The notes beneath the pieces are model-generated. The model worked only from the letters and a program-made list of their open reading frames with translations, ran no database searches and was not told the origin of the DNA. A stretch of DNA of 63,957 bases, counting the filler, from Vezdaea acicularis (Eukaryota): the NCBI GenBank assembly GCA_026025075.1. It is 3 parts of 3 records of this genome, joined end to end, with 100 filler letters (N's around TTAATTAATTAA, not from the genome) between each part and the next. Parts side by side here need not be neighbours in the genome. Positions count along the whole stretch, not along the records: positions 26,892 to 53,506 come from JAPEUI010000177.1; 2 more parts are not named here. One strand, 5' to 3'. Positions within the stretch are counted from its first letter, which is position 1, and the number at the start of each line of letters is the position of its first letter. Below, one piece after another: positions 1 to 63,957 of this stretch. The translations under genes and the position numbers were made by a program.

Positions 1-268
1 GTTCCATCTTAAAGAGCCAGTTGTTGGCTCCGTCAGTATCCCTTTTGGCTCCGTCAAACTTTTCAGGGGCCTGCAACTTGGGTTTGTTGCCTGATGCATT
101 GAGAAGCTCAATGACAGTGGCCGTATCTAGTGTATTTCCGTTGTTTGAAGTCATATTAGGCGTTGACGGAGTGTCAATGGGTGGCTCTGATGTTGACGGA
201 GTACTGAAAGCTCTTCCGCCAAAGCCAAACACGTTAGGGATGCCAAGATTACCGTCCGACAATGCCAT
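1..268 (-). mobile_element. gag: Ty3/gypsy-type retrotransposon gag, N-terminal part (runs off window start)
   Basis: Minus-strand ATG at 268 opens a frame to the window edge: MALSDGNLG...NKPKLQAPEKFDGAKRDTDGANNWLFKME. The PEKFDG...W motif is typical of retrotransposon gag capsid N-termini. It lies just downstream of a PBS and LTR-like end. Missing from the ORF track because it is truncated. Confidence 0.75.
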
Positions 269-370
269 TTGAGTACGTTGATGGCTACAACGGGGCGATC
301 GCTACTATGTCTAGAGGATCTGATCGTATTTGATATGTTTATAGGGGTTTGTGGTCCTAAAACTCAAATA

Positions 371-385
371 GGGGTGTTGCTACCA
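371..385 (-). promoter_or_regulatory. Primer-binding site (probably initiator tRNA-Met)
   Basis: Minus strand reads ...ACTACA-T-TGGTAGCAACACCCC. TGGTAGC directly after an LTR-type CA end is complementary to the ...GCUACCA 3' end of initiator tRNA-Met. Confidence 0.65.
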
Positions 386-386
386 A

Positions 387-884
387 TGTAGTTGCGAAGC
401 CGCTGAGCTCGCGGTTACGGAGGCTCGCCTCTATAGGCGAGCCTGACTAAGCGGTACGTACAGCGTAGAATTTCCTTCTGCCTCAATCCCTTTTGCATAT
501 CCTGTCAAATCCGTCCAGGTACCTACAGTTAGCGCGGGAATCAATTACCTTGTGCTGGGTCTTAAATTTTATGCCAGAGGTGAAGTGCGGCTGAACTATC
601 TGAATCTGATTTGGGATAGTGAATGTATCTGTTGGAGGGCTACTGCGATGCAACTAATGGATGAGATCTATGGAATGTGTTCAGCCTGAGGAAGCAGACT
701 CTATGGGAATGAGCGTCCTGATATACATAGTGGTGTTCTACATCTGGGCAGAGGAAACAGTGGTGATGGAATGCGCTAGAACCTAGAGAAAGAAATCCAG
801 ATAATGGAATGCAGCAAACAGGGTAAGCAGCATACTGATTGTCTAACAGTATCTCATTCACGTTTAGCGAGATTGGAAATTACA
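387..884 (-). mobile_element. Putative 5' LTR (TGTA...TACA); outer end could alternatively be 987
   Basis: Inner terminus at 387 abuts the PBS. Candidate outer termini are ATTACA at 879-884 or TATTACA at 981-987. The second LTR is outside the window. Confidence 0.5.
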
Positions 885-1084
885 TAGTGCTGGGTTGTAG
901 CTACCGAATCAGAAACGGAGGTGTTGGCGTCGTAAAGTTGAATACTTCTTGATTGCTATTCTAGTAGAGACATACCTCTATATTACACAAGGTGAAGTAG
1001 AGCCATCCCAAAGGTTCCGTTGATTGAGACACGTTCCATGAACATTATACGTTACTCTATAAATAGCATTTCTCATAAATCAAA

Positions 1085-3530
1085 CTAATCAAGCTTCCCA
1101 TACTTGACGTCTGGCTCGACCCTTCCCAAACTCCTCGACCCATTCGCCGCCTCCTCCACAAAAATCAGCTGTACCTCTTCCTCTCCCAGACACTCCATCT
1201 CCTTCTGCTCCTCCAAACCACCCGAGTCCTCAATATCCTTATGCCTACTCCCGACTCCACCTTCCGTGCTGCCATGCCCTACGACAACAATTCTCGCCGC
1301 CTTGGCCCGTGTAGCCGCGCATTCGATGCCGCTGCATGTATCTCCCAGCGCTAGAGGGGCTTGAGGCGAGTTTATCAGTAGTGCGGCAAAATCTTCTAGG
1401 CGCTGCCAAGCGCTCAAGGTACGGCGACGGAAGATGGTATGAGCAGTGTGTATAGTGGCGATGACAATGTAAAGTGCCAGGATAGCTATGGCGCCAAAAT
1501 CTGTTGGCGCACGGGCTTTGAAGGCGTAGACTGAGAGGAGGAAGCGGTGTTAGCATTATTCGTTATGGTAAGAAGGAGATTGGGTAATAAATGTATCAAT
1601 CAGGGAAAGTTTAGAGAGAAGTGTCATTGGATACTAGAACGAGCAAGGGTGGCTTACTGCCCAGGAGATTTCCGTCCAATTGCATCTTTGTAAAATTCTC
1701 CGCGTCAGGCGGGGGGCCCGATTTTATTATTTGCTGAATTTGATTATCAGGTGCATAGTTTGTACCATTTGCATAGAAGATTGTGGATTCGAGCTGACGA
1801 GAATAGCCTATTCGAGAGATTCCGTCGGCGACCAAAGTGGAAACAGCAGTCTCGTAGAAATTGTAATTGTAATTGAGCATATATTTAGTCAGTGGTATAA
1901 TCCTATAATCCATGCTCATGAATATGTTGCTGATTGTTGAAGCTGGTTTCGTAAGACTCAGGGTTGGTGACAGGTAGGGCACAACTGGAGTTAAAGCATT
2001 CAAGAAATCAAGATCGGCCGTAATGCGGAGCCAGCTGCCATTTTTCGGGAGAAACGCATGATCCTGGGTTTCGACTGGACTCGTGTAACTCTTTTTGGGT
2101 AGCTTGAATGGACGTTCATCCAAAGCTCTGGTTGAGATGGCAGCGTTTAAATACCTATCACTTTGCTGGCTAGAGGCTTGGGCCCACCGAGCATCAACTG
2201 CGCAGGCTAGGATGGAGCGGATTGAAGAAGAAGTATTGGCCATAGCTTCCATGATAATCAGCTTAGCGGTAAAAACCCCATCTGTGTTATTGATCCACAC
2301 TGTCTTCACTATATCAGGATCTTTAAAACCTGGACCGTCTTGTCCGAAAGCATTGGGCCCAAGAGTGGTAGACAAACTCCCGTTGTAGGTATAAGTTTCG
2401 AACTCTTTGAGGTCAGGGAAGTCAATGACTGTAGTGTCTGTTGTGACATTATGCTGGAGACAGACTGTCCTTACGGCAGTCATGTTGCTGTTCACCGTGG
2501 ATGAACGACCGTTACTATTGAATTTGAAAAACCATGACGGATCCCACCAAAGCTGCCATTGCCTCAAGGCAGTAGCCATATGAGGAGCAAAGGCCCATGT
2601 TTCTTCTGAGGGAGTGTTCACAGTTGGTTCCTTGCCGCCTATGACGCGCATCAATTTTGGCTCATGCATCACCAGCTCCCAGTCCCGGAAGAAGAAGCCT
2701 GGCATGCTACTGAAAAAATTAAGAATCTTCGGGTAACCCATAGACACACAACCAACATTAGAGATGCTTGCAGAGAGGTTGCAAGTCTCATTATTCTGGG
2801 CTTGAACAAAGTCGCCGATGTGAGCTGAAGTCAGGTTCACTGGCCAGAGATCATCAGAAGTTCCATTCAGCCAAAATGCGGGGTTATAAATCGGTTGATC
2901 CTTTGACCAAAGTTAGCTTATCTGCAGATAGACACTCTCAATTGACTTACCACCGGCCTCGGAATGAGTAGAAGAGCACTTGCTGGGCCTACTATCAGGG
3001 TTATGAGCCCAAACAGGAGGATGTAAAGAACAAACAAAATGCGTAACCAGGGCCTTGGGCTTCCTAATGTGCCTATCCATACGGACCGCGAAAAGAAATA
3101 CCCTAGCTTCATAAACGAAAAAGGCGACACCATTAGCGTAAGAGACAAGCCATCGCCGTGTACCATTTGATGCCAGACGAGTTGGAAGACGATGGTCGTG
3201 AGGCTACCAGCAACAAGAAGGTCCTAAATTGCTTTGGTCAGACTCCATACTGGCTAGAATGAGGGATTGGTTTACCAGAAGTTTGGCTGCAAATTGTAAC
3301 AACGCTAAAGTGTACGTCGGCGTCCATAGTCCTGAGATGTAGCTTAAGTCTGGTCCGACATACCGTCCGACTGCGTTTATGACGATAAGGCTTATGCATA
3401 TCGCAATTGGCGCAATGTGCACGATACTATATAGTATTGCTTTCTTGTATGAGGTATGTATGATCGCTTTCTTCTTTTCCGAAATCATATGTGGTTTCTC
3501 AAGGCTCCGCTTTTGCAACGTGGAAGTCAA
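1085..3530 (-). CDS. Multi-exon uncharacterised fungal membrane protein
   Basis: ORFs 3204-3530, 2918-3166, 1611-2840 and 1085-1417 are collinear with intron-sized gaps. TM helices at both ends flank a luminal region rich in N-glycosylation sequons; the C-terminal W..LE...L..NS.....L..TC.GI motif is seen in many fungal hypothetical proteins. Start approximate. Confidence 0.65.
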
Positions 3531-3978
3531 TCTGATAGGAAGTCACTCAGGCATATTCTCGAAATTACGTGCAGAGCAATGATAGCACGTCAAGGAATAT
3601 TGCGATGCGCCGTCACCAGCTTCACATCCTGAGCTTTATACATGCTCCTCTTGACGAACCCCTTTCAGCCTTGTGAAACGCTGACGAGTGTAACGCTGGG
3701 GGTAAAAATATCACATCCTTAGAGGTCACCAATGGGAACGTGGATAGTAGCACATTCACCTAGCACATTCAGCTCCCGCTGTCACCTTGATTCCAAAAAT
3801 AGAAGTGGGGCTTATCTTTTAATTGAAAGCCCGAATCGAACAAAGTAACCCATCCGCGCCACGTCTTCTGGCTGGAGCAACTTTGCCCCCCTCGTATTTC
3901 TGCTCCCAACCAATTGATTTATTCAGACACGAAAAGTAGTAACCAACATTAAGCCCTGGACTTGGCTAAGATACTGCG

Positions 3979-4038
3979 CCTCAGTGCTCCCCCCACTCCC
4001 TCGGTGCTCCCTCAGTGCTTCCTCACTGCTCCCTCTGA
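3979..4038. repeat. Degenerate ~11-bp tandem repeat (CCTCAGTGCTC)
   Basis: cctcagtgctc...cctcggtgctc cctcagtgctt cctcactgctc cctctg. Confidence 0.6.
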
Positions 4039-5764
4039 AGCGACCCTGCTACCTTTCCCGTCCGGAACAGCAATCTCGCATCCTGAGTTCGGGGTGTGTA
4101 TAATATATATATATCAAGCCCTAACAAGGGTTTGATTGAATAGTTGTCATCTCCATCGCGATCTGCGGGCTGGGCTGAGCGAAGCCACATTTCATCTACC
4201 GCGCACAACAGCCACACCAGACACTATCCTTGGCCACATTCTCTAGGTAGAGAGCGATTTGTTAAATTCGTGCTCTTCTGGATGGAATCACCCCCTAATC
4301 AGTGGACTGCACCCTGTAACTATAGAAAAACGACTTCTGTTACAGAGCTCAGGCATCGCAGCCACTTGACGGTACATCGTTCACCCTTCTGGTGGAGATA
4401 TATTAACCACAATGTCAAGCAGACTCGAAGGTAGACAGATGGGAGAACAGATTCTGAGGTCGTGCAAAATGCAAAACAAAGCCCTCAACATCGGCCAACC
4501 CTGCCATGGACCTCATTGAATTCATGATTGGCTACTATGTCCAATAATGCCCACCACGAAGACTCAGCTGATTATGGCGACATCAACGACGAAGACCACC
4601 TGCTTGCTGAGTCGAGCTACCATGAAGTTTCTAGTTCAATAAAACAGACCACTCCCGCACATTTCGAGAATTATCCTGACTTGAAAAAGGGAGAGGTCCA
4701 TGGCGATCAAAGCACAATCAATTTGTCACTACTGTAAAAACGCAGTGGCATCCGCATAGGGCGCGCTGGCGCGTCCTAGACGGCTGTCCTTGCTTAGACG
4801 CCAACGGCGCTCAGGGTGCGCTTAGTCAGCGCGCCCCTGGCATATATATCGAGTAGGTTCTGCTAGGGACGCGGCATCAAATAGTTTTGGTCCATAGCTA
4901 GTTCTTAGAATCTATTCATGCAATCGCAGTTCATCCATTATATCACTATACCCCTATATCTACATAGCTTCGTGATATTGCTAGCTACCGCCGGCGGTCC
5001 GCATACCCCCATAGTCTAGTCAACGCGCAGTAGCATTGCAGGCAGATCGCAGGCCGCGCCCAGCCTACCACGCTCTCGAAATCAGGGGCAGCTATTGTGC
5101 CCGTCCTTACAATTTTATAGTATTTTCCCATTTTTATTTATGACAGTGATTGTGTTATATATATCTATTGCTTGCTAAATGCAGTTATCTTGCAAACTAA
5201 ATCACAAAAAAGTAGATTTGTGACAATAAGCACATAAAAAGACTATTAATCTTTTTTATGTTATCATATATATATTCATTATTATCATCATAATTTTATC
5301 AATTATTTTTCAATTGTTAATATCTAATCTATTGAATATTCACATAAATATTTCCGAAAGAACAATCGTATGAACGCTAACTGTTAGCCTTGATGATGGC
5401 CATGTCATGTGGCGGATTTAATAGATCTACTCTAGCTCATCCTGTTTGATCCATATATTTGACAACGTAGTTAAAGGCTAAAATATTTATTGATAGTGTA
5501 TTGAGCGACGCTCACTGCTCATTGTTCCCTCGTCGTGTGAGAGCCAAGTATCTATGAATCCCGCATCCGGTAGAAAAAAAAGAGAAGCGAAAAATGCGAT
5601 AAAGTAGTGAGCGCCTAATGCGGGACGGCCCATCTTCTTCTCCGTAGTCCAATACTAGACTTTCGAGCAACAAAAGGTTGGATAAGCTTTTACTCATCTT
5701 ATTAGATTGCACACGCGAGTCAGGATCCTAACCTGCTTCGAAAGTCCAGCAAGACCTGGCAAAA

Positions 5765-6161
5765 ATGTCAAAGGACTCGAATCGCACTTATGTACATCTC
5801 AATCAGCCTCGTATTGCTGATGTGTTTGAGGTATACCTATCCAAAATACCCAATTCAAGCCTTTGGCTTAATGCTTTGCTAGGATTTCTGCCGGGACAAG
5901 CTTCCTGATGACGAGGTTTATGTGCCACCACAACACCAACCTATCAACCCCGAGGACGAAGATGACGGTATTTTACAATCCTAGCTTGTACCGCAGAGAT
6001 CCCTTGGCTGATTATTTGAAGTAATACCTGATCAACATGCCGCGTTTGGAATCACACGAGCTACGCAGAAGACCCGCGAGCCAGCATGGAAAGACCTTGG
6101 CCTGAACGAATTAATGAGGCAGGCGCCGAATGAGGGGCCATCAGTCAAGATGCCTAGATAG
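5765..6161 (+). CDS. APC13: Anaphase-promoting complex subunit Apc13/Swm1 (3 exons)
   Basis: Exons 5765-5830, 5883-5967 and 6022-6161 splice in frame (GT..AG) to MSKDSNRTYVHLNQPRIADVFEDFCRDKLPDDEVYVPPQHQPINPEDEDDVIPDQHAAFGITRATQKTREPAWKDLGL, matching fungal Apc13 (LP.D.I/V..P and W.DLGL motifs). Confidence 0.85.
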
Positions 6162-6363
6162 TCGACCTAGGCGTCATGCCGAGGCATCTAGCCCTACGCA
6201 GGCACTGAGAACCTTCTTGTCGCTGCTTCATCTAATCGCTTTACTGCTGGCTCAGTCCGGTACCTTGCGGAAGACCTAGTGTAATGCCAAGTCGGCTATA
6301 GCACGTTCGTGCGGGGGATCAGATCCATTACTACCGTCTTTAGACAGCAAAATTCAATAAACT

Positions 6364-8483
6364 CTAGATCCTCAAGATGTCGACTCGTGTTCTTTCAAAA
6401 ACCTTATGCAGTATCATCTCTCCCATCGCCCTTTCCTCGTCCGTCACTTTTAAAGGATACATAGTTAGCTGTGCATACGTGCCAGGGCCCTTTCTCTTGG
6501 ACAGCGAGCCTGGGTTGATGACTAGCACATTTTCTACAACCTTTACAAAGTATGGTAGAGCGCTTGGTGTGATGAGAATATCCGGCCTCGCATTGAGCCA
6601 TTCACCTAGCTTGAGATAGCTGATATCGAGCATCGCCCCGGTTGCGAGGCCATTGGCTCCCGACTTTGGCAAATTTGCCCGGCTTGATGGAGGAAACAGA
6701 GGAAAGAAATGTCTTTGCTCAATAAGATGCCGAGGCAATCTTGCGAGCAGGTTTAGCTGGCTGGCTGTGCCACTAACAGCCTCTTCTTGCCGAAGCTCAT
6801 ACAAAATGTCTTGAGCGGAAATTCCTATAAGACACTCATTGAAAGTGATGCTGACGGGGTTAGAGACGCTGACAGCTCGCCTCGGTAGGCCTAATTCTTT
6901 CCTTGGAAGGGGCTCTTGTGGCCACGAGACATGCCTGCTGACAGCGTCTCGGACTGACGGTAGGATTATGATGGTAATGTTTGGGACCGCTCGGGCAAGA
7001 CTCTGAAGAGGCGCAGATATGAGCGATTTGAACACCGTGATGAGAGATGCATCATCCCCTTCGGCTAACTCATCTGGCAAGTCAAAATCCCCAGAGGCAA
7101 TTAGGGGATGCTCTAAATCCAAGAACGGGCCAGTAAGAATAATTGCATCGGCATATGTCCCGCTGGCCTTTTCACACAACGCCTTTAATGGTTCAAAATC
7201 AAGATTATCGTCCGCCGTATATGGACCTGAAGCTAGCAGAACATTGAGTGGTTGAGGCTCTTCAAGTTCCATTGAGTCTGGCCCTCCGCCCATTCGTGCT
7301 ATATGCGAGTCTAGGGCTGACAGTGGGGAGACAGCGGGAGGTAGCAATGGCACTTCCAACAATTCTTTGACAGTGAAATGTTCGCCAGAGGCATTGATGC
7401 CACGTAGGGCAACAATTTGACCAGGAAAGAATGCAAAACCAGAGACATCATCTAGCTTTAGGGGCACCCTCAGACCGGCTCCCATCCGACGCGATGTCTC
7501 TAGAACCAGGGACGCCACATTGAGTTTCGACTCTGGAGAGTCGGATGCGATCCGACCAATCGCAACGATCTCATTTATTGATTGACTTGATGGATTGCCG
7601 AAAGCGCTCTCATCTAGTCCGTGATGGCTCTGGAATAGAGCCATGTACTCGTCTATTCGATCGTCCAGTACTTCAGACGCTTCCGAGAGGTGCATCGCCA
7701 TTGGTCTGTACGAGAATTTTGTGAGGTCCGTGTTTGTCCCTAATTTAATACGTGATGTAGCGAAGGGAGCGATCATGGGTTCTGAGAGGGGCAATTGATC
7801 GTTGAGAGTCTCAACAGTTTGGCCCGCATTGCTGCGGTCTGCGAATCTTGCGTGCCTACGTTGCTATGAGTAAATATAGGCTGCCTTGATGTATGATGCG
7901 CTTACTGGGTTACATGTGGTGCCGTATATTCTTTATTGCCCCGTGCCTTGGACTCAGTGGTAGTAGTTGAAGAGGCATCGTGGCTCACGATGGAAACCGA
8001 AGGAGAGTCGAAAGTCGCTTTGCGTTTGGCCGCGCTGCTGTTAAGTCTGGAAGCGGAGGATACGTGGGGCGTATTGGGTAGAAGTCCATCAATCCTAGGA
8101 TATTGGGTTAGCACTGTATCCTAGAGAAAAGACGCTACAGTATCAGACAAATTGTAGACATCCGCCCCACCAGCTGCCGCCCGCGGGGTCGACGGTACCC
8201 CGCTTCTTTTACCATTATTTCGAGTGTGAACCTTTCCTCGACTTTCCCGCTCTAAGCTTTCTTGAACATCCGTTTTGAATGCGCGGGTAGTGTCTAGATC
8301 CAGCTTTGTCTCTTCCGAGCCCATCTTGATGCTGTAGGACTCCCATTTGTAGAAGAGCTCTTGTGGAGAGAGGGAATGTAATCGAAGTATAGATCGAAGC
8401 TCACCAAGCACGTCTGAGGGCAGCTCAGTGGTGGGAGGATGTGCGAAGAGCGCATTGAGCTCTGTTGTTATGGAATCCTCCAT
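6364..8483 (-). CDS. POL12: DNA polymerase alpha/primase B subunit
   Basis: N-terminal LRLHSLSPQELFYKWESY domain, FFPGQIVALRGIN, ASGPYT...GPFLD phosphoesterase-like domain and INPG motif. ORFs 8121-8483, 7902-8114 and 6364-7794 are joined by introns. Confidence 0.95.
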
Positions 8484-8563
8484 CGTGCATCAAGTATTAT
8501 CAATGTCGAGACTATTGCGCAGGAAAAAATCATTTACTCTGTCTTGTGAAGGCATCTTGGGAG

Positions 8564-8574
8564 ACGCGACGCGT
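8564..8574. promoter_or_regulatory. Tandem MCB-like elements (ACGCGACGCGT) in the POL12 promoter
   Basis: Overlapping ACGCG/ACGCGT about 80 bp upstream of a DNA-replication gene, with another ACGCG near 8589. MCB/MBF control of S-phase genes is conserved in ascomycetes. Confidence 0.6.
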
Positions 8575-8759
8575 TTGGTTTATGATTTACGCGAGCTGTT
8601 GGGGGCAGGGATAAGTCAAGCTCCAGGGTCAAGCCGCAATTGGCCGCTTATTAGACTTTTTTACAGTCAGACCTACCTACCACATTCATGAGAGTGTGTT
8701 TCTCAATTGGTACATCTTGGTCTGGGTTTCGGTCGAGGCCACTGGGAGAAAGATAATTC

Positions 8760-9875
8760 GTGATGGCAACAACAACTGCAGAACCTCTGAACTCGGCAGC
8801 CATGCCCGAAAAAATGGTTGAGTCGAATGCTGCAAAGCTCGCCGGTGGCATGGAGACTCTGGTCAAGACGCCCTTCGATTCACCACCTCTTGGAATCGCA
8901 CCATTGGGGAGACCAGATTTGACAGTGGAACAACGAACAAAGTATCAATCAGTGCTCAAAGTTGCATCTGAGTGGACCATGATACCAACAACCTCCACGA
9001 AGGACGCTCCTGAGGAGCCTATTACTGAAGATGAACGTATGTGGCTGACGCAGGAATGCCTTCTTCGTTATCTTCGAGCTTCAAAGTGGAATATAGATGA
9101 AGCTTCAAAACGTTTACTTGCAACGTTGACATGGCGAAGAGAGTATGGTGTTGCAAACATTACTGCGGACTATATATCGATCGAGAGTGAGACAGGAAAG
9201 CAATTCATCTTGGGATACGATAATGCGGCAAGGTCATGCTTGTATATGGTTCCATCAAAGCAGAATACCGATAGGACGCCTAGACAGATCCAACACTTGG
9301 TATTCATGCTCGAGCGGACTATTGATTTGATGCCTCCTGGCCAAGACACTCTGGCGATCCTGATTAACTTCAAAAATATGAGTAGCGGTCAAGGCGCGAC
9401 AGTTGCTCAGGGTCGGGAGACTCTGAATATTCTTCAAAATCACTATCCCGAGAGAATGGGACGGGCTCTAGTCATCAATCTACCTTGGGTTGTTTGGGTG
9501 TTTTTCAAAGCTATCACTCCTTTCATCGACCCTAACACAAAAGAAAAGATTGTTTTTAATGACGACCTGAGAAAACACGTCCCCCAAAGTCAGTTGTGGA
9601 CCAATCTTGGCGGCGATTGCAACTTCGAATATGATCACAAGATATATTGGCCTGCGCTAAACAACTTGGCGGCGGAGAAAAGGAAAATAATGAAGGACAA
9701 TTGGATCAAAGGTGGCAAGAGGGTTGGAGAGCACGAGAGCTATTTGAAGGGCGGAACGGAAAAAAGCCTTGCAGAATCTGAAGTTGCTGAGACAGCAGGC
9801 GCCAAATTGCCCGAGAGCAACGGCACAGCTGAGAAAATAGAGCCAGACGCATCGAGCTTGAAGGTGGAAACGTAA
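8760..9875 (+). CDS. PDR16: Sec14/CRAL-TRIO lipid transfer protein (Pdr16/Pdr17-like)
   Basis: WLTQECLLRYLRASKW...TLTWRREYG, ETGKQ, ILQNHYPERMG, PFIDP.TKEK motifs. Confidence 0.9.
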   Translation: MMATTTAEPLNSAAMPEKMVESNAAKLAGGMETLVKTPFDSPPLGIAPLGRPDLTVEQRTKYQSVLKVASEWTMIPTTSTKDAPEEPITEDERMWLTQECLLRYLRASKWNIDEASKRLLATLTWRREYGVANITADYISIESETGKQFILGYDNAARSCLYMVPSKQNTDRTPRQIQHLVFMLERTIDLMPPGQDTLAILINFKNMSSGQGATVAQGRETLNILQNHYPERMGRALVINLPWVVWVFFKAITPFIDPNTKEKIVFNDDLRKHVPQSQLWTNLGGDCNFEYDHKIYWPALNNLAAEKRKIMKDNWIKGGKRVGEHESYLKGGTEKSLAESEVAETAGAKLPESNGTAEKIEPDASSLKVET

Positions 9876-10304
9876 GGTCACGCGGTTTTTTAAAGAGCGA
9901 TGCATATAGCACACTTGATACCTCACGCTAAAAAAGGTAGGTATGTACATCATGATTGATTGATGGATGTTGAAGAGCAATAGAGGATTAGGACGATCAA
10001 GGATTATCAGGAGTAGAGCATGGCCTTAGAGTTTCGAGAATAGACTATAAATCTCACCCAGATGTATCGTACTCTTATGCATCATGTGGAGCGTCGTTGA
10101 AGTTCCCTATTCGAGTGTATGTCGTCTCTCAGATCGACTGGCTTGACCATGATGTAGCGAGTGAGAAGGCACGCGAATCTTTCATGTCACACTTGAAATA
10201 ACACAAAATGGCGTAGAGTATACCGCAAAGGAACTTGACGCTACATGGGTCTGCTAAGTCCCTGAATCATACACTACGCCATCATTTCACGCTTCTTTAC
10301 TATC

Positions 10305-11077
10305 ATGGCGTCTATGCAATCGAAGAAACCACTTCCAGGCGCAGCTGCAGATCAAAGGCCCGGGCCCGTCCAACGAGCTTCAACGACGGGCCTTAAGGTC
10401 CCCACGAACAAGAAGACAATCTATGACCGTAACTTAAATCGAAGCCGGACCGCGGAACTTAGCCGTGCGAGTTTTGCGTTCCTGTTCTCGGAAATGGTGA
10501 GTTACGCGCAAAAGCGTGTGAGCGGAATTGCGGATCTAGAAAAAAGGTACATGCTAGAGAAAGCCACCGCCCCTTTTGCGCGAGGAGCGACATTTGAGCC
10601 TCTCGAAACCTTGCAAATACTCTCTGACTAGATGTCTATAGACTCAATAATCAAGGCTACCCTATCGGCATGCGCCTCCTGGACTTACTCCTCTACCGCG
10701 AGCCTGCCCGCTCTCAACAACGTCCGACACGGATTCTACCTCTCCTCACCTTCCTCTCGCAAACTCTCTGGCGCCATCTGTTCTCCCGCCCTGCTGACGC
10801 CGTCGAGTCCGCGACAGATAACGAGCGGCAATATATGATATCTGACAATGAGCCCTTGGTCAATCAATATATCAGTGTGCCGAAAGAGATGAGTGCGTTA
10901 AACTGCGCAGCTTTTGTGGCAGGCATAATTGAAGGTGTGTGTGATGGTGCAGGGTTCACAGCAGAAGTCACGGCGCAAAGTGTTCCGAGCGAGATGTGGC
11001 CTGGGAGGACGATCTTCGTTATTGAATTCAAAGAGGGCATTGTGGAGAGAGAGGCCGTTCTGGGACCATTGAAATAG
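10305..11077 (+). CDS. TRS31: TRAPP complex subunit Trs31 (TRAPPC5), one intron ~10547-10641
   Basis: SRASFAFLFSEMVSYAQ...YISVPKEMSALNCAAFVAGIIEGVCDGAGF.AEVTA. Confidence 0.93.
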
Positions 11078-11192
11078 GAGGTACGGGGTCATATGGGCGG
11101 CGTTCATAGAGGGCAATTTGATCAGCATATTAGAGGCGTCACAACAACATATGTACTCAAACACTCATCAGTGTTTCATTACAGTAAAACCT

Positions 11193-12473
11193 TCATTCGG
11201 CTACCTGATGTCTGTTGATTCTTCTCCGCTTCTCGTCTTGTCCGGGCTGCGGACTCGGACTTCTTTTCCTCCTCTCCCTGACCTCAACTGTGTTGGCACC
11301 AGTGCCCTCCTTCCCTGCGCTATCGGGTGCAAACCTCTTGTCTCCCCTATCAGGTTCGAACCTGTCGTCTCTACCCTTCCCGGAAATGCCTACGCCGCCC
11401 CTTTTCTCACCAAACTCACCCCATCGGCCCGTATCCTCGTTCTTCAAGTCCTTGTATTTTGTCCTGCCCTTCTTTCCTAGCTTTGTCATATCCCTAATCT
11501 GCATGTACTGAGGTAGGATGTCCTTATTAGAGTCGTCTGCAAATTTGGCACCCATAATATCCCGCCTATCAAGCCCTGCCTCCTTAGAGTCGTCTTGAAA
11601 GAACGCCCCTTTATGGAAATACTTCTGCATGAATCCCATTTTACCCCTATTTTCCCTCTCCTCGTTCTGCTGTGCAATACGAGCGGCGTCCTCGGCATCT
11701 CTCTCTTCCTTCGGAAGATTCCGTATTCGTTCGATTTCTTCTAATTCTGCTTCGCGCTGCTCAATTTCCTCTCGCGCCCTCTTTATTCGCTTTAACTCGC
11801 GGAGCTTCCAAGCTGCATATTCGGCTTCTGGGTCTAGACCATCGGTGTCGTCGATATCATCAATTTCATCGCCTTCGTCGTCGTCCCAATTCTTTTTCGC
11901 TGCGGCCTTGGCTTCTGCTGCCTTTTGGAGCTGCTCTTGGATTAGAGCATCGGCCGCTTCTTTGCGCTTTCGGTCCTCTTCGAGTATTTTCACTTCCGCA
12001 ACTGCGCCTGTATCCGCGCAAGCCTCATTGACCTTGCGCCTGTCTTTCTTTATGAACGTCGGCCGCACCAGAACTCTTTTAGGTGCCTCTTCTTCGCTGC
12101 TGTCCCCTTCCTCGCTCTCTGAGCTTTCTCCATCATCTCCAGTATCTTCATCCTCCTCACTTTCTTCGGTCACAAAACCTTCCTCATTCTTAGCCCTTTC
12201 CACTTGCTCAGCTTTTAACCGGACTTCTTCTGCGGCGGCAGCTTCTGCGCGCCGTTTATTAAGGTCGACGTTCTTGAGATTGTTGGCTATCCGCGTTGAG
12301 TCTGAGGGAAATGAAGTGGCTTTGGGTGGAGTTGTGACACTTTTTTCAGGTTCCTCTGTGGTATCTTCTTCTGCTTCATCTTCCTCGGAGGAAGAGTGTT
12401 CCTCTGCAACGGGTTTTCCCGGTCGGTATCGAGCTGGTCGAGTGGGGTTCGCGGTCATGCGCTTTGGAGGCAT
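11193..12473 (-). CDS. Microfibrillar-associated protein 1 / spliceosomal MFAP1 (Spp381/Saf3-like)
   Basis: DDTDGLDPEAEYAAWKLRELKRIKR, FMQKYFHKGAFFQD, GRTKYKDL..EDT motifs. Confidence 0.93.
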   Translation of the reverse strand: MPPKRMTANPTRPARYRPGKPVAEEHSSSEEDEAEEDTTEEPEKSVTTPPKATSFPSDSTRIANNLKNVDLNKRRAEAAAAEEVRLKAEQVERAKNEEGFVTEESEEDEDTGDDGESSESEEGDSSEEEAPKRVLVRPTFIKKDRRKVNEACADTGAVAEVKILEEDRKRKEAADALIQEQLQKAAEAKAAAKKNWDDDEGDEIDDIDDTDGLDPEAEYAAWKLRELKRIKRAREEIEQREAELEEIERIRNLPKEERDAEDAARIAQQNEERENRGKMGFMQKYFHKGAFFQDDSKEAGLDRRDIMGAKFADDSNKDILPQYMQIRDMTKLGKKGRTKYKDLKNEDTGRWGEFGEKRGGVGISGKGRDDRFEPDRGDKRFAPDSAGKEGTGANTVEVRERRKRSPSPQPGQDEKRRRINRHQVAE

Positions 12474-12888
12474 GGTTGCAATGAGGATCTTTTAATTACA
12501 GAATTCAAGGTGAGCAACGTGTGTTAAAGGGGATCCAATTTGGTTGCAAACCACGTTCGTGCTGTGGAGGGAATATGCACTGTACTTCTAACTTTATAAC
12601 TGGATCTATGCTCGGCATTAGAGCTTGGCCGCTCTAGAAATTTACGATTCGGGATTAGCGTGTTTCGCGTAGGGCTCACCCCACGATACAGAGCCACAGC
12701 TCGCTTCAATCTCAAAATTCCGTAGTGTCCTTCAACTTCCAATCTTTATTTCTTCGACAACTCGGACTTAGGCATCAAGCAGTACGTCTGTCAAACCTTT
12801 AGATCCTTGTTCTATCTCTTTCTCTCTTGGAAGACTCAACTAACAGGGCCTACCCATTATATAGAAATCAATCTGCTTTACTGCAACC

Positions 12889-13175
12889 ATGTCTCACGAA
12901 ACAGTCTGGTATTCACGCCCGCGCACCTATGGGAAGGGCTCTCGCTCCTGGTAATACCCCCGCAATGTTCTATGGCTTTATTTGCGTCTGACTTGTTGGA
13001 CAACAGCCGTGTCTGCACACATAAAGCCGGTTTGATAAGGAAATACGGTCTCAATATCTGTAGACAGTGTTTCAGGGAAAAGAGCACGGACATTGGGTTC
13101 ATCAAGGTGAGCAGAATAGAGGAATTACGCATATGTAGAGTTTTGGGCTGATATGGGGGGATTTAGCATCGCTGA
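12889..13175 (+). CDS. RPS29: 40S ribosomal protein S29 (uS14), 3 coding exons; probable 5'UTR intron 12782-12846
   Basis: Splices to [56 protein letters not shown]. Confidence 0.95.
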
Positions 13176-13377
13176 GTAGAGAGATGATCTGGAAATTTCC
13201 GTATTCGGTAGTGTAGAGATATTAAGACGGCGAAAAGGTGGCTTCACTAGCTATAATTTATCCGTTTGAAATGGTCCAGCAGTCAAAACTACACAGTCGT
13301 TCAAACAAATCAGGGAGAAGGTGTGGATATCCAGCCATCTGATTGGCTCTGCGCCCCTTACTCCTCTAGACCTCTAA

Positions 13378-15329
13378 TTAACCCTTTAAACTCCTCCCTA
13401 AAAGCTCCGCGATCTCCTTGATTAATTTCTCCTCCGCTTTAAACGCTTTGCTCTTTAGTTTATCATGCACGACGCTTTCTGCATCTAATACCTTACACAT
13501 CTCGGCAACCTCCCCTTGAATATTGCCCAAATACACCAAGAAGCCCACGCTTAGCAATAAACCTCTCATTGCTTCTTCACTAGCCTCTTCCTGCCGAATA
13601 GCCTCCAGGAGACTGGCTACTAACTCACATTGCTCTTCTTCAGCCAACGCCTCCCGCCCACTGTCATCGCGTCTTTGAAGTTGCACATATGCAGCGATAT
13701 TGAAAGACAGAGAAGCTGCAGCAACGCGAAGTACTGGATGTTTGTCATCTAGAAGGGATGAAGTGATAAGCGTGATGGTGGGATCCCTAAGTAAGGGCTT
13801 TGTGAGGATCGCTTCAGGATATAGAGTTGTGGACCACAGGTTACAACAGGCCTGCAGGGTCACTAGGCGCATTGGGTATGGACATTCTGTTTCTTTGGTG
13901 TTTACAAGATTTAGAAGTGTAATAATGGTTTTATGGTCTCGCTCCTCGGCGAAGTACCCGCTCACTCGTGGATCGACGAGAGTACAACGGAAGAGGTCGA
14001 TAAGAGGAAAGAGGGAAACAACCGGAAGGCTATTGAAAGAGGTGATAATGAACTCTGCGAAGGTGGAGAGGTTAGGGATGCTAGCTTCACTAGGACCAGC
14101 TTCTGCACGGAGGGTGAGAAACTTCTTGACGGATTGGATGATGGGATCTATCCCAGTGTTTCCCATCTTCAAGATAAGTTTCTCAAGAGGCGGTAGCTTG
14201 CCAAATATTATAGGGCTGGTGCTTGCGGATCTTAAAGTAGGAAATTTGAACGTAGTGTGAGGATGTGCTGGGTGCGCCATGTTGATTAGAAGGCCAATAT
14301 TGCCCCTGAGCTGACTTTCGCTAGCCCCCGTCCACTCGTTCTCTCGTTGACCCTTAAGGAAAGTTATGAATGTTGGTGTTGCACGGATGCTATATTGCGA
14401 GGCGATCTCGTACGCTTGTGTAGTGTCAACCTTGATCAACACTGCCTTGTTGCCTGCTTCGGCAGCAAGTTCATCGTATGCAGGGTACACTAGCTTGCAA
14501 GGCGGGCAGGTGGCTGCGGTAAAAAAGATAGTGGCGCAGGACTTGGAGGCCGAGGCAAGGAGAGTATCTAACTCTCGAAGGCTTGTGACATTATGAACCT
14601 TCCCTTGGGATGAGTGTATGCCGTTGGACGCCGGCTTGGAATTAACGCCATTGGTTGAAGCTGCGATAGGGCGGGCAACATCTCCTCGTTGTGGAATTGC
14701 CGATGCTGGCGGAAGTGGCGCTTGTGTCACAGATCTCATGGCGTTGTCTAGCGCTGGGCGCAGCATCTGACCGAATGGTGTGTTTAGTACTGTCTGAGGC
14801 AGCGATGTGATATGTTCTGGAATGCCTTTGCCGACAAGAAATGTTGCGAAGTCGTTCGAGAAGTTGTTACAGTTATGAAGAAAGAGGTCATAAGACTGTT
14901 TTACCGGTCAGAGATTAGAAGTAGGAATCTCAGGAGCGAGGTATACCTCGATAGTGTATATCTGCTTCAGTGACTCGAGATATTCTGCAATCACGTCCAT
15001 TGGGAGCGAGGTTATACCAAGTGGTATGATCTCCATTGGCTGTCCTACTTTTTCTTAGTCTATATCTTAGCGTGTGACCTTGCAGCTCTACTGACCGTGA
15101 TGCGTAGATCCAGGTACGCACGTCTGCACGCCCGCACCATATAGATACTCGACCCCTCCGAAGACTACCGCAGTGTGATACACGGCATCGATCTGGATCC
15201 CAAGGAAGTCTCTGGACATCTGTCTTGCAAGACCCTATTAAGAGCCTCAGTAATCTGAGCGACAGGCCATGCTAGTAGCAACCATCAACATACCTTTGAA
15301 AGGTCATAAACGTAAAGGCTCACCTCCAT
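13378..15329 (-). CDS. PPPDE (DeSI-type) peptidase-thioredoxin-PUL domain protein
   Basis: 5' exons [12 protein letters not shown]...[11 protein letters not shown] and [12 protein letters not shown] (PPPDE His/Cys dyad), then TCPPCK thioredoxin, then PUL domain ([18 protein letters not shown]). Confidence 0.88.
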
Positions 15330-15792
15330 AGCTAACGAGTGCACCGTGAACGTCGGGGTCCGGAATGTTGGAGTTGCCGACAGGTCTTAAGGGGACTCAG
15401 GGCTGAAACCTTACGATAAGGTCGGATTGAGCTTTATCGGAATTGGTTCAGGAATAGGGATAGCTAGGACAGACGTGGTTAGGATTTGCAAAGTCGACCT
15501 TCGCTTCATATCTATCCTTCAGACCCTTCGACAAGGTTCGCCGGCCAGGCACATGGTGGCGGTATTAGGAATTTAGGTTCTCGCTTGCGATGAGGCACCG
15601 GGGGCTTGCGTCTCCTCCAAAGTACGCTAATGCACGGCCTAAATCTAGCCTGAAGCAGAACCATCGTCTTTCATCACCAGAACAAGGAGCAGAACATCGT
15701 TACAACCGAGAACAAGGAACAAGCTTTTGCATCCTCCAACATCGTAAGCGTTATTCTTCACTGGTACTTTGAAATAGTGGCCGAGAGGAATC

Positions 15793-16383
15793 ATGCCTCC
15801 GAAGCGGCGAAAAACAACCCGGTCAAGCCCAGCGGCGCCTGCAGCACCAAAACGTTCTAAAATAGCCCGTGAGAACGACCTCACGGCAAATGAAGAAGCC
15901 GAGATCAAAGAAGCCTTCCATTTATTCTCCCTTTCCGGCTCTGAGACTGGAGTTCGCGGCTTCGAAGATGAGAAGGAAGGAGTCATACCTACTGCTGATG
16001 TGCGGCGCGCGTTGATTGCGCTCGGCCTTGCTCCCAGCCACAAAGAAGAACTGAAGGAGATTGTGGCGACGTTGGACCCGGACAGCGAGGGCTACGTCCC
16101 ATATGGGAATTTTCTCTCAGTTTGCGCACTCAAGATGCATTCGCGGACGGATGAAACAGTCTCGGATGAGATTAGCGCCGCATATAGTCTATTTACGGCG
16201 GGAGGAAATGGACCTATCACGATGGCGCATTTGAGGAGGATTGCAAGGGATTTGAAGGAAAATGTGACGGATGGACAGTTGAGCGACATGATACTAGAAG
16301 CGAATGGGGGAGCTGGAGTCAGTAGAGGGGTACGGGAAAAGGAGTTTGAGGACGTTATGCGACGAGCGGGGGTATTTGGGTAG
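15793..16383 (+). CDS. EF-hand centrin/calmodulin-like protein
   Basis: EIKEAFHLF, LDPDSEGYV.YGNFL, ITMAHLRRIARDLKENVTD..L.DMI.EA. Confidence 0.85.
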   Translation: MPPKRRKTTRSSPAAPAAPKRSKIARENDLTANEEAEIKEAFHLFSLSGSETGVRGFEDEKEGVIPTADVRRALIALGLAPSHKEELKEIVATLDPDSEGYVPYGNFLSVCALKMHSRTDETVSDEISAAYSLFTAGGNGPITMAHLRRIARDLKENVTDGQLSDMILEANGGAGVSRGVREKEFEDVMRRAGVFG

Positions 16384-16911
16384 GCATCAAACTCGTGCAT
16401 GAAGAACATTGCAAGGTAACATTACAAGGTATGGTGTCGCACTACCAACGTTCTTGTTCAATCTCATTTCATTGCTTAAAACGAGAATGCTAACCAAGCC
16501 CACTCAACCGGAACAGTGGCTGCGATTAATTTACGGTTTCGAGATGTTTCTAAGGATGATGTATGAAGCACATTGCATTGCACGACTGCCCCCCACATGG
16601 TACGAATGGTTAGAATGAGCTGCGACACCTCATTGCTTGCCAAAATCCTTCGAATTTGATTTTTCTGCTTTACTTTAGACATTACGTTCCATGGAGATGC
16701 CGTGTATCCTGGGCAAGCTCGGGGCTCATTAGGTCACACTGCTTATACGGCGGCCTTTTTGGATGCCATGAATGGTAAGGATTTGGAAGGGCATCTTGTT
16801 GCATGGCAATGACCAGAAAGGTTGTCCGCTAGCGAAATTTCAGATTTCTCTACTCTATTCGCCCCTTGTTACCAAGTTCAACAACCGTAATAATCGTCAG
16901 CCGCCAAAATC

Positions 16912-17714
16912 TCACATAGCCTTCTCCTCTGCCTCCGGGCTCGCCTCAATCCTTGCCTCTACCACAGTCTTTGGCTGGGCCTGCGCAACCGACTCGTTAT
17001 ATCCACGATGCTCTGAATGCTTCTTATAATAGAAGCTATCGGGCTTCGGTTTTAGCTCTGGGCTGATCTTTTCCATTACGACAGCCAGGATGGCATCGAT
17101 AGATTTCTGATTTGACCCATCTCGATTCCAGATCTGAACAAGGTGCGAGTTAAATCGATTTGAGATCGTCACCCCGCAGATATCGTCCCCTATTGCGAGG
17201 TTAGTGAGATGAAAAGGAGATAGGAGTGGATGATAGACTAACCACGCTGGCTCGCCACAGCTTCCTGCAGAGCTTCACCAACCGCGAACATCATGACCTC
17301 GTTCCAGAACGCCTCGCTCTTGTCTTTGCTCACTCTGAAGGTCCACGAACCACCCTTCAAGTTACGGGGGTCCTCCCATACAGGCTTCACGGTCTTCTTG
17401 AACAAATGAATCGAGTCCCGTATCTTGAGGATAGAGATTGGAGTGTTGTTGACAAAGTCCCAGAAGTCTTTCACATCACCCACGCTGTGGAGAGCCTTTA
17501 CCCGATTCTCGTAGGCAGGAGCGCCCTTGGAGGCGTCCTGATGCCCGTCAAACCAAAATTCCCAGCGATGGGTGAAGGGAGGAGGGCGAAGCTTGCGATG
17601 GAGAATATCGAGTCGCTCGCGACGCTGTTCCTTTGTGGCCGGTGAAAGGGTGGCCGAGGTAGGTGTAGTGGTGGGACTCGCGTCCTCAGGGACAGACGCA
17701 AGATTTGACGACAT
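16912..17714 (-). CDS. Translation initiation factor eIF4E-family protein (non-canonical paralog), intron ~17190-17242
   Basis: HRWEFWFD, VKDFWDF.NN, HLFKKTVKPVWEDPRNLKGGSW, DDICGV, QIWNR, FYYKKHSE. Confidence 0.9.
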
Positions 17715-18230
17715 TTCGAGGTGAACGAAGTCCTTTGTTTCGTAAGATTTGCGTAATGTAGTTCGAACGAGCTCTTCGAATGAGGATGGAGGAGATGATG
17801 GAGGGTTGCAGGAGTAACCGAGGACGACGAACTCGCCCGTCTGCTCCGATTTACGGAGAGCCGCTGTAATAAGATCCCCAAAGGAAGCAGGCGAAGGGGC
17901 AGGAAAGGCGCAGGAAGCCTCCAGACGACCGTCGCAGATTATGGGGGAGCTCCCGCGTCTCTCAAGGCAGATAGAAGGGGAGGTCTCCCGGCTTTTGGCC
18001 TGGCCGTCGCTGGTGGCAAGTGAGGCTTTCGAAGTCTTGATTGCCTCGCAGCTGTCGTCTGACTTAACAAGACACTCAGAGGGCGAAGCGATATATGGTT
18101 GAGTCAGGTGGCGGCGAGGGTTATCTACGAATCAAGGCTTAGTGAATGCTCCCAAATCAGGAAGAGCCTCCAAATACCAGCAGAAAAATGCTTTGAATAG
18201 GGTGGGAAGACCTTGTACGGCTCAGTAAGA

Positions 18231-18254
18231 TGCTGATGCTGATGCTGATGCTGA
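18231..18254. repeat. (TGCTGA)4 microsatellite
   Basis: tgctgatgctgatgctgatgctga. Confidence 0.8.
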
Positions 18255-19177
18255 TAGAATGGGAGGATCTCCGGATATTTTCCTGGAGTGATGCTTGAAG
18301 TTATTGGGATATCGTCTTTCTCAGTAGAGACGGTGGAGCCGAAATATTTGGTGCTAGGCACGAGATAATCCTTCTCATACCGCTGGTGGTGTTGATGAAT
18401 GCTGTGGCAGAGCTCGGGGTGGTCTCTTCCGAGGTCTCGACTATATAAGAAAGGCATGCCGTGAATCATAGTTCAGAAGTATCGTTAAGTTTAAGAAAAG
18501 AATTACGTAAATATATATTAAGGGCCAAAGTAGGAGAGCAACAACAGGATATTGGTCCGTTGAATATGAGAAGAATGAACCCTCAAGAATTGAAGCTGAG
18601 ATAAACTGGACGAAGGAGGGGTAGGGGTGATGAAGAAGATCCAAATGTTCAGAAAAAGGGACGCCATTTTACAGCAGTATACTGAAATGGAGGAGGCTGG
18701 TTCTCACAATAGTGCTAAACCAAATTGGAAACCACGGTGACAATAGGAATCACCCACCTCAATAGACAAGCGCAAATATGATGAACACGCGCACCCGGTG
18801 CCTCAAGTGGTAGGCAAACAGCCCAAGCTCCTTGCAATGCAGTAGATACTCTACCAGGCGAGATAACAGTTATAGGGCCCGCAGATCTTTCTCGATGCAC
18901 AATGAGCGTTGAAGTGGCATCTCACGATAATTTGCCATAAAGAGGGGGATGGGGTTTCTTTATGTCGACCGGCCTTTCTCTCGTGCTGGTTCCAGCATCG
19001 TCTCTGATTCGTCACAGCCCCTGCGCCGGCTCCCAGGCGAAGCTCAGCAGCGGGCGCTTGCTTGCCTGGCGTTCGCTAAGAACTGAAACAATCACGGCGG
19101 GCCAGAGCAGCCGAGTTTCACGACTGGTCTTTGCGCCCGAAGATCGATTTAACGTCACTCGAAACTGCCAATCAAGC

Positions 19178-20070
19178 ATGTGCCCGTCGCATTCTCGAAA
19201 GAGGTCTCTATACGAAGCTGACGACGCCGCGCCTACTAGTGACTTGGAGGGCAGCTCTAAGAAGCACAAGGCGGAAGTTACCGCGGCTATCCCTGGCAGT
19301 TTCCCTGGTGTCGCGGAATTGCAGACCAATTTAGATCTCAAGGGCGAGGTCGTGAAGGACGATAGCGGGGAATCAAGCTCGAGCTCGAGCTCAAGTTCAT
19401 CTTCATCTAGCTATGACTCCTCCGACGAGGAGTCCGGGGGACCCTCAGATGATGTGGAGCATTCTGAAGGTGCCAGTGACGACGAGGAGTACTCGTCGAC
19501 CTCTTCTTCATCGTCATCCTCGTCTGAGGACGAGGCTCGCGTCTCTTCCCCTGTCCCACCACCCCCGCCTATCGCAACCCTGCCGCGACTAAGGAAACCG
19601 CCTATTACCTCGGCCCCTGGGAATGAATCTAGGCGTAAGATCCCAGTCCTCTCTTTCCAGGTACTGGAAGCTGAACATATTAGTACTATCTCGATTGTCA
19701 TCATTCTTGCCCTCCATGGCAGCTGCGAATGAGGCCCTAGAGGAGGACAGGTTGGCCGGGCGCCTAGAGGAGAAGCAATTGGAGAACGTGCAGGAGGGTG
19801 AAAGCCATATTGAAATGGTTTGGCCTTCACGTGTTGCTGGTTTTTGACAAACACGGTTGCTAACTTGGTTCCTAGGATTTGGGACTTGGGGTCCTCGAAG
19901 CTAAAGCAGACAACTCAAGCACTAGTAGCAGTAGTGAGAGTAGCGACGAAGAAACCCGACTCAACCGACTTAGAGGCGAGAAAAAAAGGGCGCATGCATC
20001 GATTACAAAACCAGCCATCGAGGAGCTTGGTGAAGGATTAGACCCCGCTCACTCTACCTCGTCCTTTTGA
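19178..20070 (+). CDS. Ser/acidic-rich protein with C-terminal DUF4598 (NOPCHAP1/C12orf45-like)
   Basis: Spliced C-terminus LSRLSSFLPSMAAANEALE...HIEMDLGLGVLE matches the DUF4598 pattern. Start codon uncertain. Confidence 0.7.
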
Positions 20071-20217
20071 GCGTTTCCCCACTACCGTTGTAAACATCTA
20101 TTTATTCCCCCATCAAGCAATGCAAGCGATAGCTTTTGCGGTCTATTACAAGAGCTGGAAGCAATTGTAGCGCCATAATGGATACCCCAAGATATCTGCA
20201 GAAAAAATGGTTACTTT

Positions 20218-22040
20218 TTACTTCGTAATTTCTTGTATTCGACACGTCCATCCAGACTCTTGACTGAGCAGAGGCAAACTGAACCAGGTTAGCGTTTGAC
20301 TCTAGATATCCGGAGTGGCATATGTTACCTGGCTCCTAGACACCACCCTAATTCATTGCCCTTGATCTTCTTCGCAATCTTGACTTCCCGATCAATAGGC
20401 ATTTCATAACCTGTGTGCAACAGTGCCAGCATAAAGTTCAAATCTAAACAATGCTCCGGACGCTCTTGTAACTCCTTCACAGCCCCATCAACTCCGGAGA
20501 AAACATCCCAGTGCTCAGCTCCACCACATACTTGAGCCGCAAGATCATGCAATTCCCGAATTGTGAAAGACTCTGGCATGCCAAGAGGCTGTGTGCGGTC
20601 ATAGAAGTAGGAAAATATGTACACGTCCTCACGCGCGAAAGTCTTCTCTAGCGAGGGTTGGTAAACGCCCTGGAATGAGCAAGGTGCAAGCGTACAATGC
20701 TTGTCCTTTGACAGGATTTTTTCAGCCACCCCTCGACATTGAGCTGGCGACCCAGTCTCAGGACCTGTCATATTCACTTTCACAGTATTGCCGCTTTCGA
20801 GCGCAACTTCCACGACGCGCGAAGTTCCGGGCGCGATACAAGGATTCGTGATACCCTGAGAAATCCAGTCACGCGATGAACTACTATGCTCCGAAGCACT
20901 TTGAAAGACCGTTTGGTGAATAGATTTTCGGGCCTCCATCAGGCCATAGCCAAGGTGAGAATGTTGGTAAAGTTCAAAGTGTCGCCCACCAAAATCTAAA
21001 TCGTACTTGTGGTCCCCTTCGGCCAGAGTCTCTGGCATACCCCCAGAAGCACTCTTGAATGTTGGCTGGAAGACGATCTGCGTAGAGCCGCCGCCTAGAT
21101 CAAAGACTGCTGCCGTGGGTGTCTTATCGGGGCCACCAATCTTCCCCAGAAGATAGTTTGTGGTAATCCAGGCATAGACGCCTTCATCTGAGCCCTCCAT
21201 TATTTGAACACCACCTTTCTCCTTAGCTACAACAGGGAAAGGATAGACAGTCTCGAGACGATTCCGAACGGCATCTAGGATCTTTTTGCTCTTTTCCTCT
21301 CCAAGTTTCCTTAATCCTGCAGTAGCCTTCACTGCAATAGGTGTGCATGACTTCAACTTGTCCGGAACAGTCTCTAAAGCAAGATCTAACAAGACATCCA
21401 AGCTCTTCGCAGCCTGTTCAGGGTCGTTAGCGTAGCTACTAAGCCCCGATCCGCCCTCCTTCTTTTCCGTCATTTTGAAATCTTCTTTTTCCAGCTCGGG
21501 TGATGAACCGCAATTATTGAAGCGGTAAACATGAATGCGGGATCCAGTGCTTCCCGCATCGATCATGAGCGCATATTGTATAAGAGGCTTCGAAGCATGT
21601 GAGGATTTTGAACATTTCGTCGTCCCGACGGAAGGATCTGAAGCTGTTTGGCCTCCGTGGCCAACCGTATGATCTGTCAAGTTATTAGAATTCGTGGCTT
21701 ACGGATTTTTTTTTCATGGATAAGAGTTCCTACCTTTAGCATATTCTGTAACTCCTTTGCCGCCAGACGTCAGAAAGATTATAAACAGCGCAAACACTGC
21801 CAGCACACCCCCAATCTTCACCAGCCTCGATCGCTGACTTTGATTCATCCAGGAACCTTTGCTGTTACTTGTGAACCCGCCGGGTTCTCCGTTTCCAAGA
21901 TGACGGTCGGGTTTCTCAAAGGGGTCGTTTGGATCGCAGCGGGTTGGTAGTGAGATAGATTGCCGTCGGACTGGCGAGCTATTAAAGCTAAGATATGACC
22001 ACAAACTAGGGCGTTTTCGAACGTTGTCTCTCCCCGGCAT
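20218..22040 (-). CDS. GDA1: Golgi guanosine diphosphatase (GDA1/CD39 NTPDase)
   Basis: N-terminal TM anchor; apyrase conserved regions IDAGSTGSR, KATAGLR, DEGVYAWIT.NYL, DLGGGSTQ, GWCLGA; last exon LPLLSQESGWTCRIQEITK. Confidence 0.95.
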
Positions 22041-23337
22041 GAGACTGACAGGAAAGGATGCGTCCTGCTCATGGAACGCTCCTTTGCTAGCCGTAACGAA
22101 AAGGGGAAAAAAGGGAGTGAGAAAGAAGGGGGCGAACTCGCTCAAGATTACTAAGACCAGAGAAAGAGGGAGGGATTTAGCGCAATCATCAATGAATGTC
22201 AAACGCAACGGCGAAGAAGATTCATGGCTTCAAGTGAGATAAAAAGATTCTTTCCAAAATTTCGAGGTGTTCCCGGCTCAAGCCAGATACATCCCTGTCA
22301 GAATTCGGGGGATAATTTTAGCGTCGGTTAGACGGCAGACGCCGCTTATGCACACATCTTGCGAGCATTCACATTTTGTTCATGCATTTTGTGGACTCGG
22401 AAACCACGGCATACAGCGCAGCAGATGGGATCATGTAAATGACAAATGGCATATAATAAAGCAACATATGTCATTTCATCGGTTCAATCTACATATACAG
22501 AGAATCGTCGTCCACAAAGCGTACCCTTTTTGCTATATTACTGCTGTAACAACAGGAAATTTTCAATCGTAGCCCAGAATCGATACTGTCCACGACTCTC
22601 TATCCCAATTGCAAATCGCTAATTGAGAAATCACTACGCGGGCCATTCAAAGTTCTAGTGGTCGAGCATAGGCAGGGGATGCTTCCAATAAAGCTAGAGC
22701 TTACCGTCGCCTTTCCCCTAGGACGAGCAAGTGTAGACAGAGAAGCAAGATCAAACCGTGCCTTGAAGAATAAATTCTTCAAGGCACCTTTAACTGTTCT
22801 TTCCACTCTTAAGTGAGTTGGATGTCTGGGCATATACCCGGACTGAGACTGGTTAGGGGGGACATTCTCAGAAGTTCGGGGCTTAAAGTCATACAAGTCG
22901 GAATAAATCGATGTAATCAGTCTGTTGTTACGTAATCGACCTTGGCTTCAAGTTGAGTTTATAAGATCAATATAAGCCGCTAGACATAGAACCTCATGTT
23001 ACTGTAGGATAAAGCGTCTAATACTCTATGCACATGAAGCGTTATGTTACAGGGATAAGCTGTCATAGCTAAAACAAGAACTTGGTAATATCTGGTAACA
23101 TTCGAGAACTCTGAACCATTGACGAAAGCTTTCCTCTCCAATCTTCGCTAAATGTAGCAACGCAACCAGTACGTGACTTGGGGTATATGAGCTTGGTGAA
23201 CCAGCCACGCAAAGCGTATGACCGTGAATAATCTTCGTCGTGGGACCTAAAAGTATTGACCTCCCTAAAACTTCGCCATAACCTGCCCTTCTGTCATTGT
23301 CCCCAGTACCTGGGTTGGAAACCTGCTCCTAGTACTG

Positions 23338-24721
23338 CTAATCTGCTAGGCGACCATATTCGTCTAGCCACCTAATAGAGATCTGTCAGTTGTAACTCCA
23401 CAATACAGCGGCGACATAACGACGACTTACCGCTGCAAGTATGGAGCCAGCTCATAATCAGGGGTCTCATTAGCCCGTCGGAGGTATATAACCGCATCAT
23501 TGAAGTAACGAAGGGCGGATTCATGGAAGGACACGTTGCCTAATGACATGAATGCTTCGGCGGCCTTGATGTTATACGTGTTAAAATTTGAATCGCAAGC
23601 GTATGATGATCAAGTTCTGGCATACCTGAGCCAACAGCTCTCCGGATGCTGCCACAATATCATGTCCGCCGTCAACGTCTCCAGCGAGGGCTTGCTGGTG
23701 TGCTGCGACTCGTCGATCTGCGATACTAACGGCGCGGGCAAGAAACTCCGTTGCAGGGAGCAGGATACCACGTGCTTCGACATATGGGCCGGTGTTCAAG
23801 CGCATGCTGGCGTGCGCATCGGATTCCTCAGCATCGCGTTCGTAGTCGTCTTGTGAGTACTGCTGAACGTTATCCTGGCCATTGCTACTAGAGCTTGTGG
23901 TCAGAGTAGGCGAATGCTCTAGCGCAGAGATTACGGAGAGATTCTGCTGAGCGCGGTAAAGCCAGCTGCGACCGATTCCTGGCTATAATTAGCAGTTTAG
24001 TTATGGACTCGCGAGGTAGTTTGCGCACCTTGCAGGGCCTCGAGGCATTCTTGATCACGGTTCAAGACTGTTAACCACTGTCGGAGACACCAGTCAGCGA
24101 TATCACGAATGCCCCCTTCATCGGCATTGAGATACGCTAGGTTTTGTAGGGTATTTAACACCGCGACTTGCTCCGTAGTACGACCTAGATCGTTCATGTA
24201 ATCTAACTGGTCGAATGAGGCTATTGCAGAGCGAGCCAAAGTGAAAAATTCTTGTGCATCTTCTGAAGATATTGCCGAGCTGAGCACACTGGAGATCCTG
24301 TTTACACTGGCTTTGCAAGAGGTCAGCCCCTGTGCGTTATGCTCACAAGTCAGGGTATATGTTAGTCGTGTTAGTAATGTAGGCCCCAAGCCGGCTGGTT
24401 GAATCAAGCGGGCTTGGCCGTAGGACACGCATGAAAAGTCTCTTCCATTGCTGTGCACTTAGTTAGACAAGCCAATACAGCCGTCGATCCTTCTACAGAG
24501 CCGCTGCAGCAAGTAAGTGTTGCTAAGAAGATAACGAACCTACCTAGACATGTGGTTATTCGTATCTCCCTATCTTGAGCCCTAGCTCGGGGTAAGATTG
24601 TGCTTCTGTTCGCCCGGGGCATGTTACGTGGTGGACTTGACCTGTCTGTCCTGCGAGTGCTGGGAGGGGTATAAATGTTTGGAAGAGCTCGCCGACGACG
24701 AGCGGAACGGGTCGGTGGCAT
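23338..24721 (-). CDS. Conserved fungal hypothetical protein with TPR-like helices (multi-exon)
   Basis: Collinear exons: IADWCLRQWL...ALQGIGRSWL..AQ, EARGILLPATEFLARAV, AEAFMSLGNV...YLRRA, WLDEYGR. Start uncertain. Confidence 0.65.
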
Positions 24722-26250
24722 GATATAAGAATGAGAAGGACGCGAATGCAGACGTAATTTGAACCACATCGGTCCCAACAAGGGATTGTCCAAAAAGCGG
24801 TGAACTTGGGATCCTCGCCTCAGGGCTTGCGGGAACGATGGGTGTATTTCTATGTCGCAACTCCCAGAACGATCACCGGAAATTCACAGATATTGGCTGA
24901 GATGGATGGAACCCTCGGAACAAGGTAGAGTTTTAGCTTCAGTCTAGATTATAAGCCCTATCCGAAGGAGTCGATAAAAATGCAAATACCAAAAAGGACT
25001 GACGCTGCAAGACAAGAAAGGGGAAGTACGCCACATCGTGGCACCTCCTTATATAACGTGAGAGCTGGCCATGGCAGGGCAAGACAAAGTATGCCTGATC
25101 CAACGGATTGACCGCATTAACCCTCACGAGCTAGAACGGAGGCAAAAACTAGCTGTGAGTAATAAATGACTGTGCAGAACTTCATGCTGGAAACGAGCAT
25201 GGGCAGCAAAAAGGAGTGCTCTTGAAACGCGGAGCACCATGAACTGAAATCGAGGAATAGACTCGAAAGGCGGCAATGTCCGCGTGGCGGATGGAAGTTC
25301 ATAGAGCATGAACGAGGCAGAGTAGCGGTCTGAAGTGGCTCTAGAAGGGACGGAAATGGTTTGATGTTCATCTATAGCGCTGTCGTCCGTTGCTTCCATT
25401 TGGAAGCTTGGGAGATTGACGTTATGTCCAGGGACTTGACGGGGCCGACAACTCGGGCGCTCGGGGTTTTAGCTTGCGTTAGTCCGGAGGCAACGGCTTG
25501 CGTGTAAGCCAGTACGGGTGTATTCGGCTGTCCACTCGAACTACGAGCATTAGCCTTCGATTTTATGGGATTGCGTTGGAGCCTGTGGCAAGCACGTCGA
25601 AAGAGTGGACGTCATCCAAGGGCAGTGTCGATATCGATGCTGGAGGCAAAGCCAACCGATTAAGCGTCGTTCGGACCTTAAAATTCGCTTGCGGCACGAT
25701 GACACACCGACCTCGGGCCAATCTAAACCCTTACCTAAGCTAACGCACGTATTTGAAGGACCGACAGTCGGAAAAACATCATCAAATGTCCGACGGCCGA
25801 CATTTCTCGGAATTGTTTAGAATGGCGGAGCCCCCCTGACCGGGAGAAGGAGAGGCGTAATGCTCACTACGCTCACGATACTTCTCACGAGCTGAACGCA
25901 GATCTACTCCTAGACTCTTCTATCTCTGTCTGATCATGACGGAGGACCTTATCAGGAGTTCTCTCAGCTATTTCCCATGCGTCGGGCCAACCGGACATAG
26001 GTGGCGTAGTGCCGATATGACCACCAGTCTAGGTCTAGACCTCTCTTGCTCAGAACCCCTGATGACTAAAACCTTCCCTGAGAGGTTCGTGGAAGTACGG
26101 GTACACGTACACGTAACAGGCCGCCAGCCAAGGATTATCACGTGCTGATAAGATAAAGAATCTCGCCAAACGTCATCGATCTTTCACGGTAGAAAGCGCC
26201 ATGCCTTTGTATACCTAATACACTTCGTTTTGCTGATCCATTCATTTCTT

Positions 26251-26791
26251 ATGATTTCAGTACGGCAATTCTTACGGCCGCGCCTAGCAGAGTCGCTGAA
26301 GCTACCTCGAAGCTCTGTCAAATCATTCAATTCCAGCCGTGTCTCCGCTATCTATAGACAAAAGTCCATTCCACACTCCCGAACCATGCATATCCAAAGT
26401 ATCCCTATGTGTACGACTTCCCACTTCCAGCACGAGGCGCTTTGGTTAACACTATAGCATTCAAGGGACTGGGTCCGGCGACAACTATGCCTATCTGGTC
26501 GTGGATGAGACCTCGAAAGATGCTCTCATCATCGACCCGGCGCATCCCGTAGAGTAAGTAGACCGACTTGTCTGCCTGCCGCGCAATACCTTGCTGACGC
26601 TTCCATAGAGTATTACCAGTGCTCAAGCCCCAGATCGAGGAAGGCAAAATAAACCTCACGGGGATCCTAAACACGCACCAGTACAAACTCCCCAACGCAA
26701 AGGCGCTCACGCCCCCCTCGCACGCGTAGCTAACACTCTACACCAAGCCACAAAGACCACGCCGGAGGCAACGACGAGATGGTACAGTCAC
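26251..26791 (+). CDS. GLO2: Hydroxyacylglutathione hydrolase (glyoxalase II), 5' part truncated by gap
   Basis: Exons give MHIQSIPMW...DNYAYLVVDE..KDALIIDPA...ILNTHHHKDHAGGN (metallo-beta-lactamase HxHxDH). Conserved ATG at 26386 and in-frame upstream ATG at 26251. Confidence 0.92.
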
Positions 26792-26891
26792 NNNNNNNNN
26801 NNNNNNNNNNNNNNNNNNNNNNNNNNNNNNNNNNNTTAATTAATTAANNNNNNNNNNNNNNNNNNNNNNNNNNNNNNNNNNNNNNNNNNNN
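26792..26891. other. Artificial contig linker / assembly gap
   Basis: N-run + TTAATTAATTAA (stop codons in all six frames) + N-run, 100 nt in total. Confidence 0.97.
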
Positions 26892-27030
26892 GTCACTGGC
26901 TCTGTCGTCACTGGCTCTGTCGTCGCTGGCTCTCGAAGTCCAGTATTTCTGTTGTCGCTGGTTCTGTGGTCGCTGGCTCTCGATGTCCAGTATTTCTATT
27001 GTCGCTGGCTCTGTGGTCGCTGGCTCTGTC
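26892..27030. repeat. Tandem array of GTCRCTGGYTCT-based 15-bp and 32-bp units at the contig end
   Basis: Seven copies of the 12-mer core at 26892, 26907, 26922, 26954, 26969, 27001 and 27016. Confidence 0.9.
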
Positions 27031-27280
27031 ATCACCAGTAGAAGAAACATCGTTCAATCATGGGGGCAATGGAGTTGGGGATTACAATCAGGTTGGATGG
27101 GCGTCGGGAAAGATTATGCATACGAGGCACATATATCATTTATGAGCAAATAGGTTGATTAGCTACTTCTAATTGTATGTAGTCTAATTTTGATGGATCC
27201 TGCTACGTTATGTTAGTTCCTCGAGTAGTGATAGCTAGAGAAGTGGCTGATAAGCCGTACGCACCTCGAACGTAATGTCC

Positions 27281-27677
27281 CTATTCTTCAAGCTCCTCAT
27301 CGTAGTCTTGCAAGATTGACTCTACCACCTGCTTCAAAGTTGGCACGAAGTCAAAAGACTTCTCCCAAACTATGACATTCCCAGTGCCCACAACCTTGGC
27401 TTTGACTGCCGGAAGTTTAGTAGAGCACAACATCGCTTCCATCGACCACCGAGGAATTTTGGACAATTTCGGTGAAGCAATCTGAAGTTTCCAGGCGCCT
27501 TCTTCGGTCAGTCCCAGCCCTTCCTCCTCCTCGTCAAATCGACCACGGTCGCTCAAGTACTTGATCCACTCGACGACGCCACCGGCCTTGGAAGACTTCA
27601 GGGCAGACATCGTTGCCCTCTTCTAAGGATAGTTCAGCTTTGGAAATTGAGATTTGGGCTTTACTTACGTTAGGCAT
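27281..27677 (-). CDS. Small orphan protein (~116 aa, 2 exons)
   Basis: ATGCCTAAC|GTAAGT...CTGAAC...TAG|AAGAGGGCAACGATG splices in frame onto ORF 27281-27610. Confidence 0.55.
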
Positions 27678-27921
27678 CTTTAGATTCGTCGGAGAAATAA
27701 CGTCAGACAATAAGGTATCGGTTGTCGAAAGGTTATCGTAGAGTAGCTGAAGTGAAGTCGTCTATCGAGTTGGTGAAAGGTGAAAGTTGAAAGCTGCAAG
27801 CAATTCTCGGAGTGCGTATTAGTAGTCATTAAGCGAGGGAGTGAATGCCCCATTTGAAATGCGTGAATAGATGCCCTATGTCACATGCTTCATTGAGAGG
27901 CCCTTCCTAATCTACAGTTTC

Positions 27922-30805
27922 CTATATGACTTGTGGTGAATCGAGCTCTTCTACCGCAGCCAAAGCTTCCTCGAATTGGCTATCATCGTCGGATTGTTCT
28001 TGCTCCATGTACGCCGAACCAGCTTCAACCGTCATTGATTTATCGCTATGAAGCTGTCGTATAACTTCAAACGCTTGTTCAGCAAGCCCTGGAATCTTCA
28101 GTCATTCTGTAAGTTACGTGTGAGAATGACATACTTCGCAGCGTTATCAGGGGTCTTCCGTAAAAACTATCCCCTTTCTTTGTGATCGGGCCTTTGGACA
28201 TCTCTAAGAGGTCCATGATCAGATCTAGAGCTCTTGATCGAAAGCTGGGCTGGCTGAGACGAGGCAAGATTGACAAAAGCTCCGACAGTTGAGATTCGGT
28301 CCAGTCTAAGGTACGTTGTATCTCATTCTTCAGGTATTGCAGTTCTTCCGTCGCACGGTCTTGCCGGTACAGTGCTTCAACACTACTTATCATTTTCGCA
28401 GAGTATTTCCAGGTTGTTGCTTTCCCTACAGAGCTCGCTCGGCAGCTTTCAAACTCCCAGAGTGGTAGGTTACAACTTTTCTCGAGATTATCTAAATCGA
28501 AAGTATCCTTGTCTATTAGCTGTGGACGACAATATTCGGGTAGGCTGACACAGAGCTTGTTGAATTCGTCGACCTTCACTTCGATCCGTGGTAGTCGTCG
28601 CTTCAGCGACTGCACAAGTTTTTGTGCGCCTTTATGCCCAGTAATTCGACTGCGAATCGATTTCAACTCCACTGCGCGAGCTGATATCTGCTGATGAATG
28701 GTTGATTTGAGCTTTTCTAGACGATTCCAAGTATCGAAAGAGCTGTAGGTGGCCCACAACTGTCCTTCGATCGCCCAGTCCGCTCGACACTGGTTGTTCT
28801 GCCCCAATGCCTCGTCGGTTGCGGATACAGCTTGCGCGTATTGACTCTCCAAGTTTTCAATAGTAGGCATCCAACAATCTGTAGATTCAGCTCGCCGGAG
28901 AGTGAACCGGTCGAAGCTTTTTCGTAGTTCTATTTCGAGCTCTCTTTCCCGTCTGATGCATTGATAAACATCGTTGAAAGGGCGTTGATCAAGATAATCA
29001 TCAAAGCAAGCCTCAGTTGCCATAAACCAGCTCCGTTGAGCCTGTGCTTCCCTGCTCAATTCCGTTAACACAGCCTCGCGAGTTACCTGTTCACTTTGCT
29101 CCTTTATTGACAAAACCAAGTCTTCAATCACCCTTGAGCTCTCCTGTAACTCTTGATGGCATTTGTCAAAGCGCTTTTGCAGATTAGAGAAAAGTTTAAC
29201 TCGAAGACGGCGGGCTTGGTAGAGACCGTGCTGATCAAGCAGAATGATCCTCGACTTTGCACTTGACTGCCGGCCAACCGATACCAAATGTGCCATTGAT
29301 GCCCAATCGCGCTCGCAGCCTTCCCCGTCCGATCTTCCAAGCCCTTTGACCCTCAGTGGCCCCCACAAAAGCTGACAGCGAAGCTCATGGGAATAGTTGT
29401 GAAAAGCGTTCAAGCTAAGCTGGACACGCTTATGTAACACTGGGTCAGCAAATTGCAAAGATCGTTCAAACTTACATGCAATGTCGTATTGAACATGAAT
29501 TGCAGCGTTAGTAGGGCACATGTCCACAACAGACTTAATGAGAGAAACCGTTGAGGAGCTTCTCTCGCCTGCAAAAAGGTTGAGATACCGTAACGGAATA
29601 CTATGTCGACAGACCGCTCCCATGACACCGGTTTCGTCAAGATTTGCCATCGATTTTGGCTTGCGTTCTGCAGAGGCTGTAGCAAACGTGTGGTTACAGC
29701 CACCTAAATTCTTGCGGGGCTGACTATCCACTTCATCCTCCGTAGAGCTCTCCGTTATGAACAGTTCCGGAGTATAGTTTGACTCGCGGCTAGTGCTGAT
29801 CCATTTTCGCCGTGAATGCTGAAAGTTACCGTCAACAGAAAATACGCAGGGCAAGTCATCGTCATAGCTTCGATAGAAACAGGCTGGACAGAGACTTGCC
29901 AGAGTGTTCTGTTTGAATACGGCTCCGCTCATTCGTTCCAACTCTTCAGTACAATCTAATTGACATATACGATCCAACTCGAGCCAGTTGAAATAAGCAT
30001 ACTCCCATGGTTTTTTGAATTCTGGAAGACTTTGACGTGTCAATTTCTGTAAGAAGTCATGAAGACCGTGAGCCCAGGCGTACTTGGAGATACTGCCAAT
30101 CATTATGATGTTATGGAAAAAGCGAATCAAATCCATGGAAAAGGCTATATTCGGCTTTAAGGGCGCTATACATCATCAACTTCTACACTAACAATGTTGG
30201 ATATGGGTGAATCACTTGATGGAAAATAATTTCTTTCGATCAGAGAAGTAGCCGCGGCATCACAATCGCACCATTTCAAAACTGTTTTATTAGCTCCTAC
30301 ATGACATTAGCATTGTCATCAGGCTTGAACTAGGATTTTAAGCCTCACCTGTAAGGCTTACAAGCCACACAGTGTGGGAGCCAGCTTCACAGCTCCTAGC
30401 CAGACATGCAGCTTTCTTGCCTGTTTTCATAGCCTGCAAAAAGGGCGCTTGCACCTTTTCCCAGTTGGCGTCCCTGCGTCTTCTATTCTCTTCGTTGCTG
30501 CGCAGTAGAGGAAATAACAATGGCAAAGTCTCTCCGCTCTCAGAAGATTCAATAGCTCCAGCATTTAAATCAGACGTTGATAGATCTAGATCCTCCGACA
30601 GCTCGTTATCTGCCAAACGGGATCCGTCACCATTCTCAAAATCCATTAGGGAATCACGGTGGAGGGCTTTTGATTTACGAGCGTGGAGTTGTCTTGTGAT
30701 AAGCGGTTGAAGATCTTCCCAGATAGCTCTTCTTGTTTGTTGATTCCATCTCAGAGGCTTTTTGAGACCTGTAACGTAGAACGGAGTTCCTTTTCGTCGT
30801 CCCAT
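27922..30805 (-). CDS. CxC1-KDZ (Kyakuja-type) transposase, multi-exon
   Basis: Spliced CxC1-like WCDC...NYFPSTPLKPNIAFS; CPAC; SVDGNFQHSR; LDETGVMGAVCRH; GER; YDIACKF; FHNYSH...CQ; GLGRSDGEGCERDWA. These are the diagnostic KDZ RNase H-fold motifs, followed by a helical C-terminus. Confidence 0.9.
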
Positions 30806-31533
30806 CACAGGCAATGTTGCAGAGTATTTCAATTGTGCTATGGAAGAATGATCCGCACGACCCGCACACGAAGAAGATGGCCAGTAGGATTTGAGATTGA
30901 TGAGTTCTTGATGTTGCTGTGGAGGTATGAGTATGCTTGACTAGTTGACATTCAAACCTGATCAATACTAAACTGAAATAGTAGCATTCTAAGGCACTTT
31001 TCCATTTTCTAGGGTGAGTATCGTAAGAAGAACATAGATGAAAGCGTACTTGCCCCGGGAAGAACTTTTAATCTATCTTGTCCAGAATCTGGGTGCAGTA
31101 TTTAGGCATATATCAACAGAATGACAGAATGCGTATCTGTAGATAGATTGTGTCTATAGTCATGGATCAATTTCCTTGTCTTGATTGTAGCTATTGTACT
31201 GCGGGCGTCATCAGAAGGCCGCAATGTGGCGGCATATATTTTAGGTTATGGGAATGTCAATTTAATTAACTTGATGAAAGCGCTTGAAGCGCCACTAGAT
31301 TAGCGGCTAGCCGAGGGATTGACAATGGAGCGCATCTTTACAGTTTCATCGTTAGTCAACAGCGTCTTTGATTTTCCCTTTCTTAAACACTTCTCTCCCT
31401 ATGATACTGGACCTTGCTTCACCTATTCAAAGGTGAATACTTAAACTTGCTTCTCCCATGAGAAGTCACTGCTTAAGCCACCCAAACTTTTACAGCCTCC
31501 TCACTGACTAACTTTCAATTCTCCTCTCTCAAA

Positions 31534-33207
31534 ATGGGCTTCAAACCTGAAAACCCGTATCGCGTCGGCCGAACACTCCATCTTGGAACTGATACCAGTG
31601 AGAATTGGTTTCTCAAGGTGACCATCGAGAAAGTTTGGCCAATAACTCAGGCTGTCGTCATGCTAGTAGGGGTTGATGAAACATCCAACATTTCTGAACG
31701 TCTTCCAAAGCGAGCAATTTTAAAGATGTATGATCGGCGGTATACCAACAATATACGTAATGACCGAAAGTTTGATGAGTACAACCTGTTATCAGAGCGT
31801 CACTATCAGTCTCTAGTCACGGAAGGCTGGCCGTCTGCATGTCATGATAGCTATGTGGACCAACTCCTCACAAAGTTGGAATCAGAAGTCTCTGAAGGCG
31901 AGGACGATGATCAGGATGAAGATGATCAAGATTTTGATGAAGAGGAAAATCAGGTTTTTCAAAGAGTTCGTGCATGGAGCCAAGAATCATTACTTCAACA
32001 AGATATCTTGGACGTTTGGGCCACAGAGCATGCCACGTATGAACGCCTTGTGTCAATGCAAGGTAACGAAATACCAACCCTTTATGCTGCTAAGCTATTC
32101 GATGCTCCCGACAAACCATCTGATCTTCCTTTCCTGCCATGTGGTGGACTTTTGCTGGAGTACATTGACGGACAAAGCCTGGAGGATGCTGCACAACATA
32201 TGCCCCCTTCAACATTCAACAAGATTTATCAATCGATCCTGTCGACAATTCACAAGATGGTCAGGCTTGGGGTTGTAAATCATGACACTGCTGCGAGGGA
32301 TTGGCTATTGCGTAAAAGCGTTGAGTTGGGGTATCAGCCAGTACAAGTTGATTTTGGCCTTACTCAGATACAAGAGCATGAAAGCCTCCAGGAATGGCTT
32401 GCTTTTGCTGCTGGAAGGTCTCAAGAAGACCGTATTGTATTCACGATAAAGAAGCTTCCTGCTTGTCAACAATTGCGTCCCAAACATAACTATTATCGAT
32501 TCTATCAGGTATGAATATTTGCTTGATTTATACAACGCTTTCTTAGGTTTCTTGAGATTTCTAACTTCTAGAAATAGGATCAGCCAGCTTCTATGGACGA
32601 TTCCATGTTTGATGTAGGTTTGATGGTATCTTTGGACAATAGCAAAACAAACTCATCGCCTGTCGTTCACGCACAAGCATCTTCTATCGAGTCTCTATCC
32701 AGCCAAGATCGATCCGCTTCAAGCTATGCAGGCATGCAAACACCACCTGACTCACTATACAAATATGATCAAAAGAAGACAAGGCCAAGATCTCGATCCT
32801 CACCGACTTCAGTTGCCTCAGGAGAACTTGATTTCCATAAGCATGCCGAAGGCCCTATGCTGTTCTTGTCAGCCGAAAAACAAGAGGACATACAGCATAG
32901 GATTCGCGTCTGGCGACAGGAGGATATCACCATCCAACTTGATGAAAACCTTGGAGGTGAAAATGACCGTGCACATCTAATAGATTTAGAGGACGAACCA
33001 CCCCTCTTAGCTTTGTCACATCCGCGTCGTCGTAGACGTTCTGTGGCTAGCTGTAACATAGCGGGTAATCGTACCATTGATAGTACAAAAGAGATGGCAC
33101 TCACTCCTAGACCATATGACTCAACAAGTCACCATGACAAGGCAATGCCTAGAGCGTCCGATAGCTCTCAAAGCCCAAAAGCCAACACTGAGGAATATCA
33201 GCCTTGA
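31534..33207 (+). CDS. Atypical protein-kinase-like protein with Ser-rich tail (intron 32509-32577)
   Basis: AILKMYDRR, E..TYERL..MQG..IP.LY, GLLLEYIDG, VVNHDTAARDWLL, VDFG. GT at 32509 and AG at 32576-77 join in frame to ORF 32593-33207. Confidence 0.75.
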
Positions 33208-33997
33208 AAATCACTGCTGGGCAGCTCGAACAACGTCCAATCCATACAAAGAGTAGCTATCAAGAATTTAAGAACGCGAGTGAATTAATAATGGCGAACC
33301 AGGTACGAGATGGCTGTTCTGGTATGAACGGGACATTGGACCATCGCTCTACAGCTCTGGAAAGAGTGAGGGATGTTGTCAAGCCAAGACTTTGAAGTAT
33401 CATGATAAGTTCACTAGCATCACATAATGATGCACTGATGCTTGCTGCCGAGTTTAGTGTGTTAGTTGGGCCTGCAAATCATCTGAGATTGTATTCTTCC
33501 TGTTACGAAAAGAAAGTTTGCGTTGCTAGCTCTTTCTGTTGAATAATTCAATGGATACCACTCATATATGCCGCAAAATCCATCTGCTGACTATGCAAAT
33601 GCGCGTCGAAATAATTGATGGCATGTATTCGGGTTCGATGAAAATTTGTTACAGCAAGCTCGAGAGGGATATGCAGCCAACCTCTGTGAACATGCGTTCT
33701 GAGTACAGGGAAGTTGTCTTGGTTGACAGCATTGAGAACCTAGGAAATGGTCTAGATCATGCACTTCCAGCGCGTTATAAGAAGACGAGGCCGCAGGTTG
33801 CAGACTTTTTTTGAAAGACCCTCGGAGCATCTCAGGAATACTGTTACTATGCATCACCAGTTTTATCATATTGCCGGAAATCAAAGCAAAAAGGAGTCTT
33901 AGCTCTTTATTGTAAGAGTACTGTGAATGACTGCATGCAATTGGAGCGCAAAAAAGTCCGGTGGCGTAGGTGCCCGGGCGAACAAGAGCGGGCTCAA

Positions 33998-34682
33998 TGC
34001 GCTTGAAGCGCAATAAGCGGAAGCGAATAAGAGCTGGCTCCGAGCGCTCCAAGCGCATGTAATCTAGGCAAATCCTCCGTTTTTGCGTGTAGTTAGGCTT
34101 TACGCGCTTGACACGCATGGAGCCAGCCCTATGTTCGCATGGACACCTTGCGCCTCATGCGCATGCAATCTAGTCCGAGGCGGAGACGAAGGGTTTGCCA
34201 AAGCTTCATGCACTTGAAGTGCGTAAAGCCAGAATGCTTACTTCTGCGCTCTATGCGCTTCAAGCGCATGGTGTTCTTATTATCTCCAAAGCATCTTGCG
34301 CTTGAGGCGCATGGAGCCAATTTCCGTCCACTTGAGCTCCTTGCGCTTCAAGCGCAAGATGCTGCCAAGATGATAGGGGCTTCGTGCGCTTGAAGCGCAA
34401 GACGCCCCAGAAAGGCCAGTGGCGAACGATTCGTCCGGGCTCCTTGCGCTTGAAGCGCAAGAAGCTTGGTCGCGACCGAAGCAAGAACCGACGCTCGGGC
34501 GCCATGCGCTTCAAGCGCAAGATGCTGCCAAGATGATAGGGGCTTCATGCGCTTGAAGCGCAAAAAGCCCCCGAGAGGCTAGAGGCGAATGGTTTGCCTG
34601 GGCTTCTTGCGCTTGAAGCGCTGGAAGCCCAGTCGCGACCGGAGAGGAAGCCGACGCTCGGGCGCCACGCGCTTCAAGCGCA
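33998..34682. repeat. Array of 14 palindromic TGCGCTT(G/C)AAGCGCA repeats with 43-46 or 60 bp periodicity
   Basis: Copies start at 33998, 34043, 34103, 34149, 34209, 34254, 34297, 34342, 34385, 34445, 34505, 34548, 34608 and 34668. A 163-bp higher-order unit is duplicated at 34342-34504 / 34505-34667. Confidence 0.92.
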
Positions 34683-34717
34683 AGACGCTGGCTTCATCCG
34701 GTGAGTGTTTGGCTGAG

Positions 34718-34772
34718 GCCCCTTCACGAATAGGCGGATGAAGCCGCTTCGTCCGCCTATTCGTGAAGGGGC
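34718..34772. repeat. 55-nt near-perfect palindrome/hairpin
   Basis: GCCCCTTCACGAATAGGCGGATGAAGC-C-GCTTCGTCCGCCTATTCGTGAAGGGGC: 27-bp arms with one mismatch. Confidence 0.95.
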
Positions 34773-35692
34773 TCGCTTAGCAGCAACCGCATGCCAAGGG
34801 TGCAGAAATACGCGAAACCACGTGGATCATTATCAAAGGTTCTCGCATCTAAGAACTGATTGGTGAGCGCTGAAGCTGTACTAGCCCTTTACCCAGTATT
34901 TCTGCTATTTGTGAATGATGCTCTGAGAAGTATGTTGGCTGAGAACCGCATAACCAAAAGGGTTATGATTCTATCGTTCTCTCTACTCCTACCGACGCCC
35001 CTCACACCACAGGCATCATGTCGCTAAACCCGTCAAAGAACAAGGAGCTGAGTCGATAAAGCCACATCCACCCAAATACGACCAGAATAGTATCGGAATT
35101 AGTGCTAATAAATACCTGAAAGGCATTTTGAGATTTCATTCTAGGTTACGCGTGAAAAGGCGCTTCGTTGTTTCCTCCACAACGTAACCCGTAACCCCGA
35201 TGCACGCCTCCTCCATGAACCCGATCTCGCTTATCGGCCCACCCCTGTAAGTCAGGAACGTCATTGTATCGACCGGGTTCTCCCTCCGAAGATCGCGTTG
35301 AACGAGTTATGTCACATTGCAATCACATCACATCGCAGCACCGCATGCGTTTCAACCAAGACACGTATTTCGTCATGATGTAGGTCATTGTCTGCCCAAA
35401 TGCGGAAATATAGGGTGTTTGCTAGTGTCTGGTACTCTCGTCATGACTCTGAAAGGATGAAGATCAGGACGACTCAGGGTAAGGCCTCCCAAGTAGGTCA
35501 AGACGGTGATGTAAGGAAAGCATTGAGGGAGGTAGATACGTAGCTTCTGACGTGACGCTTTGTGAAGCGAATATATAAATCGAGTGAGATATGTTTTACC
35601 TCTCATCTCTCTTGATATACTTGAAAATCATCTCAATCCAAACCCGCTCAAAGATACAATTAATCTACTATATCTATAAGCTTCCCGCAAAA

Positions 35693-35991
35693 ATGTCCAC
35701 AGACTACGCCCGTTCCGGAGAAAACCACATCCCCGTCCAGAGTGACGATGCTCCAGTCGAGGATCCCATTGATGAGGGTACTGCCGACAGCGACCAACAA
35801 TTGGGTAGGCCGCCTCTTAGTATCACTTTGATGATTGATACTAACTTTATTTAGTGAAGGACGATAATGAGGCGATTGACAAGAGCAACATCGTGGAAGG
35901 TCGTACCAGAGGTGCCGGTCCAAAGGGTGGCTATAGTGAGCCAGATGAGGATGACCTTCCAGTGGAAGTGAAGGAAGGAAAGGAGGTGTAA
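35693..35991 (+). CDS. Small acidic protein with CHZ (histone chaperone)-like motif, 2 exons
   Basis: MSTDYARSGENHIPVQSDDAPVEDPIDEGTADSDQQL|VKDDNEAIDKSNIVEGRTRGA...YSEPDEDD, containing the ID.SNI..GRTRG motif. Confidence 0.7.
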
Positions 35992-36133
35992 ACCTACCAC
36001 CAACCTACAGATATAAAGGTGGATGATGCGCGAAACATGTGTATGAAATATTAGACGAATGTCCTTTTTTGAAGTGGTTTCGATTTCCGGTTGTCTATTA
36101 AGTAACGTTCGCTGCTGAGTTAAATTTCAAATA

Positions 36134-39100
36134 TTATTGTAATTCTCGAGTGATGAGGCCAACATGGTGCACGTAAGACTATCACAAATTAATACAGCAA
36201 ACAGTGGAGCGTTCGAAAACTTACACCTATTGTGTAGTGGAATCCAACGACTTCTTCATTAATCGAACATTCTAACCTAAAACTTAAAACCTCTTCTTCA
36301 TTGGGACTTTCCTGGGTATATATACGCCAATCAACAATAGAATGCTGTTGGCCATGGTTCGTTTGCAAAGTCATTTCTACAAGACGATTTCCAGCGTCGC
36401 GTTGCTGCATGCAGATGTCGACCGCAATGATACGCTCACCACCAAGTCCTTTGAATAAGCTGGTCAATATTACTTTCATTCTCAAATGAGTAAGGTCAAC
36501 AGTACCATTTATATTCATTACTTGCTTTGGGACATGCTTCGCGAAGCGGTCTTGCCAGTCTCCGAGGATAATCGTGCCCATTCTCGGACTGCCATGGAAT
36601 TTGATACCTTGTAAACCAAACCTTCCAGGGACGTCATTTACATAAGCTTCAATGCTTTGGAGTAATTCTGGCTCAAAAAGAGTAAAAGATTTGATTGGCT
36701 TCGAACCGTAGTAAGTTTGGGGGGGATCTTCATCCTGTAATTGAAGACCCCGCGGTATCAAGCTTGGGTCTCGCCCCCATGTTAGGGTGTGGTCGGCGCC
36801 GAGCTTAATCACGGCCGGTGCATTCGGGGCGGCCGGTGGCGTCAAAGAGTCGAGCGAAGATTGTTTTTCAATCTCATCATAGATAAGTCCAATACGATCA
36901 CAGTTTGAAGGCTATTAGCAATTAGCTTCATAAACTTCTAATGGTATTTCGTACCCATACATCAGAATAGCTCATGTATATTCCAATCGCCGTTTGCCCG
37001 TTGGGCGCCTTCTTTTCTATAATGACACCATCCTCCGGAGAACCAAACCATGGACTACACCGACCAGTACTAGTGCCAAGCTGATTCTTCATTAGCCACG
37101 ACCCATATTCGTCTTTTTGGGTACTTACCGCTACTGCACTAACGGTGCCGAAGACTGGCTCGGGCATGAAAATAGTAGTTATTCTCTCATTTTTGTGAAT
37201 GAGGAAGAGACTTTCGAATGCTGAAGCTTGGCCTAAGGGTTCGTCGTCCCAACTATCTCCTCGACGGAAACGTAAGCCGCAGAATCGGTTTCGAATAGAG
37301 TAACCCTTTACACCAGTCAAAGGTCCTTCCGACTCGCGCTCAAAAGCATCGGAGAGTACGTAGAACCTTTTTAGAAGCGATTGGTCGGCTTTAGCTGATG
37401 GCCGTCCAAAGTATGGAGAGCCTAAGTTGTATTCTTTTGCTGCCTCGGAATCATCTTGAATCAAAGGACACCAATCTATAATCCTTTCCGAGGTAAAAGT
37501 AAATTGAACTCCTGCCAAGAACTTCGCTTCAACTTCCATGAAGTGATTTTCTGACATTTTTTGATTCCCTTTGAGGAACTAGTTCTCTGTTAGATGTCAT
37601 TGTCATGGACGTGATTTTCGGCACCACTTGCCAGTAGATTTGGAAGATATTGATTAGACCAAGACGTGTCTTGAGGCCCATTGACGCTGATCGCAACTCC
37701 TGTAATTCGATCTCCTATGTTAGAGATCCGCTGAAACTCTTGTGCAAGAGCAGTGTCAGTATTTCCGAAGACGGTGTCTTGTCTTTTCCCGGAATAGCCA
37801 AACTTGATTCCCTCCATTTTACCGTATATAACGACATGTGAAATAGGTTCTGCAAATGACACCCAACCAGTGAACTTAGCGTGAGGCCGAATTTTGATCG
37901 CTTTGCGAGAGTCGCTGTTCTTAAGACCCTTGACGAAATTCGGCGGAGGGGGGCTGTCTACCCAAGGTAATAACTGCTCATCCGTCTCAACGAAAGGAAG
38001 CCGAAGTTCTTGCAACTCGTTATGCTGGGCAGGGTAAATGCTAAGCTGGCTGCTTGACTCCATCCGTGCTTCTTCGGGGCAGCTGATGGGTTCTGTGATT
38101 ATACCTAATTGTATGATGCGTCTAACCTACGGCTTGTTAGATATATCTGCCAGAAGGGGCTCAGCGTACCTCAGAGCTGGCGAGACAGTGGAAGCCAATG
38201 ATTGGATTCTTCAGAAGGGTCAGATCGCCTAGCCTTTTGGTATGAAGCTTGACGACTCGCTCTAACGCGAATATGCTCTGGGTTCCTAGGTAACGATTCC
38301 CGAATGGGGGACTTCTAGATCCCGACGAAAGTATGATCTGCAATGCTTAGCTATATAGCAACTGCTAATGTCATTTACTAAAACTTACCTGCAAACCATG
38401 AACCCCTAAGGGTCCATAGTTGATTACCGCACCGTAAATATCATCGCCAGAAGGAATCTTGAAAGATTGGCTGGGCTTGAGATCGCAGAAGCCTAGAGTA
38501 TCAGTCCGGCTGCCTCGGCCGATACTATACTGAAAGCTAAGCCCAACAAGGTAAGAGTTCTTAAGATAACCTCTAACTTGGATAGTCCTTCGGCTTTGGC
38601 CAAAAAGGTTGAGGTGCGGACGAATCATCCATTCTGAAGCACGGGTTCTCCAGTCGTCCATAATTGGACCTTCTCGTTCTAAAAGCAAAACATTGTTTGG
38701 TGGAGGGAACTTCCACATCGAAGCCTCTGCATGGGACAGGGGGACAGTCACTGGAGGTTCTGTCACATGTAAATCAGTAACATCGAATGTGATCGGGAAT
38801 CTTTGTTCCATCATGGCAAAGGTTTCGATGAAGCCCAGGGAGTTGACGAACACGCTCACCCCAGCAAGATGGCGATATTTCCGAGGACAGACTAATCGAC
38901 GGACAGGGTAATCCCAGTCACCAAAGGGCGGCGACAGTATCTCGTCATCGGCAGCTTCGACCGGTGTAGTAGTCTCGTTATCAAACACAAACCGAATGCC
39001 GCTAAGGCTACCATTCTTCCAACAGACGTAAAAACCTATCAGCACCATAGAGTCTGCAGGGTGTGGTCGATACGTCTCGCATAGGAGGGTCCGACAGACT

Positions 39101-40913
39101 CCAATCTGCTTGCAAAATTGGGTTGAATCCCGATACGAAGTTGACTTATACTCAGCAGAAAACTCAAGGCCACGCACATGGCGTGTCACAGGATCCAGCC
39201 AAATTCGAATCTGCTTGATCGAGGAGACCAGCTCATTAGGTCCAAGTGGCTCCGCTGACGAAGATTCGATTGATAAACTAGCAGAGTTCTCAGTTCCGGG
39301 TTCAGATGTGCCACTATCTGCCCCAGAATTCCGGATTGGATTGACGAAAAGAAGCGTCTCTCTCCAGCCATCGCTACCAGACAACCTTCCCACCGCGCCC
39401 CTTACGATTGAGGTCGCATCCGCCACGGCTTTAGGCATTCCTCCATTAACGTGTAAGTTCTCGCTTGATCTCTCAACTAGGTCATCCGCTATTGGCTGCA
39501 AAATCTTCCAGATGCGACGCCTATTGCGAAGGCCGTTGTCGACCTTCCAGCTTCTAGAGACATACTCAAATATATTTTTCCAATCAATGCGGGGCTGTCC
39601 ATGGGTTCGGTAATCTTCGGTCTGTCGAAGCAATTTGGGTAGGTATGACATCTCTTCTCTTATGAAACGACGATATTCGCGCTGAGGGATGGGCATTATA
39701 CTTGCCGGGACCGAGGCCATCCGCCATCGAAAAGTTTCGACGCAACTTAAATATTTGAGGATTTCAACAAGTATTTCAGATGGTAACAACCAGAATCGGT
39801 CCCTTGTGTCACTTTTTAGAGGCTTAGCCTGGCCAAACGTCTTTTCCGAGGCAATTTGGAGTTCAAGGGGAAGATGCAACAATGGCGATTGTGATGGATT
39901 CGCAACGAGCCACTAGACTTGCATTAGTGGATATCAACATAAATAACTATTCCACGTACATGTAAGCTGTCGATGTGAAGCCATCTTAGCCCTTCTCCGC
40001 AGATTTGTGCCTCTCTGTAACCACCATTGATGACTGAGGATACGGATAACCGAGTGATCACTTCAAAAGAATCACCACGGCGAAGAGCTGCGGTGGTTAA
40101 GTCAGACGGCTTCCCCGTATCCGCAACTGGAAGGAGATCGCAGAGGTAATTCCATAGCTGATCTGTGTCCATGTGCTCGTCGTCATCTTCAGATCTGGAG
40201 TCGAGCTCGCTAGTGATTCCTCGTCTTGCCTTGCAGACCTGGAAAGCGTGGTCTAGTATATCCCAACACTCATCGTGAAAGGGAAAGCTACTGATTCGGA
40301 ACTTTTGGTCGATTCTATCGGGTTCCTGGTACACATGAAAGCCATGGTTTCGACCAAAGAAGGGCAAGCCTTCCTCGTCCTCCTCTTCAGATTCAGGTTC
40401 ACTGTCGACAGATGCATATGCGTCAGCCCAAGACGCATCCTCTCTCATCCTCCCTCGACCGGTGAGATAGGTCGACTGATCATTGGCCAGTTGCTGCAGA
40501 CCATCTTGAGGATGTACGCGTGCGTGTCGATGTATTAGTGCACGGATAATTCGGATCCACTTGGTATCGTTAGATTCCAGCTTCGACGCATCATAAGCTC
40601 GCCGCGTTTCAGTTGATACCAAAGGTCCGCTTGCTGCGGTTGCCCCACGAAGCTCAAGGCTTAAGGGACTCTTGACCTTGACATTTGCAGTTATCTCAGG
40701 CAGCAATACGGGTTGATAAATATTGAAGTTGTTTACAAAGTGAGCGCCTCTAAGCTCGCGCGGAGATTCCTCCTCCTCTGTTCTGGCCTTTTCCGCGAAT
40801 CGATGTTGGCCTCGAGCAAAATCGGCTGTTCGGACGCGAGCCAGCGGGCCGCCGCAAAATGCGCAAAGAAAATGAGTGCGGTAGGAGTCCTCGGACCAGA
40901 AAGAGCCTTGCAT
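36134..40913 (-). CDS. Large multi-exon F-box protein with repeated jacalin-like beta-prism C-terminal domains
   Basis: N-terminal CAFCGGP...FPFHDECW; F-box DRFWLLPSEILVEILKYL; DW...GLRNRRRIW; repeated L.GI.F / GE.I..V / TNHG motifs across ORFs 39924-40913, 38371-39882, 37590-38063, 36928-37557 and 36189-36845. Confidence 0.7.
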
Positions 40914-42525
40914 CTCAGGATCGGACCTTACAATGATCGTTAGCTCTCATGATCAACCTCTGAACAAGATTGAGGATTGACATTGAGTTAAAGCACGAGA
41001 GCTCCGCCATGACTGGCAGTAGCTATCTTCAAAATTCCAGCTCATATTATATCACATTCTCTAGTGAAGAACGGGATATGGTAGACAAAAAAAGGTACAG
41101 GGATATCCACGCAGTGGACACCAGCTGAATGCGCCACTTGCCCCGCTAACCCGTTCTGAGCGTGACCTACTTTTTCTTCACGAACCCTTCCACTGTAGGA
41201 TCGACCGGATTCCATACCTATTCGTCTACCCAATTGCATCCTGCAATGCATCTGATCGACTAGGATCGTAACAATTGATGACGTCGAACCCTGTGATTGG
41301 CAGCAAACCCGGCATCTCTCCAGCCTTGCCATACCGGCTGATGATTGCCTACGTTTTCATGTTAGTCTCCATAGCCAATGACAGGGTTATATACCCAGAG
41401 TCCTGGCTATCACATTGACGAAACGCTGGTAGGAAATCTCTTTCGCCAGATTTCCTACCTCTTGATTTGTGACATAACATATGTGATTAATCAAAAAGGT
41501 TTATATCATATGCACAGCATCCCTTCTAACCGTCCATGTATCCCATGGAAACACCAGTCCAAGCCACCCCCTCATTAACAAACCGAATACGCTTGCTGTT
41601 GTTAGACGTTAAAATGAAGGAGAGCCCTGAGAATTTCTCGACCGCCATATATACGGGCTGCTGAAGGGCGTGCGTCACCCTTTATCCAGGCATCCTCTCG
41701 AAACGTTTTGAAAACCTTGGCTCAAGGATTAACCCACGACGATGTCTGTCAAGATTCTATCGACCCAGCTCTGTTCCCCAAAAATGTAGCAGGGCGGAGT
41801 TGAATTTAAGTTTACGGAATCAGAGACTATATTAGGCGGAGAGCACTACTTTGCTTTAGCAGCCGTCAACCCACGCGATGGCGGCCCTAGGGTTTAAGTT
41901 CCCGCACGTGCGCCAACGTCATGTGTCAAGCACATCGCTGCCGTCATTTGATTTTCTAATCAGTTCCTATCCTAACCTGCATCGCGAAAATCACCAACAC
42001 CCTTCCAAGTAAAAGGAGTTGGCTCCTACGATATCCCTCAAAATCGGCAGGAAGTCTATTATGAGGGAGTAAACCTATTACGAAAGACAAGCCATCTATG
42101 TAAATACAGCATAGCGTACTTTAGCATGTAGATGTTTGAAGAGGAGATAAAGACTGACGTCGACGAAGGGAGAACGACTCTAGCAATCCTCTTAAAGCAT
42201 TCAGCAAGGTTACTAGGGGAAAACTTCGCAGATCTCGATTTCTCGGAGTCCGCTGGTTGAACGACAAGTCAAACATAAGACTCCTCACCTATCTAGTGTA
42301 GTGAGCGAAGTTGTGAAAGGAGCGTGGAGGAGCGGCTATTCACGTAGCCCACTTCACATCTTTCTTATATGGCCGCCATGTAATAGCAACCCCTCGAACT
42401 CCTAATCTCTGCAATCACCATGAACCTCCCGTTCAGTTGCCCATGCACAGGAAATTTACTTGTACTCACATAAACAGCTATATGAAGTCTAGCACGGCGC
42501 CGCCTTCAACTCCAACTAACGCACC

Positions 42526-43413
42526 ATGTCTGCATATCGCTCGCCACTTATCGAAACCCTTGATAGTAATGGCTACGTTATCCTTTCTGCATTCCTCACA
42601 GGTAGCGAGCTTAGGCGGCTACGACTGGCTACTAGTCGTACTATATTATTAGCCCGCAGTGGACAATGGCCACACCTTCGGACACTCCCGAAACAATTTC
42701 CACCGTGGTCTTCAACAACAACTAATGGGATCTGGGGCATACAACACCTACTACATCCTAGCCTACCCGACTCAGCGGAGTTTGCTAGGAGCTACTTCAG
42801 TGATACTATCATCGATACGGTAAAGGCTCTGCTTGGTCTTGCCGACAATGATGGAGACGACGTTTTGGTTATGGAGCTATATAACCTCCTAATTACCCCT
42901 GATCGGAATTTCGAGCTTCGTTGGCATAGGGACGACATACCACCCTCTGCAGCAGCAGTGGAAGAACTCGAAAGGCTTGGGAAGCCTGCATGGCATGCAC
43001 AATGGAATCTTGCGCTCTATGACGACGAATCCTTGGTCGTTGTTCCTGGGAGTCACAAACGCGCGCGCACTGCGGCTGAGATTGCGGCAGAACCTTACGA
43101 AGCAGACATGCCAGGCCAAAAGACTGTTGAGTTAAAAGCTGGCGACTGTGTGTTCTATAATAATAACATCTTGCATAGAGGAGTGTATGACAGTACGATA
43201 CGGAGAGAAACTTTACATGGGAGTATTGGGCATGTTCGCGGCTCTAGAGTCCGCGCAAGAAACGTATTACAGCATGGCGTCGGATCGTGGATCCTGCAGG
43301 CTGATTTTATATCATTGGAAGAGAGGCAAAAGACAAGGGCTGAAAGCATGAGAGAGAACCTTATTAAGATGGGAGCCGAGAATATTGATAGTGCATTCTC
43401 ACAAAACGATTGA
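42526..43413 (+). CDS. Phytanoyl-CoA dioxygenase (PhyH)-family Fe(II)/2OG oxygenase
   Basis: L..NGYVIL, WHRDD (HxD), LVVVPGSHK, LKAGDCVFY...ILHRG, R.TLH. Confidence 0.88.
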   Translation: MSAYRSPLIETLDSNGYVILSAFLTGSELRRLRLATSRTILLARSGQWPHLRTLPKQFPPWSSTTTNGIWGIQHLLHPSLPDSAEFARSYFSDTIIDTVKALLGLADNDGDDVLVMELYNLLITPDRNFELRWHRDDIPPSAAAVEELERLGKPAWHAQWNLALYDDESLVVVPGSHKRARTAAEIAAEPYEADMPGQKTVELKAGDCVFYNNNILHRGVYDSTIRRETLHGSIGHVRGSRVRARNVLQHGVGSWILQADFISLEERQKTRAESMRENLIKMGAENIDSAFSQND

Positions 43414-43555
43414 ACAGGTGCTCTGGAGAGGTGTAGAGATTGAGGTAGAAGCAAACACATTATTGGATGGCGTAACGGACACCCCCTATCTATCCGGCCT
43501 AGGAGGGATGTGGGGTGACTGCGGGTAGTGTTTAGAGGGCGACGATCGCGCCTAG

Positions 43556-43792
43556 TGCACGGGGTGTTAGCTATGCCTGTTCCGCAAAGAAGTGGCGTCC
43601 GATTTTCGTGATTCATCAGCACCACGACTACAGACGCGATCGGAATTTAAAAGCTTATAGAGGCATCTCAAGGTGGAATAAGGTTTCTGTTGCCACTGAT
43701 AAAATTGTTTAAAGCGAAAGGGTGGACGGTGGAAAATTGGGAAAATCGGACGCCACTTATTGGCAGAACAGACATAGCTAATACCCCGTGCA
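43556..43792. mobile_element. MITE-like element, 237 bp, with 52-bp terminal inverted repeats
   Basis: 43556-43607 TGCACGGGGTGTTAGCTATGCCTGTTCCGCAAAGAAGTGGCGTCCGATTTTC versus the reverse complement of 43741-43792: 47/52 identical. Non-coding interior. Confidence 0.8.
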
Positions 43793-43807
43793 TAGGTCAC
43801 GTTCGTA

Positions 43808-46375
43808 TTACAAATCCCTGATCGCCCCATCGAAAGCGTCGATAATCCGGTCGTACATCTTGACAGTATCGCTTGCTGGTGGTGTTCCCCAAAAGATTGA
43901 TCCGTCTGAAGTGATGGGAAACAGGATGCTGCGAAGTCTTTCCGCCAGAGGCTTGAGCTTCTTGAAGGACGTGGAGAACTCGGCCACCAGTTTTCTGAAA
44001 TAACCCTTCTCCATGTGCGCACGTTTCATAGATGCAATATTGTCATAGGTGCCACTGTACCAGCTACGTAAGAAGTTTTTTGGCATCCTCCAGTGGACGT
44101 ATTCGCTTGGTACTCGAGACGCACTTTCGAGGCTGCTCGAGTCCTCAACATCTTCGACTGTACCCTTGTGGCGAACGCATATCCATAAGAAGACGTAGAA
44201 GAAAGACTCAAGATCGTGTCGGAATGTGTGACTGAGACCTTCGAGCACTTCAATGGCCATGAACTGCAATGTGCCGGTTTGACTTCCAGCTCCTCTGCAA
44301 GATGATCCTCGCTCCTTCGCTAGATCTAGGTCGATTAGGATGCCTGTTGGCGTCTCACCCCTTGCAATGACGATATTGTTCATGGAAATGTCTCGATGAA
44401 GTATTTTCCCATCGATCAAAAGTGACTTGTGAGCCAGGATGGCATCACGTAATACTTGAAGAAATTCTTTGATGGAATGGAATTCACCAAACGGTCTTCC
44501 AGCGGGGGAGACTATCAGGCAACAGTAGGCTCGATCTTCATAAGGCTCGTCCTCATCGCTCATAAGACTATCCGGGTGAGAATCTTGAGCGTTGGAGTAA
44601 AGGATCGTTTCGGGCTCGAGCGGCTCTGGTTTGGGTGTCTCATCACTTAAACGTCTTCTCTTAGTGCTGCTGCTCTCCCGCTGGACTACATCCCTTTTTC
44701 TCTTTCGACTTGAATTTGTAGCCACGCTAATGAGGCTAAATTCCAATCCTCTTGGAAGGCTTGCGCTCTTCTTCAGCTTTCCTCTTAAGCTCCCTTTCTC
44801 CCCCGTTTGTGAAGGACTTCTCTCGCCCACGGGACCGTTTAGCCAAGCACTTTCTCTTGAGTTCTGACGTGGCCTTTGAAACGACAAGCCACTCCGCAAG
44901 TTTGCGATAGTGTCGTGGCATTCGCCTGTAACGATATCTTGATGGTCGACCCATCTCGCGATCCCCTTAACGCCTCTGTCTTTTGCCAATCTCAGTAGTT
45001 CTCCTTCCCGTCGTCGTTTTGCTGATGGCCAAGAGAATTTGACGACGTACTCCCATTCTATTGCGCGCTCTCCCTTACCTCGATAACAGGTCGTGCCACG
45101 ACATACGATGCCGTTTTTAGAAGCAATGGGCGTGTCCTCGAGATAGATCTTTGATCTGTGAGACATAATATGGCTACCAATGTTATCACGCTTGATAAAG
45201 GTATTCAGTCCGAGCTCTTCATCCGACATGAGGGCATAGCCGGCAAGAACTCTCACAAAGTGTTTTGGATACCCGTGGATATCAAAATTTGGCGAGCTGT
45301 ATGTCCCAGACCTGTCGAACAAATAGAGTCTCATCCTACTTCCACACAAAGTGTACCCATGCGTAAATCTCCTACTTGGCTGGGCTCCAAAAACTTCCCG
45401 GGCGTATCCTGCCAGTTGCAGTAAAGTGTCCTGTTGGCCATCGTCGTCTGGATTGGACTTTACTACACCGATAACAAGCACGCAAGACCAGTCGCGTTTC
45501 CCAGAAGACATAACAGCATCTGAAGGGGCGAGGAAGTGATCCAGCTTTTGATTTCGTTCGGAGCCAAGTAGTCCGTGCCAGTTTGACGTGAAATAGGATC
45601 GATCCAATCCTGCCAGAAACTTATCTTGAAAGGTCTGCAGCCAGTCTAAAAGTTTGCTTTTAGTCGCAGATACTGGGAATTCCATCCATCTGTCTTTCTC
45701 GCACCACTCCTTGGACCTTTCATACTTCTCATTGGCCGCATCCGTCCAGGCCTTCCCCTGGAAGTATCGATCGAAAAACCCCTTCACGTCGTTGTACGTA
45801 CAGTTTCGCAGCTCCTCGGTGATCTGTTGATTAATCTCGCTGCGCTTTTGCTCTAGACTTCTCCGCAACGATGAAGACCTACAGGGCGTATCGAGGACCC
45901 ATTTTTCTACAGCGGTGGGAGGAGTGGCGTTCCTTATGGAAGTGGTGAGGTCAAACACGGCAGCCCAGATATTGACGTCGCTCTGTCCGGTGAGGACTGC
46001 CTTTAGGAGCGGGCGAACAAGCTTTGTACCTGCTTCACTAGAAGAGAGGTGAGGAAGGAGCATAACATCGCGAGAGAGCAGCCCATCTGATATCCTTGAA
46101 CGAAGTGATCGAACGGCGGGTTGACTTAGCAGGGCCTCACAGAGATCCAATATTGCATTTTTCGTATCTATTCAAGATTAGCAGCGTATTGATCTTACTG
46201 AACGCCAATGACCTTTGTTTGGCCATCGAGACGTGAGCTTGTCTACTATCTCGGGGGTGTCGACACCCTTGCCCTTCTCGTGCTTGGACGTGAATGCGGT
46301 GCAGAAGTCTAGAAGCCCGTCTTTCAGAGGGTGTTCACTGATTATCGCGAGCTCCTTTGATGAAAGCTGAGCCAT
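43808..46375 (-). CDS. Fungal-type protein kinase (FunK1/Pkinase_fungal), 2 exons
   Basis: W..VLVIG..K, QLAGYAREVF..QP.RRF.HG, LFDRSG, ELGLNTFI, IVCRGTTCY, VVKFSW, LHRDISMNN, LIDLDLA, TGTLQFMAIE, HTFRHDLESFFYV. Confidence 0.93.
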
Positions 46376-47400
46376 TTCTCTTGTGGAAGCGCTGAGGTTA
46401 GAGATAGCGGCCCATATATTAATATGGCGTTATTCGATGAAGACAGCCGTAACCGATTTCCACGCGCTCCGACTCAACGCGCACTTTAGCGCTATTGAAC
46501 CGCCCCTTAAGATTGGATGCAAACTTCACCCACGAAGTCCGTATGCAAGCAGCACTTGCAGACCTAGAGCCTCGATTGAAGCCAAATTATGCTGCGACCG
46601 CTGAGAAATGAAATTTAATTTGATCTACGCCTCCTAAACGTGATAAAAGAAGGTCAGTCTCTAAAGCAGAAATGGCCTCCGAATACCAATATAGACACCA
46701 GTGGCAGGCTCCCTATCCCAATCGCACCCTCAATGTTGTAAATCGAACCCCCCACAACCCAGAGTCAGAACACCCTAGGCCAATTGTAAAAAAACAGCTT
46801 GATTCATCAGAAATCGTCAGTCGCGCGCTGACGAGCCAGAATTGGAACCCTTGGTAGGCATCACTTGGCTATTTACCGATCTGTGTCTGTCGCTTTCGTC
46901 ATCGTCCCAAAGGTTTCCAAGTAAGATCGTGGAAGCTTCCAAAGCATTGGCTGTCCCGCTTTCAATTCTGTGAGGCAATTGATATGTTGACTTGGCTGTA
47001 CCGTCGTCTAGACCGCTGTCGTCTGCAATACTGGCGATGAGAGCGACCTCGCTGATGCCATCTTCCGAATGGTTGCCTGCATCAACCGTTTGCCCATCGA
47101 GAAGTCTTCTGAAGAGACCATCCATTGACGCATCCCATTTGCTAGCATTCGTCTGCAGTGAACCTATCCATGGGCTTCATCCTCAACATGTAATTGAGAA
47201 TATCTACCACCTGATCACTACTCTCGTCCAACTCGTCCACATCCTCCGTCGCTTGACCCCGGATCCTCTGCAGTCTAGCTGGTCTACTCGCGTAGCACTG
47301 TGCACCGATGTAAGACGAATGGCTTATTCCTCGGAATGTGCATACAGTAATATATCAGGCAGGTTGGTACCATGGGCCCAACCTGCTCCAGACCGAGCGT

Positions 47401-48803
47401 TTATCGGTCGGCTTCCGCATCTCCAGGTGCTGTGAACGGGTTTACTTCGTCTATAGGACTAACATCAGGTGGCGCTTCGGCATCCCTGGCCGGTTGCTGT
47501 GGTACTCTGGGGGGCACTGGTTTCCTCCTTGTATTTGCTCGATGTATTCCGTTTCCAAAATCACGAGGTGCGGAAGTCCGTCGCGAGAGCTGTCGAGCGG
47601 GCGTTCCTATTTCTCGCATTTCGTTGGTCAGCTCTGTCCCCCAGGGTGAGGTCGCTGGCTGGATCTGGTCCGAATCTTCTTCGACTGGTCGGTAAGCTAA
47701 GTATGCGGGATCGGGAGCATCACCAGCTTCTCCTGTCTTGTCACGGAAATTGCGTCTACTCGGCCGAGGTGGATAATCAGCAGCCACGTCGGTAGGATGG
47801 TCGTCACCAAAATCATGGATGAGAGGTATACCCCCAGGGCCCGCAGGATGCCCCAGTGCATACATTGGGCCGCTGACAACACTGGCAACTCGTTCACGGC
47901 CGGTTTCTGGACTGGGAGGAGCTGGCTCTCCATGCTCCAAGAGCCCCGCTTCCTGTCGCGAGGCATGGGAGACCTCTCTTCGCCCAAGAAGAATGTTGAC
48001 TCTATCGATTAGGGTAGCTCCATCTCTTCCTTTTCGCTTCTTGTGAAGCAAAAGCGCCCCGATGATGGCAGCCAGCATTAGGGCTCCAGCCAAACCTACA
48101 CCAATACCGAGGCCGGCTTTCTGTCCAGTGCTTAGCCCGCTGCCAGCCGCAGCGGTGCTAGTCGAGGAAGCAACATTGGTACCGGTATTTCTGGACGTTG
48201 AAGATGTCTGGCTACCTGAGCTAGTGGTCTTGCTGGTTGAAGTTGACTTGGTAATACTAGAGGTGGTAGTCCCCAAGGTCGTCGTTGCCGTACTTGAGGC
48301 AGAAGGGCCAAAGGTCGAGAACTGCAGCTTCGATGTCGCCGCCGACGCAGACGCAACGAGCCTCGACAACTGATCTGCACTCGGAAAGCTCCCAAACCTG
48401 AAGTTGGATCAGCTCTATGACTCGGAGGGACAATATCTCCGCCTACGAGAAACACTTACACTTCACACATGCCGCTAAGGTCCTTGCTCAGGCTGTTGTA
48501 GCCTGCATTCGAATCGGAACAGCTTGCCTGAATGCAGAGGGCAGCGGCTGCAAGTGAATTGTTATCTTCGCATATACATGCCTGTCCACCTGAAGGACAA
48601 TCGGCGGATGAAACGGGTGCTGTGCTCCACAAGCATTGGCTCTGATCGTGGGCGTGTAAGTCCTGCTCTCCCAACATCCGCACCTTTGTACTCCACGCAG
48701 CGCGGCCCTATCAGAGTAGACTTACAACGTATTCGCAGCTTTGGCTTCCAACGACTCCAAGCACGAGCGAAAGAGCCGCCAGGCTTAACGTCCTCGTATT
48801 CAT
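47401..48803 (-). CDS. CFEM-like cell-surface protein (signal peptide, Cys domain, Ser/Thr stalk, single TM, cytoplasmic tail)
   Basis: MNTRTLSLAALSLVLGVVGSQ signal; C..C......C......CIC...CI...C...C; S/T-rich region; GLSTGQKAGLGIGVGL TM followed by KKRK. Confidence 0.75.
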
Positions 48804-49828
48804 CGTGTCACGAATTCTTCAGCGATTGTCCTTCCGACGCGAACTCTTGACTTTCGCGCAGCGTCGCGCTCTTAAAGGCCGACATTGCACACAAGGCTCT
48901 CGCCTCATTTAGAAAGCAGTCCCGTCCCTTCCCAACCTTGCGGTGTGCCTTTCAGCGCCGCAAATAACCCCCGTGGCAGAGGCTGAGAGCATCCATGGTG
49001 TTGTCGTTGGCGGGGATTCGTCGGTAAGCGAGATCGGAAGCGAATGAGAAGCTTGGGCCAGCGAAGGGCGCAGCTAAAAGGATGCACGGTTGCGACCATT
49101 TTGGGTCCGTGCCGCTGGTAAACTGAAGCGAGCATGCTTGGCGTTTTATCCGCTTCAGACCTCGTTGATTTCAGTCGATGACATTATTCTGTTTCGATTG
49201 TATCGATGATCGCGCCCAGAAGGTCTGAAAATTGAATACTGGTCCTATCTAGAGCTGAAGTCTGGCTTACCAGTGTTAGGGGGGTGCACTGATGTACCGG
49301 ACGGCCGTCCCTGTAACGAGAGGTTGTCGTAGCATAGAAGGGTATCCATGTAACAAGAGGTCGCTGACATGGGTAAGAGGTCGCCGATATGATAAGAAAA
49401 AGCTTCGAAAACAGATATGATCCTCACAATGAGAATTTGCCCATGCGCCGAGAGGTTACTCATTTCATGAAAGGCCATCCATGAAAATGAGAAGTTATCC
49501 ATTAGGGTGCAAGTCTCCCGCGCTGCATGGCCAATTGCATAATGAGTGTTCTCCTGTGATGGGAGGTGTTGGTTACGCTAGCAATAAGACTCTGAGTTGT
49601 CCCCTTGCGCACAAAAGTCTCGCCCATTACCCCCGAGCTTGATCTTTGATCCCCTGGCAACTGTATAAATGTGTCTGCCGCTTTATAGTCCAAGGTAGCT
49701 AGAGCTAGACGGCCGACCTCAGATAAGATGTATCTGAGACGGGTCCTTTAGCCGATGATATCATAATTTGTAGCACTCATTGTGAAATGAGCACACCCTT
49801 TCCATCCTTTGCTATTTAGTCACCAAAG

Positions 49829-51679
49829 ATGACGAAATTCAGGGTAGGGAAGGCCAAAAGACCCTGGCAAGAGATTGCCAAAGAAGTACAGGATTATAGA
49901 GACGCAAGCGTTGCTCGAGTCAAACCGCATCTCCCAGATATTGGTTCATCTCTCCTGAAGAATGTGCTTCATATTCCATTTCAGACTCTGAGTAAGACAG
50001 AATTGCAAATTACAGAAGCGCCCGTGGAAGAAATATTGAGCACATTAGCCTCTGGCGGAGTAACAGCAATAGCTGTCACCGAAGCTTACCTTCGTCGTGC
50101 TGGGCTTGCCCAGAAGTTGGTATGTTTGGAAAGGCGCTCCATCATCATGTCTATGCCAACCTTACGCGCAGGTCAATTGCGTGACAGAGCTGCTTCCTGA
50201 ACGAGCCCTATCTCGTGCGCGAGAACTAGACGATTACTTCTTTAAGCATAAGAAGCCTCTAGGCCCTCTACATGGCCTACCCATTAGCGTCAAAGAGCAC
50301 ATCGGCATGAAAGAGCTCAGTATGAACGCGGGATACGTGGCCTGGTCAAATAAAGTCGCTGATGAAGACGCTCACATCCTGCGGATTCTCTGGCGCGCTG
50401 GAGCAGTCTTTCATGCACGTACTACTCTGCCTCAGAGCATGATGCATCTCGAGACTGACAGTAACCTCTACGGCGTTACCGTAAACCCATACAATCGCGA
50501 TCTCACGGCCGGAGGCTCTTCGGGCGGAGAAGGTGCATTGATGGGAATGAGAGGGAGCTGCTTGGGCATAGGGTCTGACGTTGGAGGCAAGCTACTGACT
50601 GAATTAAGGAAAGCTGAATCATGGCTTATACACGTCAGGCAGTATCCGTAGCCCTGCTGCGAACAATGGAGTCTACGGTTTGAAGCCTACTGCGTTTCGA
50701 ATTCCTACAGATGGATGGTCATCGATAATGGTAGGAGCTGACTCAGTTGCGACTTCTATCGGACCCCTGAGCACGAGTCTCCTGGGCATTAAAGTCTTCA
50801 TGCAGACAATCCTTGACGCGGATCCCTGGCTTGCGGAACCGGCACTCGTTCCGTTACCATGGAACTCGTTATATCGAATCAACCCTTCTCAAAAGTTGAA
50901 AATTGGCGTTCTTTGGCATGACCAAGTCGTCAAGCCTCACCCGCCGATTACTCGTGCTCTTCAGACAGTCGTTGCAAAACTCAAAACTATTCCCAACGTC
51001 TGCGTCGTCGATTGGACGCCACACCTCCACGACGAAGCCTGGGCTATCCTTTCCAGTCTCTATTACACAGACGGGGGGGCTGAGGACGCGGCCGCTATGG
51101 CAGCCTCCGGCGAGCCGTGGCTTCCACTGACTAAATGGATCATCAAGGAAAACCCGTGTGTGAAGAAGCTTAGCATGAAAGAACTGGCTTACTGGCAAGA
51201 AGAGCGGGAGATGTATAGAAAAGAGTACGCCAGAGTATGGAACGAAACCGCCGAAGACTGTTATAGTGAGACCGGCGGAAAAGAAGGGATGGTAGATGTG
51301 ATTCTTTGCCCAGCGGGACCCGGTGTAGCCCCTATGCATGGCACGGCTAAATATTGGGGATATACAAGCCAATGGAATTTACTGGACTATCCCGCGGTGG
51401 TCTTTCCGGTCGGTAAAGTCGATGCACAGATTGATAAGGTCGAGGAGGGGCACCAGCCTATGACGGATGTTGATAGGGAAAACTGGCGGCTGTGTACGCT
51501 TCTCTACATATTCTCAATGGTTCTGCGCTCACGAAAGTACAGATGACAAGCCGGAGAACTTTCATGGCCTTCCGATCTCGCTCCAACTCGTCGCGCGGAG
51601 GTTCGAGGACGAAAAGGTCCTTGCAGTTTTAGAATATATTTCTCGAGCAATAGGTTTGCCATTTGAACCTTTCCCATAA
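49829..51679 (+). CDS. Amidase-signature family acetamidase/general amidase (multi-exon)
   Basis: GPLHGLPISVKE, GGSSGGEGAL, GSDVGGSIRSPA, YTSQWNLLDYP, GLPISLQLVARRFEDE. Confidence 0.95.
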
Positions 51680-51747
51680 CCACGTATTAGGGGAAAATGG
51701 TATTTACCTATCCTAAGATATGTGCTCAACGCAGATGCTTTTGCCTC

Positions 51748-52746
51748 TCAAGTCTCCTTGAACCCTTCCAAAAACTCCCTTAGAAATTTTTTCACCTCGT
51801 CCCTGCATTCAAGTTGCACCCAGTGATTTGTCGTACTCGTCCTTACTACGCGCACGTCCTGGCACAGTTCCTTTAACCCTCCCTCATCCATCATTTCCCC
51901 CCTTTCCCCCTTTTCCACAATGACCAGTACCGGAATATCCACCTTCACGCTCATCCCACCCGCAATCGCCTCCTTCTCCTCTTCTTCATCACAGTTCCCC
52001 AGCATACTCGACTTGTACCACCTGAGCGGGGCCTCATAATCCCCTTGAAAGATGCGATGGTGCATATCCCTCTCCTCCTCGGTGATAAAGCTGGCCAAAG
52101 GCGCCATGTGATCACTACTCACCCACTTCTCTATCGCGCCCATAGGCCGCATATGCTCAATCCACAACTCGGGATCATGTGGATAGAACAGGCGGAACCA
52201 ACTCTCTCTATGCGCCTTTAAGAGCGCAGCCGCGTTCTCCTGCCCAAAGAACTTCACGTACCCATACTTCTCATAGCCAAGTAGCTTCACCATCATTGCG
52301 TTAATGGCGTCCGCGTCAAAGTGACCGCCTGGCTTCAGGTAGGGCACGCTTAGGAAGCTGCTCGTGTAGAGCCGCTCAGGGTGGTAGTTTACGAGGCGCG
52401 AGAGCAGCCAGCAACCGAAATCGTGCCCCACGCCATGGACCTTGGAGATCTTCTCGGCGTCTAGAATTGATACGAGGTCCGAGGCCATGGCTTTTCCTCG
52501 GTATGGGCTGAGCGTGGTGGGCTTAGAGGTTCCGCCGTAGCCTAGTAGGTCGGGGGCAAGAACTCCGTAGCCTCTCTGGGAGAAGTGGCTGATTTGGTGG
52601 CGCCAGTCCCAGGAGGATGAAGGGAACCCGTGGATGAAGAGGATGGTGGGGAGCGGGGATGTGGGGGGGATGGAAACATAGTTGTATGTGAGGCCGTTTG
52701 GTAGAGTGAGGAGTTTGGCGTGGGATGGGAAGGCTATAGATGCCAT
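51748..52746 (-). CDS. Alpha/beta-hydrolase, soluble epoxide hydrolase-like
   Basis: HGFP, WRHQI, PDLLGYGGT, GHDFG nucleophile elbow, WY lid tyrosine, HWVQLE. Confidence 0.9.
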   Translation of the reverse strand: MASIAFPSHAKLLTLPNGLTYNYVSIPPTSPLPTILFIHGFPSSSWDWRHQISHFSQRGYGVLAPDLLGYGGTSKPTTLSPYRGKAMASDLVSILDAEKISKVHGVGHDFGCWLLSRLVNYHPERLYTSSFLSVPYLKPGGHFDADAINAMMVKLLGYEKYGYVKFFGQENAAALLKAHRESWFRLFYPHDPELWIEHMRPMGAIEKWVSSDHMAPLASFITEEERDMHHRIFQGDYEAPLRWYKSSMLGNCDEEEEKEAIAGGMSVKVDIPVLVIVEKGERGEMMDEGGLKELCQDVRVVRTSTTNHWVQLECRDEVKKFLREFLEGFKET

Positions 52747-53177
52747 ATTGAATAAGTGAAATACTAGCTGAATAAGAGGTGCTTTCTAGCTGTCGTAAAA
52801 AACGTTGTGATAGATAGCAACAGGCTTGTATCTTAATTGAGAGCTTGATACACAGCTAAGAAACACTCAAGGAAGATATATGGCTGAGCAATGAGAGATA
52901 CGGTCACCCGTGAGTATTGTAGCAGCGTACATGGGCGCATATAGAGGCTTTGAAGTAGGAAACGTCACATTTCACATTACGGACGTAGCGGTAACAAGGC
53001 GCGACATAAGCCGTCTGGTGCTAACATAAGATCCGAGATCGCCCAGACATGGAAGATATGATCTGTATCCTTGATTCCTAGATACAAGCAATGAAAAATA
53101 CGCCAGATACCGCCGGCACCATATTTTAGTTGCAACCCAGCAGATGAGTCTGATACAAAACGCCTTCAAAATGTTTC

Positions 53178-53506
53178 TCAATCTACCGCCAACCTCTTGG
53201 ACGCATCATCCCTCAAGTTCCGCGCTAGCATTGCCGCTACAATCATTGACAACGCCCCAATTCTCAACACCCATGCGATACTCTCGTCGCCCGGTTCGCC
53301 TCTTCCCTTCTGTAAGAGCTTAAAGACTAGGCTGCTCCCTAGCGTTGCCACGACCTGTGGTGCGGAGATAGCGACGTTGTGTAGGCCGAGGACAACCCCT
53401 GCTTGATCCTCCACCTGCTTGACCATCACGTCCGCCGCATCAGGGTTCTCACGTTCCAATCGTCGCCTTTCGGTGTCTCTGGCGCTTATCTCGGCGCTGA
53501 TGAGCG
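53178..53506 (-). CDS. Sucrose/alpha-glucoside:H+ symporter (Sut1-like GPH MFS), C-terminal fragment truncated by gap
   Basis: ALISAEIS...AGVVLGLHNVAISAPQVVAT...SIAWVLRIG. Confidence 0.8.
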
Positions 53507-53606
53507 NNNNNNNNNNNNNNNNNNNNNNNNNNNNNNNNNNNNNNNNNNNNTTAATTAATTAANNNNNNNNNNNNNNNNNNNNNNNNNNNNNNNNNNNNNN
53601 NNNNNN
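53507..53606. other. Artificial contig linker / assembly gap
   Basis: N-run + TTAATTAATTAA + N-run. Confidence 0.97.
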
Positions 53607-54317
53607 TCGCTCCAGTACCCCAACTCCCAAAGCAGCAGGAAACCATTCTCCAAAAGTGATAGCAAATCCACGTCCTATCTTCGCCCCCCCCCTCCCCGGG
53701 CGGGGAGGGAGATAGTCAGAGAATAAGCACCAGACGTATGTGTGGTGTGGGTTGGCTCGTTTGGATTTTGTAGTTGGGGTTATAGTGGTAGTCGTGGTGG
53801 TAGGAAGGGGATAGTAACTTCTGGGGTGGTGAGGGTGGTGAGGGGGTATATGTGAATTGGTAAGGTACAGATATCATCACAGGTTGACTTATTGGATAGG
53901 GGGGTGGAGTGTGGAAGGAGGGCTTGATTGGATGATTGGGGTTGTTTGTGGGAGAAAAGGGGGGGGGGGGTACAGGGGGTGAGACAGGGGTGGGCGGTTA
54001 TGGCGGGTGATGCTGGTGTGAAGAGTGGATTTACGAGCGAGAGTTTGAGGGGGGGAAGCCCGCTTAGGCTGGACCATAGCAGGTCCATAAAATGTAAACC
54101 GGTTCACAGTCACGAAGAAAGCATTCCATTGCAATACAACCATGTAATAACATATCGCAGCTATCATTGCAATCCAGCTCCGCGCCGGCTTTCCAGTAAA
54201 TCGCAGCTGCAGAAGCCAAAAACAACAAAAGCAACCCCCCCTTAACCAACACGAGGCTAGCTGCTTATTCAAATCCAAGAATCGCGTGACGAGGCAACCG
54301 AGATGTAAACGCATATC

Positions 54318-56148
54318 TCAGCGCACGATACTCATGTGCCTCTCGGCTTCCATGACGGCGGCTTCGTGTCGCTCGTCGCGCCGCCGGAAAGTGCGTTTGC
54401 CGCGGACGTACCAGTAGGTCATCATCAGCACGACGACGACGGCGTAGACGACGGAGACGTAGTTCATATCTATTGCCCCAAGTCAGTTCAATTGTTCCCG
54501 AAGACAAGGCTGACGTTGATAAGATCAAGGGGGTGTAAAAGGTAAGAAAGACTTACTGCTCTTGGTAACGGGCTGGAAAGGCGGGAAGGAGTACATGACG
54601 AGGGTGAACAGGGTCCAGAGGAGCAAGACGCAGTTGCTGAAGAGACCAATGGGGCCCATCCAGAAGGGGCCATGGGCGATGTTATCGCGGCCCCTCCAGA
54701 GCAGGCACACGACGGGGATGGAGTAGGAGATGTACAGGAGCACGATGCAGGCGGTGACCATGGAGTTGAAGGCCGTGCTGGAGCCGAGATAGAGCAGGCC
54801 GAGGAGCGCGACGATGAAGCAGCTGACGGCGTGGGCATTCAAGGGGACGTCTAAGCTAGGCCGGACTTTGGCGAGGAAGGTGGAGGCTGGTAGGCCGCGG
54901 TCGCGTGCAAAGGACCAGCAGAGGCGCGATTGCCACGTGTGTGAGGCGATGAGGCAGCCGATGCCGGTGGCGATGATCATGAACTCGAGGAAGATAGCAC
55001 CGCCCTGGTTGTTGAGGGCCTGGGAGAACAGCTCGAGGATGGGGACTCCGGTTGCGGTGGTCTGGAGGGTGGGCAGGTCCGTCAGGCTGAAGAACATACT
55101 AATACTGAAGAACCAGGAGGTGACGAAGCCGATAGCGACGGTGCCCATGATTGCGATGGGGATCATCTTCTCCGGCCGGGCGACTTCTTCAGCCATGTGC
55201 GTGGCGCAGTCGAGACAAGCGAATGCCCAGTTCGTGTTGATCAACCCAACGATAAAGGCGATGCCGTTCTGCTTCCAGCCTGTATTGTTGAGGAAGTTGG
55301 CAAAGACGAATTTGGCGGGTTGGTGGTGGTGTTGAACGGAAGGGACCGTGACAAGGATCACGAAGAAGGAGATCAACGAGATCCAGAGAGTGGCGAGGGC
55401 TACTTTTGGGAGGACGCGGCCATAGCAGTTGAAGAAGAATGCAAACAGGTTAACTACTTCGTATGCTACTACGACGGTCCAGGCTGGGGGGATGCCGGTG
55501 TTCGGGTCAACGCTGATAGCGGTCAGCTACGCAAGGCAGGTCAAAGGAGGAGGTATTACTGACATGCCGGGGTGTTTGAGGGTAATGCAGCCCATAATCG
55601 CAGAGCCCATAGCTAATGCTACACTCGCTGAGGTGAAGAGACTCCCTGCCCATGAAAACCATCCCGTCAAGTATGAGGCAAAGTTGGCATACTGCTTTGG
55701 CGCAAGCTCATTTGCCCAGAAGTATTGACCACCAGCATTTGGCAATGCACTGGCCAATTCTGACAAAGAGATCCCAACGCAGGTTGAGACCAATGCGATC
55801 AGGATGATGCCGTATATGATCAACACCGGGCCTCCGGAGTTGATGCCGGTAATCAACGCAGCAGAGATACCGAACCAGGAATTGGTGAGAGAGAAGCCGA
55901 CACCAAGAACTGAGAAGACCGAGAAGTTTCGCCGCATGTCTTGCGTATAACCCATCTCTGAAGGCTTTGTCAGTATATACACCATTGATCGCCTTCAATC
56001 CAAGCTTCCTCTGCGTACCAGCAAGCTTGAGGGCATCAACATCCATGGCCTTGGCATCAGCGATATCGTCTGGGGACGGTGCCCTGCCGATATCATCGAC
56101 ACGCTCCATCCCCGAGCCAGTGGTGACCTGTTTCTCCTCGTGATTCAT
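54318..56148 (-). CDS. HNM1: Choline/amino-acid (APC, ACT family) permease
   Basis: MGYTQDMRRNFS..S.LGVGFSLTNSWFGIS, ELASALPNAGGQYFW, LDCATHMAEE..RPE, SRLCWSFARDRGLP, MNYVSVVY. Confidence 0.88.
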
Positions 56149-57940
56149 GACTGTGGTCTTCTACTGCTAGCGATTGCCAATGGTCGACAATTGAAGTGAG
56201 TAGCAAAAGATTCGCAGCCGGCGACAGAGTTTATGTGAACCTGAGGCGCACGAGTCAGTCGCGCGATAAGAAGCAATTTCGTTTCCTAAGGAAAGTCTTA
56301 CCGGGTATTTACCCTGCTTGCGCCACGGCGGAATACAAGCTCTCACAACTCAATGAGAAAGCCGGGTCTGAAATGATGTTACCGCATCAAGAGTGAAGTT
56401 CTAACAGGAAGAGAGCCGTCGGAGTAACTGGAAAACACCGCCTTAAGGTGCGTTAGTAGTTCGTCGTCTCGACGGGAGGAAGCGAAGGTATATGTCGCTG
56501 GTAGACGTGGGGTGAGCGGGCATGACCCCTGCTGTTGCTCTCCAGTCCCATCGAGCTTGAGATATCTGCTTCGAGCATGGTCACCCGCTCAGTGGCAGAG
56601 TTGCCAACGGCCGCGAGCGGTGTCTAAAGCTTTTGCTTGGCCAGTGTCGTGCAGGCGGCGATCACGGCCTAGTAAAGACGAACGACAAGAGCTTTGGACG
56701 GGCAGCTCCCAGGGATCGTGCGGGACCGACGCCCTGGCCAATCTCTGCTCTGTTCTCCTCTCCACTCCACGGAGCCAACACGAAGCCACTGCGGTGCACC
56801 TGCTCGATGTCGCCTAGGCCGAAAGACTCGACGTCAGTGCCCGCCACGCGCTCGGTGATTTATACATTCGTCTTCGGTCCGTCTCTTTCCCCGCAAGTAA
56901 GCTGATCACCTTAATTCCATTAGAGCGTGTATCTTTGCAGTTTTTCTCCGGACGAACGAGGCTATCGTCTTCCCAAGGATGCTGTTTGCTCGCTTTCCAC
57001 ATTGGACTTGCTGCAGCTGCCGAGGTCTAGGGCGCCAGAGCGGGCGGGGACGTTGCATATCATGCGCGTTAAAGCGAGACGACCAAGTATTCCGTTGGTC
57101 GAGAATGCACGGTCTTATCCGTCTGCTTTAGACGCTGTTGCCATGCAAATTCGTTTTCGTCCGTCCCGGTCCGTGTACAACGTGTAAGAAGCTGCACGTG
57201 AGCAGTTGGCATCATGATGCGATCCAGCGGCACAGCAACGGAGTTCTTCGCAGGCCTGTTGACGCCCTGCTGGCGGCATGTAACTTTAAACCTTCAACTT
57301 CGCAACGAAAACTCTCTTTTGCCAGGGTCTCCCACCTCAATAGCTACTTCCAACACTAACAAGATTTGGACGATCGACGACAGTGTTGCGAGAACGAAAT
57401 CAAGGCGAAGACGCCGCAGCCATGCGGGATCGATTACGATGAAAGAACATCTGCTTATCTTCGTATCTTGGAGGGTGCATTATCAGTGTCCCCTCCGTGT
57501 GTCCGACGCTTGGGATCCGATTGCCTAGAAGGGACCAGTCCCGCTACCCTTTCCTCGCCTCCAATTCGCCGGGGTGGGGCGCCCAATACCATGGGGCATG
57601 GAGGCGAGACCCGCGCCGTTGGGTCCAAGCATGCACGGTGGTGCGAACGCTCGAGGGAAAGGGACGACGGAGGGAATGCAGGCACACGATCATAAGCATC
57701 GATCAATCATGACTGACCGCGTACCCCCAAAGGCGATCGCATCGAGGAGATTGCATCGCATGATCATTAGGTTACGCTCGCCATGGGGCCAATGCCCCTG
57801 ATGCTTGCCCCTCTACACATGCAACCAAGATCTACTCTATTCCGAAACCCAGCCCTATCTAACCACGCTCTATCATCCCAAACGCCTGTGGTCGCGACCG
57901 TCGATCTACTGTCCTTACGCCGGTGTGCTTCTTGACATCT

Positions 57941-60900
57941 CTATTCATCATCATCTGTGTCTAAAGGATGAGGGGTACCTTTCGGACTGTTGAGCCACTC
58001 GATATGCCTCAATTTGCGTCGGACCTCGCGCTCCTTGATCTGGTTCCGGGTGAGCTTCTTCTTCTTCCTGGCCTTGAACTTCATGTCGCCAGTATCCTCG
58101 GCCCCAGAGTTCACGGCAGATGCGACAGCTGAAGAGACGGCGCTACTGACGGCGCTACTTCCGACACTGCTCCCCGGTCTGCTGTCCTCGAAACGGTCCA
58201 AAGCTACAGCAAGATGACCTTTGTGCGTGACTCTACCGTCGGCAACATGCCATTGCTCAGGGCAGAGAGCTCCGACAAATTCTTCATTGTGAGAAATCAT
58301 GACAACGCCGCCCTTGTAGTCTCGAATAGCAACTGCAAGACCTCCTAAGGAATCTCGGTCAAGGTAATTGGTGGGCTCGTCCAGCACGAGAAGATGCGGG
58401 TTGTTCCACATGGCACCAGCTAAGACCACCTTGACCTTTTGTCCACCGGAAAGGCCTGAAATTTCGTTGTGGTTGGCAATCTCGGGATCAAGACCAAGAT
58501 CCTCGAAATGTTTTGAAATGACTTTAGGCTCGAGTGTCCTGAAACCAAGACCTTCTCTTGATGCTTCATGGTCGTCGAATTCTTGGACTAACTTGTCAAA
58601 GCCAAGCTCAATCAGAGTCTCACGGGAGACTTGAGAGTTATGCTTCGGAAGCATGCCCACCCATTTCACCTCATATTGAAAACTCTTCTTCCATTTTTGG
58701 CGACCCATGAGATTTTCGATGCGCTTGCCTCCCTTGCCGTCACCAAGGTCTACAAACTTGTCCATCTGAGCCTTATCTTCAGGGGTCAATACCCTCGTCT
58801 GTTTCATCATCACTTCTCGATCATCGCCGTTTGCGTAACGCCATTGCAGGTACTGGTTAGGCGTCTTCTCCATGTGCATCTCAACATGCTCTAGGGCATG
58901 TTGCTTAATGTACCCAATACGTAAGTTGGGGTGCTTCTCAACCCGGCCTTCTGTGGGGACGGTTTCTCCGGTTAGCAGTTTAATCAGAGTGGATTTACCA
59001 GCTCCGTTGCCACCTATGATTGCTGTTCGAGATGAAAGGGACAGACTGCATGAAACGTTGTAAAGCGATGGCTTTGAAGCACCAGGGTACGTGTATGAAA
59101 CATTCGTCATTCGAAGGATGGATCTTGTGAGTGACTTTACACCTGTGAGAATCCCCGGTGGCGGAAACTTGAACTGGACTTGGGACGCGGAGAGTGTATA
59201 GTAGCTTTTCCCCTCTGGTTTGACGCGGACAAAACTGCAATCAATCAGCACTCGTACGCACAAAGCACCATCAAACTTGACTTACTCTGCAAGATTCCCT
59301 TTGTAGCACACAAGTTTCTTGTTTTCATAATGGTATATATCTGTACAAACCGCATCAAGGAAACCGGAGTCATGACTAACAATGAGACTGGTGATCTCCG
59401 TGTGAGCTTTCAAGTACTCCTCCAACCACTTGACGTTGCCGACATCAAGATGATTGGTTGGTTCGTCAAGAAGCAGGACGTCAGCACGCATCAGCATGGC
59501 TCGAGCGAGGGCGAGCTTCATCTTCCAGCCACCTGAGAGCGAGCCAACTCTTTGCTGCTGGCGGCCTTCTGGGCCTGCAGTGAAGCCAACTTCTACTAAA
59601 ACCTCTGAGATGCGCTCCCTGCCTTCTGCAGCGAGCTCTGGGTCTTTGGCAATGAATTCGATAATGCTAAGATCAGCATCTTCACCTTGATTGTGCTCCA
59701 CAAAGCACGTTCTTAGTTCATCTTTGCTTGGAAATCCCTCAAGCTTCCCTTCCGCAATGCTTCGCATAAGTGTCGATTTTCCCGCGCCATTACGCCCGCA
59801 GAGACCATAACGATGGCCTTTAAGCAACCGTAAGTTTGTATGCGAGAGAAGCAGCATTCCACCATACGCCAAGGAAAAGTCCGTGTTGACGATCTCCACC
59901 TCGTCTGATTCCTCTTTTACTGGGGCTCCAAACCTGCGGCTGTCCTCATCTAGATAATAGCTTTGCACCGCCTCAGCGACGTGGTCGGCTGCGCCATCGG
60001 TCTTTAAGAGATGCTGAAGATATGGCTTGACACAATGAGCTATACGCTTAGGCTCCCGTTGGTTCACGTCCTCAGCAACCATTTCTGAGATATATGATGC
60101 CGTAAGGGGAAAGAGAATCTCGTCTCCTGAGAGATTGGCGGTTCCACCCACAGCTTCAATCTCGCGATCAAGCACTTTTCGGATGTCCTCCGGCATCGTG
60201 CGAGCAATAGCGCCGTTAGTTACGTTCCCATCGTCATCACCCATGGCTTTATTGATCACGTTGACAGCTCGTGTAGCCAACTCGCGAACTTCCGGAAGAG
60301 AAGCTCTCTCTTGAACAGCCTTCACTCCAGGCTTCAATCTTGGCAAGAAAGTTCTAGCCTCCACCGGATCATGAACAAGCTTCGTCAGATTCTCCACGAC
60401 TACAACGGTTTGCCTTAAAACTTCCTGGGAGGTGCTAGGAGTGTTTAAGGATCGCTCGAGTAGTGGCGTCAGGAGAGCTAGTACAGGAGAGGTGACTATA
60501 GCGACAAAGGTCGTCTGTGAGAGGGCATGAATGGCCTTCTGAAGTGTTGCTGACGAAGGTTTCTCCATCGTATTGATCAACAGAGGTATTCGTGGTGCAA
60601 CGTCGTCGTTAGATAGTAGAGTCGTCAGTGCGGTCATAGTTTTGACAGCCTGCTTAGAGACCTGGGAGAATGTAAGGATTCTGATATATTCAGGGTCGAA
60701 AACTGCCCATACTCACCTCAGCCTTGAGATCATGCATGCCACCCTCAACGATAGGAATTAGCCCTTCAAGTTTTCTTCCCATGGCTTCTCGAAGAAAGTC
60801 CTTGTTGCTCTCCTCCTCCTTAGTGCCTTGTCCCATCTTCGCCTTATCAGCCATTCTTCCCATAAGCTCCAAAGCGCCGACAGCACCCTGCCATTTACCC

Positions 60901-61409
60901 GATTTCTTCTCCAGATACTGAAGAAGCACCGGCAAGAGCCCGAATACCAAAGCCTCCATATGCATATTGTTGAAGAATGCGTCTAGCGCATACTGAGCTG
61001 ACTCACGGACAACAGCTCCCTTGTCAGCCAGGGCGTCCAAAGCAAGGGGAATAACCCCTTCTTGTTTAATGAACACGACCTCTGAGACGCGCTGCTGTAG
61101 CGGGAACCTCTCCAAAAGAGCTCCAAGCAATATCATAGCACTTTCGCGTTTCATGCCATTTTTCTTATCGGCAGCTGCCTTCTTCACTTGGGTAATCACC
61201 CCATACCCGTGGAGGCCCCGAAAGCCGACCGAGTTAATCAATAGATTCGTCAGACCGTACGAAGCGTCCAGACATGCTTGCGAAGTCTGTGCCGAGAAAA
61301 TAGTTTCAGAGAGCGACGATACCTCCTCTAGGGTGGGCGGCACCGTCGAGGGAACGGATGATTTCGCCAGCATCGTGGGGAGATATTGAGGCGACTGTTG
61401 GTGGGGCAT
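57941..61409 (-). CDS. NEW1: eEF3-related ABCF ATPase NEW1/Elf1
   Basis: HEAT repeats, two ABC domains (GRNGAGKST/LSGGW, GGNGAGKST/LSGGQ) and a chromodomain insert. The C-terminus KKKLTRN...IEWL.SPKGTP.P.DTDD matches New1/Elf1 rather than Yef3. Confidence 0.88.
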
Positions 61410-62105
61410 TCTCTGTGACCTCTGCGTCAAAGGCAAGAAGAAATGCCCGAGTAAAGGTACACTCTAGCAATGAGACCAATGCGCATAGAGTCCGAGTAAT
61501 CAAAGTGTACCTTCTTTGAATATTGAATGTGAACTCTTTGAGAAGTCGAAAGGGGAAGTGGGAAAGAGCTGAAAATTTCGTGAAACGAAGTGCGGCCCGA
61601 CAGGACTGGAGCGCAGTGGGGCAAGGTTGCAAAGCAACGGTGCCAGTGACGAGGAGGTCGCTCAATGTGGGAATTTGTCTACTCTAAGGACTTGCAACAT
61701 TGCCCACAAGACAACAAGAGAGATAGATGCAATTCACAGAGGATCTACGCACATGATAAAGACAGTCCTGTAAGACTCCGGCCCGGGAGAAATTCCTCGA
61801 CTAAAAAAACCTCATGTGAGCCCGTGGGTCGCTTACCGAAGCGCTAATAAATCTGTTTGCACCTGTTTGTTCGAGGTTAAGCTCGGCAACTACTTTCTGC
61901 GGCTTTCCCAAGTGATGGGTGATGGCGAATGTGCTTTGCCTGGAAAGCAGGCCGGCTGTCCTTTGACGGAGTCAAGCTGGTTCTTACTCCAGGTCAATTG
62001 CCTAATGACGCGTATGGACTCTAGTACACTCGTACTTGGTGTCAAACAGCTACGATAAATCCGCCCATCTGTCAATTGAGACACCAAAAGATCTCCTAGT
62101 GCAAG

Positions 62106-63957
62106 ATGCTTCGATATTCTTCCTGCTTGCTCCCCGGCAGTTCCATATCAATCACAAGCGTTTGTCGAAAGATCGCTGTCAGGACCTTTGCGACGACTTC
62201 AATGCATATGCGGCCTACCTTTCTACACCGAGTCACTCCATCATTACCCTCAACGCATTTCTCGGATTCTTTCCAGCTGCTACCAGAGCCCGAAAAACTA
62301 GGCGATGCGGAGCAGCAGCTTTTTGGGAATCAAGTCGGTGAAGTGAAAGCCTGGTGGGGCTCACCAAGATATGATGGAATCAAACGCCCATACTCTGCGG
62401 AGGACGTTGTGGCAAAGCGGGGAACACTACAGCAAATGTACCCTAGCTCCTTGATGGCTCGGAAGCTCTTTAACCTCTTAAATGAGCGGGAGGCGAAAGG
62501 AGAGCCTGTTCATACTATGGGCGCCATCGACCCTGTTCAGATGACTCAACAGGCGGCATACCAAGAAGTTTTATATGTATCAGGTTGGGCTTGTTCCTCA
62601 ACTCTAACGACCACAAATGAAGTCTCCCCAGACTTTGGAGACTATCCTTATAACACGGTTCCCAATCAAGTACAAAGGTTATTTAAGGCTCAACAGCTAC
62701 ATGATCGGAAGCATTTCGACGCGCGGCGAAAGCTGAGCAATGCGCAAAGAAAGGAGCAACCATACGTTGACTATCTAAGGCCAATCATTGCTGATGGCGA
62801 TACAGGTCACGGTGGTATCTCGGCGGTCTTGAAGCTTGCGAAATTATTCGCAGAGAATGGCGCGGCCGCCGTCCATTTTGAAGATCAGTTACATGGCGGG
62901 AAAAAATGTGGTCATCTAGCAGGCAAAGTGCTTGTGCCAACCGGCGAGCACATTAACCGTCTAGTAGGTGCCCGGTTCCAGTGGGATCTCATGGGTTGTG
63001 AAAATCTTATAATTGCGAGGACCGATTCTGAAAGTGGCAGGCTTTTGAGCAGCGCTGTTGATGTCAGAGACCATGAATATATCCTTGGTGTGAACGAGGA
63101 AGAATCGAAGCCTTTAGCCGAGACTCTACAGGCCATGGAGGTGAAGGGAGCTACAGCGTCAGATATTGATGCTTTCGAAGTTGAATGGACCAAGGACCAC
63201 GAGCTGATGACATATGATGAGGCGGTAGTAAAACACTTGATACGTGAGAACGCACCAGAGCGCTCGCTCACGGAGTATAAAGCTGCTGTTCAAAAGGACC
63301 GAAGTCTCTCACTATCTGATCGTCGAAAGTTGGCGTCGACTTATATTCGAAGCCCCGTGCTTTTCTCATGGGACATCCCCCGTACTCGAGAGGGTTTCTA
63401 TCATTACCGTGCTGGATTGCCGGCCGCAACTAAACGAGCTATTGAATACGCGCCTTTTGCAGACTTGTTATGGCTAGAGACTGCCGACCCAGATGTTGAG
63501 AAGGCAGCTGGCTTTGCTCGAGAAATTAGGGAGAGATACCCAGGAAAGAAGTTGGTATACAATTTGAGTCCGTCCTTCAACTGGATGGGTCGGGGTTTCA
63601 CAGAAACCTCTCTCAGATCCTTTGTCTGGGATCTCGCAAAACATGGGTAAGTGTTCGAACGCTGCCACATTACATGAAGGAGGATATTGACATTTCTCGT
63701 CCCTAGATTTGTGTTACAGTTGATATCCTTAGCTGGACTCCACAGCACAGCAACTATATCTTCAGAGCTCTCAAAGGGGTTCAAAGAAGACGGAATGCTA
63801 GCCTACGTCAATATTGTGCAGCGTAGGGAAAAGGAGCTCGGTGTCGACGTGCTCACCCATCAGAAGTGGAGTGGTGCTGGATATATGGATGGAATAATTG
63901 GCGCAATCCAGAGCGGAAGTAGTAGTAGCAAGAGCATGGGTGCAGGCAACACAGAAA
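62106..63957 (+). CDS. ICL2: Mitochondrial 2-methylisocitrate lyase (runs off window end; intron ~63647-63707)
   Basis: ICL family with KKCGHLAG and SGWACSS (MICL-type; ICL has KKCGHM/WQSS) and an Arg/Ser-rich presequence. Confidence 0.9.

Follow-up and report, generated by a model that had tools for sequence, protein, structure and literature searches.

A candidate KDZ-superfamily transposon with a divergent kinase-like gene in a genome of the lichen-associated ascomycete Vezdaea acicularis

The locus and its assembly frame

The stretch of DNA analysed here (the window, 63,957 nt) derives from a metagenome-assembled genome (MAG) of Vezdaea acicularis, a lichen-associated ascomycete, and is made up of three contigs joined end to end by linkers of N and TTAATTAATTAA. 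The block of interest lies at the beginning of the middle contig and comprises a transposase gene of the CxC1-KDZ type, a divergently transcribed kinase-like gene, a small orphan gene, a tandem array on the left, and a palindrome array followed by a long hairpin on the right. An earlier note on this DNA had described these features as a single element of ~8 kb whose ends are both structured but unlike each other.

The linker at 26793..26892 (N50-TTAATTAATTAA-N50) is artificial and not genomic, and the same linker is found again at 53508-53607. The 26,615 nt between the two correspond exactly to the recorded size of the contig bearing the transposase and kinase-like proteins, so that position ~26892 denotes the start of a contig and not a transposon terminus; as the first base after an artificial linker it was rejected as the left end of a transposon. 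The contig on the far side of the 26793-26892 linker is a neighbour only by virtue of the joining, which does not imply genomic adjacency. The left tandem array (~26892-27041) occupies the very start of the contig and consists of about three copies of a 47-nt unit, which itself contains a 15-nt unit; its motif occurs seven times against 0.47 expected. The array is thus real and lies where it had been placed, but its designation as a 'left end' does not hold, since it merely sits at the contig edge behind the linker, and it is probably the reason why the assembly breaks there. With the contig beginning inside or next to the proposed element, the left terminus, any target-site duplication (TSD) on that side and the true length fall outside the assembly. 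The left limit of the proposed ~8-kb element is therefore an assembly edge, and the notion of two different structured ends is not borne out.

The transposase gene

The transposase gene (27922..30805, minus strand), delineated by Pfam searches and protein mapping, encodes a protein of 911 aa (P0022). Mapping of the annotated protein to the DNA yields four exons (30805-30347, 30294-30217, 30163-28136 and 28086-27925) without internal stops. The long ORF at 28079-30172(-) matches the Pfam KDZ profile (PF18758) with an E-value of 6.4e-40, and the spliced protein does so with an E-value of 1.1e-39 and 136.9 bits against a cut-off of 26.6, covering profile positions 4-212 of 217. The N-terminal CxC zinc-chelating module CxC1 is recognised with an E-value of 1.8e-12 (47.8 bits, cut-off 26.9), and CxC2 matches the same stretch (E 1.2e-08). 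The Pfam HMM check that the earlier note had proposed has thus confirmed an uninterrupted, spliced CxC1-KDZ transposase, and its host, as anticipated, is an ascomycete. In an alignment with 12 KDZ relatives D356, D407, E461 and E464 do not vary and D291 hardly does; the catalytic triad of the RNase H-like core is presumably drawn from these acidic residues. The block carries no RIP-type decay (TpA/ApT 0.70; (CpA+TpG)/(ApC+GpT) 1.35). KDZ relatives are found in Vezdaea and Bachmanniomyces; P0022 is 63-67% identical to three of them, which are 74-75% identical to one another between lineages. With its closest relatives only 63-67% identical, there is no sign of recent multiplication.

The kinase-like gene

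The kinase-like gene (31534..33207, plus strand; exons 31534-32508 and 32578-33204) is divergent to the transposase gene and encodes a protein of 534 aa (P0032), of which approximately residues 1-325 form a kinase-like domain while the C-terminal 200 aa are without a match. Pfam searches with P0032 itself returned no match at E<=1, the threshold of Pkinase (PF00069) not being reached; weak Pkinase matches occur in 15 of 56 family members (best 1.7e-05). The family, a large fungal one, amounts to 360 representatives at E<=0.001, and its profile matches PknB (E 4.4e-8). P0014, which is the protein in the window but for T252A, served as the basis of an AlphaFold2 model with a pLDDT of 88 and a pTM of 0.87. 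The Foldseek matches listed for this model are all kinases (Rio2, ULK1, PknB, WaaP; E about 1e-5, TM 0.37-0.43), and the fold of P0032 as modelled is that of a bilobal, ePK-like kinase.

In the family alignment the beta-3 lysine (K64) is present in 56/56 sequences, the catalytic aspartate (D251) in 53/56 and the DFG aspartate (D273) in 55/56; the conserved glutamate E88 is likewise kept in the kinase-like protein, and no glycine-rich loop was seen in it by eye. Position 256 of the catalytic loop is Asn in 43/56, and Asp is found there only in four sequences of the clade of P0032 (4/56). Since K64, E88, D251 and D273 are retained and Asp replaces Asn at 256, the sequence suggests that the protein may either transfer phosphate in an unusual manner or be a pseudokinase. 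P0032 is 49-55% identical to four other kinases of its clade, which are 66-76% identical to one another between lineages. The wider family is an ordinary fungal one, with genes on large contigs in Nemania, Hypoxylon, Echria and Candelaria, and clusters of it in the Atlas, from Ascomycota and Basidiomycota, have a score of 0.99. The divergent, atypical kinase-like gene that had been noticed in the sequence is thus present, with a kinase fold and a large fungal family behind it.

Association of KDZ and kinase-like genes elsewhere

Another KDZ protein, P0003 (66% identical to P0022), and another kinase of the clade, P0016 (53-55% identical to P0032), are each encoded on a single ENA contig, 19,185 nt long in both cases. 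The two are probably one contig, the co-location being read from the equal size alone. A search among KDZ ORFs of 383-1220 aa returned no partner for the kinases P0015 (204,817-nt contig), P0017 (15,267 nt) and P0018 (4,893 nt), and among kinase ORFs of 179-571 aa there was none for the KDZ proteins P0024/P0002 (contigs of 14,304 and 18,478 nt). Within the kinase family, a KDZ gene on the same contig was seen only in the clade of P0032. The earlier note had regarded its element as refuted if other KDZ copies never carry the kinase; one other copy, P0003, has a kinase on a contig of matching size, and P0024/P0002, P0015, P0017 and P0018 are without a partner. As to its idea of a kinase taking the place of TET/JBP, the kinase-like neighbour exists, the pair probably recurs at least once and none of the seven scanned ORFs of the block has a TET/JBP domain (Pfam, E<=0.1), their matches being confined to KDZ/CxC1 and a sub-threshold BLOC1_2; no partner was seen on the contigs of the other copies.

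The small orphan gene

A two-exon gene on the minus strand (27281..27677 with the stop codon included; exons 27677-27669 and 27622-27284) encodes a protein of 116 aa (P0183). The database search returned only P0183 itself, the Atlas gave no usable match and Pfam none. The orphan gene is accordingly real and lies where it had been reported; its membership of the element finds no backing, as it has no homologue and none was found beside the other KDZ or kinase copies.

Palindromes, hairpin and breakpoint

The transposase and kinase-like genes are arranged head to head and have a 728-nt intergenic region (30806..31533) in common. A 13-nt palindrome, GCGCTTSAAGCGC, occurs 12 times in the 64-kb window against 0.11 expected, and all 12 copies fall inside the block: 11 at 33999-34681 and one perfect copy at 31280-31292, in the intergenic region. 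The former constitute an array (33990..34690) of (T)GCGCTTSAAGCGC(A), in the newer part of which the copies are 43-60 nt apart; a higher-order repeat with a 163-nt unit is superimposed, the last 350 nt amounting to 2.1 copies. Downstream lies a hairpin with 27-nt arms (34718..34772) that are near-perfect (96% complementary) and fold with a free energy of -37.4 kcal/mol (z -9.2; 0/200 shuffles fold as well). Array and long hairpin had both been described on the right-hand side of the block, and both exceed chance by far. A last stretch of 30 nt (34773..34802), ending in ...GGGTG, leads up to a breakpoint.

The breakpoint emerged from a strain comparison in which metagenome contigs of four runs of one study (X1-X4) were aligned to the window; the divergence figures refer to the pieces listed, which are the longest ones (there are 176 more). 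The block differs by four letters in 5,535 nt (~0.07%; 15 pieces listed, inside 27022-34316), and the right flank beyond 34803 by 177 letters in 12,941 nt (~1.4%; 13 pieces listed, X1-X3), a count that leaves out record 7 of X1, which is about 14% unlike. The structural breakpoint at 34802/34803 lies 30 nt past the hairpin and directly after TG: a contig of X2 has at least 255 unlike letters to the left of 34803, and a contig of X1 begins to match the window at 34803. The 30-letter loose end of X2 at this point matches nothing anywhere in the window and finishes in a palindrome-like GAAGCGC, so that the breakpoint could be a polymorphism of the array and hairpin instead of the edge of an element. 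Array length does differ between samples, as a joint in X1 and X2 goes back 100 nt (34570->34471).

The right end advanced in the earlier note thus gains a breakpoint just beyond the hairpin but no terminal inverted repeat (TIR): the sequence of the right end does not recur in inverted orientation anywhere in the window, and the left end is outside the contig. For TSDs, the KDZ criterion is 7-8 bp, with the left junction outside the assembly. The further copies and empty sites that it had suggested looking for did not materialise; no near-identical second copy was seen, database relatives being only 63-67% identical, and no contig joint skipping the block was reported in the metagenome contigs of the four runs. 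Summed depth in X1 is about 5-6.5 for the block versus 7.6-8.2 and hence not raised, although depth is no measure of copy number here.

A mobile unit or a resident gene pair

We favour the reading that the block, which reaches from ~27.0 kb or further left up to 34802, represents a present or recent DNA transposon of the KDZ superfamily of which the right end and part of the left are visible, and give it a probability of about one half. In its support we count the intact domains and acidic residues, the lack of RIP-type decay, the parallel divergence of KDZ and kinase, the P0003/P0016 linkage, the palindrome confined to the block, the low divergence of the block, the breakpoint and the precedents in other elements. 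Counted against it are the missing TIR, the lack of a block-skipping joint, the depth that is not raised and the unpaired kinase and KDZ copies; and as the assembly lacks one end of the unit, the case is incomplete.

The strongest competitor, which we rate as somewhat less probable, is a resident gene pair: a stationary KDZ gene, possibly domesticated or long immobile, beside or duplicated together with an ordinary kinase gene, with the arrays and hairpin as a local satellite and 34803 as a length polymorphism between strains. The lack of both a TIR and a block-skipping joint would be expected of such a pair, as would relatives no closer than 63-67%, a kinase family widespread in normal genomes, kinases without a KDZ gene on their contig and one KDZ copy without a kinase. 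Array length that varies by sample and a loose end finishing in a GAAGCGC-like motif point the same way, and from Cryptococcus there are reports of KDZ-domain proteins that have neither TIR nor TSD and are maybe relics (bioRxiv 10.1101/2024.08.15.608186). What a stationary pair explains poorly is the ~20-fold lower divergence of the block relative to the right flank in the same samples (among the pieces listed), which calls for a sweep or introgression; nor does it readily account for a palindrome that the array has in common with the promoter between the two genes and that is absent from the other 56 kb, or for an intact transposase with conserved acidic residues. It is improbable, in our estimation, that the contrast and the breakpoint are products of mis-joining, whereby the 26.6-kb contig would be a chimera in which the block of one strain was connected to the flank of another via the repeat array. 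In favour of a chimera, the sequence comes from a MAG, the supposed join would lie among repeats, in an array of the kind at which assemblers cross from one strain to another, and breaks near 30.9-31.1 kb and at the array are also seen in contigs from other assemblies. In X4, however, 11 of 12 pieces are at least 99% alike in block and flank, which indicates that the combination of block and flank seen in the window exists in one sample, albeit on thin cover, the only listed flank piece being 39751-39901 with no other letters. Moreover, over at least 255 letters the loose end of X2 bears no likeness to the window and is thus not a strain variant of it.

If the block is a KDZ transposon, its DDE-type transposase would recognise the element via the N-terminal zinc module (CxC1). 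Subterminal repeats act as transposase binding sites in CACTA/En-Spm elements, and by analogy the palindrome array would be a candidate set of subterminal binding sites. The copy of GCGCTTSAAGCGC in the shared promoter region could then tie the expression of both genes to occupancy by the transposase, and the kinase-like gene would be a passenger or accessory that moves and is expressed together with the transposase, filling the place of TET/JBP or of the ORFs of unknown function in other KDZ elements. A more far-reaching version, which we regard as rather unlikely in its entirety, envisages a deep-branching KDZ lineage of lichen-associated ascomycetes in which the Asn->Asp kinase is a stable accessory replacing TET/JBP, arrays of 13-19-nt palindromes serve as subterminal binding sites with the same site in the shared promoter, and a recent spread has carried the element between strain backgrounds ~1.4% apart.

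Comparison with known systems

KDZ transposons have been characterised almost exclusively in Basidiomycota, and in a 2017 survey, in the part available, the taxa listed as having them are Basidiomycota, Rhizophagus, Mucoromycotina and Allomyces, Ascomycota not being among these (PMC5751038). The present gene is intact, of the CxC1-KDZ type and has relatives in Vezdaea and Bachmanniomyces, which suggests that the superfamily has a branch in ascomycetes; P0022 shares just 19-31% identity with the named KDZ proteins of basidiomycetes. Should the kinase truly travel along, KDZ elements would have accessory enzymes of two kinds, and the finding would offer a handle on how these elements deal with their hosts. 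The palindrome common to array and promoter provides a concrete, testable candidate for a transposase binding site; the portions of the KDZ-element literature available to us describe none.

The view that the termini of fungal KDZ elements are poorly characterised, voiced in the earlier note, is out of date according to the accessible text of two reports (PMC12730594; bioRxiv 10.1101/2024.08.15.608186). Zisupton has TIRs, and Kyakuja is described there with CA..TG termini and no TIRs (PMC12730594). The breakpoint after TG and the lack of a TIR in the window would fit Kyakuja, although a TG is met by chance once in 16. Known active CxC1-KDZ elements measure 6.4-10.9 kb and contain extra ORFs (bioRxiv 10.1101/2024.08.15.608186). 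Among them KDZ1, KDZ2 and KDZ3 of Cryptococcus (9-11 kb) combine CxC1 and KDZ with extra ORFs that are reported, in the parts available, without known domains (bioRxiv 10.1101/2024.08.15.608186, 10.1101/2025.05.19.654958). Like these, the block combines CxC1 and KDZ, spans at least 7.8 kb and includes two extra genes. For the Cryptococcus elements, TIRs (139-241 bp), TSDs (4-8 bp) and movement as such are documented, and the present assembly shows none of the three. They inhabit a basidiomycete and the block an ascomycete, in which the accessory gene is kinase-like.

Accessory genes have parallels elsewhere. In Basidiomycota there are Kyakuja, Dileera and Zisupton elements that carry TET/JBP, a linked non-transposase gene thought to be co-mobile (PMC12730594), whereas the partner here is kinase-like. 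P0032 itself is a member of the small atypical fungal kinases ('Protein kinase domain-containing protein' clusters, with weak Kdo/APH/ABC1/FTA2 matches). A precedent for a kinase as cargo is furnished by IS3EU of rust fungi, in which an alpha-kinase gene lies opposite in orientation to the transposase gene (PMC12730594); IS3EU belongs to another transposase superfamily, and its alpha-kinase class differs from the ePK-like fold modelled here.

The transposase gene and its divergent neighbour

The minus-strand ORF 28079-30172 matches the Pfam KDZ family with an E-value of 6.4e-40, and the annotated protein of 911 aa (P0022) carries both a KDZ domain (E 1.1e-39) and, in its N-terminal part at residues of about 127-219, a CxC1 domain (E 1.8e-12, above threshold). 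This protein maps letter for letter and without stops onto four minus-strand exons at 30805-30347, 30294-30217, 30163-28136 and 28086-27925, and D356, D407, E461 and E464 are invariant in an alignment with 12 KDZ relatives. RIP indices give no RIP signature in the block (the genes, arrays and hairpin at about 26893-34802) or its flanks. The nearest relatives, P0024 and P0002, are 63-67% identical, come from the same MAG species by name and lie on contigs of 14,304 and 18,478 nt; P0003 is 66% identical, and its contig measures 19,185 nt. Remoter relatives, including one from Bachmanniomyces sp., share 33-45% identity, and the named basidiomycete matches only 19-31%. Within the gene, a 68-nt stretch at 28601-28669 (encoding ...GHKGAQKL...) reaches a depth of about 22 in metagenome contigs that are unlike the window on both sides, which indicates other KDZ copies in the same metagenomes.

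Head to head with the transposase start, at a distance of 728 nt, begins a plus-strand gene of 534 aa (P0032) whose exons were placed by protein mapping at 31534-32508 and 32578-33204. Pfam gives no match to P0032. With P0014, a database twin that differs from P0032 by the single residue T252A, an exhaustive HMMER search retrieved 360 representatives at E<=0.001 and 64 at E<=1e-10. Weak Pfam matches occur among the 56 aligned family members (Pkinase 15, ABC1 7, Kdo 5), and the profile built from the family hits PknB as well as further Ser/Thr kinases in the hinge, the catalytic loop and the DFG region with a best E of 4.4e-8. The AlphaFold2 model of P0014 (pLDDT 88, pTM 0.87) finds kinases only among the Foldseek matches listed (Rio2, ULK1, PknB, WaaP; E about 1e-5), at TM scores of 0.37-0.43 that are lowered by a long helical insert in the model. 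All 56 members share K64 and nearly all share D251 and D273; 43 have the catalytic-loop Asn, which is replaced by Asp in P0032 and its three closest aligned relatives. The N-terminal extensions of 13 longer members contain no informative domain. The earlier note had described an uninterrupted spliced CxC1-KDZ transposase and a divergently transcribed atypical kinase-like gene, and both descriptions hold: the Pfam KDZ and CxC1 profiles it had named match P0022 over four exons free of stops, and for the kinase the profile, fold model and conserved residues agree.

The kinase family is broadly distributed in Ascomycota and Basidiomycota (Atlas clusters; named members from Nemania, Hypoxylon, Echria, Candelaria, Collybiopsis and Lentinula), and many members reside on large contigs of ordinary genomes. 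As such the family is already known and is in general without a tie to transposons.

Linkage of the two genes at other loci

The nearest kinase relatives are all 49-55% identical to P0032 and lie on contigs of 204,817 nt (P0015), 19,185 nt (P0016), 15,267 nt (P0017) and 4,893 nt (P0018). The KDZ protein P0003 and the kinase P0016 are thus each recorded on an ENA contig whose length is exactly 19,185 nt, most simply a single contig bearing a second KDZ-kinase pair, a reading that rests on the equal length. No KDZ ORF (383-1220 aa) is recorded on the contigs of 204,817, 15,267 or 4,893 nt, nor any kinase ORF (179-571 aa) on those of 14,304 or 18,478 nt. The proposed co-occurrence of kinase and transposase consequently gains a second pair but finds none for P0015, P0017, P0018 or P0024/P0002; a partner shares the contig at two of five kinase loci and in two of the three KDZ lineages of the clade, counts in which short contigs and unannotated remnants could hide partners. 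The divergence of the two genes runs in parallel, the window copy being the outlier and the other copies closer to one another, a pattern in the sequences that would fit joint duplication or transposition of the two genes.

Repeats, hairpin and the limits of the contig

Mapping of a minus-strand coding region places a small gene of 116 aa at 27284-27677, for which no homologue was found among six candidates, no match in Pfam and no look-alike in the Atlas. The left tandem array, with periods of 15 and 47 nt, occupies the first bases of the contig; a coding reading of it was dropped because the 47-nt period is not divisible by three. On the right, the palindrome GCGCTTSAAGCGC occurs in 11 copies at 33999-34681, with one further copy between the transposase and kinase-like genes, at intergenic position 31280-31292, making 12 in the window against 0.11 expected. 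The hairpin at 34718-34772 folds with -37.4 kcal/mol (z -9.2). Rfam returned no matches over 26893-35300. The earlier note's orphan gene, left tandem array, right palindrome array and long hairpin are therefore all borne out.

Its asymmetric structured ends are upheld on the right side only, the left being a contig edge. The linker beside the block, at 26793-26892, reads N50-TTAATTAATTAA-N50, is of the six-frame-stop type and recurs in identical form at 53508-53607. The 26,615 nt between both linkers (26893-53507) are one contig, which encodes KAI9852503.1/M1824_001878 and KAI9852504.1/M1824_001879 under the source name 'MAG: Vezdaea acicularis'. The shared linkers and the 26,615-nt match to the recorded contig identify the window as three contigs of a metagenome-assembled genome set end to end. 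Adjacency across 26793-26892 or 53508-53607 carries no meaning; the start proposed for the element, 26892, is the contig start, and the DNA leftward is no established neighbour. An ORF at 26609-26792 that runs into the first linker appears by eye to be a putative glyoxalase-II-like gene truncated by the contig end.

The final 20 nt ahead of 34803 have no second, inverted site in the window with up to three mismatches allowed, and the 26.6-kb contig contains no long-range inverted repeat with an arm on either side of the block. A scan of metagenomes for paired palindromes recovered 13 loci, none of which matched three KDZ and two kinase proteins by tblastn (E<=1e-3). Five of them (L006, L007, L009, L010 and L012) hold arrays of alternating palindromes GCGCTCGAGCGC and GCGCTTCAAGCGC, L007 having as many as 17 copies of the motif; this palindromic satellite is unrelated to the palindrome of the block.

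Other genes and repeats of the middle contig

Two large multi-ORF minus-strand genes to the right of the block (36189-38126 and 38371-40946) have no Pfam match; by eye, both contain repeated G-[LI]-x-F modules and the second a putative F-box-like LPSEILVEILKYL motif. The minus-strand gene further right, at 43808-46171, is large and of the 'fungal protein kinase' type (Pkinase_fungal in Pfam, E 1.6e-124); one metagenome contig differs from it by about 14%, with a 69-nt stretch replaced (45878->45948), and the sequence comparison suggests paralogous copies. Beside it, an inverted repeat at 43542-43806 (66-nt arms, 83% complementary, 133 nt apart) has doubled summed depth (16 versus about 8 in metagenome run X1) and many loose contig ends at 43577-43777 in runs X1-X3, and resembles a fold-back or MITE-like element present in several copies.

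Strain comparison and the breakpoint at 34803

Contigs from four runs of one study (X1-X4), labelled moss metagenome, were aligned to 26893-46892. Among the pieces listed, which are the longest (176 more exist), 15 that fall within 27022-34316 differ from the window at 4 letters in 5,535 nt, and those of X1-X3 alone at 2 in 3,956 nt. Beyond 34803, by comparison, 13 listed X1-X3 pieces of the right flank carry 177 other letters in 12,941 nt, a count that leaves out one X1 record (record 7) that is about 14% unlike and lies inside a multi-copy kinase gene. The match of an X1 contig with diverged flank starts at 34803, 30 nt past the hairpin and after ...GGGTG, and an X2 flank contig continues left of this position through 255 or more letters that do not resemble the window; the 30 visible letters of this loose end have no match in the window. 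The right flank hence also occurs joined to something else, and the divergence together with the breakpoint uncouples the history of the block from that of its flank. The sequences would fit, short of proof, a segment that moved or introgressed recently. That the loose end stems from a fold-back artefact of assembly at the hairpin was rejected, since the palindrome is centred on 34745 but the break lies at 34803, and since the loose letters differ from the flank's reverse complement.

The block does not exceed its flank in summed depth, depth here being no measure of copy number. Cover to the left of about 27.5 kb is nearly nil in X1 (0.36) and present in X2 and X4, and the ENA contigs with near-identical transposase and kinase proteins span just 3,578 and 3,034 nt. 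The contigs of X1 and X2 end at 30881 and resume at 31080, and the ENA contigs of the two genes are likewise separate; several assemblies break in this interval, which lies a short way upstream of the transposase start and has no visible repeat.

Interpretation

We give a probability of about one half to the reading of the block as a KDZ transposon, or as one that lost its mobility recently, of which the contig shows everything from a point within the left part up to the right end; the kinase would be an accessory gene linked to it. The second pair and the uncoupled histories of block and flank sit beside observations that leave considerable, if lesser, room for a stationary or domesticated KDZ gene next to a resident kinase gene, the satellites being unrelated and the array polymorphic: the array varies in length (joint 34570->34471 in X1 and X2), the loose end finishes in a palindrome-like GAAGCGC and could thus be a variant array, and no contig joint that skips the block was reported in X1-X4. 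A strain-chimeric MAG contig, to which the contrast between block and flank in X1-X3 might also be put down, is improbable and is weakly contradicted by X4, in which, under thin cover, 11 of 12 pieces are at least 99% alike in block and flank both.

If the block is a transposon, the palindrome array would be the best candidate for subterminal transposase-binding sites, and the single copy in the shared promoter might couple expression to transposase occupancy. Both proposals draw on analogy with CACTA/En-Spm elements, which carry subterminal repeats.

Comparison with known KDZ elements

The termini of described elements vary. Kyakuja families are reported with 7-bp TSDs and CA..TG termini without TIRs, and Dileera with 8-bp TSDs (PMC12730594). 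In Cryptococcus, the CxC1-KDZ elements end in TIRs of 139-241 bp and are flanked by TSDs of 4-8 bp (bioRxiv 10.1101/2024.08.15.608186, 10.1101/2025.05.19.654958); in contrast to Cryptococcus KDZ1-3 with their TIRs and TSDs, the block presents its right side only, without a TIR match, its left end lying beyond the contig. Ascomycota are not among the groups given for KDZ in a table of a 2017 survey (PMC5751038), and the sole literature match for a KDZ transposase with a kinase in Ascomycota was PMC12730594, whose supplementary tables may add ascomycete KDZ families or accessory genes. The same paper describes IS3EU elements with an alpha-kinase gene, a precedent for fungal DNA transposons that carry a kinase. 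Of the systems known, Cryptococcus KDZ1-3 and the TET/JBP-bearing KDZ elements of Basidiomycota come closest; new here are the host group, Ascomycota, and the partner gene, a kinase.

Follow-up and report, generated by a model that had tools for sequence, protein, structure and literature searches.

Introduction

KDZ elements are mobile in fungi, and in Cryptococcus their insertions cause antifungal resistance; one of them, KDZ1, escapes RNAi, and its control has been called unexplained (PMC11343200, 10.1101/2025.05.19.654958). The closest anatomy to the locus described here, a transposon that we call E1 and that lies partly in the window (the whole 63,957-nucleotide stretch of DNA that was analysed, filler included), is that of KDZ1-3 of Cryptococcus neoformans, which belong to the Dileera clade. 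According to the accessible parts of the same two reports (PMC11343200, 10.1101/2025.05.19.654958), KDZ1-3 share with E1 a KDZ transposase with CxC1, an 8-bp target-site duplication (TSD), giant size and extra genes without assigned function, with TIRs of 139-241 bp compared to about 300 bp in E1. They are, however, 9-11 kb long and reside in a basidiomycete, whereas E1 measures 25.2 kb and has an ascomycete host, and neither subterminal palindrome arrays nor internal copies nor a kinase are mentioned in those parts of the reports.

The Dileera / Zisupton elements of rust fungi and mushrooms likewise combine an 8-bp TSD with cargo genes; in the accessible part of their description two rows give consensus lengths of 13-17 kb and termini starting with GACC.., compared to CACCC..GGCATGCGG in E1 (Kojima 2025, PMC12730594). 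Those families were chosen for TET/JBP dioxygenases, for which the E1 ORFs of 100 codons or more gave no Pfam match, and no KDZ element appears among the ascomycete TET+ families that the accessible part lists (PMC12730594). The same source describes Kyakuja elements as having 7-bp TSDs and no TIRs (PMC12730594), and because of its TSD length and TIRs E1 is not one of them. E1 belongs to the KDZ superfamily and, with its 8-bp TSD and TIRs, is of the Dileera / Zisupton type.

The regulatory principle considered here is not new, because self-regulation via end motifs is known in other superfamilies. In the Drosophila P element, the transposase site overlaps the promoter. Like E1, the P element makes an 8-bp TSD, and the part of its description available to us gives it internal 10-bp transposase sites near the ends (one transposase site per end) and an element-encoded repressor (PMC7776569). 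In En/Spm, TnpA acts on clustered short end motifs and is an element-encoded regulator of element genes, which would be a likeness to E1 if our preferred reading holds; En/Spm is, however, of another superfamily, and TnpA acts at the termini and needs dense clusters, with little or no binding seen, in the portion of the report available, to regions that carry no more than about 2 motifs per kb, whereas E1 has single copies at internal promoters (10.64898/2026.08.24.746577). The VANC proteins of VANDAL elements provide a second parallel, as their short, family-specific motif lies in intron, intergenic and terminal non-coding DNA and is often tandem, as in E1; according to the accessible text, VANDALs differ in being MuDR-type plant elements with 8-9-bp non-palindromic motifs, and demethylation was shown for them (PMC5735166). 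No VANC homology was seen here. If the preferred reading holds, E1 would work like Spm TnpA or VANC while being a member of neither group.

A literature search with most subscription journals outside its coverage found no binding site or cis-regulatory anatomy of any KDZ element and no KDZ in lichens or Ascomycota; it also found nothing on Zisupton with subterminal repeats. With a candidate site of 13 bp, three proteins that might bind it, and both non-autonomous copies and an intact autonomous one, this transposon family makes KDZ recognition and regulation directly testable.

Transposon E1 and its relative E2

The window carries the right end of E1, an intact KDZ transposon of 25,188 bp with the 8-bp TSD CAGAAATA (34803..34810, plus strand). 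Its terminus at 34787..34802 (minus strand), where the TIR starts, reads 5'-CACCCTTGGCATGCGG inwards; an identical terminus lies at C281:80101 with the same 8-mer to its left, and the two ends agree at 283 of their first 300 bases. The first 127 bp of the window's contig (26892..27018, plus strand) recur at 100% identity at the end of C281, and there the element runs on for 17.4 kb. It is this overlap that gives the full length and implies that the two sides of the N gap at 26792-26891 do not truly adjoin; this gap and a second one at 53507-53606 carry the linker TTAATTAATTAA. A contig from public run X2 runs from the left flank on C281 straight into 34803 with a single 8-mer, and this empty site, along with the TSD-paired ends, identifies E1 as a discrete mobile unit. 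Allowing one mismatch, the terminal pattern is matched at 25 ends: 18 of them are paired by 8-bp duplications, some enclosing non-autonomous elements of 1.4-1.7 kb, and seven are unpaired.

Within the TIR lies a 55-bp near-perfect hairpin (34718..34772; fold z -9.9) with related hairpins in all end subfamilies. Further from the terminus is the right subterminal array of nine perfect and two one-mismatch palindromes (33999..34681), spaced mostly 43-60 bp apart. The initial annotation had taken this array for part of an element end, correctly so: the end belongs to a real transposon, and the array is the subterminal region of that end. In full-size as well as non-autonomous members of the family, arrays of this palindrome lie inside both ends.

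The transposase gene of E1 (27928..30805, minus strand, introns predicted) encodes an N-terminal cysteine cluster and an open main exon of 697 codons. Its KDZ label stands, with a match to the transposase domain PF18758 at E 6e-40 and intact DGNF, YDIAC and GEGCER motifs; residues D102, D218, E272 and E275 are kept across 10 relatives. The window exon taken alone gives no Pfam match for the N-terminal CxC region; in the E2-type protein P0014, which is 60% identical to the window gene over 901 columns, CxC1 is found at E 1e-12. The start codon at 30805 is where homology to the E2 protein begins. Downstream lies the small gene B (27284..27622, minus strand; function unassigned), with a second copy at C281:85689-86027 and a homologue at C147:5805-6011. 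The near-identical database proteins P0014 and P0035 carry the NCBI label of the ascomycete Vezdaea acicularis, and the runs that contain window sequence are mostly moss metagenomes.

A PF18758 profile search of the genome returned two transposase genes, that of E1 and one on C147 that is 67% identical to it. The latter belongs to E2, which consists of C147 and C226 (127-bp overlap); its left part, including the left end, was sought and not found. Between convergent genes, E2 has an internal 146-bp tandem array bearing the palindrome (C226:2222-2741, locus L067). Also inside E2, duplicated fragments on C147 (L059:3990-5040) resemble a ribosomal protein P0 gene, a possible host gene capture. 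A third large element, which is decayed, has upstream of its gene E a non-autonomous element (L064:4645-6040, C269:100644) whose core is AT-rich and whose second terminus is not recognisable.

The palindrome between the transposase and kinase genes

The exact 13-mer GCGCTTGAAGCGC, with the dyad GCGCTT-n-AAGCGC, occupies 31280-31292 in the divergent spacer between the KDZ start (30805, minus strand) and the start of a kinase-like ORF (31534, plus strand), as originally annotated; the spacer (30806..31533) is 728 bp long with a GC content of 41.5%, and the distance from the site to the ATG is 475 bp on the KDZ side and 242 bp on the kinase side. The claimed distance of 2.7 kb to the array is also correct, the first array copy starting at 33999. 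The description of the site as a solo copy is true of the window, where no further copy with 0-1 mismatch is found outside the array (two-mismatch matches occur at 25218 and 33761), but not of the element, which continues on C281 with four more internal copies. With up to two mismatches the window holds 31 matches on both strands, compared to 1.6 expected. Public runs X1 and X2 span the site and are free of differences over 983 and 666 bp, respectively, which says nothing about conservation.

In the 18.95-Mb genome the exact 13-mer occurs 84 times, compared to once for the reversed control; central-A/T forms add 15 more. Among the resulting 99 perfect copies of GCGCTTnAAGCGC, 96 are in DNA of this transposon family and three outside (C68, C250, C288), one of the three within a 605-codon frame, so that the count proposed in the initial annotation finds the 13-mer rare outside the family; the chance of a perfect copy in a 728-bp spacer is about 1e-4. 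Within one mismatch there are 250 copies versus 55 for the reversed control; of the 250, 165 fall within 63.8 kb of element DNA and 85 in non-element DNA. The motif is thus enriched in terminal and non-coding element DNA and rare in the host.

This enrichment extends to the element interiors, for which expected counts were taken from the rate in the non-element genome. With its end arrays removed, E1 (22,587 bp) has three perfect copies and five within one mismatch (expected 0.004 and 0.10; P about 1e-8 and about 1e-7); E2, with the 146-bp tandem array left out (17,670 bp), has no perfect copies and two within one mismatch (expected 0.003 and 0.08; P 0.003). A host control of 175,808 bp, leaving out three loci that had been picked for having the motif, contained no perfect copy and one within one mismatch.

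The 31280 site is a bare core: a flank profile test found its flanks not array-like (P=0.44 against host DNA), and, unlike a pair on C79 that represents a decayed element end, it has no TIR or hairpin relic beside it. An old element-end relic at 31293-31533 was considered and rejected, as an HMM of 20 distinct ends gave 2.6 bits (E 16), its best signal being a small hairpin at 31406-31433 that folds at z -2.6. An array origin via CTAGCCGAGGG, a word that by eye is common to the 31280 flank and one E2 array unit, was dropped as well, since the flank profile test did not support it.

Internal copies before element genes

In E1, a pair of copies lies between the divergent genes A and B' (C281:84225 and 84281), one copy lies between the divergent genes C and D (C281:94770), one upstream of ORF E in what is an intron in the P0035 model (C281:95929), and one at 31280 between KDZ and kinase. 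All five are upstream of element genes. In E2, one copy is found between the C and D homologues (C226:817, with a two-mismatch copy at 623) and a one-mismatch copy between gene B and KDZ (C147:6283). Each of these seven internal sites falls outside stop-free frames of more than 110 codons, and six of the seven lie between divergent genes.

Comparison of the two transposase-bearing elements, both from one genome, shows an upstream copy at the KDZ gene in 2/2 despite a different neighbour, and a copy in the C/D spacer in 2/2. The KDZ-upstream spacers of E1 and E2 have the palindrome as their only BLAST match (14 bp, E 0.009); a common word of that length was found in 4/376 random host pairs. Conservation in homologous elements, which had been put forward as a check, is seen in part: a one-mismatch copy is present upstream of the E2 transposase, but its distance to the start differs, being about 1,020 bp if counted to the homologous ATG and about 610 bp if counted to an annotated upstream ATG. 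Retention is also incomplete at other genes, as gene A has a site in one of two copies (upstream of gene A in E2 there is no counterpart of the E1 pair), and the HMG-like gene of E1 has no palindrome site.

The initial annotation had gone further, in tying the array to both the transposase and the kinase and proposing an operator through which the end-binding protein autoregulates the two. The tie to the transposase is upheld by the copy kept in E2; that to the kinase is not. The kinase-like gene (31534..33207, plus strand; ORF segments 31534-32511 and 32578-33207) keeps its label in part: it scores 0.99 in the ESM Atlas to fungal kinase clusters and has visible K, HD and DFG motifs, but it has no Pfam match and no PDB sequence support. 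Homologues occur on C90 and C226/C147. The E2 copy (L067:3997-4893), which has an internal TGA and lies 7 kb from the KDZ gene, has no site within two mismatches in 3.2 kb upstream; the C90 copy (L071:4605-5552), which is open, has no element end or motif within 10 kb around. With a site at one of three copies, a kinase-specific operator was rejected and autoregulation of the kinase is unsupported; the gene probably came to lie there through rearrangement and was not co-selected as a target. Nor is the 31280 site a private operator of the KDZ/kinase pair, as it is joined by internal copies at other element genes. Another fungal kinase, of FunK1 type (PF17667), lies at window positions 43808-46171, 9 kb outside E1, beside a 66-bp inverted repeat at 43542-43806.

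The palindrome thus stands at the ends of E1 and comes back, as single copies or pairs, in the non-coding stretches before several of its genes, the transposase gene among them, and this suggests self-control via an end-binding protein. We hold, with moderate confidence and from sequence comparison, that 31280 is a maintained putative site for an element-encoded protein that binds both the end arrays and element promoters. One such protein, probably a dimer in view of the dyad symmetry, would occupy the end arrays and the internal copies: at the ends it could aid assembly of the transposition complex or protect against silencing, and through the internal copies the expression of the transposase and accessory genes would become linked to how much of it is present. 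A lone palindrome may be too weak for this, given that Spm TnpA binds sparse-motif regions little or not at all.

Candidate binding proteins

Three candidate binders are encoded by the family. The first is the KDZ protein itself, with its CxC1, and the second an HMG-box-like protein common to E1 and E2, which has a weak Pfam match (E 0.008). The third is the unannotated C/E accessory family, whose predicted structure resembles a winged helix-turn-helix. This family has 28 relatives at E<=0.001, with no Pfam family above cut-off in the 25 relatives scanned and no usable ESM Atlas match for gene C. The model (pLDDT 80) has three helices and a beta hairpin, a topology that fits a winged helix-turn-helix. 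It matches winged-helix and homeodomain proteins weakly, PadR, FoxA1 and E2F8 among them (Z 4.7-6.0, rmsd 3.4-4.9, 78-94 aligned); the best match (Z 6.0, rmsd 3.8, 78 aligned) is below the tool's trustworthy level, and Foldseek found nothing at E<=0.001 (best E 0.2).

A KDZ relative in another genome, L117, helps to separate the two kinds of end signal. It has the terminal core CACCCCAGGCATGCGGT at 262, with the KDZ gene starting about 320 bp inside, and also a C/E gene and an HMG-like gene; no palindrome within two mismatches occurs in its 12,997 bp. This implies that the TIR core is older and that the palindrome is lineage-specific. The conserved TIR core would then be the likelier cleavage signal, and the palindrome may belong to an accessory protein. 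One metagenome scan gave 4 loci from 74 candidates, none with the palindrome within two mismatches. Other repeats were noted in these relatives: L117:11150-11703 has 17 copies of a 29-bp repeat, 4 kb from the HMG-like gene, containing CCATTGTT, which resembles an HMG-box consensus, and L119:1855-2260 and L120:1-475 have tandem repeats of about 150 bp with TCAACGCTTTGAGCA directly upstream of a distant KDZ gene start. TCAACGCTTTGAGCA is four mismatches from the palindrome motif and was not counted as support.

Tentatively, and with a good deal more doubt than for the site itself, one may envisage a regulon of giant ascomycete KDZ transposons, in which the winged-helix-like C/E protein would bind the palindrome at the ends and at the transposase and accessory promoters, in parallel to VANC and TnpA and of separate origin, with a motif that turns over between lineages and insertions aimed 22-25 bp from CACGTG boxes.

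Alternative explanations

The internal copies may instead be non-functional debris, short pieces of array that template switching or post-excision gap repair copied inside or that rearrangements of the element left behind. The elements are clearly rearranged, as gene order differs between E1 and E2; E2 has its internal tandem array of the motif between convergent genes; and purging of insertions into ORFs would explain the non-coding positions anyway. Moreover, of eight internal sites that were tested, two are flanked by array-like sequence, namely C281:84281 (P 0.001) and C147:6283 (P 0.012), and for the latter, the E2 copy upstream of the transposase, the mismatch and flanks also fit copying from an array. 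The 31280 site itself, on the other hand, has a perfect core within unrelated flanks and no TIR relic, and a copy has been kept in two homologous spacers otherwise diverged beyond alignment, so that we regard debris as an unlikely explanation, though one to be taken seriously.

We judge it improbable that the motif is recognised by a transcription or chromatin factor of the host and that the element gathered sites at its ends and promoters for expression or protection. The absence of the motif from L117, a relative with the same core genes, is what one would expect if the motif followed the host, but element-encoded VANC proteins also show rapid motif turnover between families, according to the accessible part of that study (PMC5735166). 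Likewise, non-element copies within one mismatch exceed the reversed control (85 versus 55), but this excess can stem from CpG content and unrecognised element relics, and three perfect copies in 18.9 Mb of host DNA, one of them in the 605-codon frame, are unlike a host regulon.

Alternatively, the internal sites could serve transposition and not transcription, by looping or compacting the 25-kb element so that its ends pair, in keeping with its unusual length and with the spread of the E1 sites at about 4.1, 14.7, 15.8 and 21.7 kb from the left end. The sites nevertheless stay with particular gene starts despite the change in gene order between E1 and E2, which fits promoters better than spacing and makes this a decidedly improbable account. 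Chance occurrence of the 13-mer, which the three perfect host copies with unrelated flanks like those of 31280 might suggest, is for the most part refuted by the enrichment, with P about 1e-4 in the spacer and about 1e-8 when the three perfect internal copies of E1 are taken together, and has next to no probability left.

Insertion sites

The sequences around the termini drew attention for a separate reason. CACGTG occurs in eight of 25 distinct 40-bp end flanks, six of them at 22-25 bp from the terminus, compared to 8 of 2,386 host 40-mers, and an example lies beside E1 at window positions 34819-34824. An insertion target preference next to E-boxes is thus possible; the literature search, with most subscription journals outside its coverage, found no description of a CACGTG insertion preference. 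Several other insertions lie in one dispersed repeat (C1, C244, C269, C294).

What the first reader, a model, noticed from the sequence alone, without database searches (positions are those of the whole stretch)
33998..34682. Regularly interspaced palindromic repeat array (14 x TGCGCTTSAAGCGCA) near the KDZ transposase
Seen: a 15-bp dyad repeated at only two spacing classes (43-46 or 60 bp). The dyad is conserved while spacers diverge, and degeneration increases toward the left (internal) end. One copy has a compensatory pair (TGCACTTGAAGTGCG). One spacer (34269-34296) is an inverted relative of the AGATGCTGCCAAGATGATAGGGGCTTC spacer. It superficially resembles a CRISPR array, but the spacers are related to each other. 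Inference: phased binding sites for a dimeric protein, most simply the transposase (subterminal repeats); alternatively a structured RNA processed into units.
Basis: partly seen in the sequence, partly recalled or inferred. Interest (0 to 1): 0.8.

Follow-up and report, generated by a model that had tools for sequence, protein, structure and literature searches.

The report
Palindrome array beside a fungal transposase
A real, regularly spaced array of 14 DNA palindromes plus one long hairpin lies next to an intact KDZ transposase gene in a fungal contig; it probably marks the edge of that mobile element, but this is not proven.

Summary
Fourteen copies of TGCGCTTSAAGCGCA lie at 33998-34682 with only two spacing classes (43-46 and 60 bp). 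There are 19 hits against 1.75 expected.

The palindrome is longer than described, about 27-31 bp (GGCTYC-N-dyad-N-GRAGCC). The right half is 2.1 copies of a 163-bp higher-order unit. A hairpin with 27-bp arms follows at 34718-34772.

One isolated perfect dyad (31280-31292) sits between the diverging KDZ gene (30805 to 27925, minus strand, intact, CxC1+KDZ) and a kinase-like gene (31534-33204). Public contigs break at exactly 34802/34803. The listed contigs left of that break are near-identical to the window, and those to the right differ by about 1.3%.

Mismatches show no RNA strand bias, and no reading frame is open. No second array, TIR or TSD was found, and no fungal genome was available to test association with other KDZ copies.

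Best reading (about 0.4): a cis-acting subterminal repeat region of a KDZ element, bound by a symmetric dimer. Main rival (about 0.3): a neutral palindromic minisatellite.

The parts
33998..34682 (.). Array of 14 palindromic dyads TGCGCTTSAAGCGCA. The central base, which gives orientation, reads G C G C G C G C G G C G G C. Spacers are 28-31 or 45 nt.
34342..34690 (.). Right half of the array: 2.1 tandem copies of a 163-bp higher-order unit (dyad, spacer A 28 nt, dyad, spacer B 45 nt, dyad, spacer C 45 nt). Its units form the longest hairpins.
   Evidence: period 163, 87% matches; D1, 83%; (-9 to -16.2 kcal/mol as DNA for six of seven units, -7.9 for the last).
33936..33950 (.). Degenerate fifteenth dyad (TGCAATTGGAGCGCA, 3 mismatches), 62 bp left of the first array member.
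34718..34772 (.). Long near-perfect palindrome (27-nt arms, 96% complementary, 1 nt between), 36 bp after the last dyad and 30 bp before the break at 34802.
   Evidence: I13; -33.3 kcal/mol as DNA, z -11.3, 0 of 200 shuffles as good.
34797..34809 (.). Structural break between 34802 and 34803 (...AGGGTG | CAGAAAT...). Contigs of a 1.3%-diverged form stop matching exactly here.
   Evidence: table 8 (X1 record 3 and X3 record 16 both start at 34803) and table 7 (X3, 33 loose letters before 34803); (those letters are not in the window).
31280..31292 (.). Isolated perfect 13-bp dyad GCGCTTGAAGCGC. It lies 475 bp upstream of the KDZ start (30805, minus strand) and 242 bp upstream of the kinase-like gene start (31534, plus strand).
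   Evidence: 0.01 exact matches expected in the whole window.
27925..30805 (-). Intact KDZ transposase gene with introns. The 911-aa product has a CxC1 zinc-cluster domain and the KDZ catalytic domain.
   Evidence: PF18758, E 6e-40; CxC1 1.8e-12, KDZ 1.1e-39; tblastn map of P0038.
31534..33204 (+). Companion gene for a 534-aa protein-kinase-like protein with no Pfam hit. A homologue with 53% identity lies on a contig of the same length (19185) as a 66% KDZ paralogue.
   Evidence: for the KDZ paralogue.

Best explanation
The array is the cis-acting, subterminal repeat region at one edge of a KDZ-family DNA-transposon-like segment. This is the 5' side when read in the transposase's own orientation. 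The segment also carries an intact CxC1-KDZ transposase gene and a kinase-like companion gene.

Each unit is a two-fold symmetric site of about 27-31 bp (GGCTYC-N-TGCGCTT-S-AAGCGCA-N-GRAGCC). It is suited to a protein dimer, most simply the element's own transposase acting through its N-terminal zinc-cluster region. Fourteen such sites at 43-46 or 60 bp spacing would load many dimers next to the end. The single dyad in the divergent KDZ/kinase-like promoter would let the same protein sense its own level.

The array changes length by unequal exchange and flips modules by recombination between dyads, which read the same on both strands.

SHOWN: the array, its extended DNA-level symmetry, the better conservation of dyads, the isolated dyad, the intact transposase gene, and the break at 34802/34803.

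INFERRED: that the break is an element end, that any protein binds the dyads, and that this protein is the transposase.
For: (1) The motif is far beyond chance and is confined to this gene neighbourhood. There are 10 exact 13-mers against 0.01 expected: 9 in the array and 1 at 31280, between the KDZ and kinase-like gene starts.

(2) The symmetry extends beyond the core. Watson-Crick pairs make up 88 of 98 core cells and 71 of 140 outer cells, against 25% at random centres. Distances 12 and 13 from the centre pair in 12 of 14 units. Five of 12 pairs change on both sides, which 6 of 500 shuffles reach.

(3) There is no RNA strand signature: 17 G-T against 19 A-C mismatches.

(4) Between the two 163-bp copies, dyads differ at 1 of 45 positions and spacers at 23 of 118 (Fisher p 0.005).

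(5) Contigs of a diverged form stop matching exactly at 34803 in two runs. Among the 31 of 266 records that were listed, those left of the break differ from the window at 2 of 3956 letters, and those from 34803 to 43173 differ at 194 of 15027 (tables 7 and 8; my sums).

(6) The transposase gene is intact (911 aa, CxC1+KDZ).

(7) A 66% KDZ paralogue and a 53% kinase-like homologue both sit on a contig of 19185 bp. None of the 14 homologues of the neighbouring F-box-like gene does. This suggests the two genes travel together.

(8) Published KDZ elements are 6-11 kb and carry extra ORFs. The Kyakuja lineage has CA..TG termini and no TIRs (passages of 10.1101/2024.08.15.608186; section 3.2 of PMC12730594). 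The break here reads ...TG|CA....
Against: - Only one array exists in 64 kb. There is no cluster of whole or half sites left of the KDZ gene.
- No inverted copy of 33500-36200 occurs anywhere in the window (blastn with word size 7).
- The 7-9 letters after the break have no exact copy between 15000 and 34000. The two 1-mismatch 7-mers followed by CA (22625, 33875) are about what chance gives (my estimate is 1.2).
- The 30 loose letters beside the break in run X3 are not in the window, so the other form is not a simple empty site. They contain TGAAGCGC, the right half of the dyad, so that form may carry a rearranged array rather than lack the element.
- Spacer A is as well conserved as the dyads (1 of 28). 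Fourteen near-identical dyads could also stay alike by gene conversion without any selection.
- The 'compensatory' copy at 34209 is two CpG transitions.
- No other KDZ locus could be inspected, and none of the three KDZ papers I searched contains the word 'subterminal'.
Confidence: 0.4

Rival explanations
1. A neutral palindromic minisatellite. A short palindrome-bearing unit was amplified by slippage and unequal exchange, and modules were inverted through palindrome-mediated template switching. The dyads stay alike only because they homogenise one another. Its position near the KDZ gene is incidental, or it is a relic of old transposon DNA.
For: - It has higher-order tandem structure (163 bp, 2.1 copies).
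- A contig in two runs goes back 100 bp inside the array (34570 to 34471, table 5), which indicates a length variant.
- The left half is decayed: 11 mismatches in 7 dyads, with weak hairpins of -4.7 to -7.7 kcal/mol.
- Spacer A is as conserved as the dyads.
- There is no second array and no TIR.
Against: - A perfect isolated dyad lies 2.7 kb away, between two gene starts (0.01 expected).
- Dyads differ at 1 of 45 positions against 22 of 90 for spacers B and C.
- Symmetry in the outer arms is kept through paired changes.
- The array abuts a structural break and a step in divergence.
Confidence: 0.3
2. A remnant or non-autonomous member of a rolling-circle element of the Helentron/Helitron2 type. 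Those elements carry 12-15-bp palindromic subterminal repeats, central tandem repeats and a 3' stem-loop close to the end.
For: - The repeat is a 15-bp palindrome.
- A stem-loop ends 30 bp from the break at 34802. The Helentron paper gives palindromes about 8-35 bp from the 3' end, palindromic subTIRs of 12-15 bp, and tandem repeats in some copies (passages of PMC4067079).
Against: - There is no TT target or T-run at the break.
- The hairpin arms are 27 bp, against 5-10 bp in the paper.
- The last dyad is 120 bp from the break, against 38-60 bp.
- No Rep or helicase domain appears in any of the 47 ORFs scanned.
Confidence: 0.1
3. A transcribed hairpin locus: a long structured RNA cut into hairpin units or small RNAs, for example one feeding RNA silencing of the element.
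For: - Both strands fold far better than shuffles (z -10.7 and -12.5).
- There are weak sub-threshold resemblances to miRNA precursor models (best 27.7 bits against a gathering score of 67).
Against: - Any array of palindromes folds well, so the z-scores carry no weight.
- G-T and A-C mismatches are equal (17 against 19), so neither strand shows wobble tolerance.
- No Rfam family reaches its threshold.
Confidence: 0.08
4. A cluster of sites for a host dimeric transcription factor or chromatin protein that regulates the flanking genes, unrelated to transposition.
For: The motif is a symmetric site, and one copy sits 242 bp upstream of the kinase-like gene start and 475 bp upstream of the KDZ start.
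Against: - The array lies between the 3' ends of two converging genes (33204 and about 36192), not in a promoter.
- The motif occurs nowhere else in 64 kb that includes more than 15 ordinary genes.
- A full-text search for the motif found only one unrelated paper.
Confidence: 0.07

Closest known systems
[quoted passage not shown]
   Same: Many copies of one short motif, in both orientations, packed into a few hundred bp just inside an apparent element edge, next to a transposase gene. A further copy lies near the transposase promoter.
   Different: Here the motif is itself a long palindrome at two fixed spacings. Only one end carries it. No TIR or TSD was found, and binding is untested.
Characterised KDZ elements: Cryptococcus KDZ1-3 and KDZx1, and Kyakuja families of Agaricomycotina (passages of 10.1101/2024.08.15.608186 and 10.1101/2025.05.19.654958; section 3.2 of PMC12730594)
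   Same: A CxC1+KDZ transposase, additional ORFs of unknown role inside the element, and a size of several kb. Kyakuja has CA..TG termini without TIRs, and the break here reads TG|CA.
   Different: KDZ1-3 have TIRs of 139-241 bp and 8-bp TSDs, which are absent here. None of those texts mentions subterminal repeats or palindrome arrays. This host looks like an ascomycete, whereas those are basidiomycetes.
Helentron / HINE / DINE-1 rolling-circle elements (passages of PMC4067079)
   Same: Palindromic subterminal repeats of 12-15 bp, internal tandem repeats, and a stem-loop within about 35 bp of the end.
   Different: No TT target, no Rep/helicase nearby, and a far longer hairpin. The repeat number is 14 rather than one at each end.
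CRISPR arrays
   Same: Partly palindromic repeats at regular intervals.
   Different: This is a eukaryotic contig. Spacers are related to one another and occur in both orientations. The repeats also occur in both orientations, and there are no cas genes among the scanned ORFs.
Viral latent origins built from a family of palindromic protein-binding repeats plus a separate dyad-symmetry element, such as EBV oriP (recalled; an analogy of architecture only)
   Same: A tandem family of symmetric sites for a dimer, followed by one large dyad-symmetry element.
   Different: There is no evidence of replication or tethering here, and no sequence relationship.

Membership tests
Subterminal repeat region of a DNA transposon | Several copies of a short motif within a few hundred bp of an element end | tested here: inconclusive
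   Fourteen dyads end 120 bp from the break at 34802. That the break is an element end is inferred, not shown.
Subterminal repeat region of a DNA transposon | The same motif clustered at the other end of the element | tested here: not met
   There is no other cluster of whole or half sites in the window, only the single dyad at 31280.
Subterminal repeat region of a DNA transposon | The motif is bound by the element's transposase | not testable with these tools
   This needs EMSA or DAP-seq.
Subterminal repeat region of a DNA transposon | The motif recurs in other copies of the same element family | not testable with these tools
   No genome is held. The two-dyad pattern found only unrelated prokaryote or phage-like loci in three collections. 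The DNA of the paralogues' contigs could not be reached.
KDZ transposon | KDZ catalytic domain with an N-terminal CxC zinc cluster | tested here: met
   P0038: PF18758 at 1.1e-39 and PF18802 (CxC1) at 1.8e-12. It maps without breaks to 30805-27925.
KDZ transposon | Terminal inverted repeats (139-241 bp in Cryptococcus KDZ1-3) | tested here: not met
   No inverted match of 33500-36200 occurs elsewhere in the window; the best E-value is 1.4. Kyakuja families are reported to lack TIRs (PMC12730594).
KDZ transposon | Target site duplication of 7-8 bp | tested here: not met
   There is no exact copy of the 7-9 letters after 34802 between 15000 and 34000. The left end is unknown.
CRISPR array | Direct repeats separated by unrelated spacers, with cas genes, in a prokaryote | tested here: not met
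   Spacers repeat with a 163-bp period and in inverted form. The genes are fungal. No cas domains appear among the 47 ORFs scanned.
Helentron/HINE | TT target with T-runs at the boundaries, and a Rep/helicase partner | tested here: not met
   The break reads GGGTG|CAGAA. No Rep or helicase domain was found.
Helentron/HINE | A stem-loop within about 8-35 bp of the 3' end, and palindromic subterminal repeats | tested here: inconclusive
   The hairpin ends 30 bp from the break, but its arms are 27 bp, and the nearest dyad is 120 bp away.
Kex2-processed repeat peptide precursor | One open frame through the repeats, under purifying selection | tested here: not met
   In one frame the dyad reads R-[L/F]-K-R. 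However, all six frames contain stops, and between the two 163-bp copies that frame shows 2 synonymous against 17 non-synonymous codon changes on the plus strand, and 1 against 16 on the minus strand.
Plain tandem minisatellite | Head-to-tail copies of one unit | tested here: inconclusive
   This holds for 34342-34690. The left half mixes unit types and orientations.

The most novel reading that the evidence does not exclude
KDZ elements that lack terminal inverted repeats define an end in a different way: by a phased array of long palindromic sites for the CxC1-KDZ transposase, plus one long terminal hairpin. The same site in the transposase promoter would provide self-control. This would be a new end architecture for the KDZ superfamily, seen here in what appears to be a lichen-forming ascomycete.
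Probability: 0.25. Interest if true: 0.6.

Novelty: new variant of a known kind. Interest (0 to 1): 0.4.

Why it matters
KDZ transposons were shown only recently to be active and to cause drug-resistance mutations in Cryptococcus. How their transposases recognise element ends is not known, and one lineage has no terminal inverted repeats at all.

A defined symmetric site repeated 14 times beside an intact CxC1-KDZ gene gives a concrete, cheap hypothesis for what the zinc-cluster domain binds. If the array is only a palindromic minisatellite, it is still a clean example of how palindromes invert and reshuffle tandem repeats, but it has little wider weight.

Tried and rejected
CODING REPEAT PEPTIDE. 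The dyad encodes RxKR in one frame. Rejected: stops occur in all six frames, and changes are mostly non-synonymous.

CRISPR-LIKE ARRAY. Rejected.

KNOWN RNA FAMILY. Only sub-threshold miRNA-model hits.

WHOLE-ARRAY RNA FOLDS. Strong, but uninformative for an array of palindromes.

GENOME-WIDE MOTIF TEST. Impossible, because no genome is held.

COLLECTION SCANS. I scanned with a two-dyad pattern.
- Metagenome contigs gave 2 loci. L001 is a phage-like contig, and L002 is a different repeat.
- Genome contigs gave 1 locus, L003, a bacterial repeat pair.
- Viral contigs gave 1 locus, L004, on a contig of the same length as L001.
- None is homologous to this array.
- A search for the KDZ protein in viral contigs found nothing.

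PAPERS.
- A full-text search for the motif gave one unrelated paper.
- 'Plavaka' together with 'subterminal' gave 0 papers.
- The 2014 paper that named KDZ is not held, so what it says on element ends is unknown to me. Supplements of the KDZ papers were not opened.

SEQUENCING RUNS.
- No RNA holder was listed, so expression is untested.
- Run X3 gave no cover over 30212-34195 while it covers the right flank. A hole proves nothing, so I do not use it.
- Depth over the array and the KDZ gene showed no excess, but that depth is not a copy number.

SEARCH FOR A LEFT END.
- The 1-mismatch candidates at 22625 and 33875 are at chance level.
- A 14-bp-arm palindrome at 22757-22790 was noted but not linked to the array.

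EARLIER FINDINGS.

Full report
1. THE OBSERVATION

The array is real. TGCGCTTSAAGCGCA matches 19 times at up to 3 mismatches, against 1.75 +/- 1.39 in 100 shuffles, none of which reaches 19.
- Fourteen matches are in register between 33998 and 34682: 7 perfect, 3 with one mismatch, 2 with two, 2 with three.
- The other five are an off-register overlap (34617), two weak copies just to the left (33760, 33936), 25217 (3 mismatches), and 31279.
- The exact 13-mer core occurs 10 times against 0.01 expected: 9 in the array and one at 31280-31292.
- Start-to-start distances are 45, 60, 46, 60, 45, 43, 45, 43, 60, 60, 43, 60, 60.

2. ANATOMY

The central base S is the only asymmetric position, so it records orientation. 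It reads G C G C G C G C G G C G G C along the array.

The right half (34342-34690) is 2.1 copies of a 163-bp higher-order unit: dyad, 28-nt spacer A, dyad, 45-nt spacer B, dyad, 45-nt spacer C (87% matches, 83%).

The left half is a patchwork of the same spacer types, some inverted.
- Arms 34254-34317 and 34336-34399 are 80% complementary.
- Arms 33998-34057 and 34297-34356 are 73% complementary.
- The left half is also decayed. Its seven dyads hold 11 mismatches against 2 in the right seven. Its units fold weakly as DNA hairpins, at -4.7 to -7.7 kcal/mol, against -9 to -16.2 for six of the seven right units.

The palindrome is longer than 15 bp.
- Oriented and stacked, the units give gGCttCa-TGCGCTTGAAGCGCA-nGgAGCCc.
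- Watson-Crick symmetry holds in 88 of 98 core cells and 71 of 140 outer cells, against 25% at random centres.
- Distances 9, 12 and 13 from the centre pair in 10, 12 and 12 of 14 units.

A separate palindrome follows the array. It has 27-nt arms that are 96% complementary (34718-34772), and it folds at -33.3 kcal/mol as DNA with z -11.3.

3. SELECTION, STRUCTURE OR DRIFT

Between the two 163-bp copies, dyads differ at 1 of 45 positions and spacers at 23 of 118 (Fisher p 0.005). However, spacer A differs at only 1 of 28, while B and C differ at 12 and 10 of 45. So the conserved module is dyad-A-dyad, not the dyad alone.

On an alignment of the 14 units, a 12-pair hairpin is 87.5% paired. Five pairs change on both sides, which 6 of 500 shuffles reach.

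G-T and A-C mismatches are equal, 17 against 19. Neither strand behaves like an RNA that tolerates wobble pairs, so the symmetry is a property of the DNA.

The 'compensatory' copy at 34209 is two CpG transitions, one in each arm. Given one such change per arm, half the combinations would pair, so it is weak evidence.

Fourteen alike dyads can also correct one another by gene conversion. Conservation alone therefore does not prove function.

4. NOT CODING, NOT A KNOWN RNA

In one frame the dyad reads R-[L/F]-K-R, a dibasic processing site, which suggested a repeat-peptide precursor.
- All six frames contain stops.
- In that frame the two copies differ by 2 synonymous against 17 non-synonymous codons on the plus strand, and 1 against 16 on the minus strand.
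- The idea is rejected.

Rfam gives only sub-threshold miRNA-model hits, the best at 27.7 bits against a gathering score of 67.

5. CONTEXT

The window is a fungal contig. Ordinary genes fill 1-22 kb and 47-64 kb, including DNA polymerase alpha subunit B, TRAPP, eIF4E, GDA1/CD39, amidase, an EF3-like ABC protein and isocitrate lyase. Between them lie lineage-specific genes:
- KDZ (PF18758, E 6e-40);
- a kinase-like gene;
- an F-box-like gene;
- PhyH;
- a 'fungal protein kinase'.

The window's KDZ, kinase-like and F-box-like products fall in clusters with NCBI proteins named 'MAG: Vezdaea acicularis'. Those have locus tags ending 001878, 001879 and 001882, all on one 26615-bp contig. They map to the window without mismatches apart from intron gaps.

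The host therefore looks like a lichen-forming ascomycete. This fits the 'moss metagenome' label of the four runs that hold the stretch.

Gene positions:
- The KDZ gene runs from 30805 to 27925 on the minus strand. It is intact and encodes 911 aa with CxC1 (1.8e-12) and KDZ (1.1e-39) domains.
- The kinase-like gene (534 aa) runs 31534-33204 on the plus strand. The atlas places it among 'protein kinase domain-containing' clusters with a score of 0.98.
- The array lies in the 3-kb gap between the 3' end of that gene and the 3' end of the next minus-strand gene, at about 36192.

The KDZ gene is therefore near the array but not adjacent. It is 3.2 kb away with a gene in between.

6. LINKS BETWEEN THE ARRAY AND THE KDZ GENE

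(a) The isolated perfect dyad at 31280-31292 lies between the diverging starts of the KDZ and kinase-like genes, 475 and 242 bp away. Nothing like it occurs elsewhere in 64 kb.

(b) A KDZ paralogue (P0003, 66% identity) and a kinase-like homologue (P0016, 53%) are each recorded on a single contig of 19185 bp. None of the 14 homologues of the F-box-like neighbour is on a contig of that length. It suggests that KDZ and the kinase-like gene move together while the right-hand neighbour does not.

(c) When public contigs were laid on 26892-46800, two contigs of a diverged form begin to match exactly at 34803. These are X1 record 3 and X3 record 16.
- The X3 contig carries 33 further letters that are not in the window.
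- Among the 31 of 266 records listed, the eight left of the break (27830-32424) differ from the window at 2 of 3956 letters.
- The nineteen between 34803 and 43173 differ at 194 of 15027, or 1.29% (my sums from table 8).
- The listing is a selection of the longest pieces, so this is indicative, not exhaustive.
- It means that the KDZ side and the right flank have different histories, with the change at or near 34802/34803. That point is 30 bp beyond the hairpin and 120 bp beyond the last dyad.

(d) The break reads ...TG|CA.... Kyakuja families are reported to end in CA..TG with 7-bp TSDs and no TIRs (PMC12730594, section 3.2). A dinucleotide is very weak evidence.

7. WHAT SPEAKS AGAINST A TRANSPOSON END
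- No second array or half-site cluster exists in the window.
- No inverted copy of 33500-36200 exists anywhere in the window; the best E-value is 1.4. The characterised CxC1-KDZ elements of Cryptococcus have TIRs of 139-241 bp and 8-bp TSDs (passages of 10.1101/2024.08.15.608186 and 10.1101/2025.05.19.654958).
- No TSD candidate better than chance was found.
- The loose letters of the other form contain TGAAGCGC, the right half of the dyad, two letters from the break (table 7). That form is therefore not a plain empty site. It may hold a rearranged array or a related element.
- A contig in X1 and X2 goes back 100 bp within the array (34570 to 34471). This shows that array length varies or was assembled differently.

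8. WHAT COULD NOT BE TESTED

The two-dyad pattern found only unrelated prokaryotic or phage-like loci in the three collections. The KDZ protein found nothing in viral contigs.

No RNA run was listed.

The word 'subterminal' does not occur in any of the three KDZ papers I searched. The founding 2014 paper is not held, and I did not open supplements. 'Not described for KDZ' therefore rests on those searches alone.

9. VERDICT

The most likely reading (0.4) is a cis-acting subterminal repeat region of a KDZ-type element. In this reading the extended palindromes are symmetric sites for a dimer, most simply the CxC1-KDZ transposase, and the promoter dyad serves self-regulation.

The rivals are:
- a neutral palindromic minisatellite (0.3);
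- a Helentron-like remnant (0.1);
- a hairpin-RNA locus (0.08);
- host factor sites (0.07).

The array works like known subterminal repeat regions. Membership of that class is not established, because the second end, the TSD and the binding are all missing or untested.

Noticed in passing
window 43542-43806: An inverted repeat (66-nt arms, 83% complementary, 133 nt between) lies between the PhyH gene and the fungal-kinase gene. Many contigs from all four runs lie on it with loose ends on both sides (tables 3 and 7), so it looks like a dispersed MITE-like repeat.
   Followed up: no
window 27925-33204 and proteins P0003, P0016: The KDZ transposase gene is paired head-to-head with a kinase-like gene. 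A 66% KDZ paralogue and a 53% kinase-like homologue are both recorded on a 19185-bp contig, so the kinase-like gene may be regular cargo of this KDZ lineage.
   Followed up: partly
window, whole: The proteins are identical to proteins that NCBI names 'MAG: Vezdaea acicularis', a lichen-forming ascomycete. KDZ elements have mostly been described from basidiomycetes.
   Followed up: partly
window 22757-22790: A perfect palindrome with 14-bp arms (GTGCCTTGAAGAAT AA ATTCTTCAAGGCAC) lies about 530 bp upstream of the GDA1/CD39 gene. It shares only TTGAAG with the dyad.
   Followed up: no
window 26886-27041: Three to four tandem copies of a 47-nt unit lie next to two 44-base runs of N (26792-26835 and 26848-26891), downstream of the KDZ gene's 3' end.
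   Followed up: no
window 35435-35470: A stretch of about 35 bp where contigs from three runs match and then run on into unrelated sequence on both sides (table 7). It is a short repeat shared with other places.
   Followed up: no
window 29860-29964 and 32186-32254: Contigs in X1 and X2 skip 103 bp inside the KDZ gene and 67 bp inside the kinase-like gene (table 5). These may be deletion variants or paralogous copies.
   Followed up: no
window 36192-40925: A large F-box-like gene (product 1074 aa, with a weak DUF7600 hit) is followed by two more minus-strand ORFs (36192-36911 and 36931-37578) with no family hit. Homologues at 38-42% identity occur in other lichen-fungus MAGs and in metagenomes.
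   Followed up: no
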